In this document: piece by piece, positions 1 through 64,000 of the stretch | Numbering within the stretch: the stretch's first letter is position 1 | Layout: the number at the start of each line of letters is the position of its first letter | Source of the DNA: an uncultured Solirubrobacterales bacterium | GTDB taxonomy: Bacteria; Actinomycetota; Thermoleophilia; Solirubrobacterales; 70-9 | Assembly: GCA_963787415.1 (NCBI GenBank) | Contig: CAWBCO010000002.1 | Coordinates: 84,962-148,961, forward strand | Direction of reading: 5' to 3' | Length of the DNA stretch: 64,000 bases | Program-made: the position numbers and the translations under genes | Notes under the pieces: model-generated | Told to the model about the DNA's origin: nothing | The model's database searches: none | Seen by the model: the letters and a program-made list of their open reading frames with translations, nothing else

Positions 1-429
1 AGCCCTGAACTTGCCGAGGACGCCGTCCAGGACGCCTTGGTCCTGTTCATGGAGCACTTTGATCCAACCAGCCAGGCCCCACCCCTTGCCTGGCTGAGCC
101 TAACCCTAAAGCGGCGGTGTTGGGCGATCGACCGCAATCAGCGAAGAGATCGGACCAAACAGCCCGACCAAGATATCGACCGTTGCACCCAACAACAGCT
201 GCAAACGACTCCGATCGGCCAGCCAGACAAGCTGCTCGACCTCGCGGAGGAGATCGCAACGACCCGCAGTCAGCTAGGCGGGATCAAGCGAGACGAGCGG
301 CGAGCCATTTCGCTGCTTGCCTTCGGCTACAGCTACAACGAGATTCGCGACCTCACCGGCTGGTCCCACAGAAAGGTGACCCGGTGTGTGACGGAGGGCC
401 GGGCGACGCTGCGGGATCTGCACCGCTAG
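1..429 (+). CDS. sigma-70 family (ECF-like) sigma factor, 5' end outside window
   Basis: The frame is open from base 1. Region-2-like AEDAVQDALVLFMEHF and a region-4 HTH LLAFGYSYNEIRDLTGWSHRKVTRCVTEGRATLRDL. Decayed paralogues lie at 24.6-26.3 kb. Confidence 0.7.
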   Translation, partial: SPELAEDAVQDALVLFMEHFDPTSQAPPLAWLSLTLKRRCWAIDRNQRRDRTKQPDQDIDRCTQQQLQTTPIGQPDKLLDLAEEIATTRSQLGGIKRDERRAISLLAFGYSYNEIRDLTGWSHRKVTRCVTEGRATLRDLHR

Positions 430-621
430 AAGGAGATAGGGAGCCGCGACTAGCGTCGCTGCCTTTACCCGGCGGATGACTTAACACGAACCCACCGTTA
501 ATTGAGATTCAAAGTCCGCCCCTGTTTTGCGAAGTAGCAACAGAGTCACCCGAGCAGCGAGCGGCCAGCGATGCTCCAGCAGCACACACGGAACGACGAC
601 CGGCGAGGAACGCCGGCCCTC

Positions 622-819
622 CTATGCCGGGACGCGCTCGCCAGCCGGAACATAGTGCTCCAGATCGGCATCGTGGCCAAGCGCGAACGGGATACCCTCC
701 CGGGCGAGCTTGGCGACCTCGGCGTAGCTGTCGCCAGCGGCGGACCATCCGTCGATATCGGGCGACTCGGCCCACCAGCCATCAGGCTCGTGGTGGTAGA
801 TGACACGAACGGGATTCAT
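622..819 (-). CDS. hicB: HicB-family antitoxin
   Basis: An internal Met at 819 gives MNPVRVIYHHEPDGWWAESPDIDGWSAAGDSYAEV, a UPF0150/HicB-like N-terminal fold motif. It starts 14 nt after the hicA stop. Confidence 0.65.
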   Translation of the reverse strand: MNPVRVIYHHEPDGWWAESPDIDGWSAAGDSYAEVAKLAREGIPFALGHDADLEHYVPAGERVPA

Positions 820-832
820 TTGGTCTTCTACG

Positions 833-1066
833 TCAGAGTAGCTTCCGGGCCTCCTGCTCGGCAAGTCCAACGTCCCTGGTGAGGATCTTCCGAACCAGCC
901 CGCTTGGGACAGTTGCGCTGTCATGGAAGGCAAAACACAGCGGCGGGAAGTGCGGCGACTCCATCCTTCGATGCGAACCGACCTGGCGCACGACCCGGTA
1001 GCTCAGCGACCGACGTTCGAGAGCAGCCAGCAGGCGCTTGGCCTTCACTGAGGGAAAATCGCTCAC
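833..1066 (-). CDS. hicA: HicA-family mRNA interferase toxin
   Basis: 77 aa with KRLLAALERRSLSYRVVRQVGSHRRM, the typical HicA/YcfA core. It lies directly upstream of a HicB-like ORF. Confidence 0.7.
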   Translation of the reverse strand: MSDFPSVKAKRLLAALERRSLSYRVVRQVGSHRRMESPHFPPLCFAFHDSATVPSGLVRKILTRDVGLAEQEARKLL

Positions 1067-1099
1067 CCGGACGAGCCTAAACTGTCAGGTGAAAATCAC

Positions 1100-2176
1100 T
1101 CACAGTCCTGGCGGATGGCTAGCCACAAACCCAGCCGTCGATTGAAGACCGAAGCCGGGGCCGTGGGCGAAATTCGAATCCGAGGTACCCCAGTCACGAC
1201 CGTCGATTTCGACGAACACGTGATCGACGTTGGACCAGATCGTCACGTGCTTTCCGCGGCCCGAGGGATAGGTACTGGCGAAATCCCCCGAGACCAACGG
1301 CCCAGGATCCTTATAGCCGGAGAGAACCAGCAGCCAGCGCACCGCCCCGGAGCAGTCCAGGCCCTTTTCGGGGGCGCCGAAGACCTGGCGGCCGGCTGCG
1401 CTCCAGCAGTAGCTACCCGTCGATGGCCCCGGCTTGGCCGCGTGCCCTCCACCCCAGCAATAGTGGATTCGCTGATCTTCGATCCAACGGGCCACGTATT
1501 GGATTCGGGCCAGCGGTTCGGTCGGGACTTCGCCGAGCTGAGTCGAGGCAACAGCGGTACACACCTCTCCCGCTCCGAAGCTCGAGGCAATCTGAAGGAC
1601 CTCTTCCACATACCAATCGGCGTGGTTGTAGGCGAAAATTGCGCCGCGCCAGTTACCAGGAGCACCCGAGGCGTGAAGGTAATTCGCGGTGGCAAAGATC
1701 GAGTCGGGAATGCTGTAGATGTCGGCGCGACCGCTACCGGTTGCATCGACCCCGTAGGTCGCCCAGGTGGAGAAGAGAAACTGTCCAGGACCGGCGGCCC
1801 CGGCTGAGTTCGTCCCCGAGTGCACTCCCGGCAACGACGAGCGGCCGAAGTCCGACTCGACTTTGTGGATCGCGGCGACGATTGAGAAGCCACGCGGTCC
1901 GAGGTGGTAGCGACTGGCAGCTTTCTCCAACCATGGCACGTAGTCGGCCGGGATTTCGTCGCCGCCCGAGCCTTTGACCACGCAGCTCTGCCCGCCACCG
2001 GCGGAGGAGTTGGCGGCGACGAAGAGACCGGTGACGAGGAGTAGGGGCAGGAGCGCCGCAGCTGCACCCAGAGCGATCTTCCAGCCCGCTACATCGCGAA
2101 CCGTCCCGCGAACGGCGATCAGCACCGTGCGAGCATCGAGTTCGTCGGCGGAGCTTCGATTCGGATCGTCACTCAC
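1100..2176 (-). CDS. conjugation-associated cell-wall hydrolase (lytic transglycosylase-like N-domain plus NlpC/P60-like C-domain)
   Basis: N-terminal TM helix. SLT-like region (IHKVESDFG, GAAGPGQFLFSTW, YNHADWYV). C-terminal Cys-peptidase-like GLDCSGAVRW ... HVFVEI. It lies in the T4SS operon. Confidence 0.7.
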   Translation of the reverse strand: MSDDPNRSSADELDARTVLIAVRGTVRDVAGWKIALGAAAALLPLLLVTGLFVAANSSAGGGQSCVVKGSGGDEIPADYVPWLEKAASRYHLGPRGFSIVAAIHKVESDFGRSSLPGVHSGTNSAGAAGPGQFLFSTWATYGVDATGSGRADIYSIPDSIFATANYLHASGAPGNWRGAIFAYNHADWYVEEVLQIASSFGAGEVCTAVASTQLGEVPTEPLARIQYVARWIEDQRIHYCWGGGHAAKPGPSTGSYCWSAAGRQVFGAPEKGLDCSGAVRWLLVLSGYKDPGPLVSGDFASTYPSGRGKHVTIWSNVDHVFVEIDGRDWGTSDSNFAHGPGFGLQSTAGFVASHPPGL

Positions 2177-2691
2177 TGCCCCGGACCGCTCGCAAGCCAG
2201 TCCCGGCCGCGACGTTCGAAGACGAAGGAGAACTGCTCAGAGGAGCGGCCTCGCCTAGCCGAGCCGCTGATCACGGCGCGCGGCGGGATCGCCGAGACAA
2301 AAGCAACGGCGATCTGGCCCAGCGCCGCCGAACGAGGGAATTCGCCGGCCGTCGGCTGAGGCCGGTTGGCAAGCAGTTCGCGACTGAAGCTCGCGGTCGC
2401 AAAGGCGCGAAGAGTGCTCGTGACCCCTGCATCCAGCTCGCCGACCTCGTAGCGCAGGAAGGCTGCGACGAAGCTGCGCGCGGCCGCCCTGACTTCCCTG
2501 TGCAAATGCTGGCTACGCTCGGCGAACGCGGCGGTTGCGGCCGCCGCCGTCCCCTCTCCATCTCGACGGTGCGAGGCCGAGGCGGGATCACCCAAGTCGT
2601 TGCCGCTCAAGCCAAAAGCAAGCGCGGAGCCGAGAAGTGCTGCGCAGACCAAAGCGAACAGCACAACCCTCGAGCGCCGTGGCCCATCCAC
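2173..2691 (-). CDS. membrane-anchored hypothetical protein of the transfer operon
   Basis: 172 aa with an N-terminal TM helix (VVLFALVCAALLGSALAFGL). Its stop overlaps the downstream gene's start (ATGA-type coupling). Confidence 0.5.
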   Translation of the reverse strand: MDGPRRSRVVLFALVCAALLGSALAFGLSGNDLGDPASASHRRDGEGTAAAATAAFAERSQHLHREVRAAARSFVAAFLRYEVGELDAGVTSTLRAFATASFSRELLANRPQPTAGEFPRSAALGQIAVAFVSAIPPRAVISGSARRGRSSEQFSFVFERRGRDWLASGPGQ

Positions 2692-2694
2692 CGC

Positions 2695-5130
2695 TCAACC
2701 CCCACGCGAGAGATTGCGCCGCTGCTCCGGGTGCGAGGCAAGATGGCGGTCGCGGCGAAGCCGGCGCAGCTGCTCGAGGCGCTCCGGGTTGGCGCCCTCC
2801 CGACGCTGGCGCAATCCCTCAGCTGCCTGACGGGGTCGCCCGATGACCCGACCCGGAATGCTGCCCGCAACATCGAGGCGCTGTCGATCGCGCTTGGTCG
2901 CTTTCTCGATCGCCACCTCGGCCGCCTCGCGATCCGGACCACGCAGGGCTTCGAACTGAGCCCGGTCATATCCGGCTCGGTGGGCATGGTCGGCCGGATC
3001 CTTCGAACGCAGCAGCAGCTCGCGGTCCTCGGCCGCAAAGCGCTGCAGGTCGCGCCCGCTCCAGCGCTCGCCAAGACGGCGCTGGTTGTGGGCGACGTGC
3101 GCTACCAGAGCCTCGGCCCGTTCGAAGCGCTCCCCTGGCGCGCCCTGCTTTCTATCCGCCCCCTGCTCGCTGCCAGACTCCCTTGCCGGCGCGGTTCCCA
3201 TTTCCGCGGGCTTCGCCTTTGTCGAAGGCCGCAGAGTTTTGGAGGACCGCTTGCTTCCTCGCTCCGCCTCCTGGGGCCCCGCTTCGGCCAGCGTCTGCTT
3301 GGCTTCCTGGTAGCGCTGATCGGCGAGAGCGCGAGCGCTGCTTTGCAGCGAGTCATTCGCCGTCTCCCGGGTCGCCGCACCGCCATCGGCGAGCCGCGTG
3401 CGGGCCAAATGCCAGCCGCGGCGACCGACACCCTTCAAGGTATTGCTGCCGCTCTGCGAGATCCGCCTCGCGATCGAGAAGCCAGCGAGGCCCGCGACGC
3501 TGAGGCCGTGGCCGGCGTGGCGGTCGGCTTCGCCGATGCTCATCCAGTCGATCAGCTGTGCCCGCTTTAGGAAAACCGCCCAGCTGAAGGCCGCTGAGAG
3601 CAGAAAGCCGGTGGCACTTCCCGCGGTCCCATCAACCTGGCCGAGGATCGAGATCCCTAGCAAAACGACCGAGAGGAAGGCCGCGTAGATCACCTTGGCG
3701 ACCGTGGCGCCGAGGAGCGTCAGACCCCAGGTCTTAAAGGCTCGCCGTCCAGAGTCACCGAGCAGCGGGAAGAAAAGGGCGAACGGCGCCGCGAGAAGGA
3801 GGACAAAAGCGATCGCCGCCTGGCTGAAGAGACGAATCGCGAGCCAAGCCAGGAGCAATATCGCCCCAGCCAGCGCAATCGCGAATAGCGCCAGCATCGA
3901 GAGCCGCGTCAGCACACCATTGCCGCCCTGGGCGGCAACTTTCGCCTTGTAGAGCTGATCGCCGTTGAAGTAGTTCCAAAGAGCTTCGCGGGCCGGACTG
4001 CCCGGCGAGGAGCGTAGGTAAAGGTCGATCACGCTCTTGGGCCGTCCGTAGCGCTTGCGGGCAAAGCCCGCGCAGGCTTCCTTGGCCTGGGTATTGCCAA
4101 GGTTGGAGAGCACCGCCAGCAGCGCCAGGGCGCCAAAGTCTGCGCAGAACTTTTCGTTTGACTTCTGGACTGCTTCTTCAGGCGGCGGCCCAAGCGCCCA
4201 CTTCACATCGGAGAAGTCGAGGCCGGCGAACGGCACTTCGACCAGACGCGACCAGGTGGACGACATCGTTTCGGCATAGGTGCCGCTGGGCCGCGAAACC
4301 GAGCCGGACTGGGGAGCGCTGATCGCGGCGAGGGCCACTTCGTCGGATAGGCCAGCGAGCTGGCCGACCGATTCGCGCGGCTGATGAATCACCCAGAGAC
4401 CGACGATCAGCATCGCGATGCCAGCCAGTGTCCCGGCCACCCCTGCGGCAAGCTCGCGGCGCAGGAGACCCCTGTAGGCGAACCAGATCCCGCCGGCTAC
4501 GACCGTCGCGGAGAGCCAGGGATCGGTGATCCCTTCATAGAGTCTCCCCAGCGCGGCAGAGATGTGGCTCATCGTCTGCCCGCTCGAGAAGGGGTTTAGG
4601 CCGAAGGCAAGCCCGAGCAGCTCCAGAACGAGCTTTAAGACAAAGATCAGCCCCAGCCAGATCCCGTTAAGGACGGTGGCGAAGCCATAGAGGATGTCGT
4701 CGACCGGATGTGTGATCCCGGTGGAGATGAAGATGTCAAAGCCGTAATTTGACGCTGGGTAGTTACTCTCCGGGGTGCCGTCCGTTTCGCAGGCAAGCCG
4801 GGTTTCGCGGCTGCGAATCTGAGCGAGCTGATCACAGACCGGATCGCGGATTCCCAGACCGCTGAGCGGATCGACCTGTCCGGTGGCACCGAGTTCCCGC
4901 GCCTCGGTATCGACGCCCACGCTGTCGGGGCTGAGCAGCTGACCGCCCTGGGGAGGAGGAGCGCTCGGCGACGGTTGGGCCCGGCCATGCTTGCCGTGCT
5001 CCACTGTTGTGCCGCCCGAGGCGTGAAGCGCGGCCGAGGCACCCGGTGCGTTGACGATCAGCCCTATACAGAGGCCCCCCAGGGCCATGCAGAGGCAACG
5101 AGCCTGGAGGCGCTCACGCCGCCGGCTCAT
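2695..5130 (-). CDS. polytopic membrane protein, TrbL/VirB6-like T4SS channel component with a long charged C-terminal tail
   Basis: Start moved to the internal Met at 5130 (MSRRRERLQARCLCMALGGLCIGLIV), which overlaps the VirB4 stop by 17 nt. Several hydrophobic helices are followed by an about 250-aa Arg/Glu/Ala-rich tail. Confidence 0.55.
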   Translation of the reverse strand: MSRRRERLQARCLCMALGGLCIGLIVNAPGASAALHASGGTTVEHGKHGRAQPSPSAPPPQGGQLLSPDSVGVDTEARELGATGQVDPLSGLGIRDPVCDQLAQIRSRETRLACETDGTPESNYPASNYGFDIFISTGITHPVDDILYGFATVLNGIWLGLIFVLKLVLELLGLAFGLNPFSSGQTMSHISAALGRLYEGITDPWLSATVVAGGIWFAYRGLLRRELAAGVAGTLAGIAMLIVGLWVIHQPRESVGQLAGLSDEVALAAISAPQSGSVSRPSGTYAETMSSTWSRLVEVPFAGLDFSDVKWALGPPPEEAVQKSNEKFCADFGALALLAVLSNLGNTQAKEACAGFARKRYGRPKSVIDLYLRSSPGSPAREALWNYFNGDQLYKAKVAAQGGNGVLTRLSMLALFAIALAGAILLLAWLAIRLFSQAAIAFVLLLAAPFALFFPLLGDSGRRAFKTWGLTLLGATVAKVIYAAFLSVVLLGISILGQVDGTAGSATGFLLSAAFSWAVFLKRAQLIDWMSIGEADRHAGHGLSVAGLAGFSIARRISQSGSNTLKGVGRRGWHLARTRLADGGAATRETANDSLQSSARALADQRYQEAKQTLAEAGPQEAERGSKRSSKTLRPSTKAKPAEMGTAPARESGSEQGADRKQGAPGERFERAEALVAHVAHNQRRLGERWSGRDLQRFAAEDRELLLRSKDPADHAHRAGYDRAQFEALRGPDREAAEVAIEKATKRDRQRLDVAGSIPGRVIGRPRQAAEGLRQRREGANPERLEQLRRLRRDRHLASHPEQRRNLSRGG

Positions 5131-7594
5131 CGCCGTGCCCCACGTCGGCCCCTTCGCCACTCGACCTGCGCGGGGAAGGGGGGCCCGCGCGTCGCGGCGT
5201 CGTATCCAGCTCGCTAAGCAACCAGCGCGGCGGGTCGATCTGGATCGGCGCGACCTGGCCTGAGAAGTCGCGAAAATAGCAGCGCCCCTCACGGTAGCCC
5301 AGCAGTCTCTGAGTCGCCGCTTCATCGTCGGGATCGAGGCGCAGGAGAGCGAGCGCCTTTTGCGCCTCGCTCTCCGTCTCTACACCGAAGGCAAAAAGCG
5401 CTCCGACCAAGGGCTCCAACTGCTCGGCGTCGCCCAGCATCTGGGTGGCGAGGATCGGGGTGATGTTTTGGCTACGCCCCATGCGGGCGATCCGCTCCAG
5501 GAGCGCCCGCCCCTGGCTATCGGAGGTAAGAGCCCAGGCCTCATCCATCGCCAGCACGGCGTGACGTCCTGGGTCTGTTCCACAGAGACGGAGCGCGTAG
5601 GAGGCGAGCAGCCGCAGCACCGCGAGGCTGATCCGCTCCTCCTCCAGGAGCTCAGAGCGCGCCGTTCCGGCAAGCGGCAGCGTCAGGTTTCGGATCCGCA
5701 GCGAGACCACCTGCGCGTCGCCGACCTCAGCCATGCTGCTCTCGCCGGAGCCGAGCCCAAGCTTGGCGAGGCCGCTGGAGGCGTGCGCCTCCACGGCGCG
5801 GGCGGCCTCTGCCGCCTCAGCGCTGGGTGAGGCGGCCATACGGGCCAGTACCTCTCCTGTGCTGCGCGCGCCCTCGCCCACCCCCTCCGAGATCGCCAGC
5901 CGAAGCTGGGTCTGCCACTCCGGCTTCACCGGCGCCGGCAGGATCGAGACCAAGAAGTTGTAGGTCAGGTCCTCGCGGGTCTGCTCGGTACCGATTCGCA
6001 TCGGATCGAGCAGACCGCGGTAGCGCTCATCGGGAGAGAGCTCGATCGTCTCGATTCGCTCCGAGACGCCCGGCAGGCGTTCAAGCGCATGGTCTCCCTT
6101 CGGGTCGATGTCGACAATCGGTCCCGAACCCTGCAGGAATGCCTGATAGACGGCCAGCTCCAAAAAGATCGTCTTGCCCGAGCCGAGGCTCCCAGTGAGT
6201 AGGCAGGTGGGTGGGCGATTTCGCTGACAGGCCTCAGCTAAATCGAACTGGATCGGGGAGCGCGCGCCACCAAGGGTGTGACCGATGTAGGGGCCAATCT
6301 CTGAGCCGGCATGACTGATCGCGTGCGGAACCATTGCGCCGAGCTGGTCGGGCAGCAGGTGCTCCTTGTACTCGGGTAATGGGAATCTGGTGGCGGGAAG
6401 CGAGGCTAGGAAGAGACGGTGCTGCTCCCCTCCTGGGCGATGCAGCTGGACACGTCCGTAGCTCTCACGCAGCCGCTCGACCCTTTCCTCGAGCTCCTCC
6501 TCGCTACGGCCCGCGACGGCAAGTGAAAGGGCGCTGCGAAGCAGTGGCGGACGATCGCCCCCGCCGAGCACCGCCTCCAATTCGCGTGCCGCCGCGGGTC
6601 GCTCGGCAGCTTCGATAGAGGGGCCATGATCGCCGGCTGACTCCTCGCGGGCGATCTGATCGGCATCAATTTTTCGCTTTGCGACCTGTTTTCGAGCCTC
6701 GGGGTTGGCGAGGAACTCAACCGAGAGGGTTGCGTCGACCGCGAAACCAAGCTCAAGTGGCGTGAACATCAGCTCCGCTGCCGGGCCAGGCACCAGGGCT
6801 TCCTCAGGCATCGCGCCCAAGACCAGAAGCGCCTGATGCGCACGGCCGCGCTCGGAGTCAATCGCCAGAGATCGACGCTCGACCGTAACGCGACTCTCGT
6901 GCAGGCGCAGAAGGTCATAGCCATAGGGCTGAAAGCGCTCCTCCCCACCGGAGTCGAGGAAGCTGAGCGCCTGCGGCGCGAAGCTCTGATCGGCGTCGGG
7001 CTCGCCGAGGCCGCGGGTGTAGGCGCGGCGAATCAGACCCGCCAATCGCTGGGATCCCACCCGGGTACATTCCAGATAGCCGAGCACCCGCTCAAATGCC
7101 GCCGCCTCCTCGCGACGAAGCGCCGCGATCTGGCGAAATCCCAATCCGCCTGCCTCCTCGAATCCGAACCGCTCGGCGACCGCGGTCCACATGGCGCTTA
7201 CTCCCTCGATCGCGGCCGCCAGCGCTCCGCCTCCACCAGGCGGCGCCAGACGCAGGGCGAGGTAGATCTCAGGGCGCAGCGCTTCGCGTTTTTCGAATTG
7301 GGAGCGATGCTCGACGATGTGATCCAAGAAGCGCTCCCGCTGTCCGTGGCGGGGGTCGAGCGTGCTGAGCGCACGGCGCTGATAGGCCTCCGCGTCAAAG
7401 GCACGCGCCACGCGGAGAATCTGAAAGTCGGCGCCGATCGAGTAGGCAAAGGCCTCCAGGCGTTCGCCTATCTCGATCTTTCGTGCAACCGAGAGCCCGG
7501 GGTAGCTTTGGCCCTCGAGCTCATAGACCGCCCAGGCCTCACTCGGGGTACGGAGCACCAGGTTTCCCCAGAAGAAGTAGTGCGGCGCTCTCAC
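5114..7594 (-). CDS. VirB4/TraC-like conjugative T4SS ATPase
   Basis: 826 aa with Walker A LLTGSLGSGKT and Walker B-like AVLAMDEAWAL. Size and operon position are typical of Gram-positive VirB4. Confidence 0.8.
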   Translation of the reverse strand: MRAPHYFFWGNLVLRTPSEAWAVYELEGQSYPGLSVARKIEIGERLEAFAYSIGADFQILRVARAFDAEAYQRRALSTLDPRHGQRERFLDHIVEHRSQFEKREALRPEIYLALRLAPPGGGGALAAAIEGVSAMWTAVAERFGFEEAGGLGFRQIAALRREEAAAFERVLGYLECTRVGSQRLAGLIRRAYTRGLGEPDADQSFAPQALSFLDSGGEERFQPYGYDLLRLHESRVTVERRSLAIDSERGRAHQALLVLGAMPEEALVPGPAAELMFTPLELGFAVDATLSVEFLANPEARKQVAKRKIDADQIAREESAGDHGPSIEAAERPAAARELEAVLGGGDRPPLLRSALSLAVAGRSEEELEERVERLRESYGRVQLHRPGGEQHRLFLASLPATRFPLPEYKEHLLPDQLGAMVPHAISHAGSEIGPYIGHTLGGARSPIQFDLAEACQRNRPPTCLLTGSLGSGKTIFLELAVYQAFLQGSGPIVDIDPKGDHALERLPGVSERIETIELSPDERYRGLLDPMRIGTEQTREDLTYNFLVSILPAPVKPEWQTQLRLAISEGVGEGARSTGEVLARMAASPSAEAAEAARAVEAHASSGLAKLGLGSGESSMAEVGDAQVVSLRIRNLTLPLAGTARSELLEEERISLAVLRLLASYALRLCGTDPGRHAVLAMDEAWALTSDSQGRALLERIARMGRSQNITPILATQMLGDAEQLEPLVGALFAFGVETESEAQKALALLRLDPDDEAATQRLLGYREGRCYFRDFSGQVAPIQIDPPRWLLSELDTTPRRAGPPSPRRSSGEGADVGHGDEPAA

Positions 7595-8250
7595 GAAGAC
7601 CCCGGCTCGGCCTCGAAGATCACGGTCCTCCCGGCAGGGATCTCCAGCGTCTTGCCTCGATTGAGCGGCGGACCGCCCAGCGGGCGAACCCGCCAGCGGC
7701 GGGCGCTTGCCGCCCGTTGCTGACTGTTTGCGCCGGCGAGCGGCGGAATCCCCTCCAAGCTCACCTCAACCGGGTAGCGAAGCAGTACCCGGGCCGGACC
7801 GTGGAGGCGACCGCGCGGGTAGTTGGGGCCGTAGAGGTCCGCTGCGACCGTGAGCGGACCGAGCGGCACCAACGAGCTGCCCTGTGGTGGGCAGCGGCGC
7901 AGACCGGCAATGATCCGAGGGCGCAGGCGCCAAACGGCGAGTGCTGCCAGCGCCCGGTGGGGCGAGCGCCCATCGAGCTCCCAGCGCGAGAGCGCCCAGG
8001 CGCCGGCGACCGGCAGCGCCAGCAGCCGCAGCGAGGCAGGCAGTGCACCCACGGCGAGGCCGATCAGCGGTAGGCGACCAAGCACAGCGAGCATCGCCAG
8101 GCAGGCCAGCCAGTAGCCGATGCTGCGCAGCTCCAGCCCTCCGGGCAGGGGCAGCCGCCAGTTCTGGATCCGGTAAATCCGCCAACGGCGGCGAAAGACG
8201 ACCCGGTAGGAGCGCACGATCTTGCGCGATGTCTGCTCGGACATCACCAA
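7591..8250 (-). CDS. small membrane protein preceding VirB4 (TcpE/PrgI-like position)
   Basis: 219 aa with two to three TM helices (IGYWLACLAMLAVLG, LPASLRLLALPVAGAWAL). A 4-nt overlap with the VirB4 start. Confidence 0.45.
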   Translation of the reverse strand: MVMSEQTSRKIVRSYRVVFRRRWRIYRIQNWRLPLPGGLELRSIGYWLACLAMLAVLGRLPLIGLAVGALPASLRLLALPVAGAWALSRWELDGRSPHRALAALAVWRLRPRIIAGLRRCPPQGSSLVPLGPLTVAADLYGPNYPRGRLHGPARVLLRYPVEVSLEGIPPLAGANSQQRAASARRWRVRPLGGPPLNRGKTLEIPAGRTVIFEAEPGSS

Positions 8251-8251
8251 C

Positions 8252-8632
8252 TCACAGAACCGTGTTGGCGATCTGCTTGGCGAGCGACTCGATCGAGGTC
8301 GGCGCCAGCAGGAAGATCAGCCCGATCAGGGTGATCAGAATGATCCCGAAGGAGGCACCCACATTGCGCGAGGCGAGTGCCCCGATCAATAAACAGCCCC
8401 CGAGCACGATCAGCACCGGCACCGCCCAGTTGGTGAGAAGTGTCCCGAGGCGATTTCCAGCGCCACTCACATTGCCCGCACCTTCGCTGGCGCTGAGCGA
8501 CTTGGTCACCGCTGCCTCGGCACTCGCCAAGGCGCCGAGCGGCGCTGAACCAGGCGGCGCGGTTGGGGCTGCGCCGAGCAGCGCCACCGCGAGGAGCGCC
8601 GATGCTCCCGTGGTAATGAGTCTTCCCTTCAT
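8252..8632 (-). CDS. VirB2/TrbC-like pilin candidate
   Basis: The internal Met at 8632 is preceded by GGAGG. Signal peptide MKGRLITTGASALLAVALLGAAP followed by two hydrophobic helices, about 126 aa in total. Confidence 0.5.
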   Translation of the reverse strand: MKGRLITTGASALLAVALLGAAPTAPPGSAPLGALASAEAAVTKSLSASEGAGNVSGAGNRLGTLLTNWAVPVLIVLGGCLLIGALASRNVGASFGIILITLIGLIFLLAPTSIESLAKQIANTVL

Positions 8633-8660
8633 CTCTTGCCTCCATTTCGTTTTTGCATGG

Positions 8661-9536
8661 TCAGCTCGAGGTCGGGATGACCTCGATGAAGTCGACGTAG
8701 GGCCGCTCGCGATAGGCAATGCCCAGTTCGTAGGTGAGCGTGTAGGTGGCGCCGCGGCGATCGGCGGCGCTGACGGTGATCAGCACGGCACCCGAGCCCG
8801 GAGCCCCGACCCAGGCGATCTGATCGACGCTGCGAAGCGCCAGGGTGATGGTGGGCAGGGTGACGACAGCTCCGCGAGTCAGGTCCGCCTTCAGGTTCTC
8901 AGCCGAGCCCGCCAGGTAGTTGCGGATCACCCGCTTGACAACTTCGGTCACGGCGGGATCGGAGACCTCCTCGCCGGTCGTTGCCGCAGAGGCTGTATCC
9001 ACCGAAGGGGCACCGACAAAGCTCGGGTAGCTGAGCAGTGAGAGCGGCTGCCCAGTGGGGTGGCGCACCGTCACCGCCAGGTACAGCGGCGTCCGCTGGG
9101 TGGAGACCTCTGCGGCGATCGTGATCACCCGGCCTCCGATCAGCGCCGGCTGATCGGAGGCGACCTCGGTCCAGAGCACCCGCTGGATGCCTGAGGCGGC
9201 GATGAAGCCGGCTCCCGATTCCAACCCGCTCGAAACGAAGGGAGCAAGCGCCCTGGCGCGGGCACCGGGTCGATCGGCGTCATATGTCAGGTAGGCACGA
9301 GCGAACTGAAGAGCGAAGTCCTGGCTGGGGAGATCGGCGCTGGCTGGGGCTCGTGGGCTCAAAGACGGAGGCGAGGAGAACAGCGAGCGCAGGCCGAGTG
9401 TGACCAATAGGCCAAGCGCAGCCATAGTGAGGTAGCGCGGCCCCAGCGCTCGCAGCCGGGCAAGGCGGAGGCTCTGACCGTCGCGACTGCCTAAAGCGGC
9501 GGGCAGGGGAATCCGCTTGTCGGCAGTCCCAGGCAT
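8661..9536 (-). CDS. membrane-anchored conjugal-transfer-associated protein, unknown function
   Basis: 291 aa with one N-terminal TM helix (MAALGLLVTLGLRSLF). It lies in the operon between the pilin-like gene and the Pro-rich protein. Confidence 0.45.
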   Translation of the reverse strand: MPGTADKRIPLPAALGSRDGQSLRLARLRALGPRYLTMAALGLLVTLGLRSLFSSPPSLSPRAPASADLPSQDFALQFARAYLTYDADRPGARARALAPFVSSGLESGAGFIAASGIQRVLWTEVASDQPALIGGRVITIAAEVSTQRTPLYLAVTVRHPTGQPLSLLSYPSFVGAPSVDTASAATTGEEVSDPAVTEVVKRVIRNYLAGSAENLKADLTRGAVVTLPTITLALRSVDQIAWVGAPGSGAVLITVSAADRRGATYTLTYELGIAYRERPYVDFIEVIPTSS

Positions 9537-9538
9537 CG

Positions 9539-10150
9539 CTAGCGCTCGAAGCCGAAGTCCTCCCGCCCGGCCGAGCCGCCCGCGCCGCGGGGGGACGGCG
9601 GGGGCGGGCTCGGGGGGAGGGCAGCCTGAGCCGGGCTGGCTTGGGGGGGCGGCTCTGGGGTTGCCACTGGCGAGCCAACCGGCGCCTGCGTTGCTGTGGG
9701 TTCGCGCTCGGACTCGCTTTGGTGGATCTCCCGCGGCCGCCGGCTTGCCTTTGTGGGGCGGGGCCGGGGCTCTGGCTTGAGGACGCGGGGACGGGGTGGC
9801 GCCGGTTGGGCGGTCGGCGCCGGTGCCTTCCTCGCTGGTCTCTTGACCAGCGAGGAGAGCGGGAATGTCTGATCGGGCTGGGGGCGTACCGAGGGTGAGC
9901 TGGAGAGCTCCAGCGCGCCCAGCGTGGCGGCGGTAACGGCGCCAAGGCCGAGAACCGCGAACCTACGGGCACCCACCGGGGATCCGATCGGACGCGCGGA
10001 GACCGCTGGTGGGGACTCATCATCTGGCTCCCGCGCGTTGGGTGCTGCCGTGGACTCTTGGTCCCCGGCAGCGATCGGCTCCTCGGCGGCGAGTGACTCC
10101 TCACCGAGCACGAAGACATCGTTTTGGTTTCGTCCTATCGTCCGTTTCAC
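9539..10150 (-). CDS. Pro-rich membrane-anchored protein
   Basis: 203 aa with a TM helix FAVLGLGAVTAATLGAL followed by a Pro/Ala-rich low-complexity tail. Confidence 0.4.
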   Translation of the reverse strand: MKRTIGRNQNDVFVLGEESLAAEEPIAAGDQESTAAPNAREPDDESPPAVSARPIGSPVGARRFAVLGLGAVTAATLGALELSSSPSVRPQPDQTFPLSSLVKRPARKAPAPTAQPAPPRPRVLKPEPRPRPTKASRRPREIHQSESEREPTATQAPVGSPVATPEPPPQASPAQAALPPSPPPPSPRGAGGSAGREDFGFER

Positions 10151-10207
10151 TTCGACGACAAGACGTGGGAGAGGGGAAATCGATACCCCCCCTTTGAACT
10201 TTTTTAG

Positions 10208-11323
10208 CTAGCCGTGAAAACCGAAGGACTCGGTACCGCTCTTGCCCGCAGCGGAGCCTGAGCTGGAGCCCGCGGAAGACGATGACGGAGAACTCCCTGT
10301 GGAGGCGGGAGCAGAGGCGGCAGTTTCGGTACTCGGCGGCGAGCTGCTCTCGATCCCAAACTGGGTCTCACCCTGTTGAGTCGGAGTTTCGCTCGGCGGG
10401 GATTCGGCAGGGGGAGCGGCCGGCGTTGATTGTGGGTGGCTCGATTCGTTGGCATGATCGGGGTTCGGTTCGGGAGCGGGAGAGGCCTTGCTTTCGGGGG
10501 CAGGCGTGGGACTCGGCGTCGACACCGGGGGTTGGGAGATCGGCTCAGAAACCGTCTTCACCTTCGGCGCCGGCGAATGGTGAGTCGGTGAGGGCGGCGG
10601 CGCGCTGATTCCGATTCCAGGCCCGACGATCCCGGTCGCGAGACAGGTTGCGGTGGTGGCGACACCAGCGGTGCAGACCGCAGCGATCTTCTGGGCGCTG
10701 CCGGCCAGCGCACCGGCACTTCCGCCGTCGCTGGGTTGAAGTGCGCCGGTTGATTTGAAGGCCGCAAGGCGAAGCTTTGCGGCAACCCCCTGCGCAGCGT
10801 GTGCCACCTCGCCTAACCAGCGCTGGAGATGATCGATGACTCCAACCCTGGCGGCGACCTGATCGGTTGCAAAACCCGCGAGCGCCAAAGCGCCGCCCAG
10901 CTCGTGCAGGTTTTCGTGAAACCGGGTCAGAAACGCGCGGCAGGAGCCGCAGTGTTGGAAGTGGGTATGGAGGATCCGTTCCTCGGCCTCGCTGGCCAGA
11001 CCGCTGGCCTCCCTGTCAAAGAGCGACCGACTGGCAAGCTGTTGCATCTCGGGACAGAACTCGGCGGCATCGATCGATTCGAGGCGAATTCTGACCTGCC
11101 GCGTGGCGCGCTGCAGCAGTTGTTTGGCCGCCGGAAGGCTGACCCCAAAGTGATCGGCGATCTCGCGAGCCTTAAACCCGCGACCGAAACGCAGGACGAT
11201 GACCTCGCGGTAGTTGCCACGCATTCGACCAAGCGCCTCGGTGAGGCGAACCGAATCCTCATGGATCTCGGCGAGCTCAGCGGGTGTCGGATTGAAGGTT
11301 GGAGCCTCCGCCACCGCCTGCAA
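10208..11323 (-). CDS. sigma region-4 HTH fused to a zinc-binding anti-sigma domain, TM helix and Pro/Ser-rich tail
   Basis: YREVIVLRFGRGFKAREIADHFGVSLPAAKQLLQRATRQVR is followed in the same ORF by HTHFQHCGSCRAF (HxxxCxxC), a TM helix (AAVCTAGVATTATCLATGIVG) and a P/S/T-rich tail. Only a TTG start is available. Confidence 0.6.
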   Translation of the reverse strand: MQAVAEAPTFNPTPAELAEIHEDSVRLTEALGRMRGNYREVIVLRFGRGFKAREIADHFGVSLPAAKQLLQRATRQVRIRLESIDAAEFCPEMQQLASRSLFDREASGLASEAEERILHTHFQHCGSCRAFLTRFHENLHELGGALALAGFATDQVAARVGVIDHLQRWLGEVAHAAQGVAAKLRLAAFKSTGALQPSDGGSAGALAGSAQKIAAVCTAGVATTATCLATGIVGPGIGISAPPPSPTHHSPAPKVKTVSEPISQPPVSTPSPTPAPESKASPAPEPNPDHANESSHPQSTPAAPPAESPPSETPTQQGETQFGIESSSPPSTETAASAPASTGSSPSSSSAGSSSGSAAGKSGTESFGFHG

Positions 11324-11618
11324 GCGGTACGGTCGGTCTCAGTGCCCGAGATCGCAGCTCATCAATCGCCGCATTTCGCACACTGGTGAAGAAGGCGGCG
11401 CGCAGGTTTCGCGGCCCCCGTCCGGCCTCGATCTGGCAATGAAGGCGGATCAATACATCCGAAACCGCATCCTCGACGTCGGCGCGAGACAGAGTGCCGT
11501 CGAAGTGCTTGGCAAGGTAGCGCTCGCCGAGTCCCCGTAACTCTTCGCATTCGCGTTCAAATCTGGCTGCCGCACGGCGGCTGGGCAGGCTACGAAGGAT
11601 GGCCGAGGCGGCCTCCAT
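11277..11618 (-). CDS. sigma-70 region-2 fragment of an ECF-like sigma factor
   Basis: DVEDAVSDVLIRLH ... FFTSVRNAAIDELRSR. It ends in a junk tail 47 nt into the next ORF, which is in another frame. Confidence 0.6.
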   Translation of the reverse strand: MEAASAILRSLPSRRAAARFERECEELRGLGERYLAKHFDGTLSRADVEDAVSDVLIRLHCQIEAGRGPRNLRAAFFTSVRNAAIDELRSRALRPTVPLAGGGGGSNLQSDTR

Positions 11619-11790
11619 TAGAGCTTGCCCCCTTTATCGAGTCGGCGGGTGGATATCGCCCCTTGATACAGACCGCTTCGGTTCATCAGCTCCAAGACGT
11701 TGGTAGAAGCGGTTTCGATACCCCATGACCAAAACTCTTTTAAATCCAAGGCGAACCTCCCGGTCCCTTGTTCGGATCTGAGAATAGCTC

Positions 11791-11826
11791 GGGGAGGGGC
11801 GAGCGACAACCGCGCTCACCCCTCCC
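11791..11826 (-). terminator. GC-rich hairpin downstream of ssb
   Basis: GGGGAGGGGCGAGCG / CGCGCTCACCCCTCCC imperfect inverted repeat, 14 nt after the ssb stop. No clear U-tract. Confidence 0.4.
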
Positions 11827-11839
11827 AAAGCGCCCGAGG

Positions 11840-12193
11840 CTAGGACGCCTCGGTCTCCAAAAGCGACTCGGGATCGCCGTTTGCAGAGCGGCGGCCTTTG
11901 CCGTCGGAGAGGAAGTCGACCCGATCTGCTGCGATCGAGTATTCGGAGCGCTTTGCTCCATCATCGGCCTCCCACTCGCGGAAACGCAGCTGGCCTGCGA
12001 CGGCCACCTGGCGACCCTTTGTGAGGTACTGGGTGCAGGTCTCGGCCTGGCGACCAAAGACCGAAACGTTGATGTAGAGGGGCGACCCGGTGCGACCGTT
12101 CTCCGCCATTCGAATGCGGCAGACCTTGGTCTTCTCGCCCTCTCGCAGGTCGGGATCCTTGGTCAAGGCACCAACCAGGGTTACTGAGTTCAT
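11840..12193 (-). CDS. ssb: single-stranded DNA-binding protein
   Basis: MNSVTLVGALTKDPDLRE ... VSVFGRQAETCTQYLTKGRQVAVAGQLRFREWE is an OB-fold SSB signature, followed by a short acidic-ish tail. Confidence 0.8.
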   Translation of the reverse strand: MNSVTLVGALTKDPDLREGEKTKVCRIRMAENGRTGSPLYINVSVFGRQAETCTQYLTKGRQVAVAGQLRFREWEADDGAKRSEYSIAADRVDFLSDGKGRRSANGDPESLLETEAS

Positions 12194-12211
12194 CTCACAC
12201 TTCTCCTTCCA

Positions 12212-12225
12212 AGCCCCGTGGGGCT
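12212..12225 (-). promoter_or_regulatory. short GC hairpin immediately 5' of the ssb RBS (copy 1 of 3)
   Basis: AGCCCC-GT-GGGGCT sits next to GGAAGGAG and the ATG. The same arrangement precedes both other ssb-like genes. Confidence 0.35.
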
Positions 12226-12280
12226 GCTTTGGCTTCTCGAAGCGGCTCGCTTCGATGCTTGGGACCGCATCCGTGGGTGG

Positions 12281-13978
12281 TCAAGAGGACTCCGGCATCT
12301 CGCGTAGCCGTTGCCAGGGGGGCACGACCTTGGCGCGGCGTGCTCTGGTTGTGCCGGTCTCATCGAGGCGGGCGACGAAGGCCTCACCGGAGGCAAGGCG
12401 CTGCAGCTCGGACGGGTTGACCTCGAAGCGGTAGCCGCGGGTGCGGGTTCCCTCCGAGGTGGGACGGCCGAGGCCGTCGGTACGAATTGTGCTCTGCCAG
12501 GTCGGAATCACTCCGATCAGCTGCCCCACCCACTCCGCATCGGCCTGCTCGCCGAGGCGATGACAGACGATCGCTGAAATCGTTGCGCCGATCCGCTCGC
12601 GGACCGCGGGCCCCGCAGCGTGCAGGTCGGCAAGAGTCTGGGTGCCGACCGCGACGCTGAAACCGGCCGCCCTGCCACGGGTATAGAGACGGTCGATCGC
12701 CGGTGCCTCCAGGGCGCCGAACTCATCGATGCCGACGAAGGTACCAACCCCCTTGCCCATCAATGCGCTCGCCGCAGCGCCGAGATCGAGCAGCACCATC
12801 TGGGCGATCGCACGTCCAACGTTTCCGGTCCGATCGGTGTCAAAGCGCAGGTAGACGACCTCGCGCCGCTCGATCGCCGCGCGCAGGTCGAAGGCGTTAA
12901 CGCTCGGACGCTCAGGATCGAGCCAGTCGCGGGCAAACCCTGAGGAGGCGAGGTTTTGCAGGCGAGCCGCGAGGCCGGCGATCGCGCGATGTTGATCGGA
13001 GCGAAGCCCCTTACAGGTCAGGCTGACCTCATCAGCGGTCCTGGGGTCCTCACACTCCTGCGCCAGGTTCGTCAGCTCATCTGGAGCGCAGTAGCGAGCA
13101 ACCGTTGAGAGTGTCACCGCCCGCCCGCTGGCGTCGAGAGTTCGCAGGACGAGGCGCAGGAAGGGCGAGGCTGCCTGGCGGTAGAAACCGGCATCGGTCG
13201 AGCCCCAGCTCTCGACCGCGATCAGACGCTCGGAGCGCTCATCGACTGAGCCATGGGCGAGAGGGTCATAGGTGCTCGGTCCGTCTGGGGAGAAGAGGTG
13301 AAAAGGGACGCCGCGGGCCGCCGCGGATGCCCGCGATGCCTCACAGAGGGCGGCATCGGTCTTGGCCTCCATGACCACAGCGCCAAACCCGGAGCGAACC
13401 ACATAGTCGACCAGCATCGAGGCCAAGGTGGTGGTCTTGCCGGCACCGGTTGCGCCTGGGATCAGCACGTGGCACCCCGAGCGCGCCGTGCCGCGCGGAA
13501 TCATCGCCAGCTCACCGCGAGCGGTGCGCCCGATTGGGACGCCCGCGGCAAGAATGCGCTCACGGAGTTTGCCGCGCTCCGCACGGCGGGTGCGCACCGC
13601 GTCCAGGGGCCCGCGGCGCTGCGAGGCACTGACGGCGCGATCGGCGCCGGCGCGACGATCCTCGAGGTGAGCACGGGCGCCGAGGCTGAGAATGCCCGCT
13701 GCAGCGCCGAGTGTGAGCCCGAGTGAAATCGTCGCGCCAGCGAGGTCGAGATCGCCGGCGCCGATCAGCTCGATCAGCAGTATGGGCGGCGCCACGCTCA
13801 GAAGCCCCCAGGTCCAGGCCAGTTGGCGATGGCGAAGGTAGAGCGCGCAGAGAGCGCCGAGGCAAGCTGCCACCGCAAGGCAACCGCCGCCGATCGCGAC
13901 CAGGTGGGCAAAGACGTTTAGGTTGTGAAGGGCGGGGAGATGAGGGGCAAGACTGGGACGAATCGCTGAGTTCTTCAC
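12281..13978 (-). CDS. type IV coupling protein (VirD4/TraG/TraD family)
   Basis: 565 aa with N-terminal TM helices, Walker A LIPGATGAGKTT and Walker B-like FVGIDEFGALE. Confidence 0.8.
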   Translation of the reverse strand: MKNSAIRPSLAPHLPALHNLNVFAHLVAIGGGCLAVAACLGALCALYLRHRQLAWTWGLLSVAPPILLIELIGAGDLDLAGATISLGLTLGAAAGILSLGARAHLEDRRAGADRAVSASQRRGPLDAVRTRRAERGKLRERILAAGVPIGRTARGELAMIPRGTARSGCHVLIPGATGAGKTTTLASMLVDYVVRSGFGAVVMEAKTDAALCEASRASAAARGVPFHLFSPDGPSTYDPLAHGSVDERSERLIAVESWGSTDAGFYRQAASPFLRLVLRTLDASGRAVTLSTVARYCAPDELTNLAQECEDPRTADEVSLTCKGLRSDQHRAIAGLAARLQNLASSGFARDWLDPERPSVNAFDLRAAIERREVVYLRFDTDRTGNVGRAIAQMVLLDLGAAASALMGKGVGTFVGIDEFGALEAPAIDRLYTRGRAAGFSVAVGTQTLADLHAAGPAVRERIGATISAIVCHRLGEQADAEWVGQLIGVIPTWQSTIRTDGLGRPTSEGTRTRGYRFEVNPSELQRLASGEAFVARLDETGTTRARRAKVVPPWQRLREMPESS

Positions 13979-14109
13979 AAAGGCAAGACGTGCACCAGCG
14001 AAAAAGGTGACCCCCTGCCAAGATCTATTTCATTTGGACCCTCGATTTGACTTCGCGCAAGCGCGATCCCTGGGTCGCTAGTCAGCCAGCTGAGGAGAGG
14101 CTGCGACTG

Positions 14110-14137
14110 GGGCTGGCTCGTTACTTGGAGCCAGCCC
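14110..14137 (-). terminator. perfect 10-bp stem hairpin after the decapeptide-repeat gene
   Basis: GGGCTGGCTC-N8-GAGCCAGCCC, 16 nt downstream of the TGA at 14153-14155. Confidence 0.45.
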
Positions 14138-14152
14138 GCAATCGCTTCGGCT

Positions 14153-14918
14153 TCAGCCGGTGGTCACCTCTCCGAAGACCACGCACCTTTCGGGCGCTTC
14201 CATGTTGAATGTCTGGTAGTCATACCCGAGCTGGCCGCTGATTACCGTCCCGGTGCTGAGCGCACCTGAGAATGTCGACTCGCCGTAGGAGTTTTCTTTG
14301 CCGCCTTCTTCATCGAGGCGGATCGAAGCTGCTTTTCCGGCTTTGGCCGACTGATAGCTAAAAATGCTGTTGACGGCGCCGTGTGCTTCTTCACCTTCGA
14401 CCCTCAGAGCTCAGGACTGAGCCAGCCGAGGAAGGAGAGGTCAACGTAACGTTGACGTTTTCTGCTTCACAGGTTGCGGTGATCGTGAAACCCGAAACCG
14501 CCGTCACCTGGACATTGCTCTGCCCTGGAGTGAGGATCTTGAAAATCTTGCTCGGCGTCTGGCCGTTGACCGAGTTCGCGCTGCTGGCGCTGTTGGCCGT
14601 GGTTGCGCTGGGAACTGTCCCGAGCGTGCTGAGGTTGATGTTGGCGCCGGTCAAGGAACCATTGGCTACCTTCACTCCCGTCACGGCGGCATTGGCGATC
14701 TTGGCGCCGCTGATCGCGTTGCTGTTGATCTTCGCTTCGGTGACAGCGTTGTTCTTGATCTTTGCCGTTGTGATCGCGTTCTTCTTGATCTGGTTGGAAC
14801 CGACGCTGTTCTTGGCGAGCTTTGTCGCGGCCAAGGCGGTGGCGCCGCCGAGGAGGAGGAAGACGGCGATCGTCGACATCACATTGGCATAGGTCAGCTT
14901 GCGGCGGATCGTTCTCAC
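14153..14918 (-). pseudogene. secreted decapeptide-repeat protein, apparent frameshift near 14393
   Basis: GTG start at 14918 after AAGGGAG. Signal anchor RKLTYANVMSTIAVFLLLGGATALAA. Six 10-residue repeats (KNAITTAKI / KNNAVTEAKI ...). The frame ends at 14391 and a protein-like frame (VEGEEAHGAVNSIF...VVFGEVTTG) continues to 14153. Confidence 0.55.
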
Positions 14919-15089
14919 TGGAACTCCCTTTCGTTTAGATGACGAGCGGAGCAGCCTATTTCGCGAGACCCGGACCACGTATGCCGGCTTCGAACAAACG
15001 CTGAGTGAGCAAGGAGAACAAAATCTGAATCCAGGTGAGCTACTAGGTCGGGCCTTTTGATTCAAAAAAGTCTGGGTCGTGGCAATGCA

Positions 15090-15380
15090 TTACTTGACCG
15101 CGACATTCACCTTTGGTCCAGCTGTAATCACAGTCCCCGGCTGGGCTTCTGAGTCCTCACCTTCGCCGGCTGTTCTTTTTGCCCTTGACCTTCCCCGAGC
15201 TTGCATTCGGCCTTTAGAAATGCCTTCTTCGGAGCCTTGAGCTTCCTGCCCTTCAGCTTGGGGACGGTGCGGGAGACTTTGGCGGGCAATGGCTGTGACA
15301 CCGGGGCCGCCGTTTACGTGAACCGATCGGCTGAGCTTGTCGCAGTCGTTCCAGTCGGAGTCGTGACGCTGGTATCGACT
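15090..15380 (-). pseudogene. decayed 3'-end remnant of an IPT/TIG-PASTA-like surface protein gene (copy of 63068-63362)
   Basis: Aligns by eye at roughly 80-85% identity to 63068-63362. It carries an in-frame TAA after ADRFT and a 1-nt insertion in the Lys-rich segment. Confidence 0.65.
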
Positions 15381-15545
15381 GCCCTGAAGTCGGGGTGGGC
15401 GGAGCCGCGATCTGACCGTCGGTCCAGCGGGTTTGCACTGGCGTAGAATTCGGCTTGATAACCACCGCTCAGCGAACAGCGTCCGCGCATCAGCTCTCGG
15501 GTCGTGGCCGCTGACAGCTTCGAGAACGGCGGCAAACAGCCGGCA

Positions 15546-15863
15546 TCAACTAGTTCGTCTCTGATGCGACCACCGACAGCTGGAGCCGTAGCCGACGATC
15601 TCCGAATCCAACACCGATGCGGCGTCACCACGTACTGCCATGTCCCGGCTCACCTCGAGTCGCTCGATCCGGCGCTCGGTGTAGCTGCTGGGGCGACGTT
15701 GTTTGAGGCGCTCGATCTCAGCCGAGGCCTCAACCCCGCTGCTGGGGTAGGCGAAGGACTCCCCGTGGACCATCGCCAGGTTGCGTAGATAGCGCAGTTG
15801 CTTGTCGGTGGGCGGTCGCCGTGACGCGGGGCCTGGCTGGGTCGAATCTGGGCTGGCACTCAT
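15546..15863 (-). CDS. hypothetical protein
   Basis: The Met at 15863 is preceded by GAGAGGAG. Contains PPTDKQLRYLRNLAMVHGESF. The C-terminus may continue in another frame (15314-15631). Confidence 0.35.
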   Translation of the reverse strand: MSASPDSTQPGPASRRPPTDKQLRYLRNLAMVHGESFAYPSSGVEASAEIERLKQRRPSSYTERRIERLEVSRDMAVRGDAASVLDSEIVGYGSSCRWSHQRRTS

Positions 15864-15925
15864 CGGTGACTCCTCTCGCTCTCGGTTCTGGCTTTCGCCG
15901 ACGAAGCGAGAAGGCCCGGCAAAGG

Positions 15926-16693
15926 TCAACGCCGCACCGCAGGGGAGGGGAGCGAGAGCTCCCTTGCGGCGGGGGCCGGTCGGGCAAAATCGAGCGAGGT
16001 GGCGAAGGCCGAGACCATGAGCGCAGCCTCCGATAGCTCCTGGACCTTGATCGCCCCGGCAGTTCGAGTCCGCTCTACCGCTGCCTCGACAAAGCGCCGG
16101 GTGCGCGGGGCGCAGTGGTAGATGACGCCGGTGAAACGGCGCTCAACGACCGCGCGGCGCCAGGACCGCAACAGCTCATCGAGGACGGCCGCACCCTTGG
16201 TACTCAGCTCAACCTCGATCGCCTCCCGCGGCTGACCCTGATCATCGATACGAACCAGATCGGGTCGGTGAAAGCCGCCGCCCGTGAGGGCCGCCGAGAG
16301 GATCCGGTCGCCCTCTGCGCGTTCGATTGCCATGATCTCCCGCTCAGAGAGCAGCGTCTCCCCGCAGCGCTCGATCCCTGCTCCGACTTCAGCAACGACC
16401 GTATCGTGGCTGAGTGCTGAAGCGGAGACCCGCGCGGGTCGCAGTTCTCGCCGGCCAGCTGCGGCCAATCCGCTCGCGGTGCAGGCCGAGAAGGGACCCG
16501 AATTTCCGAGTCCACGAAACACTCGAATCAGGCCGGCCTTTCGAAGCCGGCTCTCGCGCACGATCGTCACCGTGCGGGCGGTTCCTGCCCACGTCGCGAC
16601 AGCGCTGCGCGGAACGACTCCGTAGCGGGCGATGAACTCAAGTACCTCGAGGTCGCGCTCGCTGATTCGATCTGTTCTCTTGCCATCAGGCAT
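15926..16693 (-). CDS. replication-relaxation (Replic_Relax, PF13814-like) family protein
   Basis: N-terminal wHTH-like ISERDLEVLEFIARYGVVPRSAV, then HDTVVAEV ... HRPDLVRID ... IEVELSTKG, which resembles the family pattern. Confidence 0.6.
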   Translation of the reverse strand: MPDGKRTDRISERDLEVLEFIARYGVVPRSAVATWAGTARTVTIVRESRLRKAGLIRVFRGLGNSGPFSACTASGLAAAGRRELRPARVSASALSHDTVVAEVGAGIERCGETLLSEREIMAIERAEGDRILSAALTGGGFHRPDLVRIDDQGQPREAIEVELSTKGAAVLDELLRSWRRAVVERRFTGVIYHCAPRTRRFVEAAVERTRTAGAIKVQELSEAALMVSAFATSLDFARPAPAARELSLPSPAVRR

Positions 16694-16789
16694 CTCTCCT
16701 CCTAGACGTTTCAGCTTTGAAATGGGGACACCAAGAAGAGTCCGGCGCCAAATGTTGGCGCCGGACTCAGAGCTGCTTGAGAAGGAAGC

Positions 16790-17098
16790 TCAGGCAACTG
16801 CAACCAACTCGCGGGCGATCACGGAATGCTTGGAGCGCTTCTGAGCTTTGGCCTTGGACGAAGCCCTGGACTCCCACTCTGAGTAGCGAAGCGCCCCGCG
16901 GACCTCGACGCGAGAGCCCTTGCTGAAACCCTCGGCGCTGGTCTCGGCCAGCTGGTCGAAGGCGACGACGTCGATGAAGAGAGGCGGTGTGTTGCCCGGG
17001 CCGTTGACGGCGAGCCGCAGATCACAGACCTTGCGATCTCCTCGCTCGTTCAGCTCGGGGTCCTTGGTCAGCCGACCCTCCAGCTCTACTTTGTTCAT
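16790..17098 (-). CDS. SSB-like OB-fold protein (paralogue 2)
   Basis: Internal Met at 17098 after GGAAGGAAGAG. MNKVELEGRLTKDPELNE ... IDVVAFDQLAETSAEGFSKGSRVEVRGALRYSEWE. Confidence 0.65.
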   Translation of the reverse strand: MNKVELEGRLTKDPELNERGDRKVCDLRLAVNGPGNTPPLFIDVVAFDQLAETSAEGFSKGSRVEVRGALRYSEWESRASSKAKAQKRSKHSVIARELVAVA

Positions 17099-17114
17099 CT
17101 CTTCCTTCCTGTTG

Positions 17115-17127
17115 GCCCCGATGGGGC
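17115..17127 (-). promoter_or_regulatory. short GC hairpin 5' of the RBS of ssb-like paralogue 2
   Basis: GCCCC-GAT-GGGGC lies 17-29 nt upstream of the ATG. Confidence 0.35.
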
Positions 17128-17292
17128 TGGTGTTTGCTTGCGAAGCGACCAAGCCCCGGAAAGGCGAGGCGCGCACCGAAGGGGAAGGGAGCGAAGCGAC
17201 CTTGCGCGGTGAGCCGACGGGGCAAAATGGAGTGCAGCTGCAAACGCCCCCACCGGAGCCGAAGGGGAAGGCGGGGTGAACCCGCTGGATCG

Positions 17293-17475
17293 GCTGCCAG
17301 CTGCGACCGCGCTGACTGCGAGTCCTCAGCGACTTGCGGCCCAGCCAATTGCAACGTCACGGGCGATCACCGAGTGGAGTAGAGCCGGCGCGAACCGGGC
17401 CAGGGTTCGGAGCGGAGCTGGCCGCTGATCGCTAGGGGGTCGCCCTCGGAGAGCTCCTCTGCGAGTCGCATGGCG
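17293..17475. repeat. about 180-bp direct repeat, copy A (partner at 18301-18485)
   Basis: ctgccagctgcgaccgcgctgactgcgagtcctcagcgacttgcgg ... aligns to 18301 onward at roughly 85% identity by eye. Confidence 0.6.
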
Positions 17476-18140
17476 AGCCACCACAGCTCCTGCACCCAAA
17501 CCATTTCGCCAGTCCCGGTGCGCTCAATTGCTTTTTCGACATAGCACCGGCTGCGCGGGGTGCAGCGATAGGTGACCCGGATGATTCGCTGTTCGGCGAC
17601 CGCACGACACCAGGCGTCGAGCAACTCATCGAGTCGGGCGGCACCCTTGGCCGTCAGCACGACCTCGATCGCCTAACCGAGCTCTTCGTCGCGATCGACG
17701 CGAAGCAGATCGGCGCGGTGGAAGCGACCGCTGGAAAGACTGGCAGAGAGCATCCCCTTTCCCTCGGCGCGCTCGCGGGCGAGAATCTGACGCTTGGAGA
17801 GGACCCGGTGGCCGCCTCGCTCGAGCCCGGCGGCCACGTGTGCGACTGTGGATTCGGGGTGGATCGAGGCCAAGGAGATCCGGGCCGGACGGAGTTGGCC
17901 ATGACGGCTGGCGTGAAGGCCAGACTTGGTGGCGATCAGCAGCGGCTCACCCCTGACAAAGAACTGCTGGACGGTGATCAGGCCGTCCTTGTGCAGGCGC
18001 CTCTCGCGGGCGTAGGTGGTGCTACGCGCAGTCGCGGCCCAGCGAGCCACGGCGCTTCGGGGGACGACGCCAAAACGAGCGATGAATCCGAGCACCTCGA
18101 CGTCGCGCTCGCTGATCAGGTCTGTTCGCTTACCACCCAT
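17367..18140 (-). pseudogene. second Replic_Relax copy with an in-frame TAG, its 3' end fused to an SSB-like gene fragment
   Basis: MGGKRTDLISERDVEVLGFIARFGVVPRSAV is parallel to copy 1. TAG at 17673-17675 is in the same frame as the continuation AIEVVLTAKGAARLDELL. The tail AMRLAEELSEGDPLAISGQLRSEPWPGSRRLY matches the middle of the 18320-18631 gene. Confidence 0.65.
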
Positions 18141-18300
18141 CTGTGTCCTAGACGTCCGCCCTCGCAGAAAGGGACACCCGAGCAAGAGCCCGGCGCCGCT
18201 GGCGCCGGGCTCTTGAGGTTGAAAGTGCTGCTTGTCAGGCGGCAAGCTTGATCTCGCTGGCGATCATCGAGTGCCTGGAGCGCTTTTGAGCTTTGATCGA

Positions 18301-18485
18301 TTGCCAGCTGCAGCTGCGCTCACTGCGAGTCCTCAGCGACTTGCGAGCCGGCCAACTGCACATCGCGGGCGATCACCGAGTGGATGTAGAGCCGCCGCGA
18401 TCCGGGCCAACGTTCAGAGCGAAGGTGGCCGCTGATCGCCACCGAGTCGCCCTCGGAGAGCTCCTCCGCGAGTCGTACGGCGAGG
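18301..18485. repeat. about 180-bp direct repeat, copy B
   Basis: Covers the 3' half of the SSB-like gene 18320-18631. Confidence 0.6.
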
Positions 18486-18631
18486 ACGTTGAACGCGGTC
18501 ACCTTGACGTAGACCTTGTACTTGTCGCGTCGACCATGGACCACGAGCCAGAACTCACAGACATCGCGGCCAGGTACTCCCATCAGGGATGGTTCGCTAT
18601 CGAGGTGACCGAAGAAACTGACGTTGTTCAT
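18320..18631 (-). CDS. divergent SSB-like OB-fold protein (paralogue 3)
   Basis: MNNVSFFGHLDSEPSL ... KVTAFNVLAVRLAEELSEGDSVAISGHLRSERW. It has the same hairpin-RBS leader as the other two ssb genes. Confidence 0.5.
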   Translation of the reverse strand: MNNVSFFGHLDSEPSLMGVPGRDVCEFWLVVHGRRDKYKVYVKVTAFNVLAVRLAEELSEGDSVAISGHLRSERWPGSRRLYIHSVIARDVQLAGSQVAEDSQ

Positions 18632-18646
18632 CGCAATCTCCTTTCC

Positions 18647-18661
18647 AGGCCCGTCGGGCCT
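18647..18661 (-). promoter_or_regulatory. short GC hairpin 5' of the RBS of ssb-like paralogue 3
   Basis: AGGCCC-GTC-GGGCCT next to GGAAAGGAG and the ATG. Confidence 0.35.
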
Positions 18662-18825
18662 GCTGTTCGCTTGCGAGCAACCGCGCCCCGCCAGGGGCCA
18701 AATCGAGCGAGCAGCGAAGAAGCAGGCCCGCGGAATTCAACATTTGGAAGCAGGTCTGCATGCATCCGGGCGACGGCGGAGCCCCTCAAGGGCTCCGCCG
18801 TCATCCCGATTGTCCGCAGTTTCAA

Positions 18826-19161
18826 TCACCGACTCCACATCGCATCAAGCAGCCCGGCCACTTCCTCGCTCTCGGTGCTGTCGAGCACAGTCCCGATCGC
18901 CGCAGGGCTCATTGGGCACTGATCCAGGCATTCGGCCTGCTGGAGGTAGTCCCTGATGAAAGCCTCCAATATCACCGAGTCCTGCCAACCGCGGTCTACG
19001 TAATAGGCGGGGCCCTCGCCGCTCGCCGGTGTGTCGAGGAGCTCGGTGCCACCGCTCGCGCGGCGACCAATCACAACGCGCTCGCCGGCGGAGATTCGGT
19101 AGCGGGCGATTTCTGTGCCCTCGCGCTTGAGGCTGTCGATGTCGAGCTGTACTTCGGTCAT
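18826..19161 (-). CDS. hypothetical protein
   Basis: 111-aa protein-like ORF with no recognisable motif. Confidence 0.35.
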   Translation of the reverse strand: MTEVQLDIDSLKREGTEIARYRISAGERVVIGRRASGGTELLDTPASGEGPAYYVDRGWQDSVILEAFIRDYLQQAECLDQCPMSPAAIGTVLDSTESEEVAGLLDAMWSR

Positions 19162-19536
19162 GTTGAACCTCCCGTCTCGGTTGATCGAACGGGCGAGCGC
19201 ATCGCACCGGACAGCTGAGGGCGGAACCCCGAGCCGCAGGCGAGGGGCCGAAGGAGGCCCTTTTAGGGCCTTGAAGTACTCAGCGCCGGTGCCAGGATGG
19301 GTGAGCCTCGATCCACCGAGGAGGAAGAGCCGCAGAGAAAGCAGTCCGGCTTAAGACCCCAAGCCGAATGCACCTGGAACAGCCGACCCCGCCGCCCTGC
19401 GCCGGCTCGTCTCGACGACCAACTCGGTCGAGCACCTAAACCGCCGGATCCGCAAGAGGATCAAGACACGGGCCCACAACCGGAGGGTTGGCCGATGACC
19501 GCCGTCAAGACCTGCGACGCCCGCTGTCTTTCGAAT

Positions 19537-19851
19537 TCAGCAGACGCTGGCCGCGGCGAGCGCCCGACACAGCTCGTCGATTCGCTTCGGCCCGAGCATC
19601 GTGATCGGTTCGACCTGCAGCGCCTTCGGCACCGTCCGCAGGTTGTCGAGGCTGATAGCGCACTCCCGCGGCACCCCGCCGAGGTTGAGCTGCACCTCGC
19701 TGCGCAGGCCCCAGATGTGTTTGCAAACCGTCGCGATAACGACGTTGTCGAGGACGGGAATAGCCTCGTTGCGCGTGAGGATGCACACCGAGGTGCTCGC
19801 CCTCCCGCTCCATCGCGAGCCAGAGATGCCCCGGCGGACGGGGTTCACCAT
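19537..19851 (-). CDS. MazF/PemK-like toxin
   Basis: VCILTRNEAIPVL ... GVPRECAISLDNLRTVPKALQVEPITMLGPKRIDELCRAL resembles PemK-family C-terminal motifs. The N-terminal strand looks atypical. A 7-nt overlap with the upstream small ORF. Confidence 0.5.
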   Translation of the reverse strand: MVNPVRRGISGSRWSGRASTSVCILTRNEAIPVLDNVVIATVCKHIWGLRSEVQLNLGGVPRECAISLDNLRTVPKALQVEPITMLGPKRIDELCRALAAASVC

Positions 19852-20099
19852 GGTTCTTTGCGGATCAGGTTCCGCGCATTGGCCCTGGCCCAGCGTGCTT
19901 CGCGTTCCCGAACCTGCTCAGGCGGGAGCTTCGATTCGCGCTCGAACCACGCCTCGAGTTTGCTTTGCGCCTCAACGACGCGCAAGACGGCGGTTGCGGT
20001 CGCCTCGGTCCATTCGGGCGCCTCTTTAAGGACTTGCTCCTTCGCAGTCACGCTCTCAAGCGTAGAGCCAGCGGCTGAATGTCTTCCGGTCGCGTTCAT
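19845..20099 (-). CDS. putative MazE-type antitoxin
   Basis: Small ORF coupled to the toxin. It shares VTAKEQVLKE with the second antitoxin (MTAKEKLRE). The start could be the GTG at 20051. Confidence 0.45.
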   Translation of the reverse strand: MNATGRHSAAGSTLESVTAKEQVLKEAPEWTEATATAVLRVVEAQSKLEAWFERESKLPPEQVREREARWARANARNLIRKEPW

Positions 20100-20100
20100 C

Positions 20101-20497
20101 TACTCCCCTGAGATGGACGCCCGTGTCAAGGGGCGGTTGAATTCTTTGATGTGAGTGGGAGTTCGGGTGGTGGTCCTTGCACTGGGGTCGGGCGGCCGGC
20201 GCGATAGCAACGACAACTCGTCACTCTGAGATGCGCGGGTCGGAACCGCAGGACAGTGTCCGGTCGTGAGCTGCCTCGCACTAAGGTCGCGAGTCGGAAT
20301 CGCATAGGGGAAGACGAGGGTCTCCGGTAGGTCGTCGCCGGCCCCCAGCTCGACCTCGGTATCCAGGCCGCGGATCGTGACGGTCGCCGGGCAGACAATC
20401 AGGTCATAGAGGACCTCGATCGCCTCATCGCGGGTCAGAACCAGGACCGGGCGGCGCTTCGCATCCGACGGCTCGTGCCACCAGATCTCACCCCGTC
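20101..20497 (-). pseudogene. MazF/PemK-like toxin remnant
   Basis: The frame reads LRRGEIWWHEPSDAKRRPVLVLTRDEAIEVLYDLIVCPATVTIRG. There is no ATG/GTG/TTG after the upstream in-frame TGA, and the C-terminal half is not protein-like in any single frame. Confidence 0.55.
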
Positions 20498-20713
20498 TCA
20501 GCGGTACTTCTCCCAGGAGAAGCCGATCGCGTCCTCCTCTTCATCGAGGTGCCTGAACACCGACGCCGAGGATGCCCGCGCGAAGGCCGAGAGGTTCCCC
20601 CACGCGTCGATCACGTCACCGGGCTGCACGTCCTCCAGCGCCTCCAACAGCTGCTCAACCTGCTGGTCGGAGAGCGTCTCGACCCGCTCTCGCAGCTTCT
20701 CCTTCGCAGTCAT
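20498..20713 (-). CDS. putative MazE-type antitoxin (intact)
   Basis: MTAKEKLRERVETLSDQQVEQLLEALEDV. Its stop abuts the toxin remnant. Confidence 0.5.
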   Translation of the reverse strand: MTAKEKLRERVETLSDQQVEQLLEALEDVQPGDVIDAWGNLSAFARASSASVFRHLDEEEDAIGFSWEKYR

Positions 20714-21387
20714 GCAGCAAAGGGTAGCGCCCGCCTCGACGACCTTCCTCACCTCAAGCCGCGGCGCTGTCACCGCCGCGAGGTCGAGCGACCGACCGTC
20801 ACGATTCGGGAGGGAGCGAGGCCGAAGCATTCATGGCGAGCAAGCAGTCGAGATCTGATTCCTTCTGCGCCGCGAACGAAGGCGAAGCACGTGTTCGCGG
20901 CGAAAAACAAACCACGGCCAGGAGGCAGGGAGGTCGCATAGCGGCGCTATTGGGCCGACCGAGGAGCCGGCCGCGACCAAGCTGATCTACCTGGCGATCT
21001 GCCGGGCCCAGGCCAAGCGGCAGACGGTCCACAACTGGACCACTGCTGCCGGCCGCTGAAGATCCACTTCGGGGATCGGATCCCCGGGTGAGCACGACGA
21101 TCAGATCTGAAGCAAGCGTCCCGGTCTCAGACACAGTTCTTCGGACAACCTCCAGCAGACAGCCTGACCCGCTTGCCCGCTCGCACCGTCGCCCTCCGCC
21201 ACAGCCACGAAACACAAGCCGCCCAGATCAACCGACCCCTTGTTGCGCCCGTCCTCTCCTACCCCATCACCAACCCTCATACCCAAAAAATTCCTCTCCA
21301 TATCCCCATTCATCCCAACCCACTGACCTCCCGGTACCTGCAAACCCTTTCCAACTCAGCAGCCACCCACTACATCACCACCAACTG

Positions 21388-21455
21388 CCCAAGCAGTGCC
21401 CCTGACCCCGTCATCTCACAATAGTGTGGGGGCGGGGTCAGGGGCACTGCTTGGG
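21388..21455. repeat. perfect 23-bp inverted repeat with a 22-nt spacer
   Basis: cccaagcagtgcccctgaccccg (21388-21410) is the exact reverse complement of cggggtcaggggcactgcttggg (21433-21455). It lies in a 700-nt non-coding gap. Confidence 0.9.
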
Positions 21456-21483
21456 GGGAAACGGCTCTGGAGAGCGGGGTGGG

Positions 21484-21512
21484 TGCGAACGGCTGGTTCA
21501 AACCCCCGTTCG
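21484..21512. repeat. 8-bp stem hairpin adjacent to the 23-bp inverted repeat
   Basis: gcgaacgg-N13-ccgttcgc. Confidence 0.6.
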
Positions 21513-21616
21513 CAGGGTCAATCGCAGCAGTCCCGGGGGTGTCCCCTTTTGGCGCCGGCTTGCGTCTTACTTGAAAAGCAGCCAAGCTATGCGCTCAGAG
21601 TGCATGGCCATACATC

Positions 21617-23257
21617 GTGGGAGGCAGCAAAATGCGCTCAAAGAATTGGCAACGAAATGATGACAGCGGGGCCGGTCGCGGCCGGCGAACGGCTACTCGA
21701 CGACGGTCTCTGAAGGGCCGGTGGTGGTGGCTCGCCGCCGTGGCGATTGCGGTCGTGGGGTCGGCTCTGATCCCGGCGACCGCAAACGCCGGGCCGGCGC
21801 GCTACGTGTTTGAGATGTGCGACTCCTCGCTTCCGGGCGGTGGCGTCACCGGCGTCAGGTACGGGCAAAATCCGGGCCAGCCCTGGGAGGGGGTCGACAA
21901 CTGCGAAGAGCCCGGTGGATCGCTCGCAATCCATCTTCTTGGTTCGATTGGGCCTGGTGGATACGCGACCTGGGCGCTGCCGATCGAACCGCCGCCGGGG
22001 GGGACGATGGAATCGACATCCATTTCGGGCGCGGTTTGCCTAACGCCCGGCACCTATGGCTACATCCTCAACCCGGGTTGGCCACCCTCCCAATACTGCT
22101 TAGAGGAAGATCGTCCATTTCGCCTAGCGCAGAACTTTCGGGCGTTTGACGTCGTGCTCGCCTGCGATGAAGGCTGCCAACCGGGTGCGTGGATCTTTGC
22201 TCATTACTTCGCCACGATCGAGGTTGACCCGGTGCCGCCTACGCTCAAAAGTCCAGAAGGCTCGCTCCTGGCTGGCGGAGTGATCCGTGGTCACGCAACC
22301 CTTGGGACAGAAGCTCACGACGAAGGCGGCGGCGTCAGCAACGTCTCCGTCAATGTCAATGGTCTGCCGGCAGCCCAACCGCAGGTCTCCAACTGCGACG
22401 TCGCCCAGGTCAATAACGCCAGCGTGCAGGGGACTGTTGCGGCCGCGATCACCCCTTGCCCTACCAAAGTGAGCGCGAGCTGGACGCTGAGCACCGAAAC
22501 ATATCCGTTTCACAACGGCTCAAACTCCGTCCAGATCTGCGCTTCTGACTTCGCGACACTCGGGGAACCAAACACGACCTGCTCTGCGGTAAAAACAGTC
22601 GACGTCGATGACTCCTGCAACGAATCCGCTGTCGGCGGCGGGGAAGTGCTGAGCGCGCAGTTCGCGGAATCAAACGCAGAAACCGTCACCGTCCCCTACG
22701 GCAAGGGAGCTGAAGTGACCGGCCAGCTCGCCGACAACGCCGGCGATCCGGTGGCCGGCGCAACCCTCTGCGTGAAGATGCAAACCCAGGGGCTTGAACC
22801 CAGCGCCCTGCCGGTTGGCACCGTCAAGACCGATGCCAACGGAAACTACGCCTACAAGGTGCCGGCGGGACCGGATCGCAACGTGATCATCGGCTACCGT
22901 CACAACGCTTCGCAGGTTGCCCGGCAGGTGCGCTACTACTCCCGCGCCGAACCGACGCTGAAGCTGGCGCCGCAGAAACTGACCGACCATCACCGCGTCC
23001 ACCTCTGGGGGCAGGTGCCGGGACCCAATCCGGTCGGGCGCGTCGTCGTCCTGCAGGCGAATGTGCCGGGGTCGAAACGATGGATCACCTTCCGCCAGAC
23101 AACTACCGGCGCCCAGGGATCGTTCAGCAGCGGCTACAGGTTCTTCGCGACCACGAGGACGACGACCTATCGATTCCGAGCGCTGGTGCCAACCCAAGCG
23201 GGATACCCCTGGGTCGAAGGCGCAAGTCCGGCGGCGAAGGTTCGAGTCAAGGGCTGA
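21617..23257 (+). CDS. secreted protein with C-terminal carboxypeptidase-regulatory-like (Ig-like) domains
   Basis: Signal peptide WWWLAAVAIAVVGSALIPATANA. C-terminal GQLADNAGDPVAGATLCVKMQT ... TDANGNYAYKVPAG is CarboxypepD_reg-like. Confidence 0.55.
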   Translation: MGGSKMRSKNWQRNDDSGAGRGRRTATRRRSLKGRWWWLAAVAIAVVGSALIPATANAGPARYVFEMCDSSLPGGGVTGVRYGQNPGQPWEGVDNCEEPGGSLAIHLLGSIGPGGYATWALPIEPPPGGTMESTSISGAVCLTPGTYGYILNPGWPPSQYCLEEDRPFRLAQNFRAFDVVLACDEGCQPGAWIFAHYFATIEVDPVPPTLKSPEGSLLAGGVIRGHATLGTEAHDEGGGVSNVSVNVNGLPAAQPQVSNCDVAQVNNASVQGTVAAAITPCPTKVSASWTLSTETYPFHNGSNSVQICASDFATLGEPNTTCSAVKTVDVDDSCNESAVGGGEVLSAQFAESNAETVTVPYGKGAEVTGQLADNAGDPVAGATLCVKMQTQGLEPSALPVGTVKTDANGNYAYKVPAGPDRNVIIGYRHNASQVARQVRYYSRAEPTLKLAPQKLTDHHRVHLWGQVPGPNPVGRVVVLQANVPGSKRWITFRQTTTGAQGSFSSGYRFFATTRTTTYRFRALVPTQAGYPWVEGASPAAKVRVKG

Positions 23258-23268
23258 CTACACCGGGG

Positions 23269-23580
23269 CTACGCGGCACTCGTGGACGCGGGTTCCCGGA
23301 TCGTTCGTCGATTGATCCGAGCTCCGGAAGCGGGCTCGAATCGACCGTAGAGAACCTCAGGGTCAAAGTCCACTTCGCCTGGCCACTCAACCGTCCCTGT
23401 CTCCGGATTGACGCGGACCTGCTCAAAGACCTCGCGGCGTTCGCGGATTGGGGCAAACACCGGGCCCTTCGAAAACAGCTCGCTGAAATCAATTTCCTTT
23501 ACTGCACCGTCGGAAAAGGTCGCGCGAATCCACAGACCCTCCAGGGGCTGAACCTCAGTCACGTGGATCATCTCGGTCAT
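23269..23580 (-). CDS. DUF2442 domain protein
   Basis: The Met at 23580 overlaps the DUF4160 stop by 4 nt. IHVTEVQPLEGLWIRATFSDGAVKEIDFSELF is DUF2442-like. Confidence 0.65.
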   Translation of the reverse strand: MTEMIHVTEVQPLEGLWIRATFSDGAVKEIDFSELFSKGPVFAPIRERREVFEQVRVNPETGTVEWPGEVDFDPEVLYGRFEPASGARINRRTIREPASTSAA

Positions 23581-23837
23581 TGCAGTGGCTCGATTTTCTC
23601 CGGTCGGTCGTTGTTGACGGCTCGCTGCCAATTGGCTTCGAGCTCATCGCGGTGGCGCTCGACCCATTCTCGCACGAGTCGGAGAGCACGATTCGAAAGA
23701 GACCCTGCAAGTACCTCTGCGGTTGCGATCTCGATCTTGGCGTGTTCGCCGCCATAGCGTGCGTGGAAGTGTGGCGGTGGATGATCGCCGAAGTACATCT
23801 CGATCACGATCCCGTAGAAGCTGCTTATACGGGGCAT
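23577..23837 (-). CDS. DUF4160 domain protein
   Basis: MPRISSFYGIVIEMYFGDHPPPHFHARYGGEHAKIEI is the characteristic DUF4160 motif. Confidence 0.75.
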   Translation of the reverse strand: MPRISSFYGIVIEMYFGDHPPPHFHARYGGEHAKIEIATAEVLAGSLSNRALRLVREWVERHRDELEANWQRAVNNDRPEKIEPLQ

Positions 23838-23850
23838 CGGGCGAACTGCT

Positions 23851-24515
23851 CTATTTGAGGCAAATCGCCTCGACTTCGGCGGCGGCGGTGCCACCGGAGT
23901 TGCTGGTGATGCGGCCGATAATGCCACCGACATTCGCATTGCTGACTGGAAGGGACTCAATCACCCCGACTTCACGGTTGCCGGGGTTTGTGAAGACAAC
24001 ACCGCCGGTGAGCAAGCGTTCGCCGGGTTCACAGGAAGCGTTCTCGCTGCTCGAGGCAGTCCATGTCGGATTCGAAGGAACTTCCTCAAGGTCGGCGATC
24101 GGGGTGCTGTGGGTGGTCACCGGGCCCAAGGCGCCCCCGTAGACGGAGTTGGGAGCGAGAGCCGAGGCGGTGACGGCGTCGGGGGAGAGGGCTTCGGGGC
24201 CAACTGCTCCCTTGGCTACTGCCTTGGAGATACGGCGGCGCTGCCAGCGATGCGGAACTGACGGCACCGTTGGCGAGAGTTCTCGCATTGACGGCGGCCG
24301 TTGCCAATGCCTTGGAGTGGACGGCGTTCTTGCCCAGAGCCTTGGCGCGCACCGCCCCCGGAGCGATCGCGTTGGCCGTGACCGCGCCCTTGGCGATGTC
24401 GGCCTTGGTGATCTTGGTTCCGGTGCCGGCAAATGCTCCGATGTTGCCAGCGAGGGCGACGATCAGGGCGGGGTGCCAGTGCCCGGTGCGGGTCGCTTCA
24501 GCTTTGGTCTGCTCA
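23851..24515 (-). pseudogene. second secreted decapeptide-repeat protein, at least two frame changes
   Basis: The ATG at 24515 after AAGGAGG opens only an 18-codon frame. Signal plus repeats (ITKADIAKGAV / TANAIAPGAV / RAKALGKNAV ...) sit in frame 2. The C-terminal domain (ISKAVAKGAVGPEAL ... AAEVEAICLK) sits in frame 3, with the switch near 24240. Confidence 0.55.
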
Positions 24516-24630
24516 TCTCTGCCTCCTTGGCGCTTCCGGGGATCGGAAGGATTGAGTCTAGGTTTGAACACCGATGAGACGTTGAAGTGGCGACTTTGGG
24601 GACACCTCTCACCCCCACGCCGCACCACAG

Positions 24631-25439
24631 CTACCCATCGACGTCTTGTATGAGGATGCGGAGGGCGGCACGGCCCTCGCTAATGCAGCGGCTGACCTTT
24701 CGATGACTCCAGGCCTGGCGATCCATGACCTCGGCGTAGGAGTAGCCGAGGCCGAAGAAGCAGTAAGCCGTGCGCTCGTCGGGCTTGAGGCTGGCAAGGC
24801 CGGCGAAGAAAACTCTCACCTCCTCCCCACGCTCGGCGACTTCGACGGGATCGGGTCGCTCGGAGATCTTGTCCGACAGCGCCGCATCGGAGTCATAAAG
24901 CCGTGCCAAGGCTGAGCTCACCGCGGGCCTGGTACCGGTGATCCCGCTTGCCGATCGCCCAGGCTCGGTGCTTAATCGGCGAGCATGAGCCAGGCGATGG
25001 CATGCTCATCGGAATGTCCGTTGTAGTAGCGAAGAAACTGGACGCAACCCTCCTGGAGGGCATCCTCGGCGGCGTCGCGACTTGGAGCGTTCCGTAGGGC
25101 CTGGGCCCGGAGAAGACCTTGCTTGGCGGCCAGCAACCGCTCGAGGATTCGCGCTCGGGAATTGGCTGCGTCTCGGTTTCGTGTCGGCCGGGTCGCCACG
25201 CGGCCGTCGTTGCACGCGGAGCGTGCGATCCTGCGGGCGCTGGCGAAATCGGCCGCAGCTCGGGACCCAGGCGGGAGCCAGACGGTCTTCGTATGGTCTG
25301 CTGCACAGAGGCCCGGGGCATCATCGAAGTGCGCGGGAGGAACTCGAGAACCGGCATATGGGTCTGCTATTCGAACACGGCCTTGAGCCCCGGCCGGCAC
25401 GAGGTAACCATGCGTCGTCGCGGGGCCATGGCCAGCCAT
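24631..25439 (-). pseudogene. sigma-like gene (paralogue of 1-429) split over three frames
   Basis: The region-2 part SRDAAEDALQEGCVQFLRYY ... AIAWLMLAD stops at 24972. KHRAWAIGKRDHRYQ continues in a second frame. The region-4 part GLGYSYAEVMDRQAWSHRKVSRCISEGRAALRIL is in a third frame. Confidence 0.6.
24985..25300. repeat. about 320-bp direct repeat, copy A (partner at 26125-26445)
   Basis: The 5' part of the sigma-like gene is duplicated. Copy A has ttaatcggcg where copy B has ttgacggcg. Confidence 0.6.
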
Positions 25440-25614
25440 AGACTCGTTTAGCCTTGACTCGCAAGCGAGATGTCAAGCAGTTCCGCCAGGCTTGGGAGAT
25501 CGGACTGACCGTCGCGGAACGCCACGCGGCCAGCGAGGCCCTGCACGCGGACAAGGAAGCCTCTGGCAAGGCCGAGCACCTGAGCTATGGAGATCTGCTG
25601 GCTTGGCTGCGACA

Positions 25615-26037
25615 ATGGAGACAACGCTGATGACCACAGCCGCAGCCTTAGACGCTTCGCCCGTCAAGGTTCTGCGCTCGATGCGCGGGTCGATCGTCGA
25701 CGCCCGCCTCGCCTATCCGGGGGTGCTCCATGTGGACGTGCGCGACTCGGCGGGCGAGCTTTGGCGCCTCATCACCCAGGATGCCGAGTGGACTCCCTCC
25801 GATCCAGCGCAGCTAATCGGCCGCTCGGTCGAGAATGCCCAAATCGATGAGGAGAGTGGAACGCTTCACTGCAGGCTCTCAGACGGTTCTCGATTTGATG
25901 TTGTGCCGGCCCAACAAGAGGCCGACGACGATCCGCCGAATTGGGAGCTGATCGCACCAGACGGCCTGGTCTTGGAGTTCGGGCCAGGAATGCGTTGGCG
26001 CATCGGCAGCGCCGACGCGCGCGTGTCTTCGCCGTAA
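25615..26037 (+). CDS. hypothetical protein
   Basis: METTLMTTAAALD ... is protein-like, with no recognised domain. Confidence 0.4.
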   Translation: METTLMTTAAALDASPVKVLRSMRGSIVDARLAYPGVLHVDVRDSAGELWRLITQDAEWTPSDPAQLIGRSVENAQIDEESGTLHCRLSDGSRFDVVPAQQEADDDPPNWELIAPDGLVLEFGPGMRWRIGSADARVSSP

Positions 26038-26040
26038 GCA

Positions 26041-26286
26041 TTAATCATGCCGCTCGGCAAGGCTGGGCTCGCCACATGCCTGGCGACGGTGACCGCGCTT
26101 GCCGATCGCCCAACCTCGGTGCTTGACGGCGAGCATCAACCAGGCGATGGCATGGTCATCGGAATGTCCGTTGTAGTAGCGGAGAAACTGGACGCAACCC
26201 TCCTGGAGGGCATCCTCGGCGGCGTCGCGACTTGGAGCGTTCCGTAGGGCCTGGGCCCGGAGAAGACCTTGCTTGGCGGCCAGCAA
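26041..26286 (-). pseudogene. truncated sigma-like gene fragment (region 2 only)
   Basis: MLAAKQGLLRAQALRNAPSRDAAEDALQEGCVQFLRYYNGHSDDHAIAWLMLAVKHRGWAIGKR, then an abrupt end. No region 4. Confidence 0.6.
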
Positions 26287-26445
26287 CCGCTCGAAGGATT
26301 CGCGCTCGGGAATCGGCTGCGTCTCGGTTTCGTATCGGCCGGGACGTCATGCGGCCGTCGCCGCACGCGTAGCGTGCGATCCTGCGGCCGCTGGCGACTC
26401 GGCCGCAGCAAGGGACTCAGGCGGGAGTCAGACCGCCCTTCGTAT
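26125..26445. repeat. about 320-bp direct repeat, copy B
   Basis: See 24985-25300. Confidence 0.6.
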
Positions 26446-26494
26446 GCCCTCTTCTTCAGGTAGGAGGGCATCCTCAGGAAGGAACAGACCGCAG

Positions 26495-26779
26495 TCAGAC
26501 ACGGGTGAGGAGATCGAAGCGGAGAGCTGCGCGAGTCGGTTGGACGTAGTGGCCGTCGTGGCACAGGAGGCCGGCGTCGACCAGTTCGGTGACCGCGTTG
26601 ACAATCGCCTCTCGCTGGACGGCATCCTCGGGGTTGGCGGAGAGCACGCGGGTGAGCTCGCCCTGGGAGAGTCGGGTCGGGTCAATAGATAGGACGAATG
26701 TGAGCGCATTGCGTTGGAGCCTGGCTTCCTCCCCACTCGGCGGCGGTGGATCGCGGCGCGGGTTACGGTGCCCCTGCAT
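26495..26779 (-). CDS. small winged-helix-like protein
   Basis: Internal Met at 26779. LSQGELTRVLSANPEDAVQREAIVNAVTELVDAGLL is wHTH-like. It is preceded by the shared GGGGCGAA..CCGCCCC motif. Confidence 0.4.
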   Translation of the reverse strand: MQGHRNPRRDPPPPSGEEARLQRNALTFVLSIDPTRLSQGELTRVLSANPEDAVQREAIVNAVTELVDAGLLCHDGHYVQPTRAALRFDLLTRV

Positions 26780-26856
26780 AGGAGCTTGACCTCCTGCATC
26801 GGCCCCGGGTGCGTGTGCGCGCCGCGCAGGGCATTTTCTCGTTCGCTGCCTATAGA

Positions 26857-26881
26857 GCGGCGGGGAGAAAGTTCGCCCCCC
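26857..26881 (-). promoter_or_regulatory. shared upstream GC hairpin motif, occurrence 1 (most divergent)
   Basis: gcggcggggagaaagttcgcccccc, about 80 nt upstream of the start at 26779. Confidence 0.35.
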
Positions 26882-26924
26882 GAAACGCCCCACCCGGAGG
26901 CGATGGACCGAGCCTGTCGCTCTA

Positions 26925-27392
26925 TTAAGGGAGAGCCGCAGGTGGGGCGAGCGGGTCGAGCTGAGCCGCCGCCTCATCGATACCCTCGACGGCCAGCTCC
27001 CAGCCGGCCGTCTGGGCCAGATCCTGGAGGCGCTGCAGGTGGTCATAGAGGAGGTGGCGGCGGAGGTAGACCAGAGCTTCGGCGGGTTGAGCGACGCGGC
27101 GCGAGTCAAGCTCGGCCTCCTGCGCGCCGATCACGGCGCTCTCGGCGACGAGCACCTCCTCGCGCCCCTCGCCAGCCAGGTAGGCACTGCGCAGCTCGAG
27201 CCCCAGCTCGGCCGAGCAGCTGGTCAGGACCAAGACCGCAGCGCCGGCGTCGCATTGAAGCGTCTCGCCGCCGACCGGGCGGCCGTCGACCAAAAACCGA
27301 AGCGATAGCGGAGTCCGTGCCACCGACCTACCGTAGCGTTCTCGGAGGCGGGGAGTGCCTCGCCCGAGCTCAATCGAGGTCGGCATAACCAA
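26925..27392 (-). CDS. hypothetical protein
   Basis: 155 aa. Its start abuts the stop of the upstream ORF. Confidence 0.4.
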   Translation of the reverse strand: MVMPTSIELGRGTPRLRERYGRSVARTPLSLRFLVDGRPVGGETLQCDAGAAVLVLTSCSAELGLELRSAYLAGEGREEVLVAESAVIGAQEAELDSRRVAQPAEALVYLRRHLLYDHLQRLQDLAQTAGWELAVEGIDEAAAQLDPLAPPAALP

Positions 27393-27704
27393 TCATTCGG
27401 CATCAAGAGCAATCCATTCGATCTCGCCGTTGACGAGCGGGACCTCCATCGGGAAACGCGCGGCCCAGACGCTGCGCTCCCAGCGGGTGAAGCCGCCGTA
27501 GCGGGCGGCCCGCACCCGCTCCTCGTTACTCATTCGAGCAAGGCGCGCCAAGAAAGCATCGCGGCGATCGACGGGACTGAGGAAGTCCTCGCCGACCGAA
27601 GTCTCCTCGCTGAGCGGACGCTCAGCTGTTTTATTCGTCCTCGGATGGTCGCTCACCATTGCATCGTCGACCTCGCCACCGTTTGAAGCTCTGGGACGGT
27701 TCAT
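27393..27704 (-). CDS. hypothetical protein
   Basis: 103 aa with SNEERVRAARYGGFTRWERSVWAARFPMEVPLVNGEIEWI. A 4-nt overlap with the upstream gene. Confidence 0.4.
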   Translation of the reverse strand: MNRPRASNGGEVDDAMVSDHPRTNKTAERPLSEETSVGEDFLSPVDRRDAFLARLARMSNEERVRAARYGGFTRWERSVWAARFPMEVPLVNGEIEWIALDAE

Positions 27705-28129
27705 GGCGATGAGATCGAGCGGCTTTTATCGGCTCGGTATCTGCTCGTAAGCGCATTGGCCTTGCCGACCTGGGCCAGGGCGGAGAGGGTGAACTGGATT
27801 GGGCTCTCACCCTCACGCTGCAGCAAGGTCAAAGACAAGCGGTGCAAGTTGGGGCCGGTGCCCGGATCGACGGCGAGAAGCGGCCGGGGGTCGGTTCTCG
27901 ACAGCGAGCAGACGACGAGAGCGGCGTCTAGATGGCCGGGTTCGACAATGCCGGCAGAACGAGCATTGTCGAGCAGGGACCTCAACTCGTCGGCATCGCT
28001 TTGGGGACCGATTGTCGAGATTGGGCCTGAGTCGCTGGCCAGCTCAACCGCGGCCTTGACCCGATTGAGCTTGAACCGCCTTCGCGGTTTCGCCTGCGCG
28101 CTACGGCGGTCTGCGGATCGCGATTGCAT
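27701..28129 (-). CDS. paralogue of the zinc-ribbon family lacking the zinc ribbon
   Basis: SDADELRSLLDNA ... DPRPLLAVDPGTGPNLHRLSLTLLQREGESPIQFTLSALAQVGKANALTSRYRAD aligns with residues of the 28880-29569 product. Confidence 0.5.
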   Translation of the reverse strand: MQSRSADRRSAQAKPRRRFKLNRVKAAVELASDSGPISTIGPQSDADELRSLLDNARSAGIVEPGHLDAALVVCSLSRTDPRPLLAVDPGTGPNLHRLSLTLLQREGESPIQFTLSALAQVGKANALTSRYRADKSRSISSP

Positions 28130-28255
28130 CTGGTCCTCCTCTCTGCTGGTCCCCCCGCCCGATGCGGGAGCCGGTGCGACCGATCCGCACGCTCGGCGTG
28201 CGAAAGTCGGACGCCGGCGATTCGCAAATCGGACGGGTTGATCGGCGAGTTGAGA

Positions 28256-28280
28256 GCGGGGGGGGCGGAAATTCGCCCCC
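28256..28280 (-). promoter_or_regulatory. shared upstream GC hairpin motif, occurrence 2
   Basis: gcggggggggcggaaattcgccccc, about 130 nt upstream of the start at 28129. Confidence 0.45.
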
Positions 28281-28299
28281 TCATCAGAGAGGGGCGGGG

Positions 28300-28599
28300 T
28301 TACCCTGGGCGCGAAAGAATCTCGTGGCCTCCGACGCGAAGCCAGACAACATGGGTCTCGCCGGGCCTGCGCTCGCTGGCGTAGCGAAACGTGGCGCGGC
28401 CATCGCCTGAGTAGGACATCTCCCAGAGGTCCTTGGTGCCCTGCACGCGCTTGATGCGCAGAGAGCGTGGCGGCTCATTTCCAGCCCTGAGGGCATCCAC
28501 CAGTTTCGCGACGGCCTTGCGGAATGCCCGCCGTTGCTCGCAAGGAAGGCGTGTGAACTCGCGGGCGAAGCCCGCCGACAGCTCGTAAGTTGGGCTCAC
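28300..28599 (-). CDS. RelE/ParE-superfamily toxin-like protein
   Basis: 99 aa with F..L...QRRAFRKAV ... PRSLRIKRVQGTKDLWEMSYSGDGRATFRY ... VVWLRVGGHEIL. A 4-nt overlap with the upstream small ORF. Confidence 0.55.
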   Translation of the reverse strand: MSPTYELSAGFAREFTRLPCEQRRAFRKAVAKLVDALRAGNEPPRSLRIKRVQGTKDLWEMSYSGDGRATFRYASERRPGETHVVWLRVGGHEILSRPG

Positions 28600-28883
28600 C
28601 GCTGAGGCTGTTGCGAGGCGGCCGCGTCGAGACGATCAAGCGCGTCGAGAAACTCCTCACCGCTGAGCGGCCGCTCGACCTCTTCCGCGATCACCTCATC
28701 GGCGGACTCCGGAGCAAGCACGAGCGAACCGTCGCGGCGGTGCTCCAAGACCTTGTAGCGACCGAGGCGTGATTGCGAAGCGTCGGCCGCGGTGATGTCA
28801 ACAACGAGCATCTTCATTCCCTCCAGTGTCTCAGGCACGACAGGCAGCGGCAAGTCGAGCATCTCTACGTGGCATCTGGTCAC
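28596..28883 (-). CDS. putative antitoxin
   Basis: Small acidic ORF coupled to the RelE-like gene. The start is uncertain (28883, 28862 or 28817). It overlaps the stop of the zinc-ribbon gene. Confidence 0.4.
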   Translation of the reverse strand: MTRCHVEMLDLPLPVVPETLEGMKMLVVDITAADASQSRLGRYKVLEHRRDGSLVLAPESADEVIAEEVERPLSGEEFLDALDRLDAAASQQPQR

Positions 28884-29569
28884 CGTGCCAGGGCAGCGAG
28901 TCCCTCGGCCGTTTCCAGCTCGTCCGCGTTGTCGACCAGCTCGCGGCCGCTCTCCTGGAGCTCTGAGGCAACAACTTCACAGATGTCGGCGCCATTCCAC
29001 GGTCCCGGCCGGTTCATGTAGGAGGCGATGCGGTCGAGTCGAGCGCTGTCGGCCTGGTAGCTGCTGGCAAGCGCGTTGGCCTGCTCGACTATCTGGTCGA
29101 GGACGCGAACGGTGAAGTCGACAGGGTTCTCGCCGTTGTGCTGCTGGAGCTTCAGCGACCTGCCGAGAAGGGTCGGGCCGCTACTTGGATTGACAGCGAG
29201 GATCGGCTCGGGATCGCTCAGCGAGAGCGGATAGATGGCGAGGCAGACATCGGGGCGAGCACGCCGGATGACACGAGCAAAGAGTGCGTCGTCGACCAGA
29301 GCATTGAGCCTATCGGCGTCGCTGTGGGGGCTGACCGGTGAAACCGCGCCCTCCAGATTGCGCAAGTCAAAGGCGGCGCGGCGGCGATCGAGAGTGAACA
29401 ATTCCTGCGGAGGAGCAACCCCGCGAAGATCCCGCTCGCCTTCGGCGACCGTGATCAGGGCCCCCTCTCGGGCGAACTCCGTGCCGCAGTTGTCGCACTC
29501 GATGCGACTCCCGGGCTCGGTCAGAGTGTCGGCCTCGGCGCTGGAGCACTCAGGGCATCGCAATTTCAT
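28880..29569 (-). CDS. zinc-ribbon protein of unknown function (full-length family member)
   Basis: MKLRCPECSSAEADTLTEPGSRIECDNCGTEF (CxxC-N17-CxxC) followed by an about 190-aa uncharacterised domain. Confidence 0.6.
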   Translation of the reverse strand: MKLRCPECSSAEADTLTEPGSRIECDNCGTEFAREGALITVAEGERDLRGVAPPQELFTLDRRRAAFDLRNLEGAVSPVSPHSDADRLNALVDDALFARVIRRARPDVCLAIYPLSLSDPEPILAVNPSSGPTLLGRSLKLQQHNGENPVDFTVRVLDQIVEQANALASSYQADSARLDRIASYMNRPGPWNGADICEVVASELQESGRELVDNADELETAEGLAALAR

Positions 29570-29721
29570 TTCTTCCTCCCCCTTCTTGGCTCCGCCCAGT
29601 GCGGGAGCCGTCGCACCCGATTGGCGCGCTCAGCGTGCGAGGATCGGGGTGGCGGTGACCCGCGAATGAGCGAGAGTTGATCGGCATGGAGGTGTGAGAG
29701 CTGGGGGCGGGAATTCGCCCC
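29007..29721. repeat. about 715-bp direct repeat, copy A (partner at 31725-32435)
   Basis: Most of the zinc-ribbon gene plus its leader. Over 90% identity to copy B by eye. Confidence 0.8.
29700..29721 (-). promoter_or_regulatory. shared upstream GC hairpin motif, occurrence 3
   Basis: gctgggggcgggaattcgcccc, about 130 nt upstream of the start at 29569. Confidence 0.45.
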
Positions 29722-30002
29722 TCGATGCATTAGCTCGCTTTGTTGAGCGGCCCCTCAGGTGCGAGGGGAATTTAAAACCCCGCAGGCACCCCCTTCGCAA
29801 GTCGCACAACAAGCGATCTGAAGAGGACAAGCTAGGTCTGTGCCATGCTGGCGTGCCTAGGATGTGGATATGGCCAGCGAGCGCGGCCCGCTTGATTCGC
29901 TCCGATACCGGCATCGGAGCTTCTCGATCCCTATTCTCCTATCTCAGTACATATCGGGCAGGCGGAAATCCCGTCTGATCCAGCTTTTACCTTCGTGTCT
30001 AG

Positions 30003-31370
30003 ATGAGAGGCCATCGCAGCAGTCGAATCCTTGTCGCGGGCAAGGATGCCCGCACCGACGCCATCGCCGCCGCTTTGGCAGCTAGCCCTCTCACAGCCGA
30101 ACTCTACGCACTGTCAGAACTCCAAAACCCGCCTGGGCTTCTGCGGGCCTGCAAGGAATTACGGCTTGGGTCGCTCACTGATCTGGACTGGTTGGAGTCC
30201 GCGACCCGCGAGATCGCTCCCGACCTTGTCGTCGTCGGCCCTGAGGAGCCGCTCGCCGCTGGCTACGTCGACCGCCTTGATGAGATGGGCATTGCCGCCT
30301 TCGGACCTTCTAGCGAACTCGCCGAAATCGAGTCGAGCAAGACCTGGGCGCGTGAACTCTTGGAGAAATACGACATTGCTGGGAACCCGGACCACCGCGC
30401 CTTCGCAAGTGCTGAGTCGCTGCGAGAGTACATGGAGGAACTCGGTGATTTCGTCGTCAAGCCCGATGGCCTTACTGCAGGCAAGGGAGTCAAGGTCTTC
30501 GGCGAGCACCTGCACTCGATCGACGAGGCTCTCGCCTATGCGCTCGATGTGCTCCAGACCCACCCGCGGGTACTGATCGAGGAGCGACTCGAGGGCGAGG
30601 AGTTCAGCCTGCAGACGATCACCGACGGCGCCGCAGTAATCCACTGCCCGCTCGTGCAGGATCACAAGCGTGCCTTCGAGGGCGATCAGGGGCCGAACAC
30701 CGGCGGCATGGGGTCCTACTCATGCGCGGACTTCTCCTTGCCGTTCCTCAGCGACGCCGATGTGCTCCAGGCGCACACGATCTCCGAAAAGGTGGTCGCG
30801 GCCCTGGCTTCTGAGACCGGCAGGCCCTACAAGGGTGTTCTCTACGGCGGCTTCATCGCAACTTCTGACGGCGTTCGCCTGATCGAGTACAACGCTCGTT
30901 TCGGTGATCCCGAGGCGATGAATGTCCTCCCGATTCTCGACGCCGACTTTGCCGAGATCTGCTTCGCTGTCGCCGCAGGCGAGCTTGGCAAAGTTGACTG
31001 GTCCTTCCAGCCGCGAGCCACCGTTTGTAAGTACGTGGTCCCCGAGGCCTACCCAGAGAAGTCCGAGCCGACCAAGCTCGGAATCACCCCGACTGAGCTC
31101 GATCAGTTTGGTGCCACCTGGTATTGGGCGGCCTGCGAGCAGCACGGCGAGGACATCTTCATGACCTCCTCACGGACCGGTGCCTTCGTCGGCAGCGGGA
31201 ACTCTCTGCAAAAGGCCGAGGCCGCCGCCGAGCAGGCAGCCCAAGAGCTAGGACGCGGCCGCTCGATCCGCTACCGCGCTGACATAGGCACTGAACCGCT
31301 TATTCGTAAGCGGATCGAGCATATGCAGAAACTGCGCGGTTCGCAGTTTCGCCCGCACGCGTCTTTCTAG
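30003..31370 (+). CDS. phosphoribosylamine-glycine ligase (PurD)-like ATP-grasp enzyme, divergent and orphan
   Basis: PurD-type motifs are present: FVVKPDGLTAGKGV, EERLEGEEFSLQ, DHKRAFEGDQGPNTGGMGSYS, IEYNARFGDPEAMNVLPIL. The N-terminal loop reads GKDARTDA instead of the canonical GGREHA. No other pur genes are nearby. Confidence 0.7.
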   Translation: MRGHRSSRILVAGKDARTDAIAAALAASPLTAELYALSELQNPPGLLRACKELRLGSLTDLDWLESATREIAPDLVVVGPEEPLAAGYVDRLDEMGIAAFGPSSELAEIESSKTWARELLEKYDIAGNPDHRAFASAESLREYMEELGDFVVKPDGLTAGKGVKVFGEHLHSIDEALAYALDVLQTHPRVLIEERLEGEEFSLQTITDGAAVIHCPLVQDHKRAFEGDQGPNTGGMGSYSCADFSLPFLSDADVLQAHTISEKVVAALASETGRPYKGVLYGGFIATSDGVRLIEYNARFGDPEAMNVLPILDADFAEICFAVAAGELGKVDWSFQPRATVCKYVVPEAYPEKSEPTKLGITPTELDQFGATWYWAACEQHGEDIFMTSSRTGAFVGSGNSLQKAEAAAEQAAQELGRGRSIRYRADIGTEPLIRKRIEHMQKLRGSQFRPHASF

Positions 31371-31699
31371 TTGCGCCGTTCGCTGAGGTAGCGCTCGGCG
31401 CAGATGCTGCAGTTCAGCTCGTATCGCATCTGCTCGTCGACCTTGCGTTGAGGCTCCTTACAAGCCCACCAGACGAGCTTGGGATTGTCGCTCTCATCGT
31501 GCAGCTGGGGGTGGGTGCAGATGTGATGTAGGGCGATCCTTCCACACGGAAGGCGAAGCTCCCGGCAGTTGGGCACATTCGCCCCCGGTTCGGGCCCGTA
31601 GTAGGCGACGGTCTCGACCTCGACCTCGCCAGTATCAATCGCCTCGATCGTTCGGTGACAGCCGGGGCACTCCGCCGCTTCGCTCACGGACCCAAGCAT
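31367..31699 (-). CDS. Cys-rich small protein (putative zinc-binding)
   Basis: 110 aa with CPGC near the N-terminus, CSIC near the C-terminus and four further Cys. Convergent with the PurD-like gene, with a 4-nt overlap. Confidence 0.45.
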   Translation of the reverse strand: MLGSVSEAAECPGCHRTIEAIDTGEVEVETVAYYGPEPGANVPNCRELRLPCGRIALHHICTHPQLHDESDNPKLVWWACKEPQRKVDEQMRYELNCSICAERYLSERRN

Positions 31700-31705
31700 T
31701 GCTTG

Positions 31706-32286
31706 TCAGTCAATCGCTGGCTGCGGCCGATTCATGTAGGAGGCGATGCGGTCGAGGCGGGCGCTGTCGGCGTGGTAGCTGCCGGCAAGCGCGTTGGCCT
31801 GCTCGACTATCTGGTCGAGGACGCGAACGGTGAAGTCGACAGGGTTCTCGCCGTTGTGCTGTCGGAGCTTCAGCGAGCAGCCGAGCAGGGTCGGGCCGCT
31901 ACTTGGATTGACGGCAAGGATCGGCTCGGGATCGCTCAGCGAGAGCGGATAGATGGCGAGGCAGACATCGGGGCGAGCACGCCGGATGACACGAGCGAAG
32001 AGTGCGTCATCGACCAGAGCATTGAGCTCATCGGCGTCGCCGTGGGGGTTGACCGGTGAGACCGCGCCCTCCAGATTGCGCAAGTCAAAGGCGGCGCGGA
32101 GGCGCTCGAGCGTGAACAATCCTGCGGAGAGGCAACGCGGCGAAGGTCTCGCTCGCTTTCGGCGACCGTGATCAGGGCCTCCTCTCGGGCGAACTCGGCG
32201 CCGCAGTTGTCGCACTCGATGCGACTCCCAAGCTCGGTCAGACTGTCGACCTCAGTGCTGGAGCACTCAGGACATCGCAATTTCAT
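31706..32286 (-). pseudogene. third zinc-ribbon family copy, frameshifted and 3'-truncated
   Basis: MKLRCPECSSTEVDSLTELGSRIECDNCGAEF. Relative to copy 2 one T is missing (gaacaattcctgcgg versus gaacaatcctgcgg near 32120). The rest of the domain continues in the 31706-32215 frame and ends early at MNRPQPAID. Confidence 0.7.
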
Positions 32287-32435
32287 TTCTTCCTCCCCTT
32301 TGTGGCTCCGCCCAGTGCGGGAGCCGTCGCTGCCGATTGGCACGCTCTGCGTGCGAGGATCGGGGCGGCGGCGACCCGTAAGGGCGGGAGTTGGTCTGCG
32401 TGGAGGTGTGAGCGTTGGGGGGCGGGAATTCGCCC
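31725..32435. repeat. about 711-bp direct repeat, copy B
   Basis: See 29007-29721. Confidence 0.8.
32412..32435 (-). promoter_or_regulatory. shared upstream GC hairpin motif, occurrence 4
   Basis: gcgttggggggcgggaattcgcccc. Confidence 0.45.
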
Positions 32436-32610
32436 CGGGGCCGACTGTCGATTGCATCGACCCCCTGAGATCAGAGCATGAAGGGGTCCAATCAGGGTTG
32501 GGCCGGTTGGTGCCCCGTCGCTCCGATTATCTGGAGCTCTGCCAGAAACGAGCGCACGGCAAGGCCTCTCGGTGGCAGAAGTAATCGCGCTCTTACTGGC
32601 AGAGCGAGCG

Positions 32611-33143
32611 CTAATCCTCCGGAGGTGTCTCCCAAAGGGTCGTCGAAACCAGATCGAGACGCGAGGTGGGTAGCAAGCGCTCGAGAAATACCGCCACGAC
32701 TTCACCGGCGCCGGTTGCCGACGGAGCTCGCACCCCCTCACGGCCGAGGTGGTGGGCTGCCTCTCCGATCTGCTGACAGGCACTGGCTTTGGTCGAGTAA
32801 AGCTGACCAACGGTCAGCTCTAACGCGTCAAGTGCCAAAGGATCGGTCAGATCTAGGCACCCAGCTTCAGCTTGTACTCAAGTAAGTGACGCGGCATGAA
32901 GTCGATCGGTTCTCGGCCGGCCTGGCGAGCGAGACGATGGAACTCGGCCACCGCGACATCAACGGAAAGGCCAAGGTAGAGGGTTGCGAAGCTGTTCGGT
33001 GGATTCCAGCGTCCGCCGTTCGTACGCGCCCCAGCGCCGGGCTGCGAATAGCTCCACTCGACTGCCTGATGGCGGAATCCACGGCCCGAAATCGCGATCG
33101 GGGGCAGCCCATCAATAACCGTGGTTATGTGAGCTGGCGCCAC
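32611..33143 (-). pseudogene. RES-domain toxin, frameshifted near 32850
   Basis: N-part GRGFRHQAV ... GGRWNPPNSFATLYLGLSVDVAVAEF stops at 32853. The C-part LDLTDPLALDALELTVGQLY ... QQIGEAAHHLGREGVRAPSATGAGEVVAVF continues in another frame. Confidence 0.65.
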
Positions 33144-33163
33144 GAGACAACGAAATTCGCGGT

Positions 33164-33502
33164 TTAGACGAAGACGCCCTCGGCCAGCGCCTCAACCGCG
33201 CCGAGAACCCGGCGGTACTCCCCCCTTGTTAGAAGATCGATGGGCTTGTTGTGATCGAGCATCTGATTCGGAGCTAGGAGCCAATCGTGAGCGGCCTGCG
33301 GCTGTAGAACATTCGATAAGCGGTCGAACACGTAGATGATCTCAAGCAGGCGTTCACGAGCCTCGGCACGCGGAGCCGTCTCTCGGTGCAGCCACCGAGA
33401 GACCGTTCTCGGCGTGGTTTCAAGAACACGCGCAAAGTCTGAGTAGTCAAAGCCGACTCCCTCGCTAGCAACCTCAAGCCTCTCGACAAGATCCTGCAAC
33501 AT
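33164..33502 (-). CDS. Xre/MbcA/ParS-type antitoxin (DUF2384-like) of RES toxins
   Basis: FARVLETTPRTVSRWL ... AAHDWLLAPNQMLDHNKPIDLLTRGEYRRVLGAVEALAEGVF is the typical DUF2384 C-terminal motif. Confidence 0.7.
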   Translation of the reverse strand: MLQDLVERLEVASEGVGFDYSDFARVLETTPRTVSRWLHRETAPRAEARERLLEIIYVFDRLSNVLQPQAAHDWLLAPNQMLDHNKPIDLLTRGEYRRVLGAVEALAEGVFV

Positions 33503-33512
33503 ATCCCCTTTC

Positions 33513-34798
33513 GTGTCGTCCGATCTGTCCTCTAGTTTGTCAGATGCAATGGATGGTGCTCTGAACGCCCTAACGACGGTGCCCGAGTTCTTGCAAGACG
33601 CAAGTTATTTGCCGCGGGTGACCCGCCACGGGGGAAGAGTGTTTGAGGAGGCGCTTGCCCCAAGCACTCTGTTTGATGAAGGCATTCATCTCCGCGGCTG
33701 CATCGTTGAGGCCACTTATGCCGCTGAGGAGCCGCCAATCCTGCGACGACTCGGGGATGACTCAGTGCCGATTCTGGTCGACCCTCAAACCCTTCGATTT
33801 ACTGACGAAAGTTTTCTTGAAACGGGGGAGTTTCTCCACATTGCCCTATACCCCCCGCGAGCTGATCACGTCGGAGAGCGTCGCTTGCGTCGATGCCGAT
33901 GCGTTTGCCCGGGCGGTTCTCGAATTCGAGCAAGCGAAGGGCTGCGCGGCATTTATTTCCCCGACTTGGCCTCTGCATAACCAGAAGCTCGACTCGTGGA
34001 TTAGGGCGAGTCGGCGGTTGTGGCAGGCAACCTGTGACGCAAACGGAAGCGGCGATATCGAGGCTCGACCGCTGCTTGCTCAGGTGGCGCCAGGAAGAGC
34101 GGCAATCGAAGCCCCCGACTCACTCGTTGAGGGACTGATGGATTTGCCGGTTGACGGCGTATATGTTCAACCGCTGGCCCTCGATCCTGTCAATGACAGC
34201 GTCGAGAAGCTCCTTCGCTACGTGCGACTGTTGGAGGCCTTTGAGGAGGCGGGGCTGTCGGTGATCGCATCGAGGGTTGGCGCGTTTGGAGTTGTCCTTG
34301 CGGCGCTTGGCATTTCTGCGTTCGATTCTGGACTCGGCCTTGCCGAGGCTTCCAATTTGGCAAGCTTGAATCGGAAGAAACGCCAGAGCGAGCAATCTAA
34401 GAAAGGCCCAAAGGGCAGCCGTCGCATATATCTGAATCCGCTCAGAACCACGCTGGCCGCTCGGCAGGCTGAATTGATCCTCGGTCACACCGGCCTGGCG
34501 AGACGATTCGCCTGCAACCCTCGGTTGTCGCCGGTTTCAGAGGCTGGACGAGTTGCCACAGCGCGTTCGGCAGCACTTCCTCTGGACGCGTAATGAGGAG
34601 GTCCGAGCAATCCGTGACCTCGAAACACGATCGATGAAGCTTGGCCTAATTCACGAGGAGCTTCGCAGTGCGCGGGAGGTTGGACGACTTGTGCGCAGGA
34701 CTCTGATGAGCAACTTGCCTGATTTGCCTTCGTTCGATCACACAGATCGGTGGATCCGGGTGCTCGGCCGTGAGGCCGAAGCTCGCGCTGTCGCCTGA
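33513..34798 (+). pseudogene. about 425-aa gene of unknown function read across three frames
   Basis: Protein-like segments run in frame 1 (33513 to about 33835, VPILVDPQTLRFTDESFLETG), frame 2 (to about 34540, STLPYTPRELIT ... VYVQPLALDP ... ASRVGAFGVVLAALGISAFDSGLG) and frame 3 (HFLWTRNEEVRAIRDLETRS ... to 34798). Confidence 0.45.
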
Positions 34799-35291
34799 GT
34801 GTTGGGCTTCCCAATCATCGGGTTGAGCCGGACTAGGTTCCACAGAGTTTCGGTGAAAACCGGCCTGATTCAGTTTCTAAGATGGGAAAGGGTTTGGGCC
34901 GTTTTAAGCTGTGGATCCGTGAGCATTCTGTGTCACATCATGGGTAGAGTTCGCCCGGATGCCGCGGTTCATGGTTACGTGGCTGGGCGTGTTCGACGAT
35001 GAGATGGGTGCCGCGCTCGAAGCCGAGGGCATCTACTGGCAGGCGGGGATCCCGATCGAAGCCCGCTCAAAGCGCATGCACCACCATTTGATGATCGCTA
35101 CCACGAGCGTCTTTGCAGGAAGCTCTGCGTTCACCAGGTCCATCGAACAACCTCCCTCGGTAGAGAAAGAGAAAGACCCTCCACGACCGGCGTAGAGGGC
35201 CTTATCTCAGGCCGGTTGTTCGACTGCTATCAGTCAGCGGTGGCGATCAGGACCGAGCCGAACTAACGTCTAGCCGGTCAGAGGTCGTTGA

Positions 35292-36377
35292 GTGAAGGTT
35301 CGACGGGAAACCCGGCGAACAGATCGGTGGTATAACGAGCACATGGGTTCCCGGCTTCCCAGGGGAGTGGTCCCTAGACGTTGGCCTTCCCCCGCTATGG
35401 CTCTCGCGATGGTTGCGTTGCTCGTCGCCTTGGGCGGCACCGGCTATGCGGCTTCTGCCGGAAACTCACCCGCAGCCAAGCACTCTCCCCTGATGCTGAA
35501 GCTCGGACACCGGGGACCACGCGGCTTGCCGGGAGCTCCAGGGCCGCGCGGTCCCTCCGGGCCGCAGGGTGTTCGGGGGTCACTGGGCGTTCCCGGAGCA
35601 GCCGGACCAACTGGAGGCCAGGGTCCGCAAGGGGTTCCAGGTGACGCTCGCGCATACGCTTACGTGGAACCTCCTTGCAACGGATGTGGAGAACTTCCCG
35701 CCAACTTCACGGCGCTGCAGGCAGCCCAAAGCAAGAATGTCGCCCTTGCGGGGCATAGCAATGCCTACGGGACCGACGTCCAGGGCACTGCCCCCGGCAC
35801 GTGGTGCTTCATTCTGGAAGGCGGGGTAGAACCGGGCAGCGCCACGGTTGTAACCAGCGCCGTACACACGGAAGACGAGCGGTCCTCCGACGTAAGCGCG
35901 GAGTGGGTTCCGCATGCCCCTGACTGTTCGTCGAGCCAGATCGAGATAAGAACCTTTGCCACCGCGATTAAGGAAGGCAACATAGTCACGGAACCCGCCT
36001 ACGCCGTTTCGTTCTCCTTCGTGGTCTTGTCTGCTGCTCAGCCACCGTCCGGCGGCGGGACGCCACCCAGCTTCGAAGGGCTGCAGAGCGCGTTCGCCTG
36101 CTCCCCAATCCCGCGGGCGTTGCCGTACGGACTCACCTGGAAGGCTGCCACGGACAAGGTCACGCCGAGTTCGCAGATCGTCTACGACATCTACCTTTCT
36201 CACACTAGCGGCGGCGAGGACTTCTCCCACCCAACCTGGACGACCGCACCAGGCGTCACCAGCTTCGAAACTCCGCCCCTGAATGAACCCTCTTACTTCG
36301 TAGTGCGAGCGCGAGACCAGGCAGGCAACGAGGACCAGAATACGGTTGAGCGCGTAGGCGAAGATCCCTGCGAATAG
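35292..36377 (+). CDS. secreted collagen-like (G-X-Y repeat) protein
   Basis: Signal anchor [22 protein letters not shown], then [43 protein letters not shown], then a globular C-terminal region with an FN3-like end. Confidence 0.7.
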
Positions 36378-36569
36378 GTCTTGACCTTCGTTTGGGATCC
36401 CCAGTTAAGTTAGCGGGCACGGCAGGTGCGGACGGTTTCTGCTTTCGGCTCTGGGCTTTCGGCGGGTTCAAAATTGGCGGAGGCAAGGAAGAGGGGCCCG
36501 AGGTGGAGCTCGGTGGGAGCCGGCAGGAGATGCTGAGTCAGATGTAGACCTTGCCTCCCCTGCGCTCGT

Positions 36570-37160
36570 TCACTCATATCTCGAGAGTTTGAATCTGCAG
36601 TGGTTAAAGTCGAGGGCGATCACCTCGTCGTTTGCGAGGTGTCCATTTTTGATGAAGCGCGCGGTGAGTCGCTGCACTGCAATGGCGTAGCGGGCGCGCA
36701 GCTGGGCCGTGATCGTCTTGAGCAGGGACTGTTGGCGGCCGAGGTAGACGAACCATTTGGCGAGCCTTGTTGTATCGGTCGGCGGTCGAGGGATGGTGGA
36801 TATTTCGCGCACGGTCGCATCGAAAAGCGTCGTTGCACGGGAGAATTTGGCCGCGGCAGGCCCGAAGCGTTCTGCTCTGACCAGAGGCTTAATGCCATTC
36901 ATGGTGCGCTGGGTGGCCAATGCATGGGGCTTGCATATCCCCTCCAGATGGGCGACGTATTGAGGCTGGGTCGGAGTTGCTTCGGCGGCAGCTACGGTAC
37001 AAATTAAAACCACCCCACGAACACCGTGAGCAGCGATAATGTCGCGGTGCACGCGGCCTCCGGTCAGTGCGCTGCTGCATTGGCTTATTTCGGTTGGATG
37101 AGCGCATCGATCACCGTTCTGTGAAAGCTGAACTGAGGCGCATGAGAGCGAGATCTTCAA
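36570..37160 (-). CDS. hypothetical protein
   Basis: 196-aa ORF in a locally lower-GC stretch. The start is uncertain. Confidence 0.3.
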   Translation of the reverse strand: MKISLSCASVQLSQNGDRCAHPTEISQCSSALTGGRVHRDIIAAHGVRGVVLICTVAAAEATPTQPQYVAHLEGICKPHALATQRTMNGIKPLVRAERFGPAAAKFSRATTLFDATVREISTIPRPPTDTTRLAKWFVYLGRQQSLLKTITAQLRARYAIAVQRLTARFIKNGHLANDEVIALDFNHCRFKLSRYE

Positions 37161-37218
37161 GACGCTGATGCGCTAAGACGGGCGACTGTGGTCGGGGCTC
37201 CCGCCGTGAGAACTCGAC

Positions 37219-37623
37219 TCAACCACCGGCATCGCCGTGCTCGTATAGCTCCAGAGAGCCGAGCACGGCGCTGACGCGCTTGAAGTCGGAATCAAGACCC
37301 CACAAGGCGTGACCGGCGCGAGCTGCAGCAACGGCGATCGCGAGGTCGGTGAGTGGAAGAGTCTCCCCCGCCCGGTGCAGGCGACGGGCGGTCGCGCCGA
37401 CCTCGCGCCAGGCCGCAGGGTCCAGCTGCGCCCAGGGTAGCGACGACAGCGTCTCCCACAACCTCTCTGCAACCTCGCCGTCGGCGCCGGCGAGTAGCTC
37501 CGCAACGACGGGGCCGCAGGTGGCCACCTCGCCAGCGTCGAGGAGCGTGCGCATGCCCGCAGCACGGCCGCGGACCCCGCGGCGAGAGAAGTCGACCCAA
37601 ACCGAGGTATCGGGTAAGACCAC
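37219..37623 (-). CDS. vapC: PIN-domain toxin VapC
   Basis: MVLPDTSVWVDF ... TCGPVVAELL ... LPLTDLAIAVAAARAGHALWGLDSDF carries the PIN acidic residues in the usual order. Confidence 0.75.
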   Translation of the reverse strand: MVLPDTSVWVDFSRRGVRGRAAGMRTLLDAGEVATCGPVVAELLAGADGEVAERLWETLSSLPWAQLDPAAWREVGATARRLHRAGETLPLTDLAIAVAAARAGHALWGLDSDFKRVSAVLGSLELYEHGDAGG

Positions 37624-37827
37624 TCAGATCCGCCGGTCGATCGCGCGCATCTCCGTGGAGACATCGTCGATCTCGATCGAACCAGCGTTCTCGAGCAGCC
37701 AGTCCACCGCGCCACGGCGGACATGGTCGGCGATTGCAGCCTCCACAGCCTTGGTTTTGGACTCGCCGGGGTGACGAGCCATGAGCGAACTCATAAGGTG
37801 CTCGTCAAGATCGAGCGTAGTTCTCAT
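37624..37827 (-). CDS. vapB: VapB-family antitoxin (DUF2191-like)
   Basis: MRTTLDLDEHLMSSLMA ... SKTKAVEAAIADHV. It abuts the vapC start. Confidence 0.7.
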   Translation of the reverse strand: MRTTLDLDEHLMSSLMARHPGESKTKAVEAAIADHVRRGAVDWLLENAGSIEIDDVSTEMRAIDRRI

Positions 37828-37970
37828 GGCATAAGTATGCCATATCGCTTACTTCTCATGAGATCAGCGGCGGACCTCTCCTCCCACGGATAGAGGAGGA
37901 CCGTCAGATCGGGGTTGGGACCTGACGGCGGCGGACATTGGAGGTAGCGACTACCGTGACGTCTGTGGCG

Positions 37971-38211
37971 ATGATCCCCCAAAAAGAGCTGCGCAACAAC
38001 ATCGGCGAGGTATTACGCCGGGCTGAGGCCGGTGAGGAGATCACGATCACAGTCTCGGGGCGCCCGGTGGCGTCTCTGGGGCCGGTGCGGACTCGTCAAT
38101 GGGTGAGAGGCTCTGAGCTTGCCGGTCTGCAGGCCCTGCCGCCCGACCCGACACTCGCCAGCGACATCGAGGACTTCGGTGCAGAGTTGCGCGATCCCTG
38201 GGCCGCAGAGT
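37971..38211 (+). CDS. Phd/YefM-type antitoxin domain (reads through into the PIN remnant)
   Basis: MIPQKELRNNIGEVLRRAEAGEEITITVSGRPVASLGPV. There is no stop before the PIN N-terminus LLLDTSVLIAGD. Confidence 0.6.
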
Positions 38212-38657
38212 CAGGGCCCTGGTTGCGGCTCCTGCTTGATACATCGGTCCTAATAGCGGGCGATGTCCCGGCAGAGCCCGAAACGGCGATCAGCACAGTC
38301 TCGATTGCGGAGTTGCACTTCGGGCTGCTCGTCGCAGCCGGTGAGGAGGAGCGAGCGCTTCGCACCTCGCGCCTCGGCCTTCTCGAGGCCCGCTTCCCCC
38401 GACCCGCTGGCGCTCGATGACCGGGTTGCCCGCAGTGGGGTCGCTTACTTGCGGCCGTCGCCAAGCGGGGCGGTCGGCCCCGCAGGCGCATGGCCGACCT
38501 CGCGATCGCGGCTACGGCAACCGTCCACGGTGTCGCCCTGCTCACCCACAACGCCAAGGATTTCAAGTTCATCGAGGACTTGGTTGACGTTCGCGCCCCC
38601 GAGAAGCCGTCTCCAAGAGGCTTGGGCAGGCACCCTGCGGCTTCGATCAGCTCCTAG
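38212..38657 (+). pseudogene. PIN-domain (VapC) toxin remnant spread over three frames
   Basis: LLLDTSVLIA ... ISTVSIAELHFG (frame 1), FPDPLALDDRVA (frame 2) and MADLAIAATATVHGVALLTHNAKDFKFIEDLVDV (frame 3, TAG at 38655-38657). Confidence 0.65.
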
Positions 38658-38676
38658 CGCGCTCTACCGCGAAGCC

Positions 38677-39186
38677 TCAGAACGCGCGGTAGGAACTCTT
38701 CGTGATCGTGAAGCCGTGATGGGAGCGGTTTTCGCAGCGAACCGCTCGTGAGCTGATCGTGCAGGTCACGCCGATCGGACCGATGCTCCAATTGCCCCCT
38801 TCGCTGAGCGCCACCGGCTTTGTGCCGACAAAGGTGTCTTGGCTGAGCCGCGCAAGCGACGGATGTCCAGTCGACCCCAGAAAGACGAAGCCGGGGTCAC
38901 CGATGCCCTTGGTCTTCGGAGCCGGCACCGGCTTGGCGCTACAGAGCAGCTGCATCGGCGGCGAGTTGGCCGGGTGGATCGCAACGCCACAGGTGACGTT
39001 CCTGCCCAGAGCCGTCCACAGCTGTGCGCTCGACATCGAGCTCTTGGATCCGAGCACGGCCGCTCCCGCCCTAGGCGCCGCCAGTGAGTCGGCTACTGGT
39101 CCGTACCCCACTGTCGAAACAACCGCGACGATGGTCAGTAGCCCACATCCGGCTACGCAAGGTGAACGCCGCTTGCGTGCAGTCAT
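38677..39186 (-). CDS. secreted or lipoprotein-like hypothetical protein
   Basis: MTARKRRSPCVAGCGLLTIVAVVSTV signal-like N-terminus. Confidence 0.4.
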   Translation of the reverse strand: MTARKRRSPCVAGCGLLTIVAVVSTVGYGPVADSLAAPRAGAAVLGSKSSMSSAQLWTALGRNVTCGVAIHPANSPPMQLLCSAKPVPAPKTKGIGDPGFVFLGSTGHPSLARLSQDTFVGTKPVALSEGGNWSIGPIGVTCTISSRAVRCENRSHHGFTITKSSYRAF

Positions 39187-39501
39187 TGGGGCGACGTTAC
39201 CAGGCTCAGCGGCTGCGAACAATCAAGCACGAGTGAGACCTTCGCGTGGGTCCCGGTGATCGCGTGGACCAGAAGAAGTGCAATGCCATAGGTCAAGCCG
39301 GCCACGAAGCCGCGGCCGGCCGCCCCACCCGTTTCGGTGCTCGAAGCCGGCCACGATGGCACCAATCGCGGCAAGCGCACCAAATGCCCAGTAGGCGCCG
39401 CTGGATACTCCGACCAGCACACCGGTTATCGCACCAGCCAGCGCGGGAACGACTCCAGCGACCACGACTTGCGCGAGACGCGTGCGGTCGCGAAACATCA
39501 T
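39183..39501 (-). pseudogene. small multi-TM membrane protein, apparent frameshift near 39335
   Basis: MMFRDRTRLAQVVVAGVVPALAGAITGVLVGVSSGAYWAFGALAAIGAIVAGFEH is followed by junk. A second frame gives GRGFVAGLTYGIALLLVHAITGTHAKV down to 39183. Confidence 0.4.
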
Positions 39502-39708
39502 CGGGTGATACACCGAACTCCTCCTAGAGTGTGGCTATCGGCCTATCGTCCGCGATATCCAAGTTTCTCATCCTTCCGGTGGCCATGTCGGCGAGGTCGG
39601 CCTGCGCGGGACCCGTGTCCTCCAAGGATCAGTCGCTCGACGGCGACGTTCGTCTTTGTGATGTCCAGATCTAGGACCGTGATTCGCTCGTTGTCTATCT
39701 CGCTCAGC

Positions 39709-42524
39709 TCAGCGCTTCCCACGTCGGCGCCGGCTATGGCGTGTCGCCCTCTTTGACCCCTTTGCCTTGCAGGCGGTCTTGGTCTTCACCTGCTGGGTGA
39801 GAGTTGCGCCATTTTGCCCGCTGAATTCGACGGTCGAGACAGTTGGAGCGCTGCAGAGACTCTGGGTGTTTGAGAGATAGCCCTGCTTCCCGCCAAAGAG
39901 CGTAAAGCGGAAGTTTCCGATGGGAGCGTCGGGGACGACAGGAACAACGGTCTTCAGGCGGCCGTTTTGCACCGAGGAGGATTCTGCCTCGGGGGTGAGC
40001 ATCACCTGCCCGCCAAGGATGAAGGCGAGGTGGGGCAGGACGCCGTAGCCAGAGACAGCGTAGACGGGGCCTTTGAGAGGTGTTTCGAGCAGGGGCGTGG
40101 TGGTGGTTGCTTCGCCAATCGGTTGACGGCCGGCGCACTGATCAGCGGCCAGTTCGGTCCTGTCGCAGAGATTGCCAAGGTGGCGCTGGTCGATCTCAAA
40201 TGCTTTCGGAAAGCGTGACGGAAAGCGTTTTGATGTTGGCGTCGCCGGCTCTGGTGTTGAGTTCGATCGCGAGGCTCGGGTCCTTGCTCCGAGCGGTCGC
40301 TTTGCGGCCGCCGAGCTGGGTGATCGTCATCTTCGGCTTGAATCCAAGAGTTCCACAATTGACCGCATGAAAGTAGGAACTGAAGTTCGCCACCGTACCC
40401 TGATCACCGACTCCCTGCGAGGCAACCGAGAGAGGCGAACAGTTGGTCGGATTGATCATGAAGTTGGGTTTATCGATATTGACCTGGATCGAGCGCAACC
40501 GCAGCGGGATGCCGCCGATGATCTCGGGGACGGTTTCAGAGTCAGCGATCACGTGGGCGTCTAGCGGGTCGATGTGCAGGGCGACTCGGACGACGACCGT
40601 GCCGTAGTCATAGGGACCGGCGAGGGCAGGCGTGACCGCCACCAGTGACAGCGGGGCACCCTGGAAAGGTCCGGCCATGTAGATCCTTCCGACTGCATGA
40701 AAGGGGTGGGATCCGGGACCGGCAGCGACGTTGGAGGTGCCAATTTCTGAAGAAGCCGGGCAGCTTGGGCTTTCTTGCTCGATACGCCCCAGAGTCTGCG
40801 CCGCCTCTGCGATCGATGCCTCGGGGCAGTAGCTGACGCCGTGGAGGTTTGCGGTCAGGCCGGGCGGCATCGTGAAGTTCAGCTTGCCGAGAAACTGATC
40901 GCCGTCTTCGCGGTTGAGTTTCAGGGTGAAGGAGCTGTAAGCACCGGCCGTCGGGGTCGAGGTGCCCGCTTCCAAGCTCGGATTGAATGGGCGAATCTGA
41001 CCGGGGCACTGACTGCCGTTAGGACCCGATTCCAAACCAAAGACCTGATTTGACTGCTGGTCGGCAATTGCTTCATTCCAGGGAAAGAAGTCGGCATTGA
41101 CCGTGTAAATCGTGCATACAGTCGGGGTCGCCATCAGGCTTCGTTCTCCGGCAAATAGATGAATGTCAAATTCATCGACCGGAACCTGCGGAAGTTCTTC
41201 GAAACTCACGGTCAGCTGTCCAGTCTGCGGGTTGGGGTGAACTGATCCGACAAACTTGGCGTTAATTCCAAACCCTGATGCAACCATGAACAGCCGGTAC
41301 TGGTCGCTCGGTAGCGGTTCGCCAATGTAGACTGCACCTTCGAGAGTGCCATCTAGGGCAACAGTATGTAGTGCAAACGTTCCAATCTTTGAATTATTTG
41401 GACATTCCGCAGGCCCCTCCGAGCTGAACCTCGCCTCGGCCTCGGTGCACTTCGACTGTCCGTCCGCGGCGTCCGGATTAATCGTCAAACCAGGCGGCAA
41501 GTTGACAAGTGCGGATTTGATCTCAGATGGAGATACCGCAAAACCCTCAAATTGGGGATCACTCAAGTCGACGTTCAGCCCTGAAGGCGAATCGGTTTCC
41601 GTCGTCGTCGGGCCGGAGTAAAGCACCGGTTTGAATACCTCCTTTTCACACCCAGTCGTTGCGGGGTAGCTGGCTTCTTTGCTGGAGTGGTGTTCAGGGT
41701 CCTCGTAGGTTTCGACTTCGAGCGTCGTGGGCAAAGGTTCATCGGTGCAGGTCGTCGGGTTATCGGTGAGAGGGTGGACCGGGAGATCCGCCGAAATGGC
41801 TTCACTGATGCAGCCCGTCCCCGCCAGGCCTGCGCAACCCGGAGGATTCCCAGGAGTTCCCTTGGGGAAGCGCTGGGAATCGTGGCTCGCCTCAGCCGGA
41901 AAACCCCACAGCGTCATCGCCACTCCAGCGAGGGGGAACGGCCTGTGTAATCTCGGCGACGGTGAAGCGAAGGCCATAGTCTGAGGAGGTCCGCACGCCA
42001 ACGGGGATCGAGATCGGTATGCCGAGGGTCGGTATGATGAACGAGAAGCGGGCGGTTTCTTCGGCTCCCGTTTCCATGTCATAGATCGGCGCGGTGCCGA
42101 GAAGCAAATCTGGCTCGTGGTCGTAATTGGCCCGAATCGTGATCAGCCCCGCCTGGGAGCTGACGGGGCATTCGTCCAACGCGAACAGAGATGCAGTACA
42201 GCGGGAGATAGCGTTCGGGTTGCCAAATACGCCACGCGGAGCGTCGAAAACCACGTTTCGGGCGGCTTCCGGCGCTCCAGGTTCACTGAGTGTGAAAGCA
42301 GTTTCGAGGTCAGGATGGCCGCCGGCCTGGGTGGTCGAGGTGTTTGTTGAGAACGATTCAATGTTCTCGCTCGCTCGTGCCGACGATGCGCCGATCACCC
42401 CGATTAGTAGGAGAATTGCACCGAAACAGGCGGCGGCCGTGCTCTGAAAGCGGAGACAGTCACGATCAGAGCCGCGCATCGAGGTAATCGGCGCGTTGCT
42501 CGTAGTATGGCTTGGTGTGCTCAT
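39709..42524 (-). pseudogene. about 940-aa secreted Cys-rich partner protein A (unknown family), two apparent frameshifts
   Basis: Signal peptide AACFGAILLLIGVIGASSARA and the motif STTQAGGHPDL. Frames switch near 41935 (FTVAEITQAVP / LAGVAMTLWGFPAEASHD) and near 40196 (TLSVTLSE / AFEIDQRHLGNLC). Basic C-terminal tail KAKGSKRATRHSRRRRGKR. Confidence 0.55.
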
Positions 42525-42534
42525 CTCAGGCTGA

Positions 42535-45500
42535 TCATCGGCTTCGACGGTGGTGCCTCGGACTGCCATGGTGGCGGTTCGTCTTGCGATGCTTTTTCAG
42601 ACACTTACCGTGCCTTCTGAGGAAATCGTGCTTGCATTTGGACTGAGCCTGTGATGGAGCGTTACCGCTGTTGCCCGGATTGACGTGGACATTGGGCTGC
42701 GGAGGCGCCGGGGTGCCGGGTCCATGACACTCATCAGATGCCTGGCACGGCACCGGTGGCGGCGTGTATGCAAAGCCGCCAAATTCGCGGGCGTCATAGA
42801 CCTTGACGACCGGCCCGCTCTGGTCCTGAGGGGCAAGGGAGTCGCGGGTGAAGAAATAAACGTCGGTCCCAGTCGCACTCGCGGAGAGTAGGCTCGAATC
42901 GAAGGCGCTAGCGCCGGAGGAGATCAGCTGGACGGTGCCATTCTCCCACTCATATACATCCTGTTTGTTGTCGGTGTCGCGAAGCACAAGAGCGTCACCT
43001 GAGTTGAAAAAGACGCGGCCATCGTTGGTCAGGCTGAGGCCATTTGAAGCCAAAGTGGCGGGACCGCTGGGGGCCACACCGGTCGATTTGCACGAGACGC
43101 AATCCAGCTTCCCGCTCAGCGCTCCATACCGATAGACCTCCGAATGACCGGTATTTTCGTATTCGTCTAGCTTCTGGGTGGTGTCAAAGGCGGCGTATTC
43201 CCCGCTCGGCGTCACCTGGAAGTCGGCGGTGTGCCGGGTTCCCGCTTCCTTGACGCCGTCGACCACGGTCGGATCGTTGGGCGCCAGGGTGGCGACGAAC
43301 TGAGGAGCAGAGCCGGGGCGAACCACGTAGAGGTTGGGCTGATTGGCGGTGCCGTTTGAGGTACCGTCGAGGAGCTCTGGGGAGAGGAAGTAAACCGTGC
43401 CGTCTTCAGAGGCCACTCCCCCACCCCCGCCGATCGCAACCACGCCGCAGTTGGGGCTCGCTTCGAGGCTATTCCAATGAGCGCCTGCTTCATTTGCAAC
43501 CGGATCGCAGGCATTGGAGTTGCCGGCACCTTCGGTGCCGGTTGAGAGCAGCTGCAGCTTGAGGTTGCCTTCGGGGCTGACTTCTGCCTGATAGAGGTCG
43601 GCGCTTTCATCGGTGTCTTGGGCCAGCAGTTTGTCCTTGGTCGTGAAGAAGACCTTGGAGCCGTCTTCGCTCATCCCGTCATAAAGGACGCCAGAGGTGG
43701 ATCCGGGAGCGAGGTCGATCGTTTTGGAGGAATCACCGATGTCCATGTAGGGATGCCAGTAGACGTTGTGATCGGCGTCTTCAGAGACCTTCTGGGCGAC
43801 GATGATGCGCGAGCCGTCCTTGGAGATGTCCAGCTCTGCGATCCCGTTGGGATCACCTGGGGAGTGGCAGCTGCCCGATCCCTGCAGGCAGGGGAGGTTT
43901 TCTCCTTGAGGGGTCTTTGAGACGACGTGGGTCTGCCCCGTGGAGAGATCTCGGTCATAGATCGAAACGTCGCCATTGTTATTGGCGTCTGGCTCAAACT
44001 GGGAGACCGAGCCAAAGATGAAGTGGGAGCCGTCGGCAGAGAAGTACTTGGCGATGTGGCCGTCTGGCTTCGCGCTGATGGGCGGTTGGATCGAGCCGGC
44101 CATTCCCTGCACCAGGGAGCCGCTTGGCAGGTGCAGGGGGATGCCGGTTTCTATTCCTTCGCCAAAGCAGGGGGCGCAGAGCGCTTCTCCAGAGAAGGCG
44201 AAGGTTTCCAGGTTGGGGGTGGCTTCGGCCACGGTTGAGGAGAAGGGGTCAGAGGCGGGATCGATGTTTGAGGGGATGCCGACGTATTCGGTCGACCAGC
44301 CTTCGGCCGTACGGGTGGCGACGTAGGGGTCGACGCCATCGTTGGTCGGATGACCGGTACCCGAGATGCCACCGTCGTGGACTCCGTAGAGAATGCGCGG
44401 CGGGCTTTCGGCTTGGGAGAATCCACCAAATGGGGCTTCACCAGGCACGAGATCAGACTCAACATCGTAGCCGCCGGCATTGGGCGAGGAGACGCGCTCA
44501 TAGGCCCGACAGTCGAGCAGTCCCGCGGCCCCGGTCTGCTGGCGCTGGTGGGCGTTGGGGCAGGGATCATGGCCCAGTTCGACAAACGGGAAGGTGGTGA
44601 AGGTCTCGTCTGGACCAAACGTCGGAGTCAGTTTGTTCGTATTAACTGCCGCAACGCGCCAATGGTAGGTCGTCCCGGGGGTGAGGTTTTCCAAATCACC
44701 GGTTACGCTCTCAAACGTCGTGCCACGTCCCATCGTCGTCTTCGGAGTTGACAGACATTGGCTGATCGCACAGTTATTGGAACCGTATTCAAAATAATAT
44801 TCCGTGTACTTTGCACCAGGTTCATTGAAGTTGGTCGCGTTGCTTTCACCCGGATAAATTTCGGCGGCGACAGTAGCCACATCAGTATGAACTTCTGCTG
44901 TAGCGATCTTGCGGAATTCTGGCGGCGCGGGGGGTGTCTTGAAAGATTTTGCCGGCCCGACGCTCGTGCCGAGACTGTTGGAAGCAACGATCGAGACACT
45001 GTATTCCGCATCGGGTTCAAGACCCGTCACCGGTAGGCTGACTTTTGTCGGACCGCTCGGAACACCCGCGTCCGCCCCTCCGACGGGGGCTTCGAGAGTG
45101 GGCCCGCTTCCACATGTCTCGAGTTCGGGGGGCGTTGATTCAGACCACTGACACGAGTAATAGCTATATGAGAAGTAGTAGTGAGTATCGAGTGGTTCGG
45201 CATTGAACGAACCGTGGAACGTTGCCGTAGTCCCGTCGAGTTCAGTCGGTTCTTCGGTTTCCAGTTCGCCGACCGCACCCGTGGTCGTAAAAGTCTGATC
45301 GCTGCCATAAGTGGTTCCGATCCCGTTGGTGGCGACGAATCGGTAGTGGTAGGCCGTTTCTGTGTGCAGGCCGGTGAGCGTCGCTGCCTCCGCCGTCGGG
45401 GTTGGACCACTCGGCGACCCAGCATCTTCGCCTGGGGGAGTGGCTGTCGTCTGTCCGTAGCTTTCTGATTCGCCCCATTCGAAATAGTAATCGGTGTCTT

Positions 45501-47265
45501 CGTTGTTACCGACGAATGAGCCGTGCAGCTGGGCGCCGCCTGCTTTGATCATCGTCGCGGCTTCTGTGCTTAACCCTTCGACGGCTGGCCCGAGGGTCGT
45601 AAACCTAACGTCTTCACCGACGCTCGTACCCAGCCCATTGGTGGCGACCACTCGATAGTGATAGGTGATTTCTGCGCTAAGACCGAGGAGATCAAAATGT
45701 ACTTGGGTTGGGCTCGGACCGGCGGGAGAACCGGCGTCTTCTCCCGGCGGGATCGCAGTTTTGTGACCGTAGCCTTCTGTTTCGCCCCATTCAAAGTAGT
45801 AGTGGGTGTCTTCGCCATCTCCCACAAAGGATGCATTCAGCGTTGCCGCCGTTTTCGCAAGCCCAGTCGCCCCTTCGGTCGTAATCTGCGAGACGTAGTG
45901 TGGAATGAACGTTTGATCCCGGCCCTTCTTGACACCGTTCGCGTTGCTGACCACGATGCGATAGTGATATCGAGTCTCGGTCGAAAGGCCGCTGATCGTT
46001 GCGCTGGCTTCCGTCGTAGCGTCGTAGGGCGTCGCGGGTCCGCAAGGGACTTTCGATCCATATGAGGTCGTCGGTCCGTATTCGAAACTGCAGGACTCCA
46101 CGTCTCCGCCTTCATTGGGATCTACCGTCGCCGACAATGTGGCGGTGGTTGGGGTTATGCCGGTCACGGTCTCGTTACTGATCTTCGGGATGACGACGTT
46201 TGGGGTGAAGATGTCGACCGCCCCTTTCCCAGCGTCCGCCACATAAACGTAGCCTTCCGAATTGACTGCGATGCCACCGGTGAGTCCGGTAAAGTTTTCC
46301 CCTTCAGAGGGTCCGGTGAGTTGATCCAGGTATTCCCCAGAGGAGGAGAACTCATCAACGACTTGGTTTCCGCTGTCGATGATGAGTACGTTTCCGTTTG
46401 TTGGATCCACCGCGACGCCAGTCAGGTCGCTGCTGAAGGCGGTGGGTGCCCCAGCGCCGGTGAATTCTTGGACGAACGTCCCGCTTTCGTCGAACTCATC
46501 AACTACGCTTTTCGCCTGATCGACTACATAAAGATTCCCTTGGGTATCGGTCGCAACATTCTGAATGCCCCCGAAGTTCCCGCTTGGCGTCCCGGTAAGT
46601 TCGTTTCCACTTATATAGGTCTTTCCCGGCTGCCCGGATGCACTAAACGGGGCTTCCGTGTGGTTTCCGACGAATGCCGTAACGCCGTCACAGCTGCGGG
46701 CGATGTAGACGCGGCCATTCGAAGGGCCGGATGAATTGTCGACCGCAACTCGATCTGTCCCGCAGCTATTTTTCGTTTTCCATTCTTCCGTGAAACTACC
46801 CAGGCCGCTTTCGTACACGTCAACCACCACTGGACCAGAGTCGGCAACGTAGAGGTGGCCATTTGCATTATTTAGGGCGATGCTCAGTATGTATCCGCCA
46901 TGGTGGCCACCACCATTCTGGGTTCCGAGCAGTGTTTGTGATGGGTACGCATTGTACTCAGAGATCAAACCCCCACTTCCGTAATCATCAATCCAGACGT
47001 CGCCACCTCCATCGATGGCGAGGCCCTGGGGGTTTCCAAAACCCGTGATCTGGGAGTCAAACGTCCGATCGGCGAAAGCGGGAGAAGCGGTGATTGCAAC
47101 GATGACCAGAGACGCGAAAGCGGCGAGGAGCGCGCTAATACCCAAGGGAATCCTCCGGCACTCTGATGGCGTGGACGACCAGTCTCTGCTGCGGGCATTC
47201 AATGAGCTTAGGGTTGGAAGCAGGCCCTGCAGCGCCCCCCGCCTTGTGCTGCCGCGCCTGATCAT
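42535..47265 (-). CDS. giant secreted protein: NHL-repeat propeller, five FN3-like repeats, PD40/TolB-like repeats, Cys motif and poly-basic tail
   Basis: 1576-aa intact ORF with signal peptide GISALLAAFASLVIVAITASPAFA. NHL-like GHLYVADSG, GNLYVVDQAKSVVDEF, NVLIIDSGNQVVDEF, GYVYVADAGKGAVDIF. FN3-like repeats with Y(Y/F)FE(Y/W)G ... YHYR.VA.N. PD40-like SADGSHFIF, SKDGSRIIV, SEDGSKVFF, TNDGRVFF. Tail KCLKKHRKTNRHHGSPRHHRRSR. Confidence 0.75.
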   Translation of the reverse strand: MIRRGSTRRGALQGLLPTLSSLNARSRDWSSTPSECRRIPLGISALLAAFASLVIVAITASPAFADRTFDSQITGFGNPQGLAIDGGGDVWIDDYGSGGLISEYNAYPSQTLLGTQNGGGHHGGYILSIALNNANGHLYVADSGPVVVDVYESGLGSFTEEWKTKNSCGTDRVAVDNSSGPSNGRVYIARSCDGVTAFVGNHTEAPFSASGQPGKTYISGNELTGTPSGNFGGIQNVATDTQGNLYVVDQAKSVVDEFDESGTFVQEFTGAGAPTAFSSDLTGVAVDPTNGNVLIIDSGNQVVDEFSSSGEYLDQLTGPSEGENFTGLTGGIAVNSEGYVYVADAGKGAVDIFTPNVVIPKISNETVTGITPTTATLSATVDPNEGGDVESCSFEYGPTTSYGSKVPCGPATPYDATTEASATISGLSTETRYHYRIVVSNANGVKKGRDQTFIPHYVSQITTEGATGLAKTAATLNASFVGDGEDTHYYFEWGETEGYGHKTAIPPGEDAGSPAGPSPTQVHFDLLGLSAEITYHYRVVATNGLGTSVGEDVRFTTLGPAVEGLSTEAATMIKAGGAQLHGSFVGNNEDTDYYFEWGESESYGQTTATPPGEDAGSPSGPTPTAEAATLTGLHTETAYHYRFVATNGIGTTYGSDQTFTTTGAVGELETEEPTELDGTTATFHGSFNAEPLDTHYYFSYSYYSCQWSESTPPELETCGSGPTLEAPVGGADAGVPSGPTKVSLPVTGLEPDAEYSVSIVASNSLGTSVGPAKSFKTPPAPPEFRKIATAEVHTDVATVAAEIYPGESNATNFNEPGAKYTEYYFEYGSNNCAISQCLSTPKTTMGRGTTFESVTGDLENLTPGTTYHWRVAAVNTNKLTPTFGPDETFTTFPFVELGHDPCPNAHQRQQTGAAGLLDCRAYERVSSPNAGGYDVESDLVPGEAPFGGFSQAESPPRILYGVHDGGISGTGHPTNDGVDPYVATRTAEGWSTEYVGIPSNIDPASDPFSSTVAEATPNLETFAFSGEALCAPCFGEGIETGIPLHLPSGSLVQGMAGSIQPPISAKPDGHIAKYFSADGSHFIFGSVSQFEPDANNNGDVSIYDRDLSTGQTHVVSKTPQGENLPCLQGSGSCHSPGDPNGIAELDISKDGSRIIVAQKVSEDADHNVYWHPYMDIGDSSKTIDLAPGSTSGVLYDGMSEDGSKVFFTTKDKLLAQDTDESADLYQAEVSPEGNLKLQLLSTGTEGAGNSNACDPVANEAGAHWNSLEASPNCGVVAIGGGGGVASEDGTVYFLSPELLDGTSNGTANQPNLYVVRPGSAPQFVATLAPNDPTVVDGVKEAGTRHTADFQVTPSGEYAAFDTTQKLDEYENTGHSEVYRYGALSGKLDCVSCKSTGVAPSGPATLASNGLSLTNDGRVFFNSGDALVLRDTDNKQDVYEWENGTVQLISSGASAFDSSLLSASATGTDVYFFTRDSLAPQDQSGPVVKVYDAREFGGFAYTPPPVPCQASDECHGPGTPAPPQPNVHVNPGNSGNAPSQAQSKCKHDFLRRHGKCLKKHRKTNRHHGSPRHHRRSR

Positions 47266-47298
47266 TGCCCCACGACCCGCGCCCGCTTCAGGTGGCGC

Positions 47299-50077
47299 TT
47301 AGCCGTGTTCGCACGGCAGGGTGTCGCCAGCTTCTGATTCTGGTTGTCGCTTGCCCCGATTTTGGCCAACGATTTGCGCCAGCGCCCCCAGCGGCGCCTT
47401 GCAGATGTTGGCACTGTTGACAAGGAGGCCCTTCTTGCCGCCGTCGAGGCGAAGATTGAACCTAGAGATGGGCGCATCGGGTACCGTTTTGAAGGAGGTA
47501 CGCAGGTGACCATCGATCGTTTCGATCTTGCCGTCCAGGTCGATGTCGATCTGACCGTCCAGGGCGGCAACGACGTCGGGCAGTCCGCTCTTGTTTTCTG
47601 GAGCAGAGCGCAGATACACCGGGCCCTCAAGCGGCTTTTCAAGCAACGGGGTTTCCGCCATGGCGGTACCGATGATCGAGCCCGCTGGGCATTTGTTGGC
47701 GGCGAATTGGACCCCGGTGCAGGGGTCTTTGATGTGTGCGTTGTCGATCAACTCCGATTGAGGCAGGGTGACCGCGGTTGAGGCTATATTCGCTTCGCCG
47801 GGCTTGGCGCTCAGGTTGGCGTCGAGGCGGGATTACCGCTGTGCTTGGTCGATCCGGAGAGCTTCAGCGCAAGCTTGGGGGCGAAGGGGAGGGTGAAACA
47901 GTTGGTGGCCTGGAAATGCTCGCTCGGGGTCGCCAAGCCTCCTTCTTCGCCGACCAATTCGGCGTCGACTGAAAGTGGGCTGCAGTTGGTCGGTTGAGGG
48001 TGAAGCCAGGACGATTCAGATCTATTTGGAGCGATCGCAGCCGCAGGGAACTCCGTCAAGGATCCTGGGCAACGGGCCGAACATCGCGGTGATCTGTGCG
48101 GTCTCGGGGTTGACGTCCAGAGCGGCTCGAACGACGACATTTCCGAGATCATATGGACCCGAGATCGCCGGCGTGATCACCGCGAGGGAGAGCGGAGCCC
48201 CATTGTATGGTCCCGCCAGATAGACGCGCCCCTCAAGATAGACGGGATGGGCGCCGGCCCCAGCGCCGGTAGCTGCGGTTCCAATCAGCGAAGATCCCGG
48301 ACAGACGGGGGCTGATTCCTCTTCCCTCCCCGTGTAGCCGGTACTGGCCGCTTTTGCCAAAGCGGAATCCGAACAGTATTCAGTTCCGGCCAACTTCGCA
48401 GCGAATCCAGGCGGAGTCGTGACCTTAACAACACTCAAATTCTGGTCACCGTCCTTGCGGGCGATTTCGACAGTGAACGGGGAGTGAGCACCACCGGTAC
48501 TATTTAGCGCTGACGCCGTAAAGCTCGGGTCAAATGGTCGACGCGGTCCAGGACAGGGCGTTTCGTCAGGGCCGATTCCAAGGTAAAGTACTGAACCGAG
48601 GTCTGATCGGACAGCTGGGCATCCAAAGGCATGAACTACTAGTGACCGGAAAGGTTCCGCACTGAGTCGGTGTAGCCAGCAGCCCACGTTCAGATCCGAA
48701 AAAATGAGAATTAAATTCTGAAACTGGACTCTGAGGAAGATTTTCAAAGGAAACGGTTAGCTGCCCGGTTTGGGGGTCGGATACACCGATCCAATAAGCT
48801 TCACGTGAGTAGCGATCGATCAGCCGTCAACAAATAAGCCGATAGCGATCGTTGGGTTCAGGCGTACCGAGATAGATATAGCCGGGAATCGGCCCTGGAA
48901 GCGCACTGCTGGTCAGTGTTACCGATCCTACCTTCGAGAATTCTGGGCACAAAGCTGCTTCCATGGTCCCCAGCCTGGCTTCTGCGTTTGTGCAGGAGGT
49001 CTTTCCGTCGGCGGCATTAGGGTTGATCGAAAACCCACGCGGAAGCGTCAACGGTAAGAGATCAATCTCCGACGGAGACGGCGACGAGGCGCTCTGCTCC
49101 TGGGGAACACTGAGGTCCACGGCAAGGCCCGAAGCCGAATCTGCCTGCGTAGTCGTTGGCTGGGCGTAAAGGCTCGGATTAAAGCTGAGCTGGTCACAGC
49201 CAGTAGTCGCAGGATAGGTCTGTTCGTCTTGGGTAACGCTTAAGTCATAGCCAAGGATTTCCAGTGAAACAGGAAGCGGACCCGTGCAGGTAGTGGGACC
49301 GTCGAGAAATGGAATTGCGGGACTACTCGAACGGCGTCGGCGAGAAACAAGGCCAAGTGTCCGGAGAGGGCGGATAATAATTACCGCAGGTCTGGTCCTT
49401 TCCTTGGGAATTAAACGGTGCCCGTTCTGCGTCATGACTCGAACTATCGGGCACGCCCCACAGCGCAATACGAACACCTTCTGGCGGAATTGCGCGTGCT
49501 CAAGTCCCGGCGCTATGGTCGCATCAAGACCATAGTCACTATTGGTTCGCGCGCTGAGAACAATAAACGCCGGGGTGCTCGTAAAGGGGATGTAGAACCC
49601 CACAAGCCCCGCCTGTTCGATATGGGCACGAGATTGTAGAGGGCAGCTGGAAAATAGGAATTAAACAGAATGCTATGTACAACTCCGACCTGTGAATCGG
49701 GAGGGCAAGTATGCTCACCTCGAACTCAACGGCCTGCGGGCATCGTGGAGTCGCGTGCGGATTGCCAATTACGCCTGTGGGCAGATGGGTCGTTATGTTC
49801 TCAGCGTCCTGGCAGAAGCAGCTGGTTGGAAAGTTTTGCAGATCTCGATTCTTGAACTTGAATTCCGTGACGTAGATCTGGATGACCGCCGGCCTGAGTA
49901 GTAGAGGGGGTCGCGGAAAAGCTGATTATCGAGAATTTCCGCCTGAGCCGAAGCCGCAAAGCAAGCGAGCCCAAGGACCGGCCCCAAGATGAGTCCGACA
50001 TACCTGATGGCAATACGCGCCCACCGGCCCGAGCCCGCGAATCCACCGTTCTTGCGCTCCGCGGTCGATTGGCTCAT
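47299..50077 (-). pseudogene. partner protein B, heavily decayed paralogue of 39709-42524
   Basis: Homologous pieces lie in at least five frames or ORFs (49793-50077, 48827-49603, 48022-48747, 47811-48152, 47299-47751), including STTQAGGHPDL, PATTGCDQLSFNP and GPYNGAPLSLAVITPAISGPYDLGNVVVRAAL. AT-richer patches occur near 48.6-48.8 and 49.6-49.7 kb. Confidence 0.7.
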
Positions 50078-53000
50078 CGATAGCCTCCAAAGACCGACGC
50101 GCTTCCGTGCCTATGGGTCCGCACTCTCCCCCGCGGGGACCGCTTTCGTGAATGTCCCCTGCGGTGCTTGACGCGATGGGGTCTGCGCCGAACACGTTTC
50201 GAAGATCCGTTTTTCAGCACGTTACCGCCGGAGCCGACAAAGGCTCCGGTTCCATTGGAGCTCGGTGTCGGAGCCGAACTGCCAGAGCCGTGACACTCGT
50301 CTGCCGCCGCACACGGAGCCGCAGGGGGGACGAAGGGAAAGCCACCGTCAACTCGGGCGTCGTAGAACTTCAAGGAGTTGCCGTTGTGGTCCTGCCCGAC
50401 CAGCGAATCATAGGTTGAGAAGTAAGCGTCGGTTCCATTCGCGCTTACTCCGACCAAACCCGCAGTTGACAGTACTTCGTCTCCCAATATGCTGAGTCCG
50501 CTGTCGTTTTCGCCGGTTCCGGCGGAAATGAGCTGGGGTCGGCCGTCGACGTACTCATAAACATCGCGTACTTCATCGGTGTCCTGAGGTACGAGAGCAT
50601 CACCGGTCGAAAAGAACGCACGACCATCGCTTGTCATGAATCGACCGTTGAGACTCGCCTCAACATCGGTGGTGGGAGAAGCGCCATCGGGAAGGCATGA
50701 GACGCACACCAGGGCTTGGGTAGAAGGATCATATGTATACATCTCAAGATATCCCGCGTTTTCGTAGGAGGTGACCTTATCGGCCGTAAGAAACGCCATA
50801 GGGCTTCATCAGGAGAGACCTGCATCCTCACGATCGGACCCGCACTGCATGACGACGAGCCATTAAGGCAATAGGTCCCCGGGGTGAAGGTAGTCACATA
50901 CTGATCCACGCCATCGCGATAGGCATAGAGATTTTGAGCCCCTTCAGACCCCCGATTGCCATCGAGCTTCTGCGGTGAGTAAAAATAGACATCGCCACTT
51001 TCTTCTGCGACCGAGTTGTCCGAGATCCCGTTTCCGCCAAGGCCATCTTGGAAATCCTCATAATTTGCATCGCGGCCCGTTTCATACGGAACCACGCCGC
51101 ACTTAGTGGTCCAGGACGCGTCGCACGCATCGGAGTTGCCAGCCTGATTTTCTCCCAAAGAAACCAGGGAAATCTTGTTGGTCGCTTCGCTCCACATGTA
51201 GAGATCGGTGCTTGAGTCCGTATCGGAGGAAGTAAGCTGTTCTTCAGAGGTAAAGTACACCTTTGAACCATCGTTGGTCATGCCTACGAACTTGACATCA
51301 TGGCCCTGGGATACGTCATAGGTAACCGCGTCGTTGACCCGCATATAGAGCTTGCGTTCCACCGGTTCCCGATTCGGGTCTGAGCATCCCGAGAGGACGC
51401 ACGTTGCCGAGTTCTTCGTCGACATAAGGATGCGTGAGCCATCTGTCGACACAGCCGGAAACGAGATGAAGTCGTATTGGTCGCCCAAGTCGCCTGACTC
51501 CTGCGGAATGTTCGCGCCACTTTCCGTTTTGGAGATCAGAGTGACCGTTCCGGTCTGAAGGTTATTGTCGTAGGCGGAACCTGGAGCGCTCGTCAAGCTT
51601 TCAGGTGCAAAGGCTGGGCCCGGTGTGCTACCGCCTGAAAACTGATCGAAGTGCGTGAGCGCCGCGGACGAAAAGAAGTAATGAGTGAAATCCGGAGAGG
51701 CCTGGGTGGCGCCATAGAGGTTTTCTCCTTCTTCAACCGTGCTCACATTGGTCGGTAGGCGACCGAGTTCGTCCCCATTGGCGTCCCAGAGATATGGGGC
51801 ATAGGAGCCAACATCTTCTGGCCCTTCAGGTCCTGAGAATCCACCTCCGTCTCCGTCATTCCAATCGATGAATTGGTCCATGTTGAGGTCGGTCAGCTCA
51901 CCGCCAGGGGCAGAGAGAATAAAGCCGCTCTGCGCGGGAGGCCGACCCGCCTCGTTTGTTTGATTTCCGTGAATCCCGACATAGTGCGTGACCCATCCTG
52001 TGTTGGTGCGGGTCGCGACATAGAGGTCGCCGAGGTTGTTGATCGCATCCCCAGCGCCGGGAACCGTCCCCAACAGCCCGCCAAAGGAGAGGCGGGACGG
52101 ATTGGTCGCAACGGATGAATTTGGTCCTTCCGGAAAGAGGGCGGTCCCTCCGGCGTATTCTGGAGAGACAAGCTCATAGGCTCGACAGTCGGGTAGGTAC
52201 TGGGCGCCGGTCTGCTGTCGAATGTATTCATTTGGACATGGCGGCGGAAAGAAGCCGAAAGTCTGATCTTCGCTCGCAGTCGTCCCCAAGGCGTTGGTGG
52301 CCACGATTCGGAAGTGGTAGGTGGCGCCCTTGGTCAGCCCGGCGATCTCGACGCCGACGGGATGGGCCACGTCTGCCGATCCGATTTCGACATCGGGGAT
52401 TGGGGCGCTGAATCCGTAGGTTGCGGTAGTTCCGTATTCGAAGTGATAATGCGTGTCGAGGCCCTCGGGGTCGACCTTTGCGTTCAAGTGAGCGCTTTCT
52501 GCGGCAAGTCCTGACGAGGAGACACCTTCAACGGAGGGCGGCTGGAACTTGAAACTTGGAGCCGCCACGTTGGGGGTTCCTGCTGCATTTGAGACGGCGA
52601 GCCGGTACCTGTATGTCGTTTCAGGAGGCAATCCCGATATGTCGGCGCTGACGGCGGACGGTCCAGTCCCGGAAGGCGTCGGATTACACGGGACGCCATG
52701 GCCAAGGTTGAATGGATTGTGGGCGGCCGGTTGATAGCTGGCTTCGTCCACGTATTCGAACATGCAGGTCGTGATCGGGCCGCCACCATTGGGATCGACC
52801 GTCGCATTCAGGGTCGCGCTGGTCTCGGCCGCGGTTCCATTTGTCACACCTTCATATGTCACCTTGGGCAAACTGAAGGTGGGACTGAAGATGTCGACAA
52901 GGTGGTGAGTGACATCCGGAACATAGAGATATCCGCTGCTACTCACGCCGACTCCCCCCGGGTCAAAGCTATCGTAGCCAAGGGAGCCCGCGGGGGTTTC

Positions 53001-53900
53001 AGCGCCTGTGATCTTTGTCTGGTAAGTGCCCGATGAATTGAATTCATCGACGACAGCCGGTTCTTCATCTTCGCCGGCGTGTTCTCCTCGGTCAACCGCA
53101 AGGATGTCGCCCGTCGTCGGATCCGTCGTAACGGCGGTCACATCTCCGAACGGTTCACCCGGGGGGCCGGTGATTTCACGAATGAATACGCCAGAGGGTT
53201 CGAACTCATCGATCACATTGCGTCCCTGCTCTCCGAACTGCCCCTGCTTGGCGTCTACAACAAGAATATCTCCGCTTGTGGCGACCGCGACTCCCACTGG
53301 TGCGCCAAAATGGGCGCTAGGCGTCCCGGTCAGCTGATTGCCAGAGATATAGCTAGCAGAGGCAGTGAATTCGACAGGGTTTCCGCTTGAATCCACCGAG
53401 TTCACGGTGGCCCCTTCGGTTTCAGCCGCGTAGACGCGTCCTTTATTGGGTCCACTCGTGTTATCAACAGCAACGAAGACATTTCCGTTACCGAAGGGAC
53501 CGAGGGTATTGAGGAGGGTCCCCGTCGATGAGAAGCGGTCGACTGTGTCTCCGCAGGAAGTCGCGGCATAGAGATCGTCATCTGATTCATCAACCGCCAA
53601 GCTGTAAACCCTTTCCCCGTTACAGCTAAAGCTTGAACCGGTGATGTGCTCAGCTAGTCGTTCGTTGGCGGAGTTGAATTTGTATATGCCGCCTCCAGCG
53701 TCTCCGATCCAGGCGTTGTTAGCTGAGTCGGTGGCAGCGGCCAACGGGGTTGCGAGTTCGGTGGTCAGTTGAGATTCATAGGTGCGCCCGGCGAAAGCCG
53801 GGGCGGCAGTGAGAGCCAATGCGCCGAGTGAAACAATGAGGGCAGCAAGAGCAATGCACGGGCCTCTGCGTTGGACCGGGGCAATTGGACAGGTGATCGC
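50074..53900 (-). pseudogene. second giant NHL / FN3-like / PD40-like secreted protein, frameshift near 50800 and no start codon ahead of its signal peptide
   Basis: The 1061-aa ORF (50634-53819) ends in junk. The homologous C-terminus (MAFLTADKVTSYEN ... PCAAADECHGSG ... basic tail) continues in the 50074-50799 frame. In-frame upstream codons read VQRRGPCIALAALIVSLGALALTAAPAFA, but only the TTG at 53819 is available as a start. Confidence 0.65.
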
Positions 53901-54670
53901 GCGCCCAACTCGGTCTCGATTGACCTTTTGCAGCTGTCAAGGCGTCCGAGATCTCGATCCTAGGTCTCTCACCCTCTGCCCCACTTGGGCGCACCGCCCG
54001 TAGGTGGGAGCCCCGAAACTCGGGTCACTGCGATGGAATCTGGTTCCACTCTTGGAGGGAAAGCTGCATCACAGACGCCGCCCGAACGGCCGAAGAAACC
54101 AGCAATGATGTTTGCGGTTGAGCGGCTTCTCACCCGTTCAAGCGCTAATCCCTCTAGTCCCATAACTCCCTGACTCAGCCCTCATATCGTTGGCTCAGAA
54201 AGCCCGGATCCCTGCAGACCCCTCCAATTTCGGGGATCAGGAGTGAGTTTATATGAGTAGGAAAGGATTTGTCAAGTAAGAAACTGTCCTACTGGCTTGG
54301 TGCGTACGGGTTGACTCCAACGCACGGGATGCCGCCTTGTGCTGGCGATCGGGCGGGATCTCTCGCCAAGAACGCCTATAGAAGCCGCGGGTGCGGCTGT
54401 GACGCCGCCACCGGGCAACAGACCGCGCGATGTCGGTTCCGATCATTTGGAGCTAACGGGTCCGCACCGCTGGCTTAGGACCGGGTCGATGGCCTGGCCG
54501 CACTGTCAACGGTTGGCCCGGTTCCACGAGAGAGCCCTCGGTCTGCTCATCGCTCCATTCTTGGCGCCCCTCCGAACGTACTCGATCTGATGTTTCGAGG
54601 AGCTCTGTATTGACAATCTGCTCAGCGGGTCGCGCCCGCAGCGGGAGAAGCGTGGGATCGCACCCTCGTG

Positions 54671-56179
54671 TTAAGGCACGCCGGCCGCCTCGGGCCGGTT
54701 CGTGGAGCTCGGAGTGCGGGCAGGTGAGCGAGAAAACCGCATCGTGCCGTCGTCGACGGCACCGAACCGCATCGTCCTGATGTCGATTGCGTAGTTCATT
54801 CCGAGGCGCCAAGGATCCCGGTTGCCCTGTTTGGGAAGCTGGTCCAGGGAGCGGAGAACGTAGCCAGCCGAGAAGTCCAAGAGGGGCTGCTCGGTGATCG
54901 AGGCGCCGCTGATCTCCGGCACGCACTTGTCAAAACCGCGAGCGTCCATGTGGTTTAGGACTCGGCAGGCGTATTCGGCGCTGAGGTCGGCTTTCAGCGT
55001 CCAGGAGGCGTTTGTATAGCCGACCGTGAAGGCGAGATTGGGGACGCCGCTCAGCATCATCCCTTTGTAGGCCAGGGTCTCAGAGAGATCCACAACGCTG
55101 CCGTCAACCGCCACCTCCATCCCACCCAAGAAGAGCAGGTTGAGCCCGGTGGCGGTGACGATCAGATCGGCTTTCAGCTCGGTGCCGGAGGCGAGCTTGA
55201 TCCCCTCCTCGGTGAAGGTGTCGACCTGATCGGTGACGACTGCGGCTCGCCCGCTTGAGATCTCCTTGAACAGATCGCCGTCTGGCACGACGCAAAGGCG
55301 CTGATCCCAGGGGTCATAGCGAGGCTTGAAATGGGTGTCGAGGTCATAGCCTTCGGGCAGTGCTCGCTCGAGGCCCCGGCGAATCAATGCCTTCATCAAG
55401 TGCGGGCGTCTTCTGCTCAGCTGATAGCTGAGCATCTGCAGCAAGACGTTCTTCCAGCGCACGATTGGGTAGGCGGCCCGATCGGGAAGCCGGCGTCGAA
55501 GGGCAGCTGCAATCGGATCCTCGGCTGGTAGCGAGACGACGTATGTAGGCGAGCGCTGCAGCATGGTCACCCCTGCGGCGCGCTTTGCCAGTGCCGGCAC
55601 CAGAGTCACGGCGGTAGCGCCGCTGCCGATCACCACCACCTCTTTGTCGGCGTACTCGACATCCTCGCCCCAGTGCTGAGGGTGCACGATTTGGCCGTGG
55701 AAGCGCTCGACTCCCTCGAAATCGGGAACGTAGCCCTGGTCATAGCTGTAATAGCCACTGCAGACCATCAGGAAGCCACAGCTGAGGCGCTCGGTTTCCC
55801 CGCTGTCGGAGCACTCCACCTCCAGGGTCCACCTAGACTCCGCCGTGGACCACGCTGCGCGAACAACCCGTCGCTGGAAGCGGATCTTCTCCTCGATCCC
55901 GTGATCGCGAGCGGTCTGGCGGACGTAGCCAAGGACGGATGACCCATCGGCGATCGACTTGGCCTCGGTCCAGGGCCGGAACCTGTAGCCGAGGGTGTGC
56001 ATGTCGGAGTCAGAGCGAATACCCGGGTAGCGGAACAGGTCCCAGGTCCCACCGAGCCGATCGCGTGCCTCGAGGATTGCGTAGGTCTTGCCCGGGCAGC
56101 GCTCCTGCAGGTGGTAGGCGGCGCCGACGCCGGAGATGCCTGCTCCAACGATGACAACGTCAAGATGCTCAAGCGACAT
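54671..56179 (-). CDS. flavin-dependent Baeyer-Villiger-type monooxygenase (EthA-like)
   Basis: DVVIVGAGISGVGAAYHL (FAD GxGxxG), FHGQIVHPQHW (the FxGxxxHxxxW fingerprint) and VVVIGSGATAV (NADPH GxGxxA). Confidence 0.8.
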   Translation of the reverse strand: MSLEHLDVVIVGAGISGVGAAYHLQERCPGKTYAILEARDRLGGTWDLFRYPGIRSDSDMHTLGYRFRPWTEAKSIADGSSVLGYVRQTARDHGIEEKIRFQRRVVRAAWSTAESRWTLEVECSDSGETERLSCGFLMVCSGYYSYDQGYVPDFEGVERFHGQIVHPQHWGEDVEYADKEVVVIGSGATAVTLVPALAKRAAGVTMLQRSPTYVVSLPAEDPIAAALRRRLPDRAAYPIVRWKNVLLQMLSYQLSRRRPHLMKALIRRGLERALPEGYDLDTHFKPRYDPWDQRLCVVPDGDLFKEISSGRAAVVTDQVDTFTEEGIKLASGTELKADLIVTATGLNLLFLGGMEVAVDGSVVDLSETLAYKGMMLSGVPNLAFTVGYTNASWTLKADLSAEYACRVLNHMDARGFDKCVPEISGASITEQPLLDFSAGYVLRSLDQLPKQGNRDPWRLGMNYAIDIRTMRFGAVDDGTMRFSRSPARTPSSTNRPEAAGVP

Positions 56180-56202
56180 TTCTCAACTCCATGCGTAGGG
56201 GT

Positions 56203-57636
56203 TCATCGCAGACGCCCACGAAGGACCACACGGCCCCCGCGGCTTGGGATCATCGTCACGTTGCGATGCTTGGGGCGCTCGGGCTCGGGATCATCGGCCT
56301 TGAGATCGAGATGGGCGGCCATCGTGCGCAACACGACCCGCTGCTCAGCCATCGCCAGCGCGGCGCCGAGGCAGCGACGGGTGCCCCCACCGAAGGGCAG
56401 CCACTCATAGGTCCCAGGCTTGTGCTCGAGCCAGCGCTCGGGTCGGAAGGCGAATGGATCGGGGTAGACGTCCTCGCGGTGATGGACGAGGAGGATGCTG
56501 ATCGCCACCGCGGTATCGGCGGGGATGCCGTAGGGACCCAGCTGCCAGGGAACCGTGATTCGCCGTCCCGTCATCGGCACCACCGGACGCGAGCGCATCG
56601 TCTCGATGATCGTCGCCTCCACCTGCTGATCGGCATCCTCCTCAGAGCGCACCGCCGCAAGCAGCCGCTCATGCGCCGCCGGGGTGCGGAGGAGACGCTC
56701 CCACGCCCAGGCGAGCTGGTTGGCGGTCGTCTCGTGACCGGCGAGGACCAGGGTGAGCAGATCGTCGCGCAGCTCCCGGTCAGTAAGGGCCTCGCCATCC
56801 TCGGTTCGGGCGCTGAGCAGGAGCGAGAGAATGTCGCGCCGCTCGCCGAGGTCGTCGGCTTGGCGCCGTTTGGCGATGATCGAGTACACGCAGCGATCGG
56901 GTACCGCCAGCCCGAGCCTCGTCAGCCCGATGGGTTGATCACGACCAAGGTTGATCAGCTCGGCGAGCCGGGCGGCCGGCAGAGTCGATGACCAAAGCAG
57001 TCTGCGGATCGAAAAGCGCAGGGAGTGCTCAAGGGTTCCCGGGCGTGGACGCTTCTCGATGCCGAAGATCCCACCCATGATCACGTCGAGCGTGATCGCC
57101 TGCATCCGCGGGGCCAGGGAGAACGCACGTCCGCTCGGCCAGGCGGCGATCTCGCGCTCAACAGCAGCTGCGATCAACTCCTCATAGCGAGCGATCGCCT
57201 CTCCATGAAAGGGCGGCAGCAGCAGTTTGCGCTGGCGCAGGTGGCGCTCGCCATTGGCGATCAGGACAGAGTTCGGGCCCAGCACCGGGCGCAGCGGCGA
57301 CTCGGCTGCGAGCGTTGGAACCAGCTCGGGCGAGGCGGTGAAGAGCGAGCGGATGTGATCGGGGTGACAGGTGAGAACCGGGGTGCCCCTGACGTAGCCG
57401 TGAGCGCTCCAGACATCGCCAAGCTTCTTGCGGAAATGGAAGACGTAGTCTGCTTGGCGCAGGTTGAACCAGAGCACCTGGAGCGCGGCCGGCAAGCCGA
57501 TTGAGGGTGGTTGAGGCAACTGAGTGAGATCAGCGGGTTCGATCGGCCCTGCCGCTGAAAGCGGGGCACTGCGGACCAATTCAGCATCGAAGGCATCGCG
57601 CTGGATCGGCGGTTCTGGGAGCGTCAGCAGTCTCAT
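56203..57636 (-). CDS. cytochrome P450
   Basis: Heme-binding loop FGGGTRRCLGAALA, ExxR in ETMRSRP, and I-helix-like LAGHETT. Confidence 0.85.
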   Translation of the reverse strand: MRLLTLPEPPIQRDAFDAELVRSAPLSAAGPIEPADLTQLPQPPSIGLPAALQVLWFNLRQADYVFHFRKKLGDVWSAHGYVRGTPVLTCHPDHIRSLFTASPELVPTLAAESPLRPVLGPNSVLIANGERHLRQRKLLLPPFHGEAIARYEELIAAAVEREIAAWPSGRAFSLAPRMQAITLDVIMGGIFGIEKRPRPGTLEHSLRFSIRRLLWSSTLPAARLAELINLGRDQPIGLTRLGLAVPDRCVYSIIAKRRQADDLGERRDILSLLLSARTEDGEALTDRELRDDLLTLVLAGHETTANQLAWAWERLLRTPAAHERLLAAVRSEEDADQQVEATIIETMRSRPVVPMTGRRITVPWQLGPYGIPADTAVAISILLVHHREDVYPDPFAFRPERWLEHKPGTYEWLPFGGGTRRCLGAALAMAEQRVVLRTMAAHLDLKADDPEPERPKHRNVTMIPSRGGRVVLRGRLR

Positions 57637-57806
57637 CGATGGGAAACTGTCTGTAAGCAGGTCGTCCCGGCGCGGGGCATACGGTCGAAATCGATCGGAG
57701 GCGGTAATTCGATGATGCCGATCACTCGGCGGTCCCCGGGGTCACCCGGGTGCTGGGGAAAGCAAGGCCGACCCAAGTGGAAGTGCTCGGCGAGGCATCG
57801 ACTTCA

Positions 57807-58253
57807 TCAGACGGTTAGAGGAGCCCGAACAAAACGATCTCGTGCGTCGGCATCCAGGCCCCAGGGGGCGACGATGAGGAGCTTCCAGGTGCGCTCCAGG
57901 TGACGGAGCAAGACGGTGGATCTCGAGGTCTGCGCGAAGGGGGCCTCGCCGTCGCCCGAGCGCATCGTCCAATGCTGTGCGCTCAAGGCGATCTCCCCGG
58001 CGATGATCATGCTCTGGCCCTCGACGTCAATCTGGGATTCACTGCCGACGAGCTGAACGAGGACGTCGCGAATCTCCTCGCGGCCGCGGATCGCCGTCGC
58101 GTCGGGGGTGAGAAAGCAGGCGTCCCTGGTAAAGAAGGACGCCGCGCGATCGGTGTCGCCCGCATTGAGCGCGGCGGCGAAGGCGAGGGTGACTCGCTCG
58201 GGGGTGGCCGTCAGAGAGGGGTTTCTAAGAACTGGAGCCATTGACGAACTCAT
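57807..58253 (-). CDS. SnoaL/NTF2-like (DUF4440-type) protein
   Basis: FAAALNAGDTDRAASFFTRDACFLTPDATAIRGREEI. About 148 aa. Confidence 0.6.
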   Translation of the reverse strand: MSSSMAPVLRNPSLTATPERVTLAFAAALNAGDTDRAASFFTRDACFLTPDATAIRGREEIRDVLVQLVGSESQIDVEGQSMIIAGEIALSAQHWTMRSGDGEAPFAQTSRSTVLLRHLERTWKLLIVAPWGLDADARDRFVRAPLTV

Positions 58254-58275
58254 CGCCTGATCCCGCCCTGGGCGG

Positions 58276-59057
58276 TTACTTTCGCACCGAGCAGGGCTTG
58301 GCGAAGGTGCCGGAGAGGAAGGTCCCGTTAGAAAAGGTGAATTCGCCCCGGGCCTGGAGGCGGCCGGTTTCGCAGCGAGCGTTGATGTAGGAGTAGCTGC
58401 GGCCCTTGTAGGTCCATTTGCGTCCGATCTTCAGGTTGCCCGAGATCGGCACCCCGGCACCGCCGGCGATCGGGGGGATCGTGCCTTTGGTGCGGTAGCC
58501 ATAGACCCCCTTGTGGATTTTTTCGATCACTATGGAGACGATGTAGGTGCTCGGCACGGGGACCGTGAGGTAGGCGTGGGCGAGAACGGTGGGATCGCCG
58601 TTCTTCGGGGGGCCGTTGAAGAGGGTGAGCGGTGAGGAGACCGGGATCGGCCTTGATTCGGGGAACTGGACGATCGCCTTGCCCTCCCCCTCTCCGACGA
58701 TCGCTTCGGGGCAGGCGCGTCGGGCCTGCCGGTGGTGGTCGCGGAGATCTTGCCCATCGTGCACCTTTCCAGGCCGGTGGTTTGGACCGAGCCGTGCTTG
58801 TCGAACTCGATCGTCAGCGTCTTTAGGATCGGAGGTAGGGCGCCGGAGACGGTCGAGATACTGCCGCCGCCGTGCAGGGTGATCGGGGCGTTTTCGTGCT
58901 TGGGCAGCGCCTTGGGAGCGAAGCCGCCTTCGGCGATGATCAGGATGTCGCCGGCATGGAGTTCCACGGCAGCGTAGGCGGTGGCAGCGAGGCCGAACAG
59001 GGTCAGGCCCAGGATGATTGCTACCAGCACCTTCTTGGGCATCGAGATTTTCCTCAT
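58276..59057 (-). pseudogene. secreted protein of unknown function, apparent frameshift near 58730
   Basis: MRKISMPKKVLVAIILGLTLFGLAATAYA ... CTMGKISATTT in one frame. ACPEAIVGEGEGKAIVQF ... FAKPCSVRK in the 58276-59355 frame. Its start overlaps the TetR stop (ATGA). Confidence 0.5.
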
Positions 59058-59710
59058 CCGATCTGGGTAGCCGGTTTGCTGGGCTCGCCGGCGTGGGAAT
59101 CGGCCAAGGCACCACGGATGATCGTCCCCATCGCGTCGGTGAGATCGCTGGTGTCGCGACGCCCGGTGGCAAGCCACTGCACGCCGATGCCGGTGACCAT
59201 CGCGACCACGGTATGGGCATAGCGACCCGGCTCAGGAATGCCCATCGCTTCGAAGGCCGCCTCTGCGAGGCCTTCATAGGCGGCGAAGCACCGTTGCGAA
59301 GCTTGTTGAAGGGCCGGATCGCGCGCCGCCTGCAAGTAGAGCTCCAACTCGGCAAGGGGCTGGGGCCGAAGGATTGACTCGGCTGCGATCCGCTGGATTT
59401 CCGCTGCCAGGCGCCTCGGACTGGGAGCCGGGCGACGAGAATGCAGCTCTGCGGTGATCGCCTCCAGACGAGCCACCTCCTCGGTCACGTAGAGATTGAG
59501 GCTCTCGCGCAGCAACACCGCCTGAGCGGGGAAGTGGTAGGTCAGCGAGCCCAGCGATACCCCGGCGGCGGCGGCGATGCGGCGGTTGCTGAGTGCCCCG
59601 ACGCCGTCTCGACCGACGAGTTCGAAGGTCGTGCGCAGGATGCGCTGTTTGGTCTCTGGCGCTTCGCGCTTGTCATTGGTGGCGGGTGTAGTGGCTGCGG
59701 CAATGGGCAT
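59054..59710 (-). CDS. TetR-family transcriptional regulator
   Basis: KQRILRTTFELVGRDGVGALSNRRIAAAAGVSLGSLTYHFP is the N-terminal TetR HTH. Confidence 0.8.
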   Translation of the reverse strand: MPIAAATTPATNDKREAPETKQRILRTTFELVGRDGVGALSNRRIAAAAGVSLGSLTYHFPAQAVLLRESLNLYVTEEVARLEAITAELHSRRPAPSPRRLAAEIQRIAAESILRPQPLAELELYLQAARDPALQQASQRCFAAYEGLAEAAFEAMGIPEPGRYAHTVVAMVTGIGVQWLATGRRDTSDLTDAMGTIIRGALADSHAGEPSKPATQIG

Positions 59711-59764
59711 AGCAAAGAACCTTGAGTTCTTGTTCGTTCGAACGAACAAGTATCCTAGCCGATC

Positions 59765-60583
59765 ATGCCGACTGCTATTTGCGCCTCAACGTCCAACGAT
59801 TCCGACCGCAACCTCAGCTACGTGCGCAGGGGCAGGGGAGAGCCGTTACTGATGATCCAGGGGATGAGCGCCACCCACCTCGCCTGGGGCCAGCCCTTCT
59901 CCTCCCTGCTGGAGGAGAGCTTCGACTGTATTGCCTTCGACAATCGGGGAATCGGGCACTCGGGACCGGCCGCAGAGCAATTCACGATCGCCGACCTCGC
60001 CGGCGATGCACTCGGCCTCCTCGATGCGCTCGAAGTCGAGCGGGCGCATGTGCTCGGGGTCTCGATGGGAGGGATGATCGCCCAGGAGCTGGCGCTCGGA
60101 GACCCTGACCGGGTCAGCTCCCTCACACTCGGCGCGACCTACTGCGGTGGGCCCGGGTCCCGGCTGATGGACCCTGCCGACTTCAGAGGGCTCGTCGAGG
60201 CGATGGCCTCCGGGGATCGAGGCCGGGTGATCGCGGCGATGTGGGAGCTGAACCTCTCCCCCACCTTTCGCGAGGATGAGAGCCGCTTCGGCGCCTTCGC
60301 TGAGATGGCGAAAGCCCTCTCATCTCCGCGGAAGACGACCGCCTTCCAGGTGCAGGCCGTCACCCGCCATGACACCAGCGCGCGCTTGGCCGACCTCAAG
60401 CCTGCGACCCTGGTCATCCACGGCAGCGAGGATCGCGTGCTGAACGTCGTTAACGGGCGATTGGTGGCATCGCTGATCGCGGCCCGGCTGGAGCTGTTGG
60501 AGGGCATCGGCCACATGTTCTGGTGGGAGCAATCCGAGCACTCCGCTGCTTTGGTCCGAGACCACGCAATGGCCCACGCTTGA
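59765..60583 (+). CDS. alpha/beta-fold hydrolase
   Basis: Nucleophile elbow GVSMGGMIAQE and a C-terminal GHMFWWE histidine motif. Confidence 0.75.
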   Translation: MPTAICASTSNDSDRNLSYVRRGRGEPLLMIQGMSATHLAWGQPFSSLLEESFDCIAFDNRGIGHSGPAAEQFTIADLAGDALGLLDALEVERAHVLGVSMGGMIAQELALGDPDRVSSLTLGATYCGGPGSRLMDPADFRGLVEAMASGDRGRVIAAMWELNLSPTFREDESRFGAFAEMAKALSSPRKTTAFQVQAVTRHDTSARLADLKPATLVIHGSEDRVLNVVNGRLVASLIAARLELLEGIGHMFWWEQSEHSAALVRDHAMAHA

Positions 60584-60593
60584 GACAAGACAT

Positions 60594-61517
60594 ATGACTC
60601 AGGTCACTACCAGATCGGCGCAGAACGCCCACTACTTTCCTCCCCGCCGCTCGATGGCGCGCCGGGTCCACGGTGAGCGCTCGGTCGGGCTGCTTTACGG
60701 GCAGCGAGCGCTTTTGATCGGAGCGCTGGAACCGCTCACCTACACCGCCACCATGCTGAGCACCCGCTCTGCCGAGCGCCCCTTCGAGCGGCTCGCCCGC
60801 ACGGCGAAGATTCAGGAGACGGTGCTGCTCGGAAGTTGCGAGGAAGCAGACGCGGCGCTGGCCGCAGTCCATCGCGTCCATGAACGAGTCAAGGGCAAGC
60901 TGCCAGAGGCAGCGGGCTCCCATGTCGCGGGCACCCCCTACTCGGCCGTTGATCCGGAGTTGATGCTATGGACGTTGGCGGTGATCGCCGACTCGGGGCG
61001 AGCGATATATGAAACTCTCGTCGGAGCCTTGAGCGAAAGCGAGCGCGAGGATCTCTGGCAGGACTACGTGCGCTTTGGCGAGTTGTTCGGATTAGCGAGT
61101 ACCGAGGTGCCGGGGAGCCACCGCGAGTTCGAGGCGTGGTGGAAGGGAAAGCTGGCTTCGCCCGAGTTACATGCGACGCCCCACGCCTTGGAGATGGCAC
61201 CCCTGGTCGCCTTCCACCAGCCGGTGCCGGCGGCGGGTCGCGCCAACCTCCTCGCCATAAACCACATCATCAAGGGAACGCTGCCGCCACAAGTGCGCGA
61301 GATCTTCGGGATCCGCTGGAGTGGCGCACACGAGGCAAGCTTTCGCTCGCTCAGCGCCGCCCATCGCCGCGCCCGCCATCTCTTCCCTCATCGGGTGCGT
61401 CGTGGCCGCAATGACACCTTCTTCGACGTGGTGAGCCGCACCGAGCGACGGCGGGGGGGAACGGTCACGCCGAAGATGGGAGCCAACGGACCTCCGAACC
61501 ACACCGCCCTGAAGTGA
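60594..61517 (+). CDS. MpaB/DUF2236-family oxygenase-like protein
   Basis: RRVHGERSVGLLYGQRALLIGALEPL ... HRVHERVKG ... DPELMLWTLAVI is typical of DUF2236. Confidence 0.6.
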   Translation: MTQVTTRSAQNAHYFPPRRSMARRVHGERSVGLLYGQRALLIGALEPLTYTATMLSTRSAERPFERLARTAKIQETVLLGSCEEADAALAAVHRVHERVKGKLPEAAGSHVAGTPYSAVDPELMLWTLAVIADSGRAIYETLVGALSESEREDLWQDYVRFGELFGLASTEVPGSHREFEAWWKGKLASPELHATPHALEMAPLVAFHQPVPAAGRANLLAINHIIKGTLPPQVREIFGIRWSGAHEASFRSLSAAHRRARHLFPHRVRRGRNDTFFDVVSRTERRRGGTVTPKMGANGPPNHTALK

Positions 61518-61908
61518 AAAGCATGATTCGTCCCGAAGGGGCGAATGTTCCTTGCTGCCCTGCTCGAGCAGCTGGTCATAGGGGACGCAGAAGGCAGGCA
61601 GTCGAGAAGCCCAGGACTGTTTGCTTCGGTAATCGAGGTGCCGGCGATCTCTGGCACGCACTTGCTGTGACCGTGGGCGTCCATGTGGGGTGGAGTCAGC
61701 AGACGCATTCGGGCGAATGGCGGCGGTCAGTTCTCCCGATGCGGTGCCTGCGTTGCCCACCCGAACGCATGTTCGCATAGGAGCCGTTCTGAGGGCGCGA
61801 GGCCTGAGGAGGAGGGATTGGCCGTATTCGGGGCGAATAGGCGCCAAGAGGACTATCAGGGCTCACGGCTCTCGCCGATGGGCGACGCGACCTCTACTCT
61901 CCAACCCA

Positions 61909-62535
61909 ATGGCCTTCCCGGTCCCAATTGCAAGCGTCCTAACCGGTGCAAGCCCGAGGCAACTCGGCTACTGGCGCAGGGCTACGGCAACAGACGAGCC
62001 GTTGCTCGTCCCTACTGCCAAGCGCAGCGGGCGCTATCTCTACAGCTGGGCAGATATCGTGGCGCTTCGGACGATTGTGTATCTGAGAGAGCAGAAGTCA
62101 CTCCCGAAGATTCGGCGTGCTGTGAAAACCCTACGCGAGCTTGAGGCACGCGAGTGGGGTCACTTGGGCCGATATCGCCTTGTACGGACCGCAGAGACAA
62201 TCATCGTCCGAACCCCAAAGGGGGAAATCCTCGACTTGGAACGATCTCCAGCGACGATCTTGGATGAGACCTTGATGGCCGACGTGCTCGGCCCCTTTGA
62301 GTCCCAGGGGCGAAACGTCCCGGCGCTGGAGAGGCCGCGCCCGTTCCTTATCGTCAATCCCGCGATCTTGGACGGCTACCCGGTGATTGCCGGCAGCCGG
62401 GTGCCGTTCCACCTTGTGGCAGCACTAGCCGACGAGGGTGCGGCAGCGAGTGAGATTTTGGAGGCTTATCCTTCGGTCGATGCCCGTGGCATCCCAGATT
62501 CGCAGTGGTTCGCGGATCAGGTGGCCGCGGCATAA
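61909..62535 (+). CDS. MerR-like HTH plus DUF433 domain protein (antitoxin-like)
   Basis: IASVLTGASPRQLGYWRR ... YSWADIVALRTIVYLRE, then NPAILDGYPVIAGSRVPFHLV ... ILEAYPSV (DUF433). Confidence 0.65.
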   Translation: MAFPVPIASVLTGASPRQLGYWRRATATDEPLLVPTAKRSGRYLYSWADIVALRTIVYLREQKSLPKIRRAVKTLRELEAREWGHLGRYRLVRTAETIIVRTPKGEILDLERSPATILDETLMADVLGPFESQGRNVPALERPRPFLIVNPAILDGYPVIAGSRVPFHLVAALADEGAAASEILEAYPSVDARGIPDSQWFADQVAAA

Positions 62536-62548
62536 AGCAGGCACGCTC

Positions 62549-62992
62549 GTGAAGCTTCTCTTAGACGAGGGGCTTCCCGTGCAACTACTGGAGCCGCTCA
62601 GGAGAAACCATGAGCACACATTTGCCCACGTCGAGGAGTTGGGATGGAAGGGGAAGCTAGATCACTTCCTGTTCGCCGATGCGGCCAAATAAGGTTTCGA
62701 CGCGATCATCGCACTCGACCTCGATCAGCTTTCGGATCGCACGGAGTGGAAAGCTCTCCGAAAATCGAAGCTCCATCACATCGGGGTCAAGCAGGGACGC
62801 ACGGTGAAGGGCACCAAGGGACTTGCTCGGATAATGGCCTCGATCATCGCAGCAATCCCCTACGTGATCGAGGAACTCGGAAGCGTGGAACAGCAAAGAA
62901 TCGTCGAAGTTGCACTTCTGAGCGGTGGTGTTCGTCATCAGAGCTTTGTCGCAAACCGTGAGAATGGCCCCTACCCATATTGGCGCCCGTAG
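62549..62992 (+). pseudogene. DUF5615 (PIN-like) family gene with an in-frame TAA
   Basis: GTG start VKLLLDEGLPVQLLEPL. TAA at 62690-62692. The same frame continues GFDAIIALDLDQL ... to 62992. Confidence 0.55.
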
Positions 62993-63067
62993 CCTAGATC
63001 CGCTGGACTCCCTAGAGCAATTCGCTTCTGGCGCAGATTCTGTAATGACGAGAGCCTAATGTAGGTT

Positions 63068-64000
63068 CTAGCGTAGTGTGACGTTCACCTTCGAGCCCGG
63101 GGTTAGAACAGTCCCCGGCTTGGGCTTCTGAGTCTTCACCTTCGCTGAGGCGCTCTTTTTGCCCTTCACCTTGCCGAGCTTGCATTGGGCCTTTAGAAGT
63201 GCCTTCTTGGCAGCCTTCAGCTTCTTGCCCGTGAGCTTGGGGACGGTGCAGGAGACTTTGGCGGGCAATGGCTGGGGTACCGGTGGCGCTGTATAGGTGA
63301 ACCGATCGGCTGAGCTGGTCGCAGTCGTTCCAGCCGCAGTCGTGACGCTGGTATCGACTGGCCCTGGCGTCGAGTTGGCCGGGGCCATCGCGGTTATCTG
63401 GGTTTCGGAGTTGACGGTGTAGGTCGTGGCCGCAACCCCGCCAAAGGTCACCCTACTGGCTCCCTCCAAGCCTGTGCCGGTGATCGTGACTGATGTGCCG
63501 CCATTGGTCGAGCCGGATGGAGGATTGACCGCGGTGATCGCAGGTGCCGGTTGAACTTCTGCGTTGAAGGCAAACTCACCGGGTGCTTGCAGGTTGAGGG
63601 GACCGCTTCCGGTTTCCGGTAGCGCGGGCTGAGCTCCTTCAATCTCGGCGCCAACGACACCAAAATATCCAATCTCGACGCTGGTGCTCGAGTTTTCGAG
63701 GGTCACAAGTTCACCAGCCTCGATCGCCAAGTCGGTCGTGAACGTCTGTAGCCCGGTGCTCGTCGGGGTTTCGAAGCTGCTTTGTGCAGTGCCTTCGTAT
63801 TTACCACCCCCAATTGCGTGCAGGACACGCACTCTCAGAGCTCCACCGGAGGCGTCAAGGACATGCCAGCGAACGACCTTTCCGCTTATTGGGGAGCTTG
63901 TATGCGTACCAGCCTCCGGCAGCGTGGCATCAAATGCAGTGCATACGGGGCTGCACATGTTCACAGAGGCAAATGTCGCAGTCAGCGGACTCCCAACGAC
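63068..64000 (-). CDS. IPT/TIG-domain surface protein with a Lys-rich PASTA-like C-terminus (5' end may lie outside the window)
   Basis: PAITAVNPPSGSTNGGTSVTITGTGLEGASRVTFGGVAATTYTV ... ADRFTY (IPT/TIG), then CTVPKLTGKKLKAAKKALLKAQCKLGKVKGK ... PGTVLTPGSKVNVTL. Confidence 0.6.
   Translation of the reverse strand, partial: VVGSPLTATFASVNMCSPVCTAFDATLPEAGTHTSSPISGKVVRWHVLDASGGALRVRVLHAIGGGKYEGTAQSSFETPTSTGLQTFTTDLAIEAGELVTLENSSTSVEIGYFGVVGAEIEGAQPALPETGSGPLNLQAPGEFAFNAEVQPAPAITAVNPPSGSTNGGTSVTITGTGLEGASRVTFGGVAATTYTVNSETQITAMAPANSTPGPVDTSVTTAAGTTATSSADRFTYTAPPVPQPLPAKVSCTVPKLTGKKLKAAKKALLKAQCKLGKVKGKKSASAKVKTQKPKPGTVLTPGSKVNVTLR

Follow-up and report, generated by a model that had tools for sequence, protein, structure and literature searches.

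How did three SSB-like genes and two copies of a Replic_Relax-like gene come to lie around a coupling protein gene in an uncultured Solirubrobacterales bacterium? The initial annotation of this DNA, a stretch of 64,000 nt (the window), had the whole array built on the spot, an ssb plus Replic_Relax unit being duplicated repeatedly in tandem and then subject to deletion and decay. We find that the region is the DNA-handling module of a conjugative element of soil Solirubrobacterales, that its three SSBs are ancient paralogues in fixed positions and not products of local duplication, and that the only recent local rearrangement in the module is the second Replic_Relax-like copy, a broken copy of a putative relaxase gene. 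The element itself is so far undescribed. The combined reading, i.e. an ICE module with old positional SSB paralogues, a likely relaxase encoded by the first Replic_Relax-like copy and a dead insert from a diverged relative in the second, is in our judgement a probable one.

The element and its gene order

Below, RR is shorthand for the Replic_Relax-like gene family, RR1 and RR2 are the window copies 1 and 2, and the SSBs are classed by position, SSB3 being SSBa, SSB2 SSBb and SSB1 SSBc (Table 1). The module genes lie on the minus strand throughout and, read on that strand, the order p111-SSBa-SSBb-RR-DUF3072-like-T4CP-SSBc is kept across 25 related elements. The ancestral order was probably this one, continued after SSBc by a sigma factor gene and a Tcp/FA-type T4SS, and the region would act as the DNA-processing and establishment module of an ICE. 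All the components by which an ICE is recognised are present (T4SS ATPase, coupling protein, mating-pore proteins and integrase): the T4SS genes encode an AAA_10 VirB4 (171 bits), TcpE, TcpC and SLT, and a tyrosine integrase lies at C2:80366-81511, just beyond the window edge. The host genome is a MAG of 9 contigs, in which the ICE occurs once.

Table 1. Features of the module, in window coordinates
Feature	Position	Strand	Basis and remarks
SSB1 (SSBc), 117 aa, tail-less	11840..12193	-	PF00436 86.3 bits; directly 3' of T4CP
Type IV coupling protein (T4CP), TrwB/TraD-like, 565 aa	12281..13978	-	PF10412 36.3 bits, PF12696 23.9 bits, both above cut-off
Lineage-specific insertion, outside ancestral module	14007..15550	.	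L023 lacks it and has 73 nt instead
DUF3072-like small gene	15546..15929	-	PF11272 E 0.0046, under cut-off
Structured ~115-nt leader, copy 2, upstream of DUF3072-like gene	15891..16006	-	nhmmer E 1.6e-22
RR1, intact, wHTH + PD-(D/E)xK-like, putative MOBC-like relaxase, 255 aa	15926..16693	-	AF2, hhalign
SSB2 (SSBb), 102 aa	16790..17098	-	PF00436 65.3 bits; family start is the ATG at 17098
Structured ~115-nt leader, copy 1, upstream of SSB2	17130..17244	-	nhmmer E 2.7e-32
Decayed duplicate of ssbA 3' half + 26 nt downstream	17288..17477	-	85% to 18295-18484, about 90% to L023 963-1152
RR2 pseudogene, fused to ssbA fragment	17478..18140	-	In-frame TAG 17673-17675, EVE -> EVV, natural stop lost
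43-nt remnant of foreign ssbB 3' end (encodes ...KAQKRSRHSMIASEI)	18253..18295	-	86% identical to 16808-16850
SSB3 (SSBa), 103 aa, most divergent SSB paralogue	18320..18631	-	PF00436 45.3 bits
p111, conserved small gene ahead of SSBa	18826..19161	-	Upstream of SSBa in >15 related loci

The T4CP is 96% identical in the related elements L023 and L024. The DUF3072-like gene is kept 3' of RR in most related loci, and a Pfam search with p111 gave no match. Within the lineage-specific insertion lie a gene for a secreted-repeat protein (14391-15065), which is multi-copy, and, at 15086-15406, a dispersed repeat; the genome has many paralogous copies. The ~115-nt leader shows covariation across 28 copies and precedes SSBb in about 30 related loci; its copy 2 in the window overlaps the read-through tail of RR1.

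Three positional classes of SSB

The initial annotation had described three SSB-like genes, and all three products score above the PF00436 gathering cut-off of 26 bits. SSB3 is under the NCBIfam TIGR00621 cut-off (20.9 vs 53.95) and matches PDB SSBs at E 2e-20 in a profile search. The OB-fold superposition was run on SSB3, the most divergent of the three; its AF2 model (pLDDT 88.9) is an OB fold, which Foldseek matched to SSBs of Coxiella, Streptomyces, Bacillus and Mycobacterium (TM 0.7-0.78, probability 1.00). In the tree, the ICE SSBs form one clade (100*), separate from the chromosomal SSB, and within it subclades c (26 rows, support 92), a (98*) and b (85) match gene position. SSBc follows the T4CP in all 25 loci that have RR then T4CP, and at least three SSB ORFs are present in 14 of these 25 (four in L047). 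L024 is a fifteenth three-SSB locus, but its ssbA has an internal stop. SSB1 is 100% identical to its L023 counterpart, and the block containing SSB2 (16720-17296) has a 94%-identical extra copy in the same genome, at C1:5649-6223. Because the positional classes are separate orthologue clades, common to up to 25 elements, and because three SSBs are the commonest state among the 25 related elements, we regard the SSBs as old and fixed in place. The presence of several SSBs beside a coupling protein, which had been thought unusual, is the norm in this ICE family and no oddity of the window.

Canonical bacterial SSBs have a flexible linker and an acidic D-D-D-I-P-F C-terminal tip that recruits partner proteins. 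The chromosomal SSB of this genome (C7:357012, 149 aa) ends ...GGGGDDDIPF, whereas the window SSBs are OB-fold-only, without the Gly-rich linker or the acidic DDDIPF tip, and end at 102-117 aa with ...LLETEAS (SSB1), ...ELVAVA (SSB2) and ...VAEDSQ (SSB3). They are therefore SsbB-like short SSBs and not housekeeping SSBs. The positions that we take to be equivalent to E. coli W54, F60 and W88 are kept as aromatic residues in the window SSB alignment, as judged by eye. The B. subtilis and S. aureus SsbB and the small Streptomyces SSB (PDB 3vdy, 5yyu, 4dam) are likewise OB-fold-only proteins of about 100-117 aa, with which the SSB3 model gives TM ~0.7-0.77. These known proteins handle incoming or specialised ssDNA and do not serve replication. 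Unlike them, the window SSBs are element-borne, not chromosomal, and group in a clade of their own, separate from the host SSB.

The likeliest role of the SSBs would be to coat the strand being transferred, in the donor and/or the recipient, without recruiting host SSB partners. Protection of transferred ssDNA, as the initial annotation suggested, would be a reasonable function and fits their conservation beside the coupling protein. The plasmid leading-region or establishment ssb genes (F, ColIb-P9, pED208) are similar in that a conjugative element encodes an SSB, and in that the module carries small establishment-type genes behind repeated structured non-coding elements; a plasmid SSB can also serve as a T4SS substrate (PMC8406263, PMC11541004). 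However, the window ICE has three fixed paralogues and not one, all lack the acidic C-terminal tip, and they flank the putative relaxase and coupling protein genes and do not sit in a separate leading region.

The RR2 insert

Self-BLASTN of the region revealed two repeat pairs, 16057-16850 vs 17507-18295 (65% over 813 nt) and 17288-17477 vs 18295-18484 (85% over 191 nt). The second is the repeat that the initial annotation had placed at 17293-17475 and 18301-18485 and had seen as the join between RR2 and the 3' half of an SSB-like gene. That junction, the in-frame TAG and the description of copy 2 as a decayed chimeric unit all held, the RR2 unit (ssbB 3' end, spacer and RR) being homologous to the ssbB-RR1 unit. 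RR2 shares 51% protein and about 64% nt identity with RR1. In addition to the TAG it carries E162V in the catalytic motif, and past the natural family C-terminus (...VQEL) it runs directly into ssbA-derived codons (LAMRLAEELSEGD...). In the ssbA duplicate 1 nt is deleted at one point and 1 nt inserted at another, and the stop is changed from TGA to TCA; the duplicate is contiguous with an L023-like backbone. At the other end, the 43-nt ssbB remnant, missed previously, is the 5' edge of the inserted unit; junction J1 lies right after 18296, and microhomology is absent there.

The sister element L023, whose RR protein is 98% identical to RR1, has SSBa-SSBb-RR with a normal 216-nt gap between SSBa and SSBb; among the 12 loci that have no insert at this place the gap spans 216-455 nt, and in 10 it is within 216-289 nt. 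Window positions 19467->18295 correspond to L023 1-1152, and 17477->15550 to L023 963-2893 at 93.6% identity. Relative to L023, the window thus contains an 817-nt insert made up of the foreign ssbB 3' end, the spacer and RR2. The insert has 64-65% identity with the RR1 and L023 units, and its identity with the elements sampled does not exceed 71%. RR2 is absent from L023 and L024, and at the same spot L024 has a different insert, a Phd/VapC pair. As the insert is only ~64% identical to the RR1 unit while the 190-nt repeat bracketing it is 85% identical, the data point to an illegitimate recombination event that involved a diverged element, with decay (TAG, E162V) coming afterwards. The 817-nt piece, coming from a diverged relative, would have been joined between ssbA and ssbB via two illegitimate junctions in an event that also duplicated the 190-nt 3' half of ssbA, e.g. 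by template switching or by recombination between co-resident or tandem elements, and RR2 may have decayed after insertion or have arrived decayed.

How well would duplication in place account for the same data? Both units are collinear over 813 nt, ssbB 3' end included, and the AU test (p=0.137) allows RR1 and RR2 as one clade in which RR2 is sister to the RR1 group. In the tree RR2 falls outside the starred clade of RR1, L023 and L024. At this position L024, too, carries part of the ssbA 3' end in duplicate, which could hint at an older shared duplication; however, the L024 and window ssbA fragments are 77% identical and not mutually closest. The divergence between RR2 and RR1 (64% nt, 51% aa identity) greatly exceeds that between the ssbA fragment and its sources (85-90%), and we therefore do not regard RR2 as a recent in-situ duplicate of RR1. 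As the two pieces are equally non-functional, a single event of one age cannot yield both 64% and 85-90% identity. Together with the sorting of the SSBs into three old clades by position, the single RR of related elements and the absence of RR2 from L023, this makes it unlikely that repeated tandem duplication of an ssb plus RR unit, with later deletion and decay, built the whole array. RR2 alone may be an old in-situ duplicate since lost in L023, a history with which the same AU result is compatible.

We consider it very improbable that metagenome assembly or long-read error produced the RR2 segment or its defects. The 9-contig MAG origin, the many frameshifts in related MAGs (e.g. in the L024 VirB4) and the fact that a TAG could be a sequencing error would all favour an artefact, but RR2 and RR1 differ by 35% and the flanking repeats by 15%, i.e. 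too much for assembler confusion, and there are several independent signs of decay (the TAG, E162V, the fused 3' end and, in the ssbA fragment, two indels and the loss of the stop).

RR1 as a candidate relaxase

RR1 is an intact ORF, as originally annotated, and consists of the ~220-aa family core with a 35-aa disordered read-through tail. The initial annotation had called both RR copies Replic_Relax-like; both are present, but neither matched PF13814 in a Pfam search at E<0.1, and the label holds at superfamily level only. RR1 scored 14.9 bits against NCBIfam MobC_subf (NF041423; cut-off 200), and one of 10 distant RR family members matched PF13814, at 17.5 bits (under the 25.3 cut-off). When a 64-sequence RR alignment, whose most distant members share about 27-36% identity with RR1, was compared by hhalign with 21 actinobacterial ORFs that pass PF13814, the match had 96.5% probability (E 9.6e-10) over 194 columns, covering the wHTH and nuclease core, with the RR D and E positions aligned to the PD and E.D columns of the PF13814 members. 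At least 90% of the 64 sequences conserve H96, H142, D145, E160, E162, K166 and Y192. The AF2 model of RR1 (pLDDT 86.5) has a wHTH (residues 12-71) and an alpha/beta domain. Foldseek returned MarR-type and YaeQ matches with probability 0.9-1.0, but all had E >1e-3 (TM 0.2-0.3), and nothing in the PDB matched the model at E<1e-3. Of 79 loci, about 45 have RR next to the T4CP, distant ones (29-37% identity) among them, and solo RR copies adjoin serine or tyrosine recombinases, an arrangement seen in IMEs.

In PMC5357655, PF13814 is treated as the same group as MOBC, and MOBC is linked to VirD4-type coupling proteins. The RR family resembles the MOBC relaxases (TraX of pAD1, MobC of CloDF13; Replic_Relax PF13814) in its profile-profile homology and in its linkage to a VirD4/TrwB-type coupling protein, and may share with them a D..E.E metal-site pattern with a conserved Tyr and, to judge from the model, an HTH and PD-(D/E)xK-type nuclease architecture (PMC3424549, PMC5357655, PMC6736028). 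PMC6736028, citing Francia 2013, gives MOBC TraX a 'DEE' metal site, to which the RR D/E/E positions may correspond, and an essential Tyr. The RR family differs in falling under the Pfam and NCBIfam thresholds and in its size (~220 aa). The profile-profile match, the wHTH and nuclease-like model, the motif and the T4CP linkage together suggest that RR1 is a remote MOBC-like relaxase, most likely that of the ICE; it would bind oriT via the wHTH and nick with the conserved D145/E160/E162 (+K166, Y192) site. No oriT or nicking site was identified and, besides RR1, we saw no candidate from a canonical relaxase family.

At the far element end (C2:82612-84662) there is a second, more Replic_Relax-like gene with a second T4CP, so that RR1 may share the relaxase role or not have it at all. 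RR could instead be a wHTH-nuclease-fold regulator or accessory transfer protein, nicking being carried out by the Replic_Relax-like protein of C2:83901-84662 or by an unrecognised protein; the anatomy of the module would be unchanged. The far-end gene has a higher PF13814 score (21.4 bits) than RR1 and is accompanied by a T4CP of its own and by a tyrosine integrase, RR1 is under curated thresholds, and Replic_Relax was at first taken for a predicted transcriptional regulator carrying an HTH fusion (PMC3424549). However, the far-end gene is also below cut-off and its neighbour RR'' lacks the motif, while the conservation of D/E/E/K and Tyr is expected of an enzyme and not of a pure regulator, and the close linkage of distant RR genes to the T4CP and the IME-like units with solo RR copies also argue for a relaxase. 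We thus consider a non-relaxase role for RR distinctly less probable than not, and prefer RR1 as the relaxase.

The ICE resembles the Tcp/FA-type Gram-positive systems (pCW3 Tcp, Tn916-like ICEs) in its TcpC, TcpE, AAA_10 VirB4-like ATPase and SLT hydrolase, but its coupling protein is TrwB/VirD4-like and not an FtsK-like TcpA, and its candidate relaxase is MOBC-like and not of MOBT or TcpM type. A bolder and rather doubtful proposal is that the tail-less SSB paralogues, the restriction-endonuclease-fold (MOBC-like) protein and the TrwB-type T4CP form a distinct, undescribed Thermoleophilia relaxosome, with the SSBs as integral partners of the nuclease-fold relaxase. If so, the SSBs would, for example, present oriT as ssDNA or travel with the strand through the T4SS, and the covarying ~115-nt hairpins would time SSB expression as single-strand promoters or translational locks. 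The RR family is mainly limited to Solirubrobacterales MAGs, with one weak match on plasmids, and is labelled 'hypothetical protein' in every source except for one stray 'HAMP domain-containing protein'.

Three SSB genes at fixed positions beside a coupling protein gene

The initial annotation claimed three SSB-like genes, and all three gave PF00436 matches above the cut-off of 26 bits (86.3 bits for SSB1, 65.3 for SSB2 and 45.3 for SSB3). An orthologue profile of SSB3, the most divergent of them, matched solved SSBs at an E-value of 2e-20, and its AF2 model, an OB barrel (pLDDT 88.9), could be superposed on structures of bacterial SSB, SsbA and SsbB with TM scores of 0.7-0.78. All three ORFs thus hold up in the SSB-profile search, and SSB3 in the OB-fold comparison as well. 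SSBs of the element are 102-117 aa long and lack the Gly-rich linker and the DDDIPF tip, whereas the chromosomal SSB (149 aa) has both. A tree was built from 86 SSBs, leaving out the ssbA of the related element L024, which has an internal stop (an in-frame TAG). The element SSBs formed one clade (support 100, starred) apart from the chromosomal SSB, and within it they sorted by gene position: the c position (SSB1) as one clade of 26 rows (support 92), the a position (SSB3) with support 98 (starred) and the b position (SSB2) with 85. SSB1, SSB2 and SSB3 of the window each fell beside their counterpart in the sister element L023, and SSB1 and SSB2 also beside those of L024. On this sequence evidence the three SSBs are ancient paralogues with fixed positions.

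We scanned GTDB species genomes for RR, the family of the intact "Replic_Relax-like" gene RR1, and obtained 79 loci. Contigs with RR homologues share a common gene order i.e. the small gene p111, SSB, SSB, RR, small genes, the coupling protein (T4CP), SSB, sigma and Tcp genes. RR was followed by T4CP in 25 of the 79 loci, an SSB came directly after T4CP in every one of these 25, and 14 of them had at least three SSB ORFs, with L024 as a fifteenth if its interrupted ssbA is counted. T4CP, RR and one SSB are still adjacent in distant elements, where RR is 29-37% identical. Several SSBs beside a coupling protein gene had been described as unusual; given the conserved order, the 25 loci and the sorting of the SSB tree by position, this arrangement is instead the rule in the RR element family. 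Protection of ssDNA by the SSBs, as proposed, is a plausible role. The loci represent an unannotated, sizeable group of conjugative elements whose hosts are Actinomycetota (Solirubrobacterales) that abound in soil, and three specialised SSBs are a fixed feature of this group.

Features of the locus and its surroundings (window positions unless a contig or locus is named; all genes of the SSB/RR locus are on the minus strand)
Feature	Position	Strand	Remarks
SSB1 (c position)	11840-12193	-	
SSB2 (b position, ssbB)	16790-17098/17176	-	
SSB3 (a position, ssbA)	18320-18631	-	
RR1, intact	15926-16693	-	
RR2, decayed copy	~17478-18140	-	in-frame TAG at 17673-17675
Structured element, ~115 nt	17130-17244 and 15891-16006	-	also C1:5701-5815 and ~30 related loci
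Coupling protein, TrwB/TraD-type	12281-13978	-	profile search; downstream of RR
Sigma-70 gene, split in two frames	10208-11618	-	downstream of SSB/RR module
TcpC, TcpE, AAA_10 VirB4-like ATPase, 876-aa protein, SLT hydrolase	downstream	-	profile search
Tyrosine integrase, degenerate RR-like gene lacking the motif, second coupling protein (431 aa, TrwB-type)	C2:80366-84662 (L127 10367-14663)		far end of element, outside window

RR as a candidate relaxase

The RR family is large: an initial search gave 298 matches, and an exhaustive one gave 1,298 representatives at E<1e-3. Its members are ~220 aa long and are named "hypothetical protein" by the source in all but one case, and the homologues in public records are named Solirubrobacterales; the extra 35 residues of RR1 are a disordered read-through common to L023 and L024. 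Direct searches of Pfam and NCBIfam with RR gave nothing usable, as did a Pfam search with 10 distant members. A Foldseek search of the PDB with the RR model returned no match at E<1e-3, and tblastn of RR1 against 72,556 plasmids returned one weak Streptomyces match, annotated as hypothetical. The AF2 model of RR1 (pLDDT 86.5) consists of a winged helix and an alpha/beta domain, and its best partial Foldseek matches, with weak E-values, were MarR-type regulators and YaeQ, a PD-(D/E)xK protein.

When a 64-sequence RR profile was compared with 21 actinobacterial proteins that pass PF13814, the two matched over 194 columns (probability 96.5%, E 9.6e-10). At least 90% of the RR sequences, sampled down to ~27-36% identity to RR1, have H96, H142, D145, E160, E162, K166 and Y192. 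PF13814 is a PD-(D/E)XK family (PMC3424549) that corresponds to the MOBC relaxases, whose partners are VirD4-type coupling proteins (PMC5357655); MOBC enzymes have a DEE metal site, and a Tyr is essential in TraX (PMC6736028). No canonical relaxase family was found among the other scanned ORFs, and solo RR genes lie beside recombinases on two other contigs (C1 and C7), as in mobilisable elements. Together, the profile match, the conserved residues, the PF13814/MOBC literature, the missing canonical relaxase and the solo RR genes lead us to favour, with some reserve, the reading of RR1 as a remote MOBC-like relaxase. By curated criteria RR1 is not a member of PF13814. The candidate is so remote from MOBC that it escapes standard tools such as Pfam and NCBIfam and, by the same token, MOB typing; if RR is the relaxase, the elements would count as conjugative rather than as orphan T4SS, and the family would extend a poorly studied class of nuclease-fold relaxases.

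Both solo RR loci are near contig ends. In the first (L019, C1:553-6223) a large serine recombinase precedes an RR with a frameshift, after which come a small conserved gene and a copy of the leader and SSB2 block that is 94% identical; the second (L020, C7:482505-486478) has an intact RR followed by three consecutive tyrosine recombinases.

A dead RR copy between ssbA and ssbB

RR1 and RR2, reported initially as two Replic_Relax-like copies, are true paralogues (51% identical over 253 residues), and the in-frame TAG of RR2 was confirmed. Self-BLASTN bore out the repeat structure for which a dot-plot had been suggested (16057-16850 against 17507-18295, 65% over 813 nt) and placed the ~180-bp ssb 3' repeat at 17288-17477 and 18295-18484 (85% over 191 nt), nearly as first reported. 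The description of the middle unit as chimeric and decayed was also correct: besides the TAG, RR2 has lost a motif residue (EVE to EVV, the second acidic position), and its sequence reaches precisely the C-terminus that is natural for the family (..VQEL) and from there continues into codons of a downstream ssbA 3' copy that is itself dead, with two indels and a changed stop codon.

Apart from two places, L023 is collinear with the window (RR 98% identical; T4SS block 94% identical at the nucleotide level). Window 19467 to 18295 corresponds to L023 1-1152 (88.9%) and window 17477 to 15550 to L023 963-2893 (93.6%); because both blocks include L023 963-1152, which covers the last 165 nt of ssbA and ~26 nt beyond it, this segment is present twice in the window. 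Bracketed by the two ssbA copies is an 817-nt insert (18294 to 17478) that comprises the 3' end of an ssbB (43 nt), a spacer and RR2. Its identity is 64% with the RR1 unit, 63.5% with the L023 unit and no higher than 71% with any of the elements sampled, whereas the bracketing copies share 85% identity with one another and 88-90% with L023. Both insert junctions were inspected and neither has convincing microhomology. RR1 groups with L023 and L024 in the RR tree (support 100, starred) inside a starred 11-row clade, and RR2 falls outside it. An AU test did not reject forcing RR2 with the RR1 clade (p=0.137). What speaks for a foreign origin is therefore the contrast in divergence, together with the absence of the insert from L023.

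While the anatomy of the insert is read directly from the alignment, for its arrival we infer that a piece of a diverged sister element would have been joined in after ssbA by two illegitimate junctions in this lineage. The likely mechanism would be template switching during replication or transfer of the element, or recombination and deletion between co-resident or tandem elements; co-residence is plausible since further RR, T4CP and integrase modules lie next to the window's element. The origin first proposed i.e. repeated duplication of an ssb plus Replic_Relax unit, is largely superseded: the SSB paralogues are ancient, and the locus has a single dead RR copy, inserted in this lineage.

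In the 12 loci that have no insert between them, ssbA and ssbB are separated by a normal gap of 216-455 nt, and in 10 of these by 216-289 nt. The gap holds a Phd/YefM-VapC (PIN) toxin-antitoxin pair in L024 (4397-5215), where it is frameshifted, and in another related element, L026 (8311-9594), and L024 also has a 108-nt ssbA 3' duplicate. The ssbA 3' fragments in the window and in L024 are 77% identical and are not each other's closest relatives, which lends no support to a shared ancestral duplication. The spot after ssbA looks like an insertion hotspot, and the sequences suggest that the window and L024 insertions were probably independent events at it. Local duplication and decay are ordinary mobile-element wear; of moderate interest, and more useful than the local event, are the family of elements, the candidate relaxase hidden in it and the fixed SSB triad.

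A structured leader and the surrounding element

A 94-nt repeat (15902-15994 and 17141-17232) was considered as a trace of tandem duplication and rejected, since a conserved structured leader occupies both positions in related elements. This ~115-nt element lies in gene sense just upstream of ssbB, a DUF3072-like gene and some other small genes. Across 28 copies its four-helix fold was 91% paired, compared with 38-49% for slid controls; 11 of 26 pairs change on both sides, compensatory changes that support the fold, and the covariation score was 0.175 against 0.064 for shuffles, none of 500 reaching the observed value. The apical CUCCCUUCCCCU is invariant and complementary to the downstream purine-rich RBS, which it could mask. 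Wobble counts, used to probe which strand folds, were 7 G.T on the sense strand and 19 on the antisense-equivalent strand, a comparison blurred by alignment offsets in the outer helix, and an Rfam search of 11-20 kb matched neither the leader nor anything else. The element would act either at the RNA level, as a leader, or as a promoter in single-stranded DNA.

The window spans C2:84962-148961 of a 3.35-Mb genome in 9 contigs, and the locus is part of an integrative conjugative element (ICE), whose T4SS genes are single-copy in that genome. Related loci encode the sigma-70 protein as one ORF of 451-458 aa; the window version has two overlapping frames, with region 2 apart from region 4, owing to a genuine frameshift or else to a fault in the assembly. 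The far-end stretch also holds a Replic_Relax-like gene with a PF13814 score of 21.4 bits, just below the cut-off; this module could be an IME that has become attached to the ICE, or else a second Dtr module. Elsewhere on the contig, a cluster at C2:706311-715740 contains two further SSB genes with DUF3072-like and p111-like genes and had no RR or T4SS match; this cluster is possibly what is left of another element. A 1.5-kb insertion at 14007-15550, absent from L023 (the second place where the two differ) and unrelated to the RR2 insert, carries a gene for one of a multi-copy family of secreted repeat proteins, with ~25 paralogous matches across the genome, and a ~300-nt dispersed repeat (15086-15406) that is 80-85% identical at 6 other sites.

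Follow-up and report, generated by a model that had tools for sequence, protein, structure and literature searches.

In the 64-kb window studied here (the whole stretch of DNA that was analysed) three paralogous genes of a Zn-ribbon protein family each stand behind a common leader. The question raised by this arrangement is whether the leader belongs to that protein family or to something wider, and in which molecule it acts. The window represents a conjugative element of the type IV secretion kind in a Solirubrobacterales-like genome: on one and the same strand lie genes for a VirB4-like AAA_10 protein, TcpC, TcpE, a coupling protein, three SSBs and an SLT transglycosylase. Among the 36 related loci, which were all gathered through the Zn-ribbon family, there are genes for a sigma factor, for SSBs and a coupling protein, and for a TrwC relaxase (MOB_F, at locus L049). 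The setting is conjugative, and its genes include some that process single-stranded DNA. A defence-related module, also suggested in an earlier note on this DNA, finds nothing to point to it, with zero PADLOC matches. The genes of the region are as follows.

26495-26779, minus strand: wHTH-like gene of 94 aa, also conserved in relatives (at 13243-13527 of locus L043 with 61% identity)
26925-27392, minus strand: 155-aa gene, the last of the W1 operon, no family match
27393-27704, minus strand: 103-aa gene, homologues of 90 aa
27701-28129, minus strand: paralogue 1, 142 aa, core domain only (ORF, alignment)
28300-28883, minus strand: an overlapping pair of short genes (95 aa, 99 aa), downstream of paralogue 2 and with no family match
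28880-29569, minus strand: paralogue 2, full length, 229 aa (ORF, 30 homologues, alignment, AF2 model)
31367-31699, minus strand: 110-aa Cys-rich gene (ORF) downstream of paralogue 3
31706-32286, minus strand: paralogue 3, frameshifted recent copy of paralogue 2 (DNA alignment)

Paralogue 2 consists of a Zn ribbon (CPEC-N16-CDNC), an alpha/beta core (approximately residues 56-172) and a C-terminal helical module; the earlier note had rightly called it full length, with ribbon and core, and had miscounted only the cysteine spacing, which is 16 residues and not 17. Paralogue 1, as had been claimed, has no ribbon: it aligns with the core domain only (42% protein identity to paralogue 2), with neither CxxC pairs nor the C-terminal module, and the ribbon is optional within the family. 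That paralogue 3 is a frameshifted recent copy is borne out by two blocks of 95% and 90% DNA identity to paralogue 2 at offsets of 2718 and 2717 nt, a difference that implies a 1-nt indel (near 32120) and hence the frameshift; its final ~42 codons are replaced, and it reads as pieces of 116 aa and 169 aa. The ribbon resembles those of the MJ0042/Zn_ribbon_4 type, likewise N-terminal CxxC-N16-CxxC units of ~33 residues, but scores under the family cut-offs (18.6 vs 30.3 bits and 17.4 vs 20.9 bits). In agreement with the earlier failure to recognize a domain, Pfam, NCBIfam, PADLOC and PHROGs gave no match to the protein, and the AF2 model (pLDDT 78.8, with the core above 90) gives for the confident core domain no significant match in PDB or BFVD; among these databases the core has no known relative.

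The leader, a stretch of ~155 nt in front of each paralogue and on the minus strand as was first noticed, had been described as three small hairpins. A better description has two parts: a palindrome followed by a box, and a single long hairpin. The copies in the window (W1, W2 and W3 for paralogues 1, 2 and 3) are listed below.

28249-28281, minus strand: W1 upstream module, palindrome GGGGCGAATTTCCGCCCC (28279-28262) and CTCTCA box (28256-28251)
28138-28231, minus strand: W1 long hairpin (covariance model R1, 62.5 bits; RNA fold −62.1 kcal/mol, z −4.5); full hairpin about 28250-28141, Shine-Dalgarno (SD) sequence 28140-28135, ATG 28129
29690-29723, minus strand: W2 upstream module, palindrome (29721-29704) and CTCTCA box (29700-29695)
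29575-29669, minus strand: W2 long hairpin (59.3 bits; fold −41.5 kcal/mol, z −0.9 as sense RNA and −2.0 as template-strand DNA); SD 29579-29575, ATG 29569
32404-32436, minus strand: W3 upstream module, palindrome (32436-32419) and CGCTCA box (32414-32409)
32291-32385, minus strand: W3 long hairpin (58.3 bits; fold −48.2 kcal/mol, z −3.3); ATG 32286
26852-26881, minus strand: weaker upstream module, GGGGCGAACTTTCTCCCC and CTCTAT (2 mismatches; nhmmer 13.4 bits, E 0.064)
26313-26408, minus strand: degenerate fourth hairpin copy (34.1 bits, E about 1e-3)

The first part, a G-run/GnGAAyT/C-run palindrome and then the CTCTCA box, is found only at some copies, those at operon starts. The motif GGGGCGAANTNCCGCCCC occurs exactly three times (28262-28279, 29704-29721 and 32419-32436, all minus strand), each time ~132 nt ahead of its ATG, close to the ~130 nt given originally; with up to 3 mismatches there are 7 matches where 2.2 are expected, a number reached in 0 of 100 shuffles. 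The weaker version reported in front of the wHTH-like gene at 26779 is also there, with 2 mismatches, at 26862-26879; no long hairpin accompanies it, and a homologous site lies ahead of the orthologous gene at position 9140 of locus L002. Palindrome and box are possibly a candidate promoter or operator, and might be served by the element's own ECF-like sigma factor; no sigma-70-type promoter was found in the leader region. The box begins only 12-13 nt past the −35-like motif, whereas ECF promoters usually have 16-17 nt, and the promoter reading is for this reason doubtful.

The second part is an imperfect hairpin of ~95-115 nt ending 27 nt ahead of the start codon. Its basal stem, GCGGGAGCCGG/CCGGCUCCCGC with an extension, is followed by a C-A/C-A internal loop, by CCCCGA/UCGGGG, and by the tip CGCACGC-loop-GCGUGCG; the 5' arm is repeated further downstream, and the 3' arm can pair with this repeat instead, forming a local hairpin (B:C). 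The second and third hairpins of the earlier description are accordingly not separate elements, the second being the tip of the long hairpin and the third the alternative pairing of the 3' arm. As motifs, CCGC-N5-GCGG is present before each RBS, and GCACGC-N3-GCGTGC is intact in W1 and W3, while W2 has one A.C mismatch (GCGCGC). With nhmmer and covariance model R1 we collected from the 36 loci and the window 79 distinct copies in sense orientation, at most 4-5 in one locus, whose covariation is clear: the minimum-free-energy fold is one long hairpin in most copies, 82% of the cells are paired vs 73% after shuffling (maximum 74.7%), and 20 of 29 pairs show at least 2 Watson-Crick types vs 10.2 in shuffles (maximum 14), while sliding the 3' partners lowers the pairing to 36-47%. 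In the B:C hairpin 89% of cells are paired; one position has G.U in 39 of 66 copies, and in 62 of 79 the sense strand gives the stabler hairpin.

The genes that stand behind these copies answer the first question. Besides the Zn-ribbon family, the hairpin precedes DprA, ParB, ComM/YifB, the 90-aa family and several unknown families, always on the strand of the gene and with a median of 27 nt between its base and the start codon (IQR 26-28, n = 62); ahead of ComM and of one DprA gene, what starts at the canonical distance is a uORF of 10-14 codons, which leads to the gene. The 90-aa homologues of the 103-aa gene are themselves hairpin-led in relatives, often directly upstream of the Zn-ribbon gene. 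The notion of a conserved cis element ahead of accessory operons of a mobile element thus proved real, but its supposed restriction to one family did not hold: the leader is element-wide, and belongs to a family of soil-actinobacterial (Solirubrobacterales) conjugative elements rather than to the Zn-ribbon proteins. It matched no Rfam family, none of 72,556 plasmids and no viral contig. Many copies start 2-18 nt past an upstream stop codon, which leaves no room for a separate promoter. Since the hairpin is attached to each gene of the set (DprA, ComM/YifB, ParB, Zn-ribbon, unknowns), it would define an 'establishment' regulon, whose genes handle incoming single-stranded DNA or help the element to settle; as all loci were gathered through the Zn-ribbon family, this set is skewed towards the neighbours of that family.

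As to the molecule, the reading that we favour, at a little short of an even chance, is that of a putative two-part regulatory cassette, an establishment-gene leader acting as folded mRNA. The structure with its covariation, the spacing, the genes served and the mobile-element context are shown. We infer that the hairpin acts in the transcript, as 5'-UTR and as intercistronic structure, where either double-strand-specific processing or an element-encoded binding protein would target it; cleavage or opening would let the B:C hairpin form just upstream of the SD sequence, and this might then set the stability and translation of each cistron. The SD sequence is sequestered in neither conformer, so no simple translational switch is visible. 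This last point, the doubtful promoter, the wobble pattern, the stability of the template strand and the skewed sampling of loci were counted against the mRNA reading. Between the early genes of phage T7 there are RNase III processing hairpins directly upstream of the ribosome-binding site, which, as in our leader, are imperfect, have internal loops and are repeated ahead of successive genes of the early unit; their sequence is unrelated, and here cleavage is presumed and a local B:C hairpin competes. Cluster K mycobacteriophages likewise carry SAS/ESAS (start-associated and extended start-associated sequences) ahead of some of their genes, which are unrelated to one another; the conserved motif takes in the RBS region and has inverted repeats in front of it, and the mobile element is again actinobacterial. 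Sequence and size differ, and the host element is a phage, not a conjugative one. Our leader would be an undescribed counterpart of the regulatory sequences that plasmids place ahead of 'establishment' genes. EGeRS1 (establishment gene regulatory sequence type 1) of the Bacillus plasmid pLS20 is, like it, conserved, GC-rich and rich in inverted repeats, is repeated immediately upstream of the RBS of several variable establishment operons of a conjugative element, and has no sigma-A-type promoter inside (PMC8708921). EGeRS1, however, is a multi-branched Firmicutes sequence of 420-750 bp (PMC8708921), while the leader here, from Thermoleophilia-type Actinomycetota, consists of one hairpin of ~95-115 nt (the upstream module brings it to 155 nt), is not similar in sequence, and also lies between cistrons.

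The most probable of the alternatives, though itself unlikely, is that the hairpin works in the recipient, on the single strand of DNA that is transferred, as a promoter or priming site (an Frpo/ssi or sso analogue) through which establishment genes would be expressed or made double-stranded early; the transferred strand would then be the template for genes and hairpins. Frpo/ssi single-strand promoters are described in the leading regions of F and ColIb-P9 (PMC11541004, citing Masai and Arai 1997); these too are long imperfect hairpins, and on their conjugative elements they stand ahead of early genes, ssb-type ones among them. The gene set here, with SSB and ParB, and DprA and ComM as handlers of single-stranded DNA, is typical of leading regions (PMC11541004). 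The genes are co-oriented, and all copies point the same way as the transfer genes and as TrwC in L049; double-stranded DNA offers no sigma-70 promoter. The stem is also slightly better on the template strand, being stabler in 55 of 72 copies with RNA parameters, by ~4 kcal/mol, and in 61 of 71 with DNA parameters. Unlike typical RNA, its sense strand has 61 G.U cells vs 98 A.C cells; over a spanning tree, exchanges between Watson-Crick and A.C exceed those with G.U by 104 to 48, and column pair 27-94, which in sense reads C.A (37), U-A (8) or C-G (10), reads G.T, A-T or G-C in the template. Part of this asymmetry, indeed much of that in the wobbles, is explained by an A/G-rich mutation bias of the sense strand (196 A/G vs 118 C/T differences in unpaired columns). 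Moreover, on inspection the stem has none of the −35, −10 and UP elements that define Frpo (PMC11541004) and no sequence similarity to it, the plasmid search gave no match, and one of the copies is found downstream of the relaxase gene. RNA is better suited by the fixed spacing to SD sequence and start codon (27 nt to the latter), by the coupling through uORFs and by a B:C hairpin that favours the sense strand, and the analogous EGeRS1 was judged not to be a single-stranded promoter (PMC8708921).

That the palindromes are double-stranded operators (an operator was one option of the earlier note), at which an element-encoded repressor or activator (e.g. the 94-aa wHTH protein) would bring about zygotic induction, is improbable. 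Such a concept is established for plasmid p576 (EGeRS2/Reg576; PMC8708921); here the tip CGCACGC/GCGTGCG is nearly invariant in sequence, beyond what pairing alone demands, the 9-mer GCGGGAGCC recurs in direct and inverted orientation, and the wHTH and sigma genes fall within the same regulon. The half-site spacing at the tip, however, varies from 3 to 8 nt, and when it is at least 5, 25 of 26 copies fill it with Watson-Crick-complementary bases that hold the loop at 3-4 nt, which makes such an operator unlikely. Compensatory changes occur even within one locus (L005, GCGGGGCC/GGCCCCGC vs GCGGGAGCC/GGCTCCCGC), divergent copies keep the stem despite unrelated sequence, and there is no sigma-70 promoter to repress. 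Slightly less probable still are folded-DNA recombination sites (integron attC, or inverted repeats recognized by a relaxase), by which genes would be swapped as cassettes, with the position ahead of start codons a by-product. One and the same hairpin, co-oriented, flanks each of the unrelated genes, gene order varies among loci (in the window the 103/90-aa gene lies downstream of the family gene, elsewhere upstream), the template-strand bias of the stem fits, and L049 has a relaxase of the MOB_F group, whose members are known to act on hairpins; but no integron integrase was found among the scanned ORFs, GTTRRRY/RYYYAAC cores are absent on inspection, the sequence is highly conserved, as attC sites are not, and the tight 27-nt spacing and conserved SD sequence form part of the unit.

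Least probable, and largely refuted, is the reading in which the similarity has no regulatory meaning and comes from recent duplication or from a selfish repeat of the REP/MITE kind. W2 and W3 are indeed recent duplicates, 90-95% identical including their genes, and non-canonical cells (C.C, G.G) are frequent in the outer stems. Yet the leader of W1 is only ~70% identical to both, the leader is conserved in other genomes ahead of homologues at 45-65% protein identity and of unrelated families (36 loci), covariation exceeds that of shuffles, strand and start-codon distance are fixed, and the 64 kb hold only 3-5 copies, in one accessory region. Neither of the outcomes that the earlier note named as refuting it came about: the leader is conserved ahead of distant homologues, and among the databases searched the protein maps to no known family. 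The degenerate fourth copy sits just upstream of a truncated ECF-like sigma ORF (26286-26041) and has a duplicate at 25166-25258; partial matches to it lie ahead of the sigma genes of L043 and L048.

The leader shared by the three Zn-ribbon paralogues is a real, previously undescribed cis element, whose scope was set wrongly in the earlier note: what it marks is a regulon of establishment type in a family of conjugative elements, not one protein family. We recovered 42 loci, whose genome records are nearly all Solirubrobacterales/Conexibacteraceae MAGs (one is labelled only Actinomycetes), and searched them with a profile of the RBS-proximal two-thirds of the leader, obtaining several copies per locus, all on one strand. 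The ORFs behind these copies belong to unrelated families, and the leader is thus not specific to the Zn-ribbon family as had been proposed.

Families of ORFs found behind the hairpin (further families are also led by it)
Zn-ribbon family, both long and ribbon-less forms
90-aa family, homologue of window 27393-27704
ParB (ParB_N and HTH_ParB)
DprA (DNA_processg_A)
ComM/YifB (ChlI, Mg_chelatase, Mg_chelatase_C), through a uORF of 10-14 codons with its stop overlapping the ComM ATG
'LVLDND' family, 142-173 aa

DprA, ParB and ComM are hairpin-led in relatives of the window; in the window itself full copies are found only at the three paralogue operons, with a degenerate fourth copy (26313-26408, 34 bits) 5' of a sigma fragment, and partial copies precede the sigma genes of two related loci (L043 and L048). 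The same leader blocks lie upstream of proteins of 45-65% identity, so that recent duplication alone fails as an account of the similarity. The uORFs occupy the canonical distance behind the hairpin (L014 8482-10001; L029 2610; L021 4534 and 2570; L035 2161) and their stop overlaps the ATG (ATGCTGA) of the gene behind, which encodes ComM/YifB or, at L021, DprA: such an arrangement resembles a translational relay by which the hairpin-to-start distance is kept.

ORF calling and alignment recovered the three related minus-strand ORFs that the earlier note had pointed out.

27701-28129, minus strand, paralogue 1: 142 aa
28880-29569, minus strand, paralogue 2: 229 aa, CPEC-N16-CDNC, then the core
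31706-32286, minus strand, paralogue 3: frameshifted near copy of paralogue 2

The CPEC and CDNC pairs and the quoted core of paralogue 2 are present, with a spacer of 16 residues rather than 17. Paralogue 1 indeed has no zinc ribbon; its alignment to paralogue 2 (42% identity) covers the core alone. Paralogue 3 matches paralogue 2 in blocks of 95% and 90% DNA identity, whose offsets (2718 and 2717) are one base apart and therefore indicate a frameshift, while the last ~42 codons differ; because the relatives come from long-read MAGs, this frameshift could be an assembly error. The first motif of the leader, GGGGCGAANTNCCGCCCC, occurs as described in exactly three exact copies, each ~132 nt 5' of an ATG, and in a version with two mismatches at 26862-26879; when up to 3 mismatches are allowed there are 7 matches versus 2.2 expected, a number reached in none of 100 shuffles.

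The sequences of all three small hairpins initially proposed for each leader are there, apart from one A.C mismatch in the second hairpin of W2 (the leader of paralogue 2), but their structural assignment changes: the second is the tip of one long hairpin, and the third is an alternative pairing. Single-sequence folds show that in most copies a 5' segment A (GCGGGAGCCGG) pairs with a segment B (CCGGCUCCCGC), enclosing a C-A/C-A internal loop, a helix CCCCGA/UCGGGG, a second internal loop and the tip, CGCACGC-loop-GCGUGCG. The alternative, B:C, is a local hairpin of the 3' arm in which B pairs with segment C (GCGGGGCC or GCGGGAGCC), a downstream repeat of segment A. Each of the window copies folds as one single hairpin.

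Folding of the window leaders, from past the upstream CTCTCA box to just before the Shine-Dalgarno (SD) sequence
W1, leader of paralogue 1: -62.1 kcal/mol, z -4.5
W2, leader of paralogue 2: -41.5 kcal/mol, z -0.9
W3, leader of paralogue 3: -48.2 kcal/mol, z -3.3

A covariance model of the long hairpin, R1 (95 positions, 29 pairs, two internal loops), gave 101 matches, 79 of them distinct sense-strand copies, every one on the gene strand. Across these 79 copies 82.1% of the cells assigned to pairs are paired, versus 73.3% with partners shuffled (maximum 74.7% in 500 shuffles), and at 20 of the 29 pairs two or more Watson-Crick types are represented, each by a minimum of two occurrences, versus 10.2 pairs after shuffling (maximum 14); with partners slid by 1-3 columns pairing is 36-47%. 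The MAFFT alignment and the model alignment, of which the latter is fitted to R1 and includes reverse-strand matches, give covariation counts that agree with this result. The outer stem is kept in several divergent copies despite unrelated sequence (for example L004:3826, L023:5913, L030:4556 and window 26313). B:C is paired in 89% of cells, but it is almost invariant; a general role for it as intrinsic terminator was rejected, a U-rich tail being present in only 3 of the 79 copies. The half-sites of the tip are 3 nt apart in 48 copies and 4-8 nt apart in 29; when the distance is at least 5 nt the added bases are complementary in 25 of 26 copies and the loop remains 3-4 nt, which argues for a folded single strand and not a dsDNA operator bound by a dimer. 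At the gathering thresholds of Rfam (release 15) there was no match in the whole window, and permissive filters gave only chance-level matches (E >=0.4) in 26700-32600. Four viral contigs share the hairpin-tip pattern; since none of the four matches R1, we regard these as chance matches.

The distance between the 3' base of the hairpin and the start codon has a median of 27 nt (IQR 26-28, n=62), and the consensus AAGGAGG lies between the two. Many copies start 2-18 nt past the stop codon of the preceding ORF, and the genes behind them must then share a transcript with that ORF, except if transcription begins at the hairpin itself. No sigma-70-type promoter was found in 26300-32600 on either strand, and TAnnnT is absent from the 3' arm, GCGTGCGG-TCGGGG-GCACCGGCTCCCGC. 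Upstream of the long hairpin stands a separate module, corresponding to the first of the small hairpins: a G-run, GnGAAyT and a C-run, followed at fixed distance by CTCTCA(C). This module is present 5-29 nt (mostly 13-21) 5' of 26 of the 79 hairpin copies, and also occurs, in this case with no long hairpin, 5' of the wHTH gene (94 aa) at 26779 and of its L002/L043 orthologue; the register of its palindromic stem differs from copy to copy. The ECF -35 consensus is GGAACTT, with a conserved AA (PMC1540707), and GnGAAyT matches this criterion (G0 and G2 in 27/27 sites, A3 in 25/27, A4 in 24/27). The CTCTCA box begins 19 nt past the first G of GnGAAyT, which leaves a spacer of ~12-13 nt versus the ~16-17 nt needed to a -10: the ECF-sigma promoter reading fits in its -35 part only, and owing to this short spacing the module is a candidate promoter only. 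After the stop of 28300-28599, CGCCCCTC-N6-GAGGGGGCG can pair as a hairpin (window 28249-28300), which competes with the first-motif palindrome for one G-run and may be a terminator or insulator.

Two modes of action of the long hairpin were weighed against each other. According to the one that we favor, to which we assign slightly less than an even chance, the hairpin acts in mRNA, where it would provide a context for transcript processing, stability or translation. We counted in its favor that the spacing to the SD sequence and start codon is fixed, that a uORF relay maintains the same distance where ComM and DprA are concerned, that copies also lie between cistrons, and that B:C has G.U in 39 of 66 copies and greater stability on the sense strand in 62 of 79. 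The main rival, which is also the more novel idea, would have the hairpin act on the transferred DNA strand, and appears rather unlikely to us. Here the hairpin on the incoming ssDNA of an actinobacterial conjugative element would start transcription, priming or relaxase-type recombination, as a 'single-strand start signal' of a promoter-less or non-sigma-70 kind, switching on the element's own toolkit of DprA, ComM, SSB and ParB, together with unknown proteins that include the Zn-ribbon family, before the DNA becomes double-stranded; this specific form of the proposal is likewise improbable, but if true it would represent a new mechanistic class alongside Frpo and EGeRS1.

The signal for the template DNA strand, which under this rival would be the transferred one, comes from the long stem. 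On the sense strand the stem has 98 A.C cells versus 61 G.U, and at one internal-loop position the sense C.A, U-A or C-G reads on the template as G.T, A-T or G-C; exchanges along a spanning tree between Watson-Crick pairs and A.C number 104 versus 48 with G.U. The template strand is stabler by ~4 kcal/mol in 55 of 72 copies (61 of 71 with DNA parameters), a difference to which mutation bias may contribute. However, the copies are not independent, and in unpaired columns A/G differences (196) also exceed C/T differences (118), suggesting that mutation bias explains a good part of the template-strand signal. Overall, wobble counts and folding energies conflict, as the long stem favors the template and B:C favors the sense strand, and both are confounded by mutation bias. 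With 95 nt and two mutually exclusive pairings, the element is so small that RNA versus ssDNA action can be tested directly.

To our knowledge, the timing of establishment and anti-defence gene expression by conjugative elements has been worked out for very few systems, namely F-like plasmids (Frpo) and Bacillus plasmids (EGeRS1/2). Among described concepts, the nearest is that of establishment gene regulatory sequences in the pLS20 plasmid family. One of these, EGeRS1, is conserved, GC-rich, repeat-rich and 420-750 bp long, with several branches, and lies directly 5' of the RBS at five establishment operons without a sigma-A promoter; its mechanism is unknown, and in the judgement of its authors it does not function as an ssDNA promoter (PMC8708921). 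The likeness consists in a conserved sequence just upstream of the RBS at several establishment operons, whereas the present hairpin has 95 model positions and ~155 nt including the upstream module. EGeRS2 of p576 has a strong sigma-A promoter overlapped by the operator of a repressor that the element itself encodes; here no sigma-70-type promoter was found, and a dsDNA operator is disfavored by the variable half-site spacing with complementary fillers. Frpo/ssi likewise places a hairpin before co-oriented early or establishment genes of a conjugative element (the window encodes a T4SS, a coupling protein and SSBs), but Frpo is defined by -35 (TTGACA), -10 (TATAAT) and UP elements in its stem (PMC11541004), which are absent from the present hairpin. 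No sequence similarity to Frpo/ssi or EGeRS1/2 was found by blastn of the W2 leader (word size 11) against 72,556 plasmid records, which returned no match. The hairpin does not fit an integron attC site: there are no RYYYAAC/GTTRRRY (R''/R') cores at the hairpin base, the sequence is highly conserved while attC is otherwise variable, and no IntI integrase was found among the subset of ORFs that was scanned. Functional analogies are offered by the RNase III sites of the T7 early region, also imperfect hairpins of at least 2 helical turns between cistrons, although cleavage is putative here, and by the SAS/ESAS motifs of Cluster K mycobacteriophages. The significance of the element is that, compact and with good covariation support, it marks an establishment-type regulon in the almost unstudied soil Solirubrobacterales, and provides a search handle for listing establishment genes, including a protein family without known relatives whose fold is predicted with confidence. 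The cargo is unusual in that DprA and ComM, normally linked to natural transformation, are encoded by these elements themselves.

We found 30 homologues of the Zn-ribbon protein (35-93% identity), all lacking a functional name (the few named ones are 'hypothetical protein'), and a scan of 1.84 billion representatives found 157 clusters. The family is modular: ribbon, core and C-terminal helices each occur separately. Searches of the family and its operon partners against Pfam, NCBIfam, PADLOC and PHROGs gave only sub-threshold zinc-ribbon matches: the matches to Zn_ribbon_4/MJ0042 CXXC zinc ribbons scored 18.6 bits against a curated cut-off of 30.3 and 17.4 bits against one of 20.9, despite both CxxC pairs being plainly there. 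The full-length model has a pLDDT of 78.8 (core >90), and the model of a naturally ribbon-less member, built from the family alignment, reaches 88.1 (pTM 0.80), with a predicted topology of beta-alpha, alpha plus four strands, a 37-residue helix and a final helix. A sequence profile search of the PDB gave nothing below E 0.4, and Foldseek with full-length and core-only models against PDB and BFVD gave no match at E 0.001 or better (best PDB E 0.93, probability 0.07; best BFVD E 0.036, probability 0.21, TM-score 0.21). The large domain thus maps to no well-known family, as the earlier note had it. Proteins of the dsRBD and ERF/Rad52 types recur among the non-significant top fold matches and, for lack of a significant structural match, are leads only. 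An initial guess that 28300-28599 is a RelE/ParE toxin was dropped, being unsupported by Pfam, NCBIfam, PADLOC and PHROGs. Tblastn of the Zn-ribbon protein against the plasmid database found no match, and exact-sequence look-up of this protein and of protein P0011 found neither on record. The company of DprA, ComM, SSB and ParB suggests that the Zn-ribbon protein may act with incoming DNA. A 303-aa database protein, P0067, has a DprA domain (residues 1-160) fused to the family core (residues 165-297), which hints at a functional link between the two.

The window (G+C 59-69%) is a conjugative element, oriented on the minus strand.

1100-2176, minus strand, SLT transglycosylase
5114-7594, minus strand, VirB4-like AAA_10
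7591-8250, minus strand, TcpE
8661-9536, minus strand, TcpC
11840-12193, minus strand, SSB
12281-13978, minus strand, coupling protein
16790-17176, minus strand, SSB
18320-18631, minus strand, SSB
24652-26322, pieces of an ECF-like sigma gene

A wider view of three relatives shows a Sigma70_r2 gene, SSBs, a TraG/TrwB coupling protein and ParB on the same strand as the family gene; L049 also encodes a TrwC relaxase on that strand, and tblastn with this TrwC found none in the window. The L049 relaxase is of TrwC type (MOB_F), lies at 15734-18958 on the strand of the hairpin-led genes and has an extra hairpin just downstream (19097-19198). Three separate SSB paralogues within one element are found in the window and also in L043. 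Direct repeats of ~375 bp (24907-25283 and 26058-26433, 1150 bp apart) duplicate a degenerate hairpin and the 5' part of the ECF-like sigma gene, of which one copy is truncated (26322-26053) and the other split across frames (25199-24987 and 24852-24652); between them the opposite strand carries a 181-aa ORF (25492-26037). A RES-domain toxin fragment (N-terminal half of the domain only) adjoins an Xre/ParS-type antitoxin immediately upstream of leader W3 (32853-33143, 33164-33502). A complete PurD gene (GARS_N, GARS_A, GARS_C; 30003-31370, plus strand) lies between two of the element's accessory operons, convergent with 31367-31699, which is an odd location for purine biosynthesis. An ORF with collagen-like Gly-X-Y repeats and two very large ORFs with fn3/NHL/PhoD_N repeats (35292-36377; 42535-47265; 50634-53819), the latter two where G+C is lower (56-60%), may represent cargo or else another island. 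In the relative L002/L043, at L043 4848-9639, a divergent cassette of imuB (IMS) and a dnaE2-type error-prone polymerase lies beside the first hairpin-led gene.

Follow-up and report, generated by a model that had tools for sequence, protein, structure and literature searches.

Joint amplification of neighbouring genes is known from mycobacteria, where the PE/PPE pairs consist of two different adjacent genes that have been amplified together many times and of which one member is more variable, a pattern shared by the cassette described here. In Lactobacillus plantarum and its relatives, the Csc/WxL clusters are present in multiple copies and comprise about four genes, whose products are all secreted and of unknown function (Siezen et al. 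2006, PMC1534035). The Csc/WxL proteins are thought to form complexes that are non-covalently attached to the cell wall, and a genome carries several paralogous clusters (PMC1534035). We found no literature on surface proteins of Solirubrobacterales or Thermoleophilia. Here, we analysed a stretch of 64,000 nucleotides from an uncultured Solirubrobacterales bacterium (hereafter the window), which contains two pairs of genes, each encoding a giant protein and a smaller partner.

Gene order and conservation of the cassette

The four genes lie on the same strand in the order giant 2, partner B, giant 1 and partner A, with giant 1 as an intact ORF (Table 1), in agreement with the first-pass annotation. 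The close spacing noted there amounts to operon-like packing, with ATGA start/stop overlaps at the giant 2/partner B junction (50077-50074) and the partner B/giant 1 junction (47265-47262), while partner A starts with an ATG at either 42524 or 42569. The end of partner B, earlier placed at 47299, was corrected to 47262, in the frame that matches the C-terminus of its intact orthologue (...RARVVGQ). The proposed homology within giants and within partners was borne out beyond chance by tblastn: partner A matched the partner B region with E = 7e-71 and 1.5e-56, and giant 2 showed 36-42% identity across the giant 1 domains, with E down to 4e-74. A second blastn HSP suggesting that the partners are 80% identical was rejected, as it follows the same collinear alignment along another path; their protein identity is 35-42%.

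Table 1. Features of the cassette and its surroundings (positions in the window)
Feature	Position	Strand	Basis
Giant 2, cassette gene 1 (position-1 giant)	50074..53936	minus	ORFs 50634-53819 and 50074-50799; tblastn against giant 1 domains
Partner B, cassette gene 2 (B-type)	47262..50077	minus	ORF fragments; alignment to intact L001 orthologue
Giant 1, cassette gene 3 (position-2 giant)	42535..47265	minus	Intact ORF, 1576 aa
Partner A, cassette gene 4 (A-type)	39709..42569	minus	937 aa once two +1 frameshifts are repaired
Candidate accessory gene, 196 aa, family ...CKP...FNxCR	36570..37160	minus	Same-strand downstream in 13 other loci; weak association
Promoter-like site TTGACA-18-TAAACT upstream of giant 2	54246..54275	minus	Consensus match only; candidate cassette promoter

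The suggested pairing was clearly conserved, as a giant was found directly upstream of the partner in 80/80 related loci. A second partner lay further upstream in 75/75 loci with sufficient flank, and was itself preceded by a giant in 71 of these, the other four ending at the locus edge. Judged by gene order, the whole giant-partner-giant-partner arrangement constitutes one conserved operon-like four-gene cassette. The tandem duplication assumed in the first-pass annotation did not hold up as a recent event. Partner identity was 64% among A-type and 55% among B-type proteins and 42% between the types, and the nearest neighbour of each of the 131 partners was of its own type. By sequence comparison, the two pairs are the long-diverged, differentiated halves of a single cassette, and the amplified unit is the whole cassette.

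Counting A-type partner loci, each of which stands for one cassette, we identified at least 11 in one MAG (MFD00082.bin.1.126) and at least six in a closed chromosome of 2.87 Mb. The cassette is restricted to one clade of uncultured soil Solirubrobacterales and is present there in many copies per genome; a widespread lineage with a small genome spends a sizeable share of its coding capacity on repeats of one ~15-kb unit.

The cassette in the window is flanked by genes unrelated to it, encoding an FMO-like monooxygenase, a cytochrome P450 and small unknown ORFs, and no conserved secretion, sortase or processing gene was found in these flanks. Downstream associations at other loci were partial, involving a ~210-aa secreted protein (22 loci), a TetR regulator (20) and a ~200-aa protein (13). 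The 196-aa product of the candidate accessory gene had no Pfam, PHROG or PADLOC match. A scan for promoters and terminators gave nothing above chance, with two promoter-like sites found against 4.6 expected.

Architecture of the giant proteins

Giant 1 consists of a signal peptide, an NHL propeller (about residues 60-360), FN3/PhoD_N-like repeats (about 360-890), a PD40/TolB-like propeller (about 890-1510), a C-x-ASDECHGPG motif, a CKHDFLRRHGKC hairpin and a polybasic tail. Giant 2 is built alike, with a signal peptide, NHL-like propeller, FN3-like repeats, PD40-like C-terminal propeller, the Cys motif AADECHGSG and a polybasic tail. Of this architecture, which had been proposed from the letters alone, the signal peptide, the NHL and fn3 domains (by Pfam), the Cys motif and the basic tail were confirmed, and the PD40/TolB-like region was recovered at fold level only. 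In giant 1, NHL (PF01436) scored 37.4 bits (cut-off 20, E = 2.1e-9), with additional SGL and 6-bladed-propeller matches at residues 230-356, and the β-sandwich repeats exceeded the cut-offs of fn3 (56.2 bits against 25), Pur_ac_phosph_N (45.6 against 30) and PhoD_N (35.1 against 30). No phosphatase catalytic domain was found in giant 1. The Pfam matches of giant 2 (NHL, fn3, PhoD_N and PD40) were weak, with NHL at 15.2 bits, below the cut-off of 20, and PD40 at E = 0.057; giant 1 had no listed PD40 match.

An AF2 model of giant 1 residues 890-1576 was essentially all β-strand (pLDDT 86.8, pTM 0.83). Its Foldseek matches, with probability 1.0, included the propellers of TolB, of S9 peptidases and of DPP4; the TolB chains 4r40_C, 1c5k and 7mx5_B gave a target-normalised TM of 0.30-0.31. 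This C-terminal domain was 57% identical to those of position-2 giants versus 36% for position-1 giants, and the NHL head of giant 1 was only 36% identical and detectable in only 33 loci. Each giant thus has a variable N-terminal part, made of the NHL propeller and the FN3 array, and a C-terminal PD40-like propeller that is much better conserved. The subtype of this propeller tracks the subtype of the downstream partner. Such a match would arise even without physical contact because the cassette is copied as a unit, and giant and partner trees would correlate for the same reason.

The partners belong to a large modular β-sandwich family

The motif STTQAGGHPDL, noted earlier in both partners, was read directly in partner A and, once frames were hopped, in partner B, and the block GP(F/Y)(Q/N)GAPLSL...GPYD.G.VVVR.AL was found in both. 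Partner A is 87% identical to an intact partner, P0001. Partner B is laid out as signal peptide, STTQAGGHPDL N-cap, one central unit, C-domain and basic tail. The partner had been left without a family, and our searches agree: Pfam, NCBIfam, PHROGs and PADLOC all gave no match, a partner profile returned 0 matches among PDB sequences at E <= 1, and PHROGs and PADLOC, which cover phage structural and anti-phage defence proteins, had no match for P0001 or giant 1.

We defined the partner family here by a signal peptide, the N-cap TxAG(G/A)H(P/S)D, at least one unit of ~430 aa, a C-domain, and a terminal Cys followed by a polybasic tail. The central unit is marked by NPDAADGQ..C and AGPYDxGxVVVR, and its boundaries were taken from relatives with tandem units. 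Partners A and B both carry all the defining elements. The family comprises 8,336 clusters at 50% identity, unannotated, on a common plan of N-cap, 1-15 copies of the ~430-aa β-sandwich unit and C-domain; relatives have 2-15 tandem central units and reach 7161 aa, and the window-type partners are one-unit members. With more than 8,000 sequence clusters lacking a Pfam or NCBIfam model or a solved relative, defining the family together with its repeat unit would give an annotation to thousands of giant proteins now called 'hypothetical' in MAGs of actinobacteria, and would hint at the way these organisms adhere to or probe their environment.

The AF2 model of P0001 is all-β, with roughly 5-6 sandwich domains. 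In a Foldseek search of the whole model against PDB, it matched the tandem Ig-like domains of ClfA, SdrG, Als3 and AgI/II at probability 0.99-1.0, with TM <= 0.29 and identity < 10%, and a fold search against BFVD gave generic Ig-like matches only. Matches of the model to these proteins are generic; they describe a type of fold and imply no function. The fibre-like structure suggested in the first-pass annotation is consistent with the predicted build of the partner, a fibre-like tandem β-sandwich.

It had also been reasoned that partner homologues living mostly without adjacent giants would speak against a joint function of the two proteins. This objection holds in part: among more distant relatives in other actinobacteria, partner homologues were tandem or solitary with no giants nearby in 3/3 genomic contexts checked, as opposed to the related loci, all giant-adjacent. 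Because distant homologues occur without giants, the family has a role of its own, and the partner is not giant-specific. Fusions were found as well. P0412, which looks natural, combines a giant-type propeller and a partner module in one chain that has just one basic tail, at the C-terminus, and P0290 fuses NHL and FN3 to a partner module. The P0412 fusion supports a functional link between giant and partner.

Predicted export and proposed wall attachment

All four products are predicted to be Sec-exported; they are Cys-rich, have a polybasic end, and carry neither an LPXTG motif nor a membrane anchor at the C-terminus. Signal peptides and conserved AxA cleavage sites were found, and each protein has about 20 Cys residues. 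The Cys-rich motif and basic tail described earlier were confirmed in both protein types: polybasic tails were present in 122/142 partners and 65/67 giants, with a mean of 10.2 and 15.0 K/R/H, respectively, among the last 25 residues. An LPXTG-like motif was found in 0/142 partners (LP.[TSA]G, last 60 residues) and 1/67 giants, and no hydrophobic C-terminal segment was detected, the maximum Kyte-Doolittle value of partners over 18 residues in the last 70 being 1.49. We infer that the polybasic tail may serve as a wall anchor.

Frame breaks in the window

Partner A carries exactly two +1 frameshifts, near 41936 (C5 run) and 40212 (T3 run), the number first reported. The two other genes described as broken are so: giant 2 has a frameshift near 50801, a single-base deletion compared with contig L001, and partner B shows 19 indel events against the intact 935-aa orthologue on L001. 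In giant 2, there is also no start codon upstream of the signal-peptide core, the first one, TTG at 53819, being inside the signal peptide. Contig L001 is 97% identical to the window, and its intact partner B gene (2485-5292) matches at 97.6% nucleotide identity. A run of short ORFs at 16.8-20.8 kb was rejected as a further frameshifted region; it consists of separate small genes, including two SSB genes. A GC3 frame plot for the window-wide frameshift rate was not discriminating.

The first-pass annotation read one pair as decayed. Under genuine decay, this cassette copy would be a redundant paralogue being lost, with partner B, giant 2 and partner A as real pseudogenes. The breaks are present in the given sequence, and the loss of one among many paralogous cassettes is plausible. 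Partner B has 9.4 gap columns per kb, 3-10 times those of its neighbours on the same contig, only about half of its indels lie in short homopolymers, and its mismatches are less enriched at codon position 3 (54%) than those of giant 1, partner A and giant 2 (68-87%). However, there is no excess of substitutions in partner B (mismatch rate 2.4%, against 2.6% in partner A and 4.5% in giant 1), its mismatches do retain an enrichment at codon position 3, and an indel-to-substitution ratio of about 0.3 is implausible under gradual loss. Moreover, partner B is intact on L001, which carries private frameshifts in giant 2, giant 1 and partner A that differ from those of the window. Split genes occurred in 22/64 Nanopore loci versus 0/16 short-read loci (p = 0.004), and the MFD long-read MAGs are Flye assemblies with one Medaka polishing round (PMC12313526). 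The frame breaks in the window are probably for the most part Nanopore consensus errors and not pseudogenisation, and we consider it unlikely that the cassette copy is truly decaying. With one indel per ~150 nt, partner B far exceeds the neighbouring genes on the same contig, and uniform sequencing error does not explain this; here, the gene may really have been inactivated recently, or strains or paralogues may have been mis-assembled locally. Pseudogenes in Nanopore-only MAGs need a read check before frame breaks are called decay.

A proposed role for the cassette

Taken together, we tentatively favour the view that the window holds one copy of a conserved four-gene surface cassette encoding a wall-held fibre or adhesin with variable heads, and that its breaks are mostly artefacts; we put the chances of this whole explanation a little short of even. 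On the sequence features above, the products would best be read as a surface fibre or adhesin complex that is anchored non-covalently to the wall and bears variable propellers as heads. The partner would form the stalk or fibre-like element, with its basic tail holding it electrostatically to the anionic wall of the Gram-positive cell. Through its conserved C-terminal propeller, the giant would dock onto its cognate partner, exposing the fast-evolving NHL/FN3 head to bind ligands in adhesion or in the capture of substrates. Both the A-type and the B-type pair may be needed for a functional assembly, which would explain why they are retained together.

A wider proposal, improbable on present evidence, is that the partner family is a previously unrecognised extracellular fibre or appendage of Thermoleophilia-type actinobacteria, turned into a modular head-display system in this Solirubrobacterales clade. 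If so, the count of ~430-aa units would determine how long the appendage is, whether the units are joined in cis (up to 15 in a 7-kaa protein) or brought together by A/B hetero-assembly. In the display system, interchangeable giant heads would fit onto the stalk by way of a dedicated PD40-type propeller, and dozens of head variants per 3-Mb genome would make up a repertoire of binding specificities.

Somewhat less likely again, the cassettes might be interchangeable S-layer or surface-coat variants that serve antigenic or phage-receptor variation and not ligand binding. Many paralogues with fast-evolving exposed domains fit such variation, S-layer proteins are typically anchored non-covalently, and the partner model had a weak Foldseek match to the Sulfolobus S-layer protein SlaA (E = 7e-5, probability 0.30). 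However, neither an SLH domain nor any other known S-layer anchor was found by Pfam or NCBIfam. The flanks of the cassette are metabolic and showed no invertible promoter, no recombinase and no diversity-generating retroelement, and each cassette is apparently a complete operon and not a silent copy.

The first-pass annotation also offered the partner as an assembly or processing factor. Strict adjacency with overlapping start and stop codons would suit a dedicated chaperone, usher or protease-like protein that exports or processes the giant without being structural, as would a partner conservation far above that of the giant and invariant residues that include His and Asp (GGHPD, HPFH). The predicted all-β tandem sandwich, however, carries no protease or other catalytic signature and none of a chaperone or pore, and the partner lacks any Pfam, NCBIfam or PDB-sequence match. 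Multi-unit mega-proteins in the family, partner paralogue arrays without giants, and a partner C-terminus of the same Cys plus polybasic type as that of the giant also argue against such a role, which we regard as very unlikely. Equally doubtful is that giants and partners are functionally independent secreted proteins sharing an operon and a lineage-specific C-terminal retention signal, for although the giant may be an unrelated operon passenger because distant partner homologues work without giants, and at one locus (L036) the B-type partner is preceded by another basic-tailed β-propeller protein, the alternation is kept in all 80 and all 75 loci across many paralogues and genomes, the giant C-domain and partner are subtype-matched, and P0412 fuses propeller and partner.

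Comparison with known systems

The wall-held surface complex that we favour resembles the Csc/WxL clusters in its multi-copy clusters of about four genes for secreted proteins. The window proteins are unrelated to and much larger than Csc proteins, the host belongs to Actinomycetota and not Firmicutes, and no WxL, DUF916 or small LPXTG component was detected by Pfam or NCBIfam in any of the four cassette proteins. To our knowledge, the cassette has neither homology to the PE/PPE pairs nor an ESX secretion context, and its amplified unit differs in consisting of two differentiated pairs, that is, four genes.

The C-terminal ~620 residues of the giant are predicted with high confidence to resemble the propellers of TolB and of S9 peptidases such as DPP4. 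Unlike TolB, the giant has no TolB_N domain by Pfam and no Tol-Pal context, its neighbours being the partner genes, the FMO-like gene and the P450 gene in an actinomycetotal host. Unlike S9/DPP4 enzymes, it has no α/β-hydrolase catalytic domain; there is no Peptidase_S9 Pfam match, and only the propeller half aligns. The propeller of the giant forms the C-terminal module of a secreted protein with NHL and FN3 parts.

The best Foldseek matches of the partner, the MSCRAMM and antigen I/II adhesins (ClfA, SdrG, SpaP/SspB C123) and the fungal Als proteins, are likewise secreted, elongated proteins of tandem Ig-like β-sandwiches. At the identity and TM values given above, the partner shows no sequence homology to them, and no MSCRAMM N2-N3 DEv-IgG domains were found in it by Pfam, NCBIfam or the PDB-sequence profile, the resemblance being one of generic fold. 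The partner lacks an LPXTG/sortase signal and has features of its own, namely the N-cap, the ~430-aa repeat unit and the polybasic tail.

A conserved and amplified four-gene cassette

Inspection of the open reading frames identified four large, closely packed genes in the order Giant 2, Partner B, Giant 1 and Partner A. The first-pass annotation had read them as two tandem giant-plus-partner pairs; its order, strand, intact Giant 1 and two breaks in Partner A were largely right, but its boundary for Partner B (47299) had to be shifted to the end of the orthologue-matching frame. The Giant 2/Partner B and Partner B/Giant 1 junctions each carry an ATGA start/stop overlap. Compared with each other, the two giants reach E = 4e-74 and the two partners E = 7e-71, and the 64-kb window holds only one cassette.

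Features of the cassette and its surroundings, in window positions
Feature	Position	Strand	Remarks
Four large, closely packed genes	39.7-53.9 kb	minus	ORF inspection
Giant 2		minus	one frameshift near 50801; no start codon upstream of signal-peptide core
Partner B	end at 47262	minus	many breaks; end set by the frame matching the intact orthologue
Giant 1	42535-47265	minus	uninterrupted ORF, 1576 aa
Partner A		minus	937 aa once repaired by two +1 corrections (C5 run near 41936, T3 run near 40212)
FMO-like flavin monooxygenase and cytochrome P450	54671-57636	minus	502 aa and 477 aa (P450, E = 2.5e-53); intact, immediately upstream of cassette
Collagen triple-helix repeat protein	35292-36377	plus	361 aa; Pfam E = 3e-7
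Small-family protein (...CKP...LANDEVIALDFNHCR)	36570-37160	minus	196 aa; same strand, downstream of cassette in 13 other loci
Two separate SSB-family genes	16793-18736	minus	Pfam E = 2e-17 and 2.5e-11

The partners have at least 1,530 close relatives, every one "hypothetical" or without a name. Among the matches listed, partner relatives (120) were 66-99% identical and giant homologues mostly 30-60%. When one genome per GTDB species was scanned, 289 stretches encoding partners emerged, and the best 80 all came from uncultured Solirubrobacterales or Actinomycetota MAGs. A giant C-domain lay directly upstream of the matched partner at all of these loci (80/80), and a second partner lay further upstream wherever the upstream sequence sufficed (75/75), preceded by another giant at 71 of the 75, with the locus edge cutting the remaining 4.

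Partner identity was 64% within the A-type (the subfamily at the Partner A position), 55% within the B-type (that at the Partner B position) and 42% between them (maximum 47%), and all 131 partners had a nearest neighbour of their own type. By these identities, the partners at the two positions are two old subfamilies. The C-terminal propellers of the giants divide likewise, that of Giant 1 being 57% identical to position-2 (Giant 1-like) giants and 36% to position-1 (Giant 2-like) giants. The type-specific partners and the matching split of the propellers therefore indicate that the amplified unit is Giant 2-Partner B-Giant 1-Partner A, so that the tandem duplication first proposed gives way to one conserved, amplified four-gene cassette. 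One MAG carries at least 11 A-type partner loci, each a cassette marker and several back to back on a single contig, and a closed 2.87-Mb chromosome carries at least 6. The NHL head of Giant 1 reaches only ~36% identity in related loci and is frequently undetectable there.

At one related locus (L036, 13692-20560), two different secreted proteins, and not an NHL/FN3 giant, precede the B-type partner. One is a β-propeller protein of another kind, with SPDGKNVYVA repeats and a basic C-terminal region of its own, and therefore "heads" other than the NHL/FN3 giants may pair with partners.

Origin of the frame breaks

Partner B had been described as carrying at least five breaks, a count exceeded by the 19 indels (9.4 gap columns per kb) found against L001, a contig from another sample with 96.7% identity over 13 kb. 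It had also been taken for part of a decayed copy. However, Partner B is intact on L001 (935 aa), where Giant 2, Giant 1 and Partner A each show a different private frameshift. Its mismatch rate is unremarkable (2.4%, against 2.6% for Partner A and 4.5% for Giant 1), and its mismatches remain enriched at codon position 3 (36/67). In this comparison, 19 indels without a substitution excess look unlike gradual pseudogene decay. Moreover, split cassette genes occurred in 22/64 Nanopore-assembled loci versus 0/16 short-read-assembled loci (Fisher p = 0.004). The Microflora Danica long-read MAGs were assembled with metaFlye from Nanopore reads alone and polished once with Medaka, and the Nanopore errors left in them are discussed by their authors (PMC12313526). 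Because the excess in Partner B is of indels only, the gene is intact on L001, splits are confined to Nanopore loci and the assembly method is of this kind, the cassette breaks are probably mostly assembly or consensus errors, and genuine decay of this copy is unlikely. Consensus error does not fully account for the concentration of indels in Partner B; strains or paralogues mixed in the consensus, or a genuine and very recent inactivation, could lie behind it.

L001 also carries ~2.6 kb (14663-17272), including an IS21 IstB fragment, without a counterpart at window position ~38005; the flanking alignments are unusually indel-rich (20-21 gap columns per 1-1.5 kb).

Architecture of the giants and partners

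Giant 1 starts with a Sec signal peptide, and both its NHL and its FN3/PhoD_N-type repeats exceeded the Pfam threshold. Its C-terminal ~690 residues, modelled from a 43-sequence alignment, were essentially all-β (pLDDT 86.8, pTM 0.83), and Foldseek matched the model to β-propellers of S9 peptidases, DPP4, TolB and oligogalacturonate lyase (probability 1.0; TM 0.25-0.44, normalised by target). Because of this resemblance, the earlier PD40/TolB-like label holds at the level of fold; the all-β model of this region contains no hydrolase domain. Giant C-termini share a C-x-ASDECHGPG motif and a C..GxVxxxGxC hairpin, followed by a strongly basic tail. Many giants (P0133, P0139 and others, and the position-2 giants of most loci L004-L082) have a long-form C-terminal domain of ~950 aa (~680 aa in the window), in which an extra NHL-like propeller segment (...GVAVD..GN.YV...) sits inside the PD40-like propeller.

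The partners carry a signal peptide with an AxA(S/E) cleavage site, STTQAGGHPDL at the mature N-terminus, ~20 Cys each and a ...KTKTAC end with a basic tail. Pfam, NCBIfam, PHROGs and PADLOC gave no match, nor did a profile run against every PDB sequence, in agreement with the first-pass annotation, which could assign the partner to no known family. The AF2 model of P0001, an intact homologue 87% identical to Partner A, is a string of β-sandwich domains (pLDDT 74.9; > 85 over residues ~70-520). Its confident Foldseek matches were the tandem Ig-like adhesin domains of ClfA, SdrG, Als3 and the antigen I/II C123 region (probability 0.99-1.0, TM <= 0.29, identity < 10%); the likeness is one of fold type and does not make the partner a member of their families.

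Across related loci, at least 8 K/R/H occurred in the last 25 residues of 122/142 partners and 65/67 giants. An LPXTG-like motif was found in 0/142 partners and 1/67 giants, and a hydrophobic C-terminal segment in none of either.

Searched with the partner profile, 1.84 billion representatives gave 8,336 partner clusters (E <= 1e-3), of which 3,219 passed E <= 1e-30. Domain mapping divided the partner into an N-cap (profile ~10-200), a central ~430-aa unit (~268-716) and a C-domain (~717-900). In relatives the central unit is repeated 2-15 times, P0242 (7161 aa) having 15 mapped stretches; the top 150 representatives comprised 86 single-unit proteins, 46 single-unit proteins with an N-terminal extension and 18 multi-unit proteins. 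No giant C-domain was present around three multi-unit relatives: a 5-unit gene with three 1-unit paralogues after it, a solitary 9-unit gene, and tandem genes of 2, 2, 3 and 1 units. The family therefore serves a function independent of giants, and its beads-on-a-string organisation suggests an elongated protein with a structural or adhesive role. Two fusions connect the family to giant-type domains: P0290 (NHL, FN3 and partner module) and P0412 (signal peptide, giant-type propeller and partner module, its only basic tail being terminal). Other "fusions" (P0346, P0258, P0413) are probably read-through artefacts because they contain an internal basic tail.

Flanking genes

The FMO-like and P450 genes appear unrelated to the cassette, and its downstream flank holds small ORFs without assigned identity. 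The collagen-repeat protein has an N-terminal signal-anchor segment similar to the N-terminus of a secreted family of ~210 aa, whose members come immediately after Partner A in 22 other loci; no member occupies that position here. The 196-aa protein, without a match in Pfam, PHROG or PADLOC, may be an accessory gene product. In ~20 of ~70 full-length loci (e.g. L002/L003, 13071-13661, minus strand), the region downstream of Partner A includes a TetR-family regulator. By eye, the plus-strand ORF at 37938-38420 runs from a Phd/VapB-like antitoxin directly into PIN (VapC)-like sequence (...LLLDTSVLIAG...); a frameshift may have merged or truncated a toxin-antitoxin pair here. The SSB genes stand in a run of short same-strand ORFs (16.8-20.8 kb), the rest without a Pfam match, which may be a mobile-element or prophage remnant.

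Proposed function and known systems

Conservation rises from a variable head to the C-terminal propeller and partner. We propose that the four products would be extracellular, with their basic tails keeping them on the anionic wall, that the partner would form a stalk or fibre element on which the conserved C-terminal propeller of its cognate giant would dock, and that the variable NHL/FN3 head would be the ligand-binding end, with cassette amplification providing a repertoire of specificities. We hold this whole mechanism tentatively, a little short of an even chance. Less probably, the partner could be an assembly factor, a reading against which its string of β-sandwich domains speaks, or the products could form a variable S-layer-like coat. 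Giants and partners could also be merely co-located: the invariable pairing (80/80) makes the two-component surface system first suggested plausible, but the three multi-unit contexts show that partners are not exclusive to giants. The large partner family lacks any annotation, and the cassette is strikingly amplified; the function of the system is one that we infer.

The Giant 1 propeller resembles those of TolB and S9 peptidases, but the protein lacks their other defining parts. In concept, the cassette comes closest to the multi-copy Csc/WxL clusters for surface complexes in lactobacilli (PMC1534035) and to the MSCRAMM or antigen I/II adhesins, although the defining sequence features of both are absent from the proteins of this cassette. 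We place it among the Gram-positive gene clusters for secreted multi-domain surface proteins, here made from an undescribed protein family.
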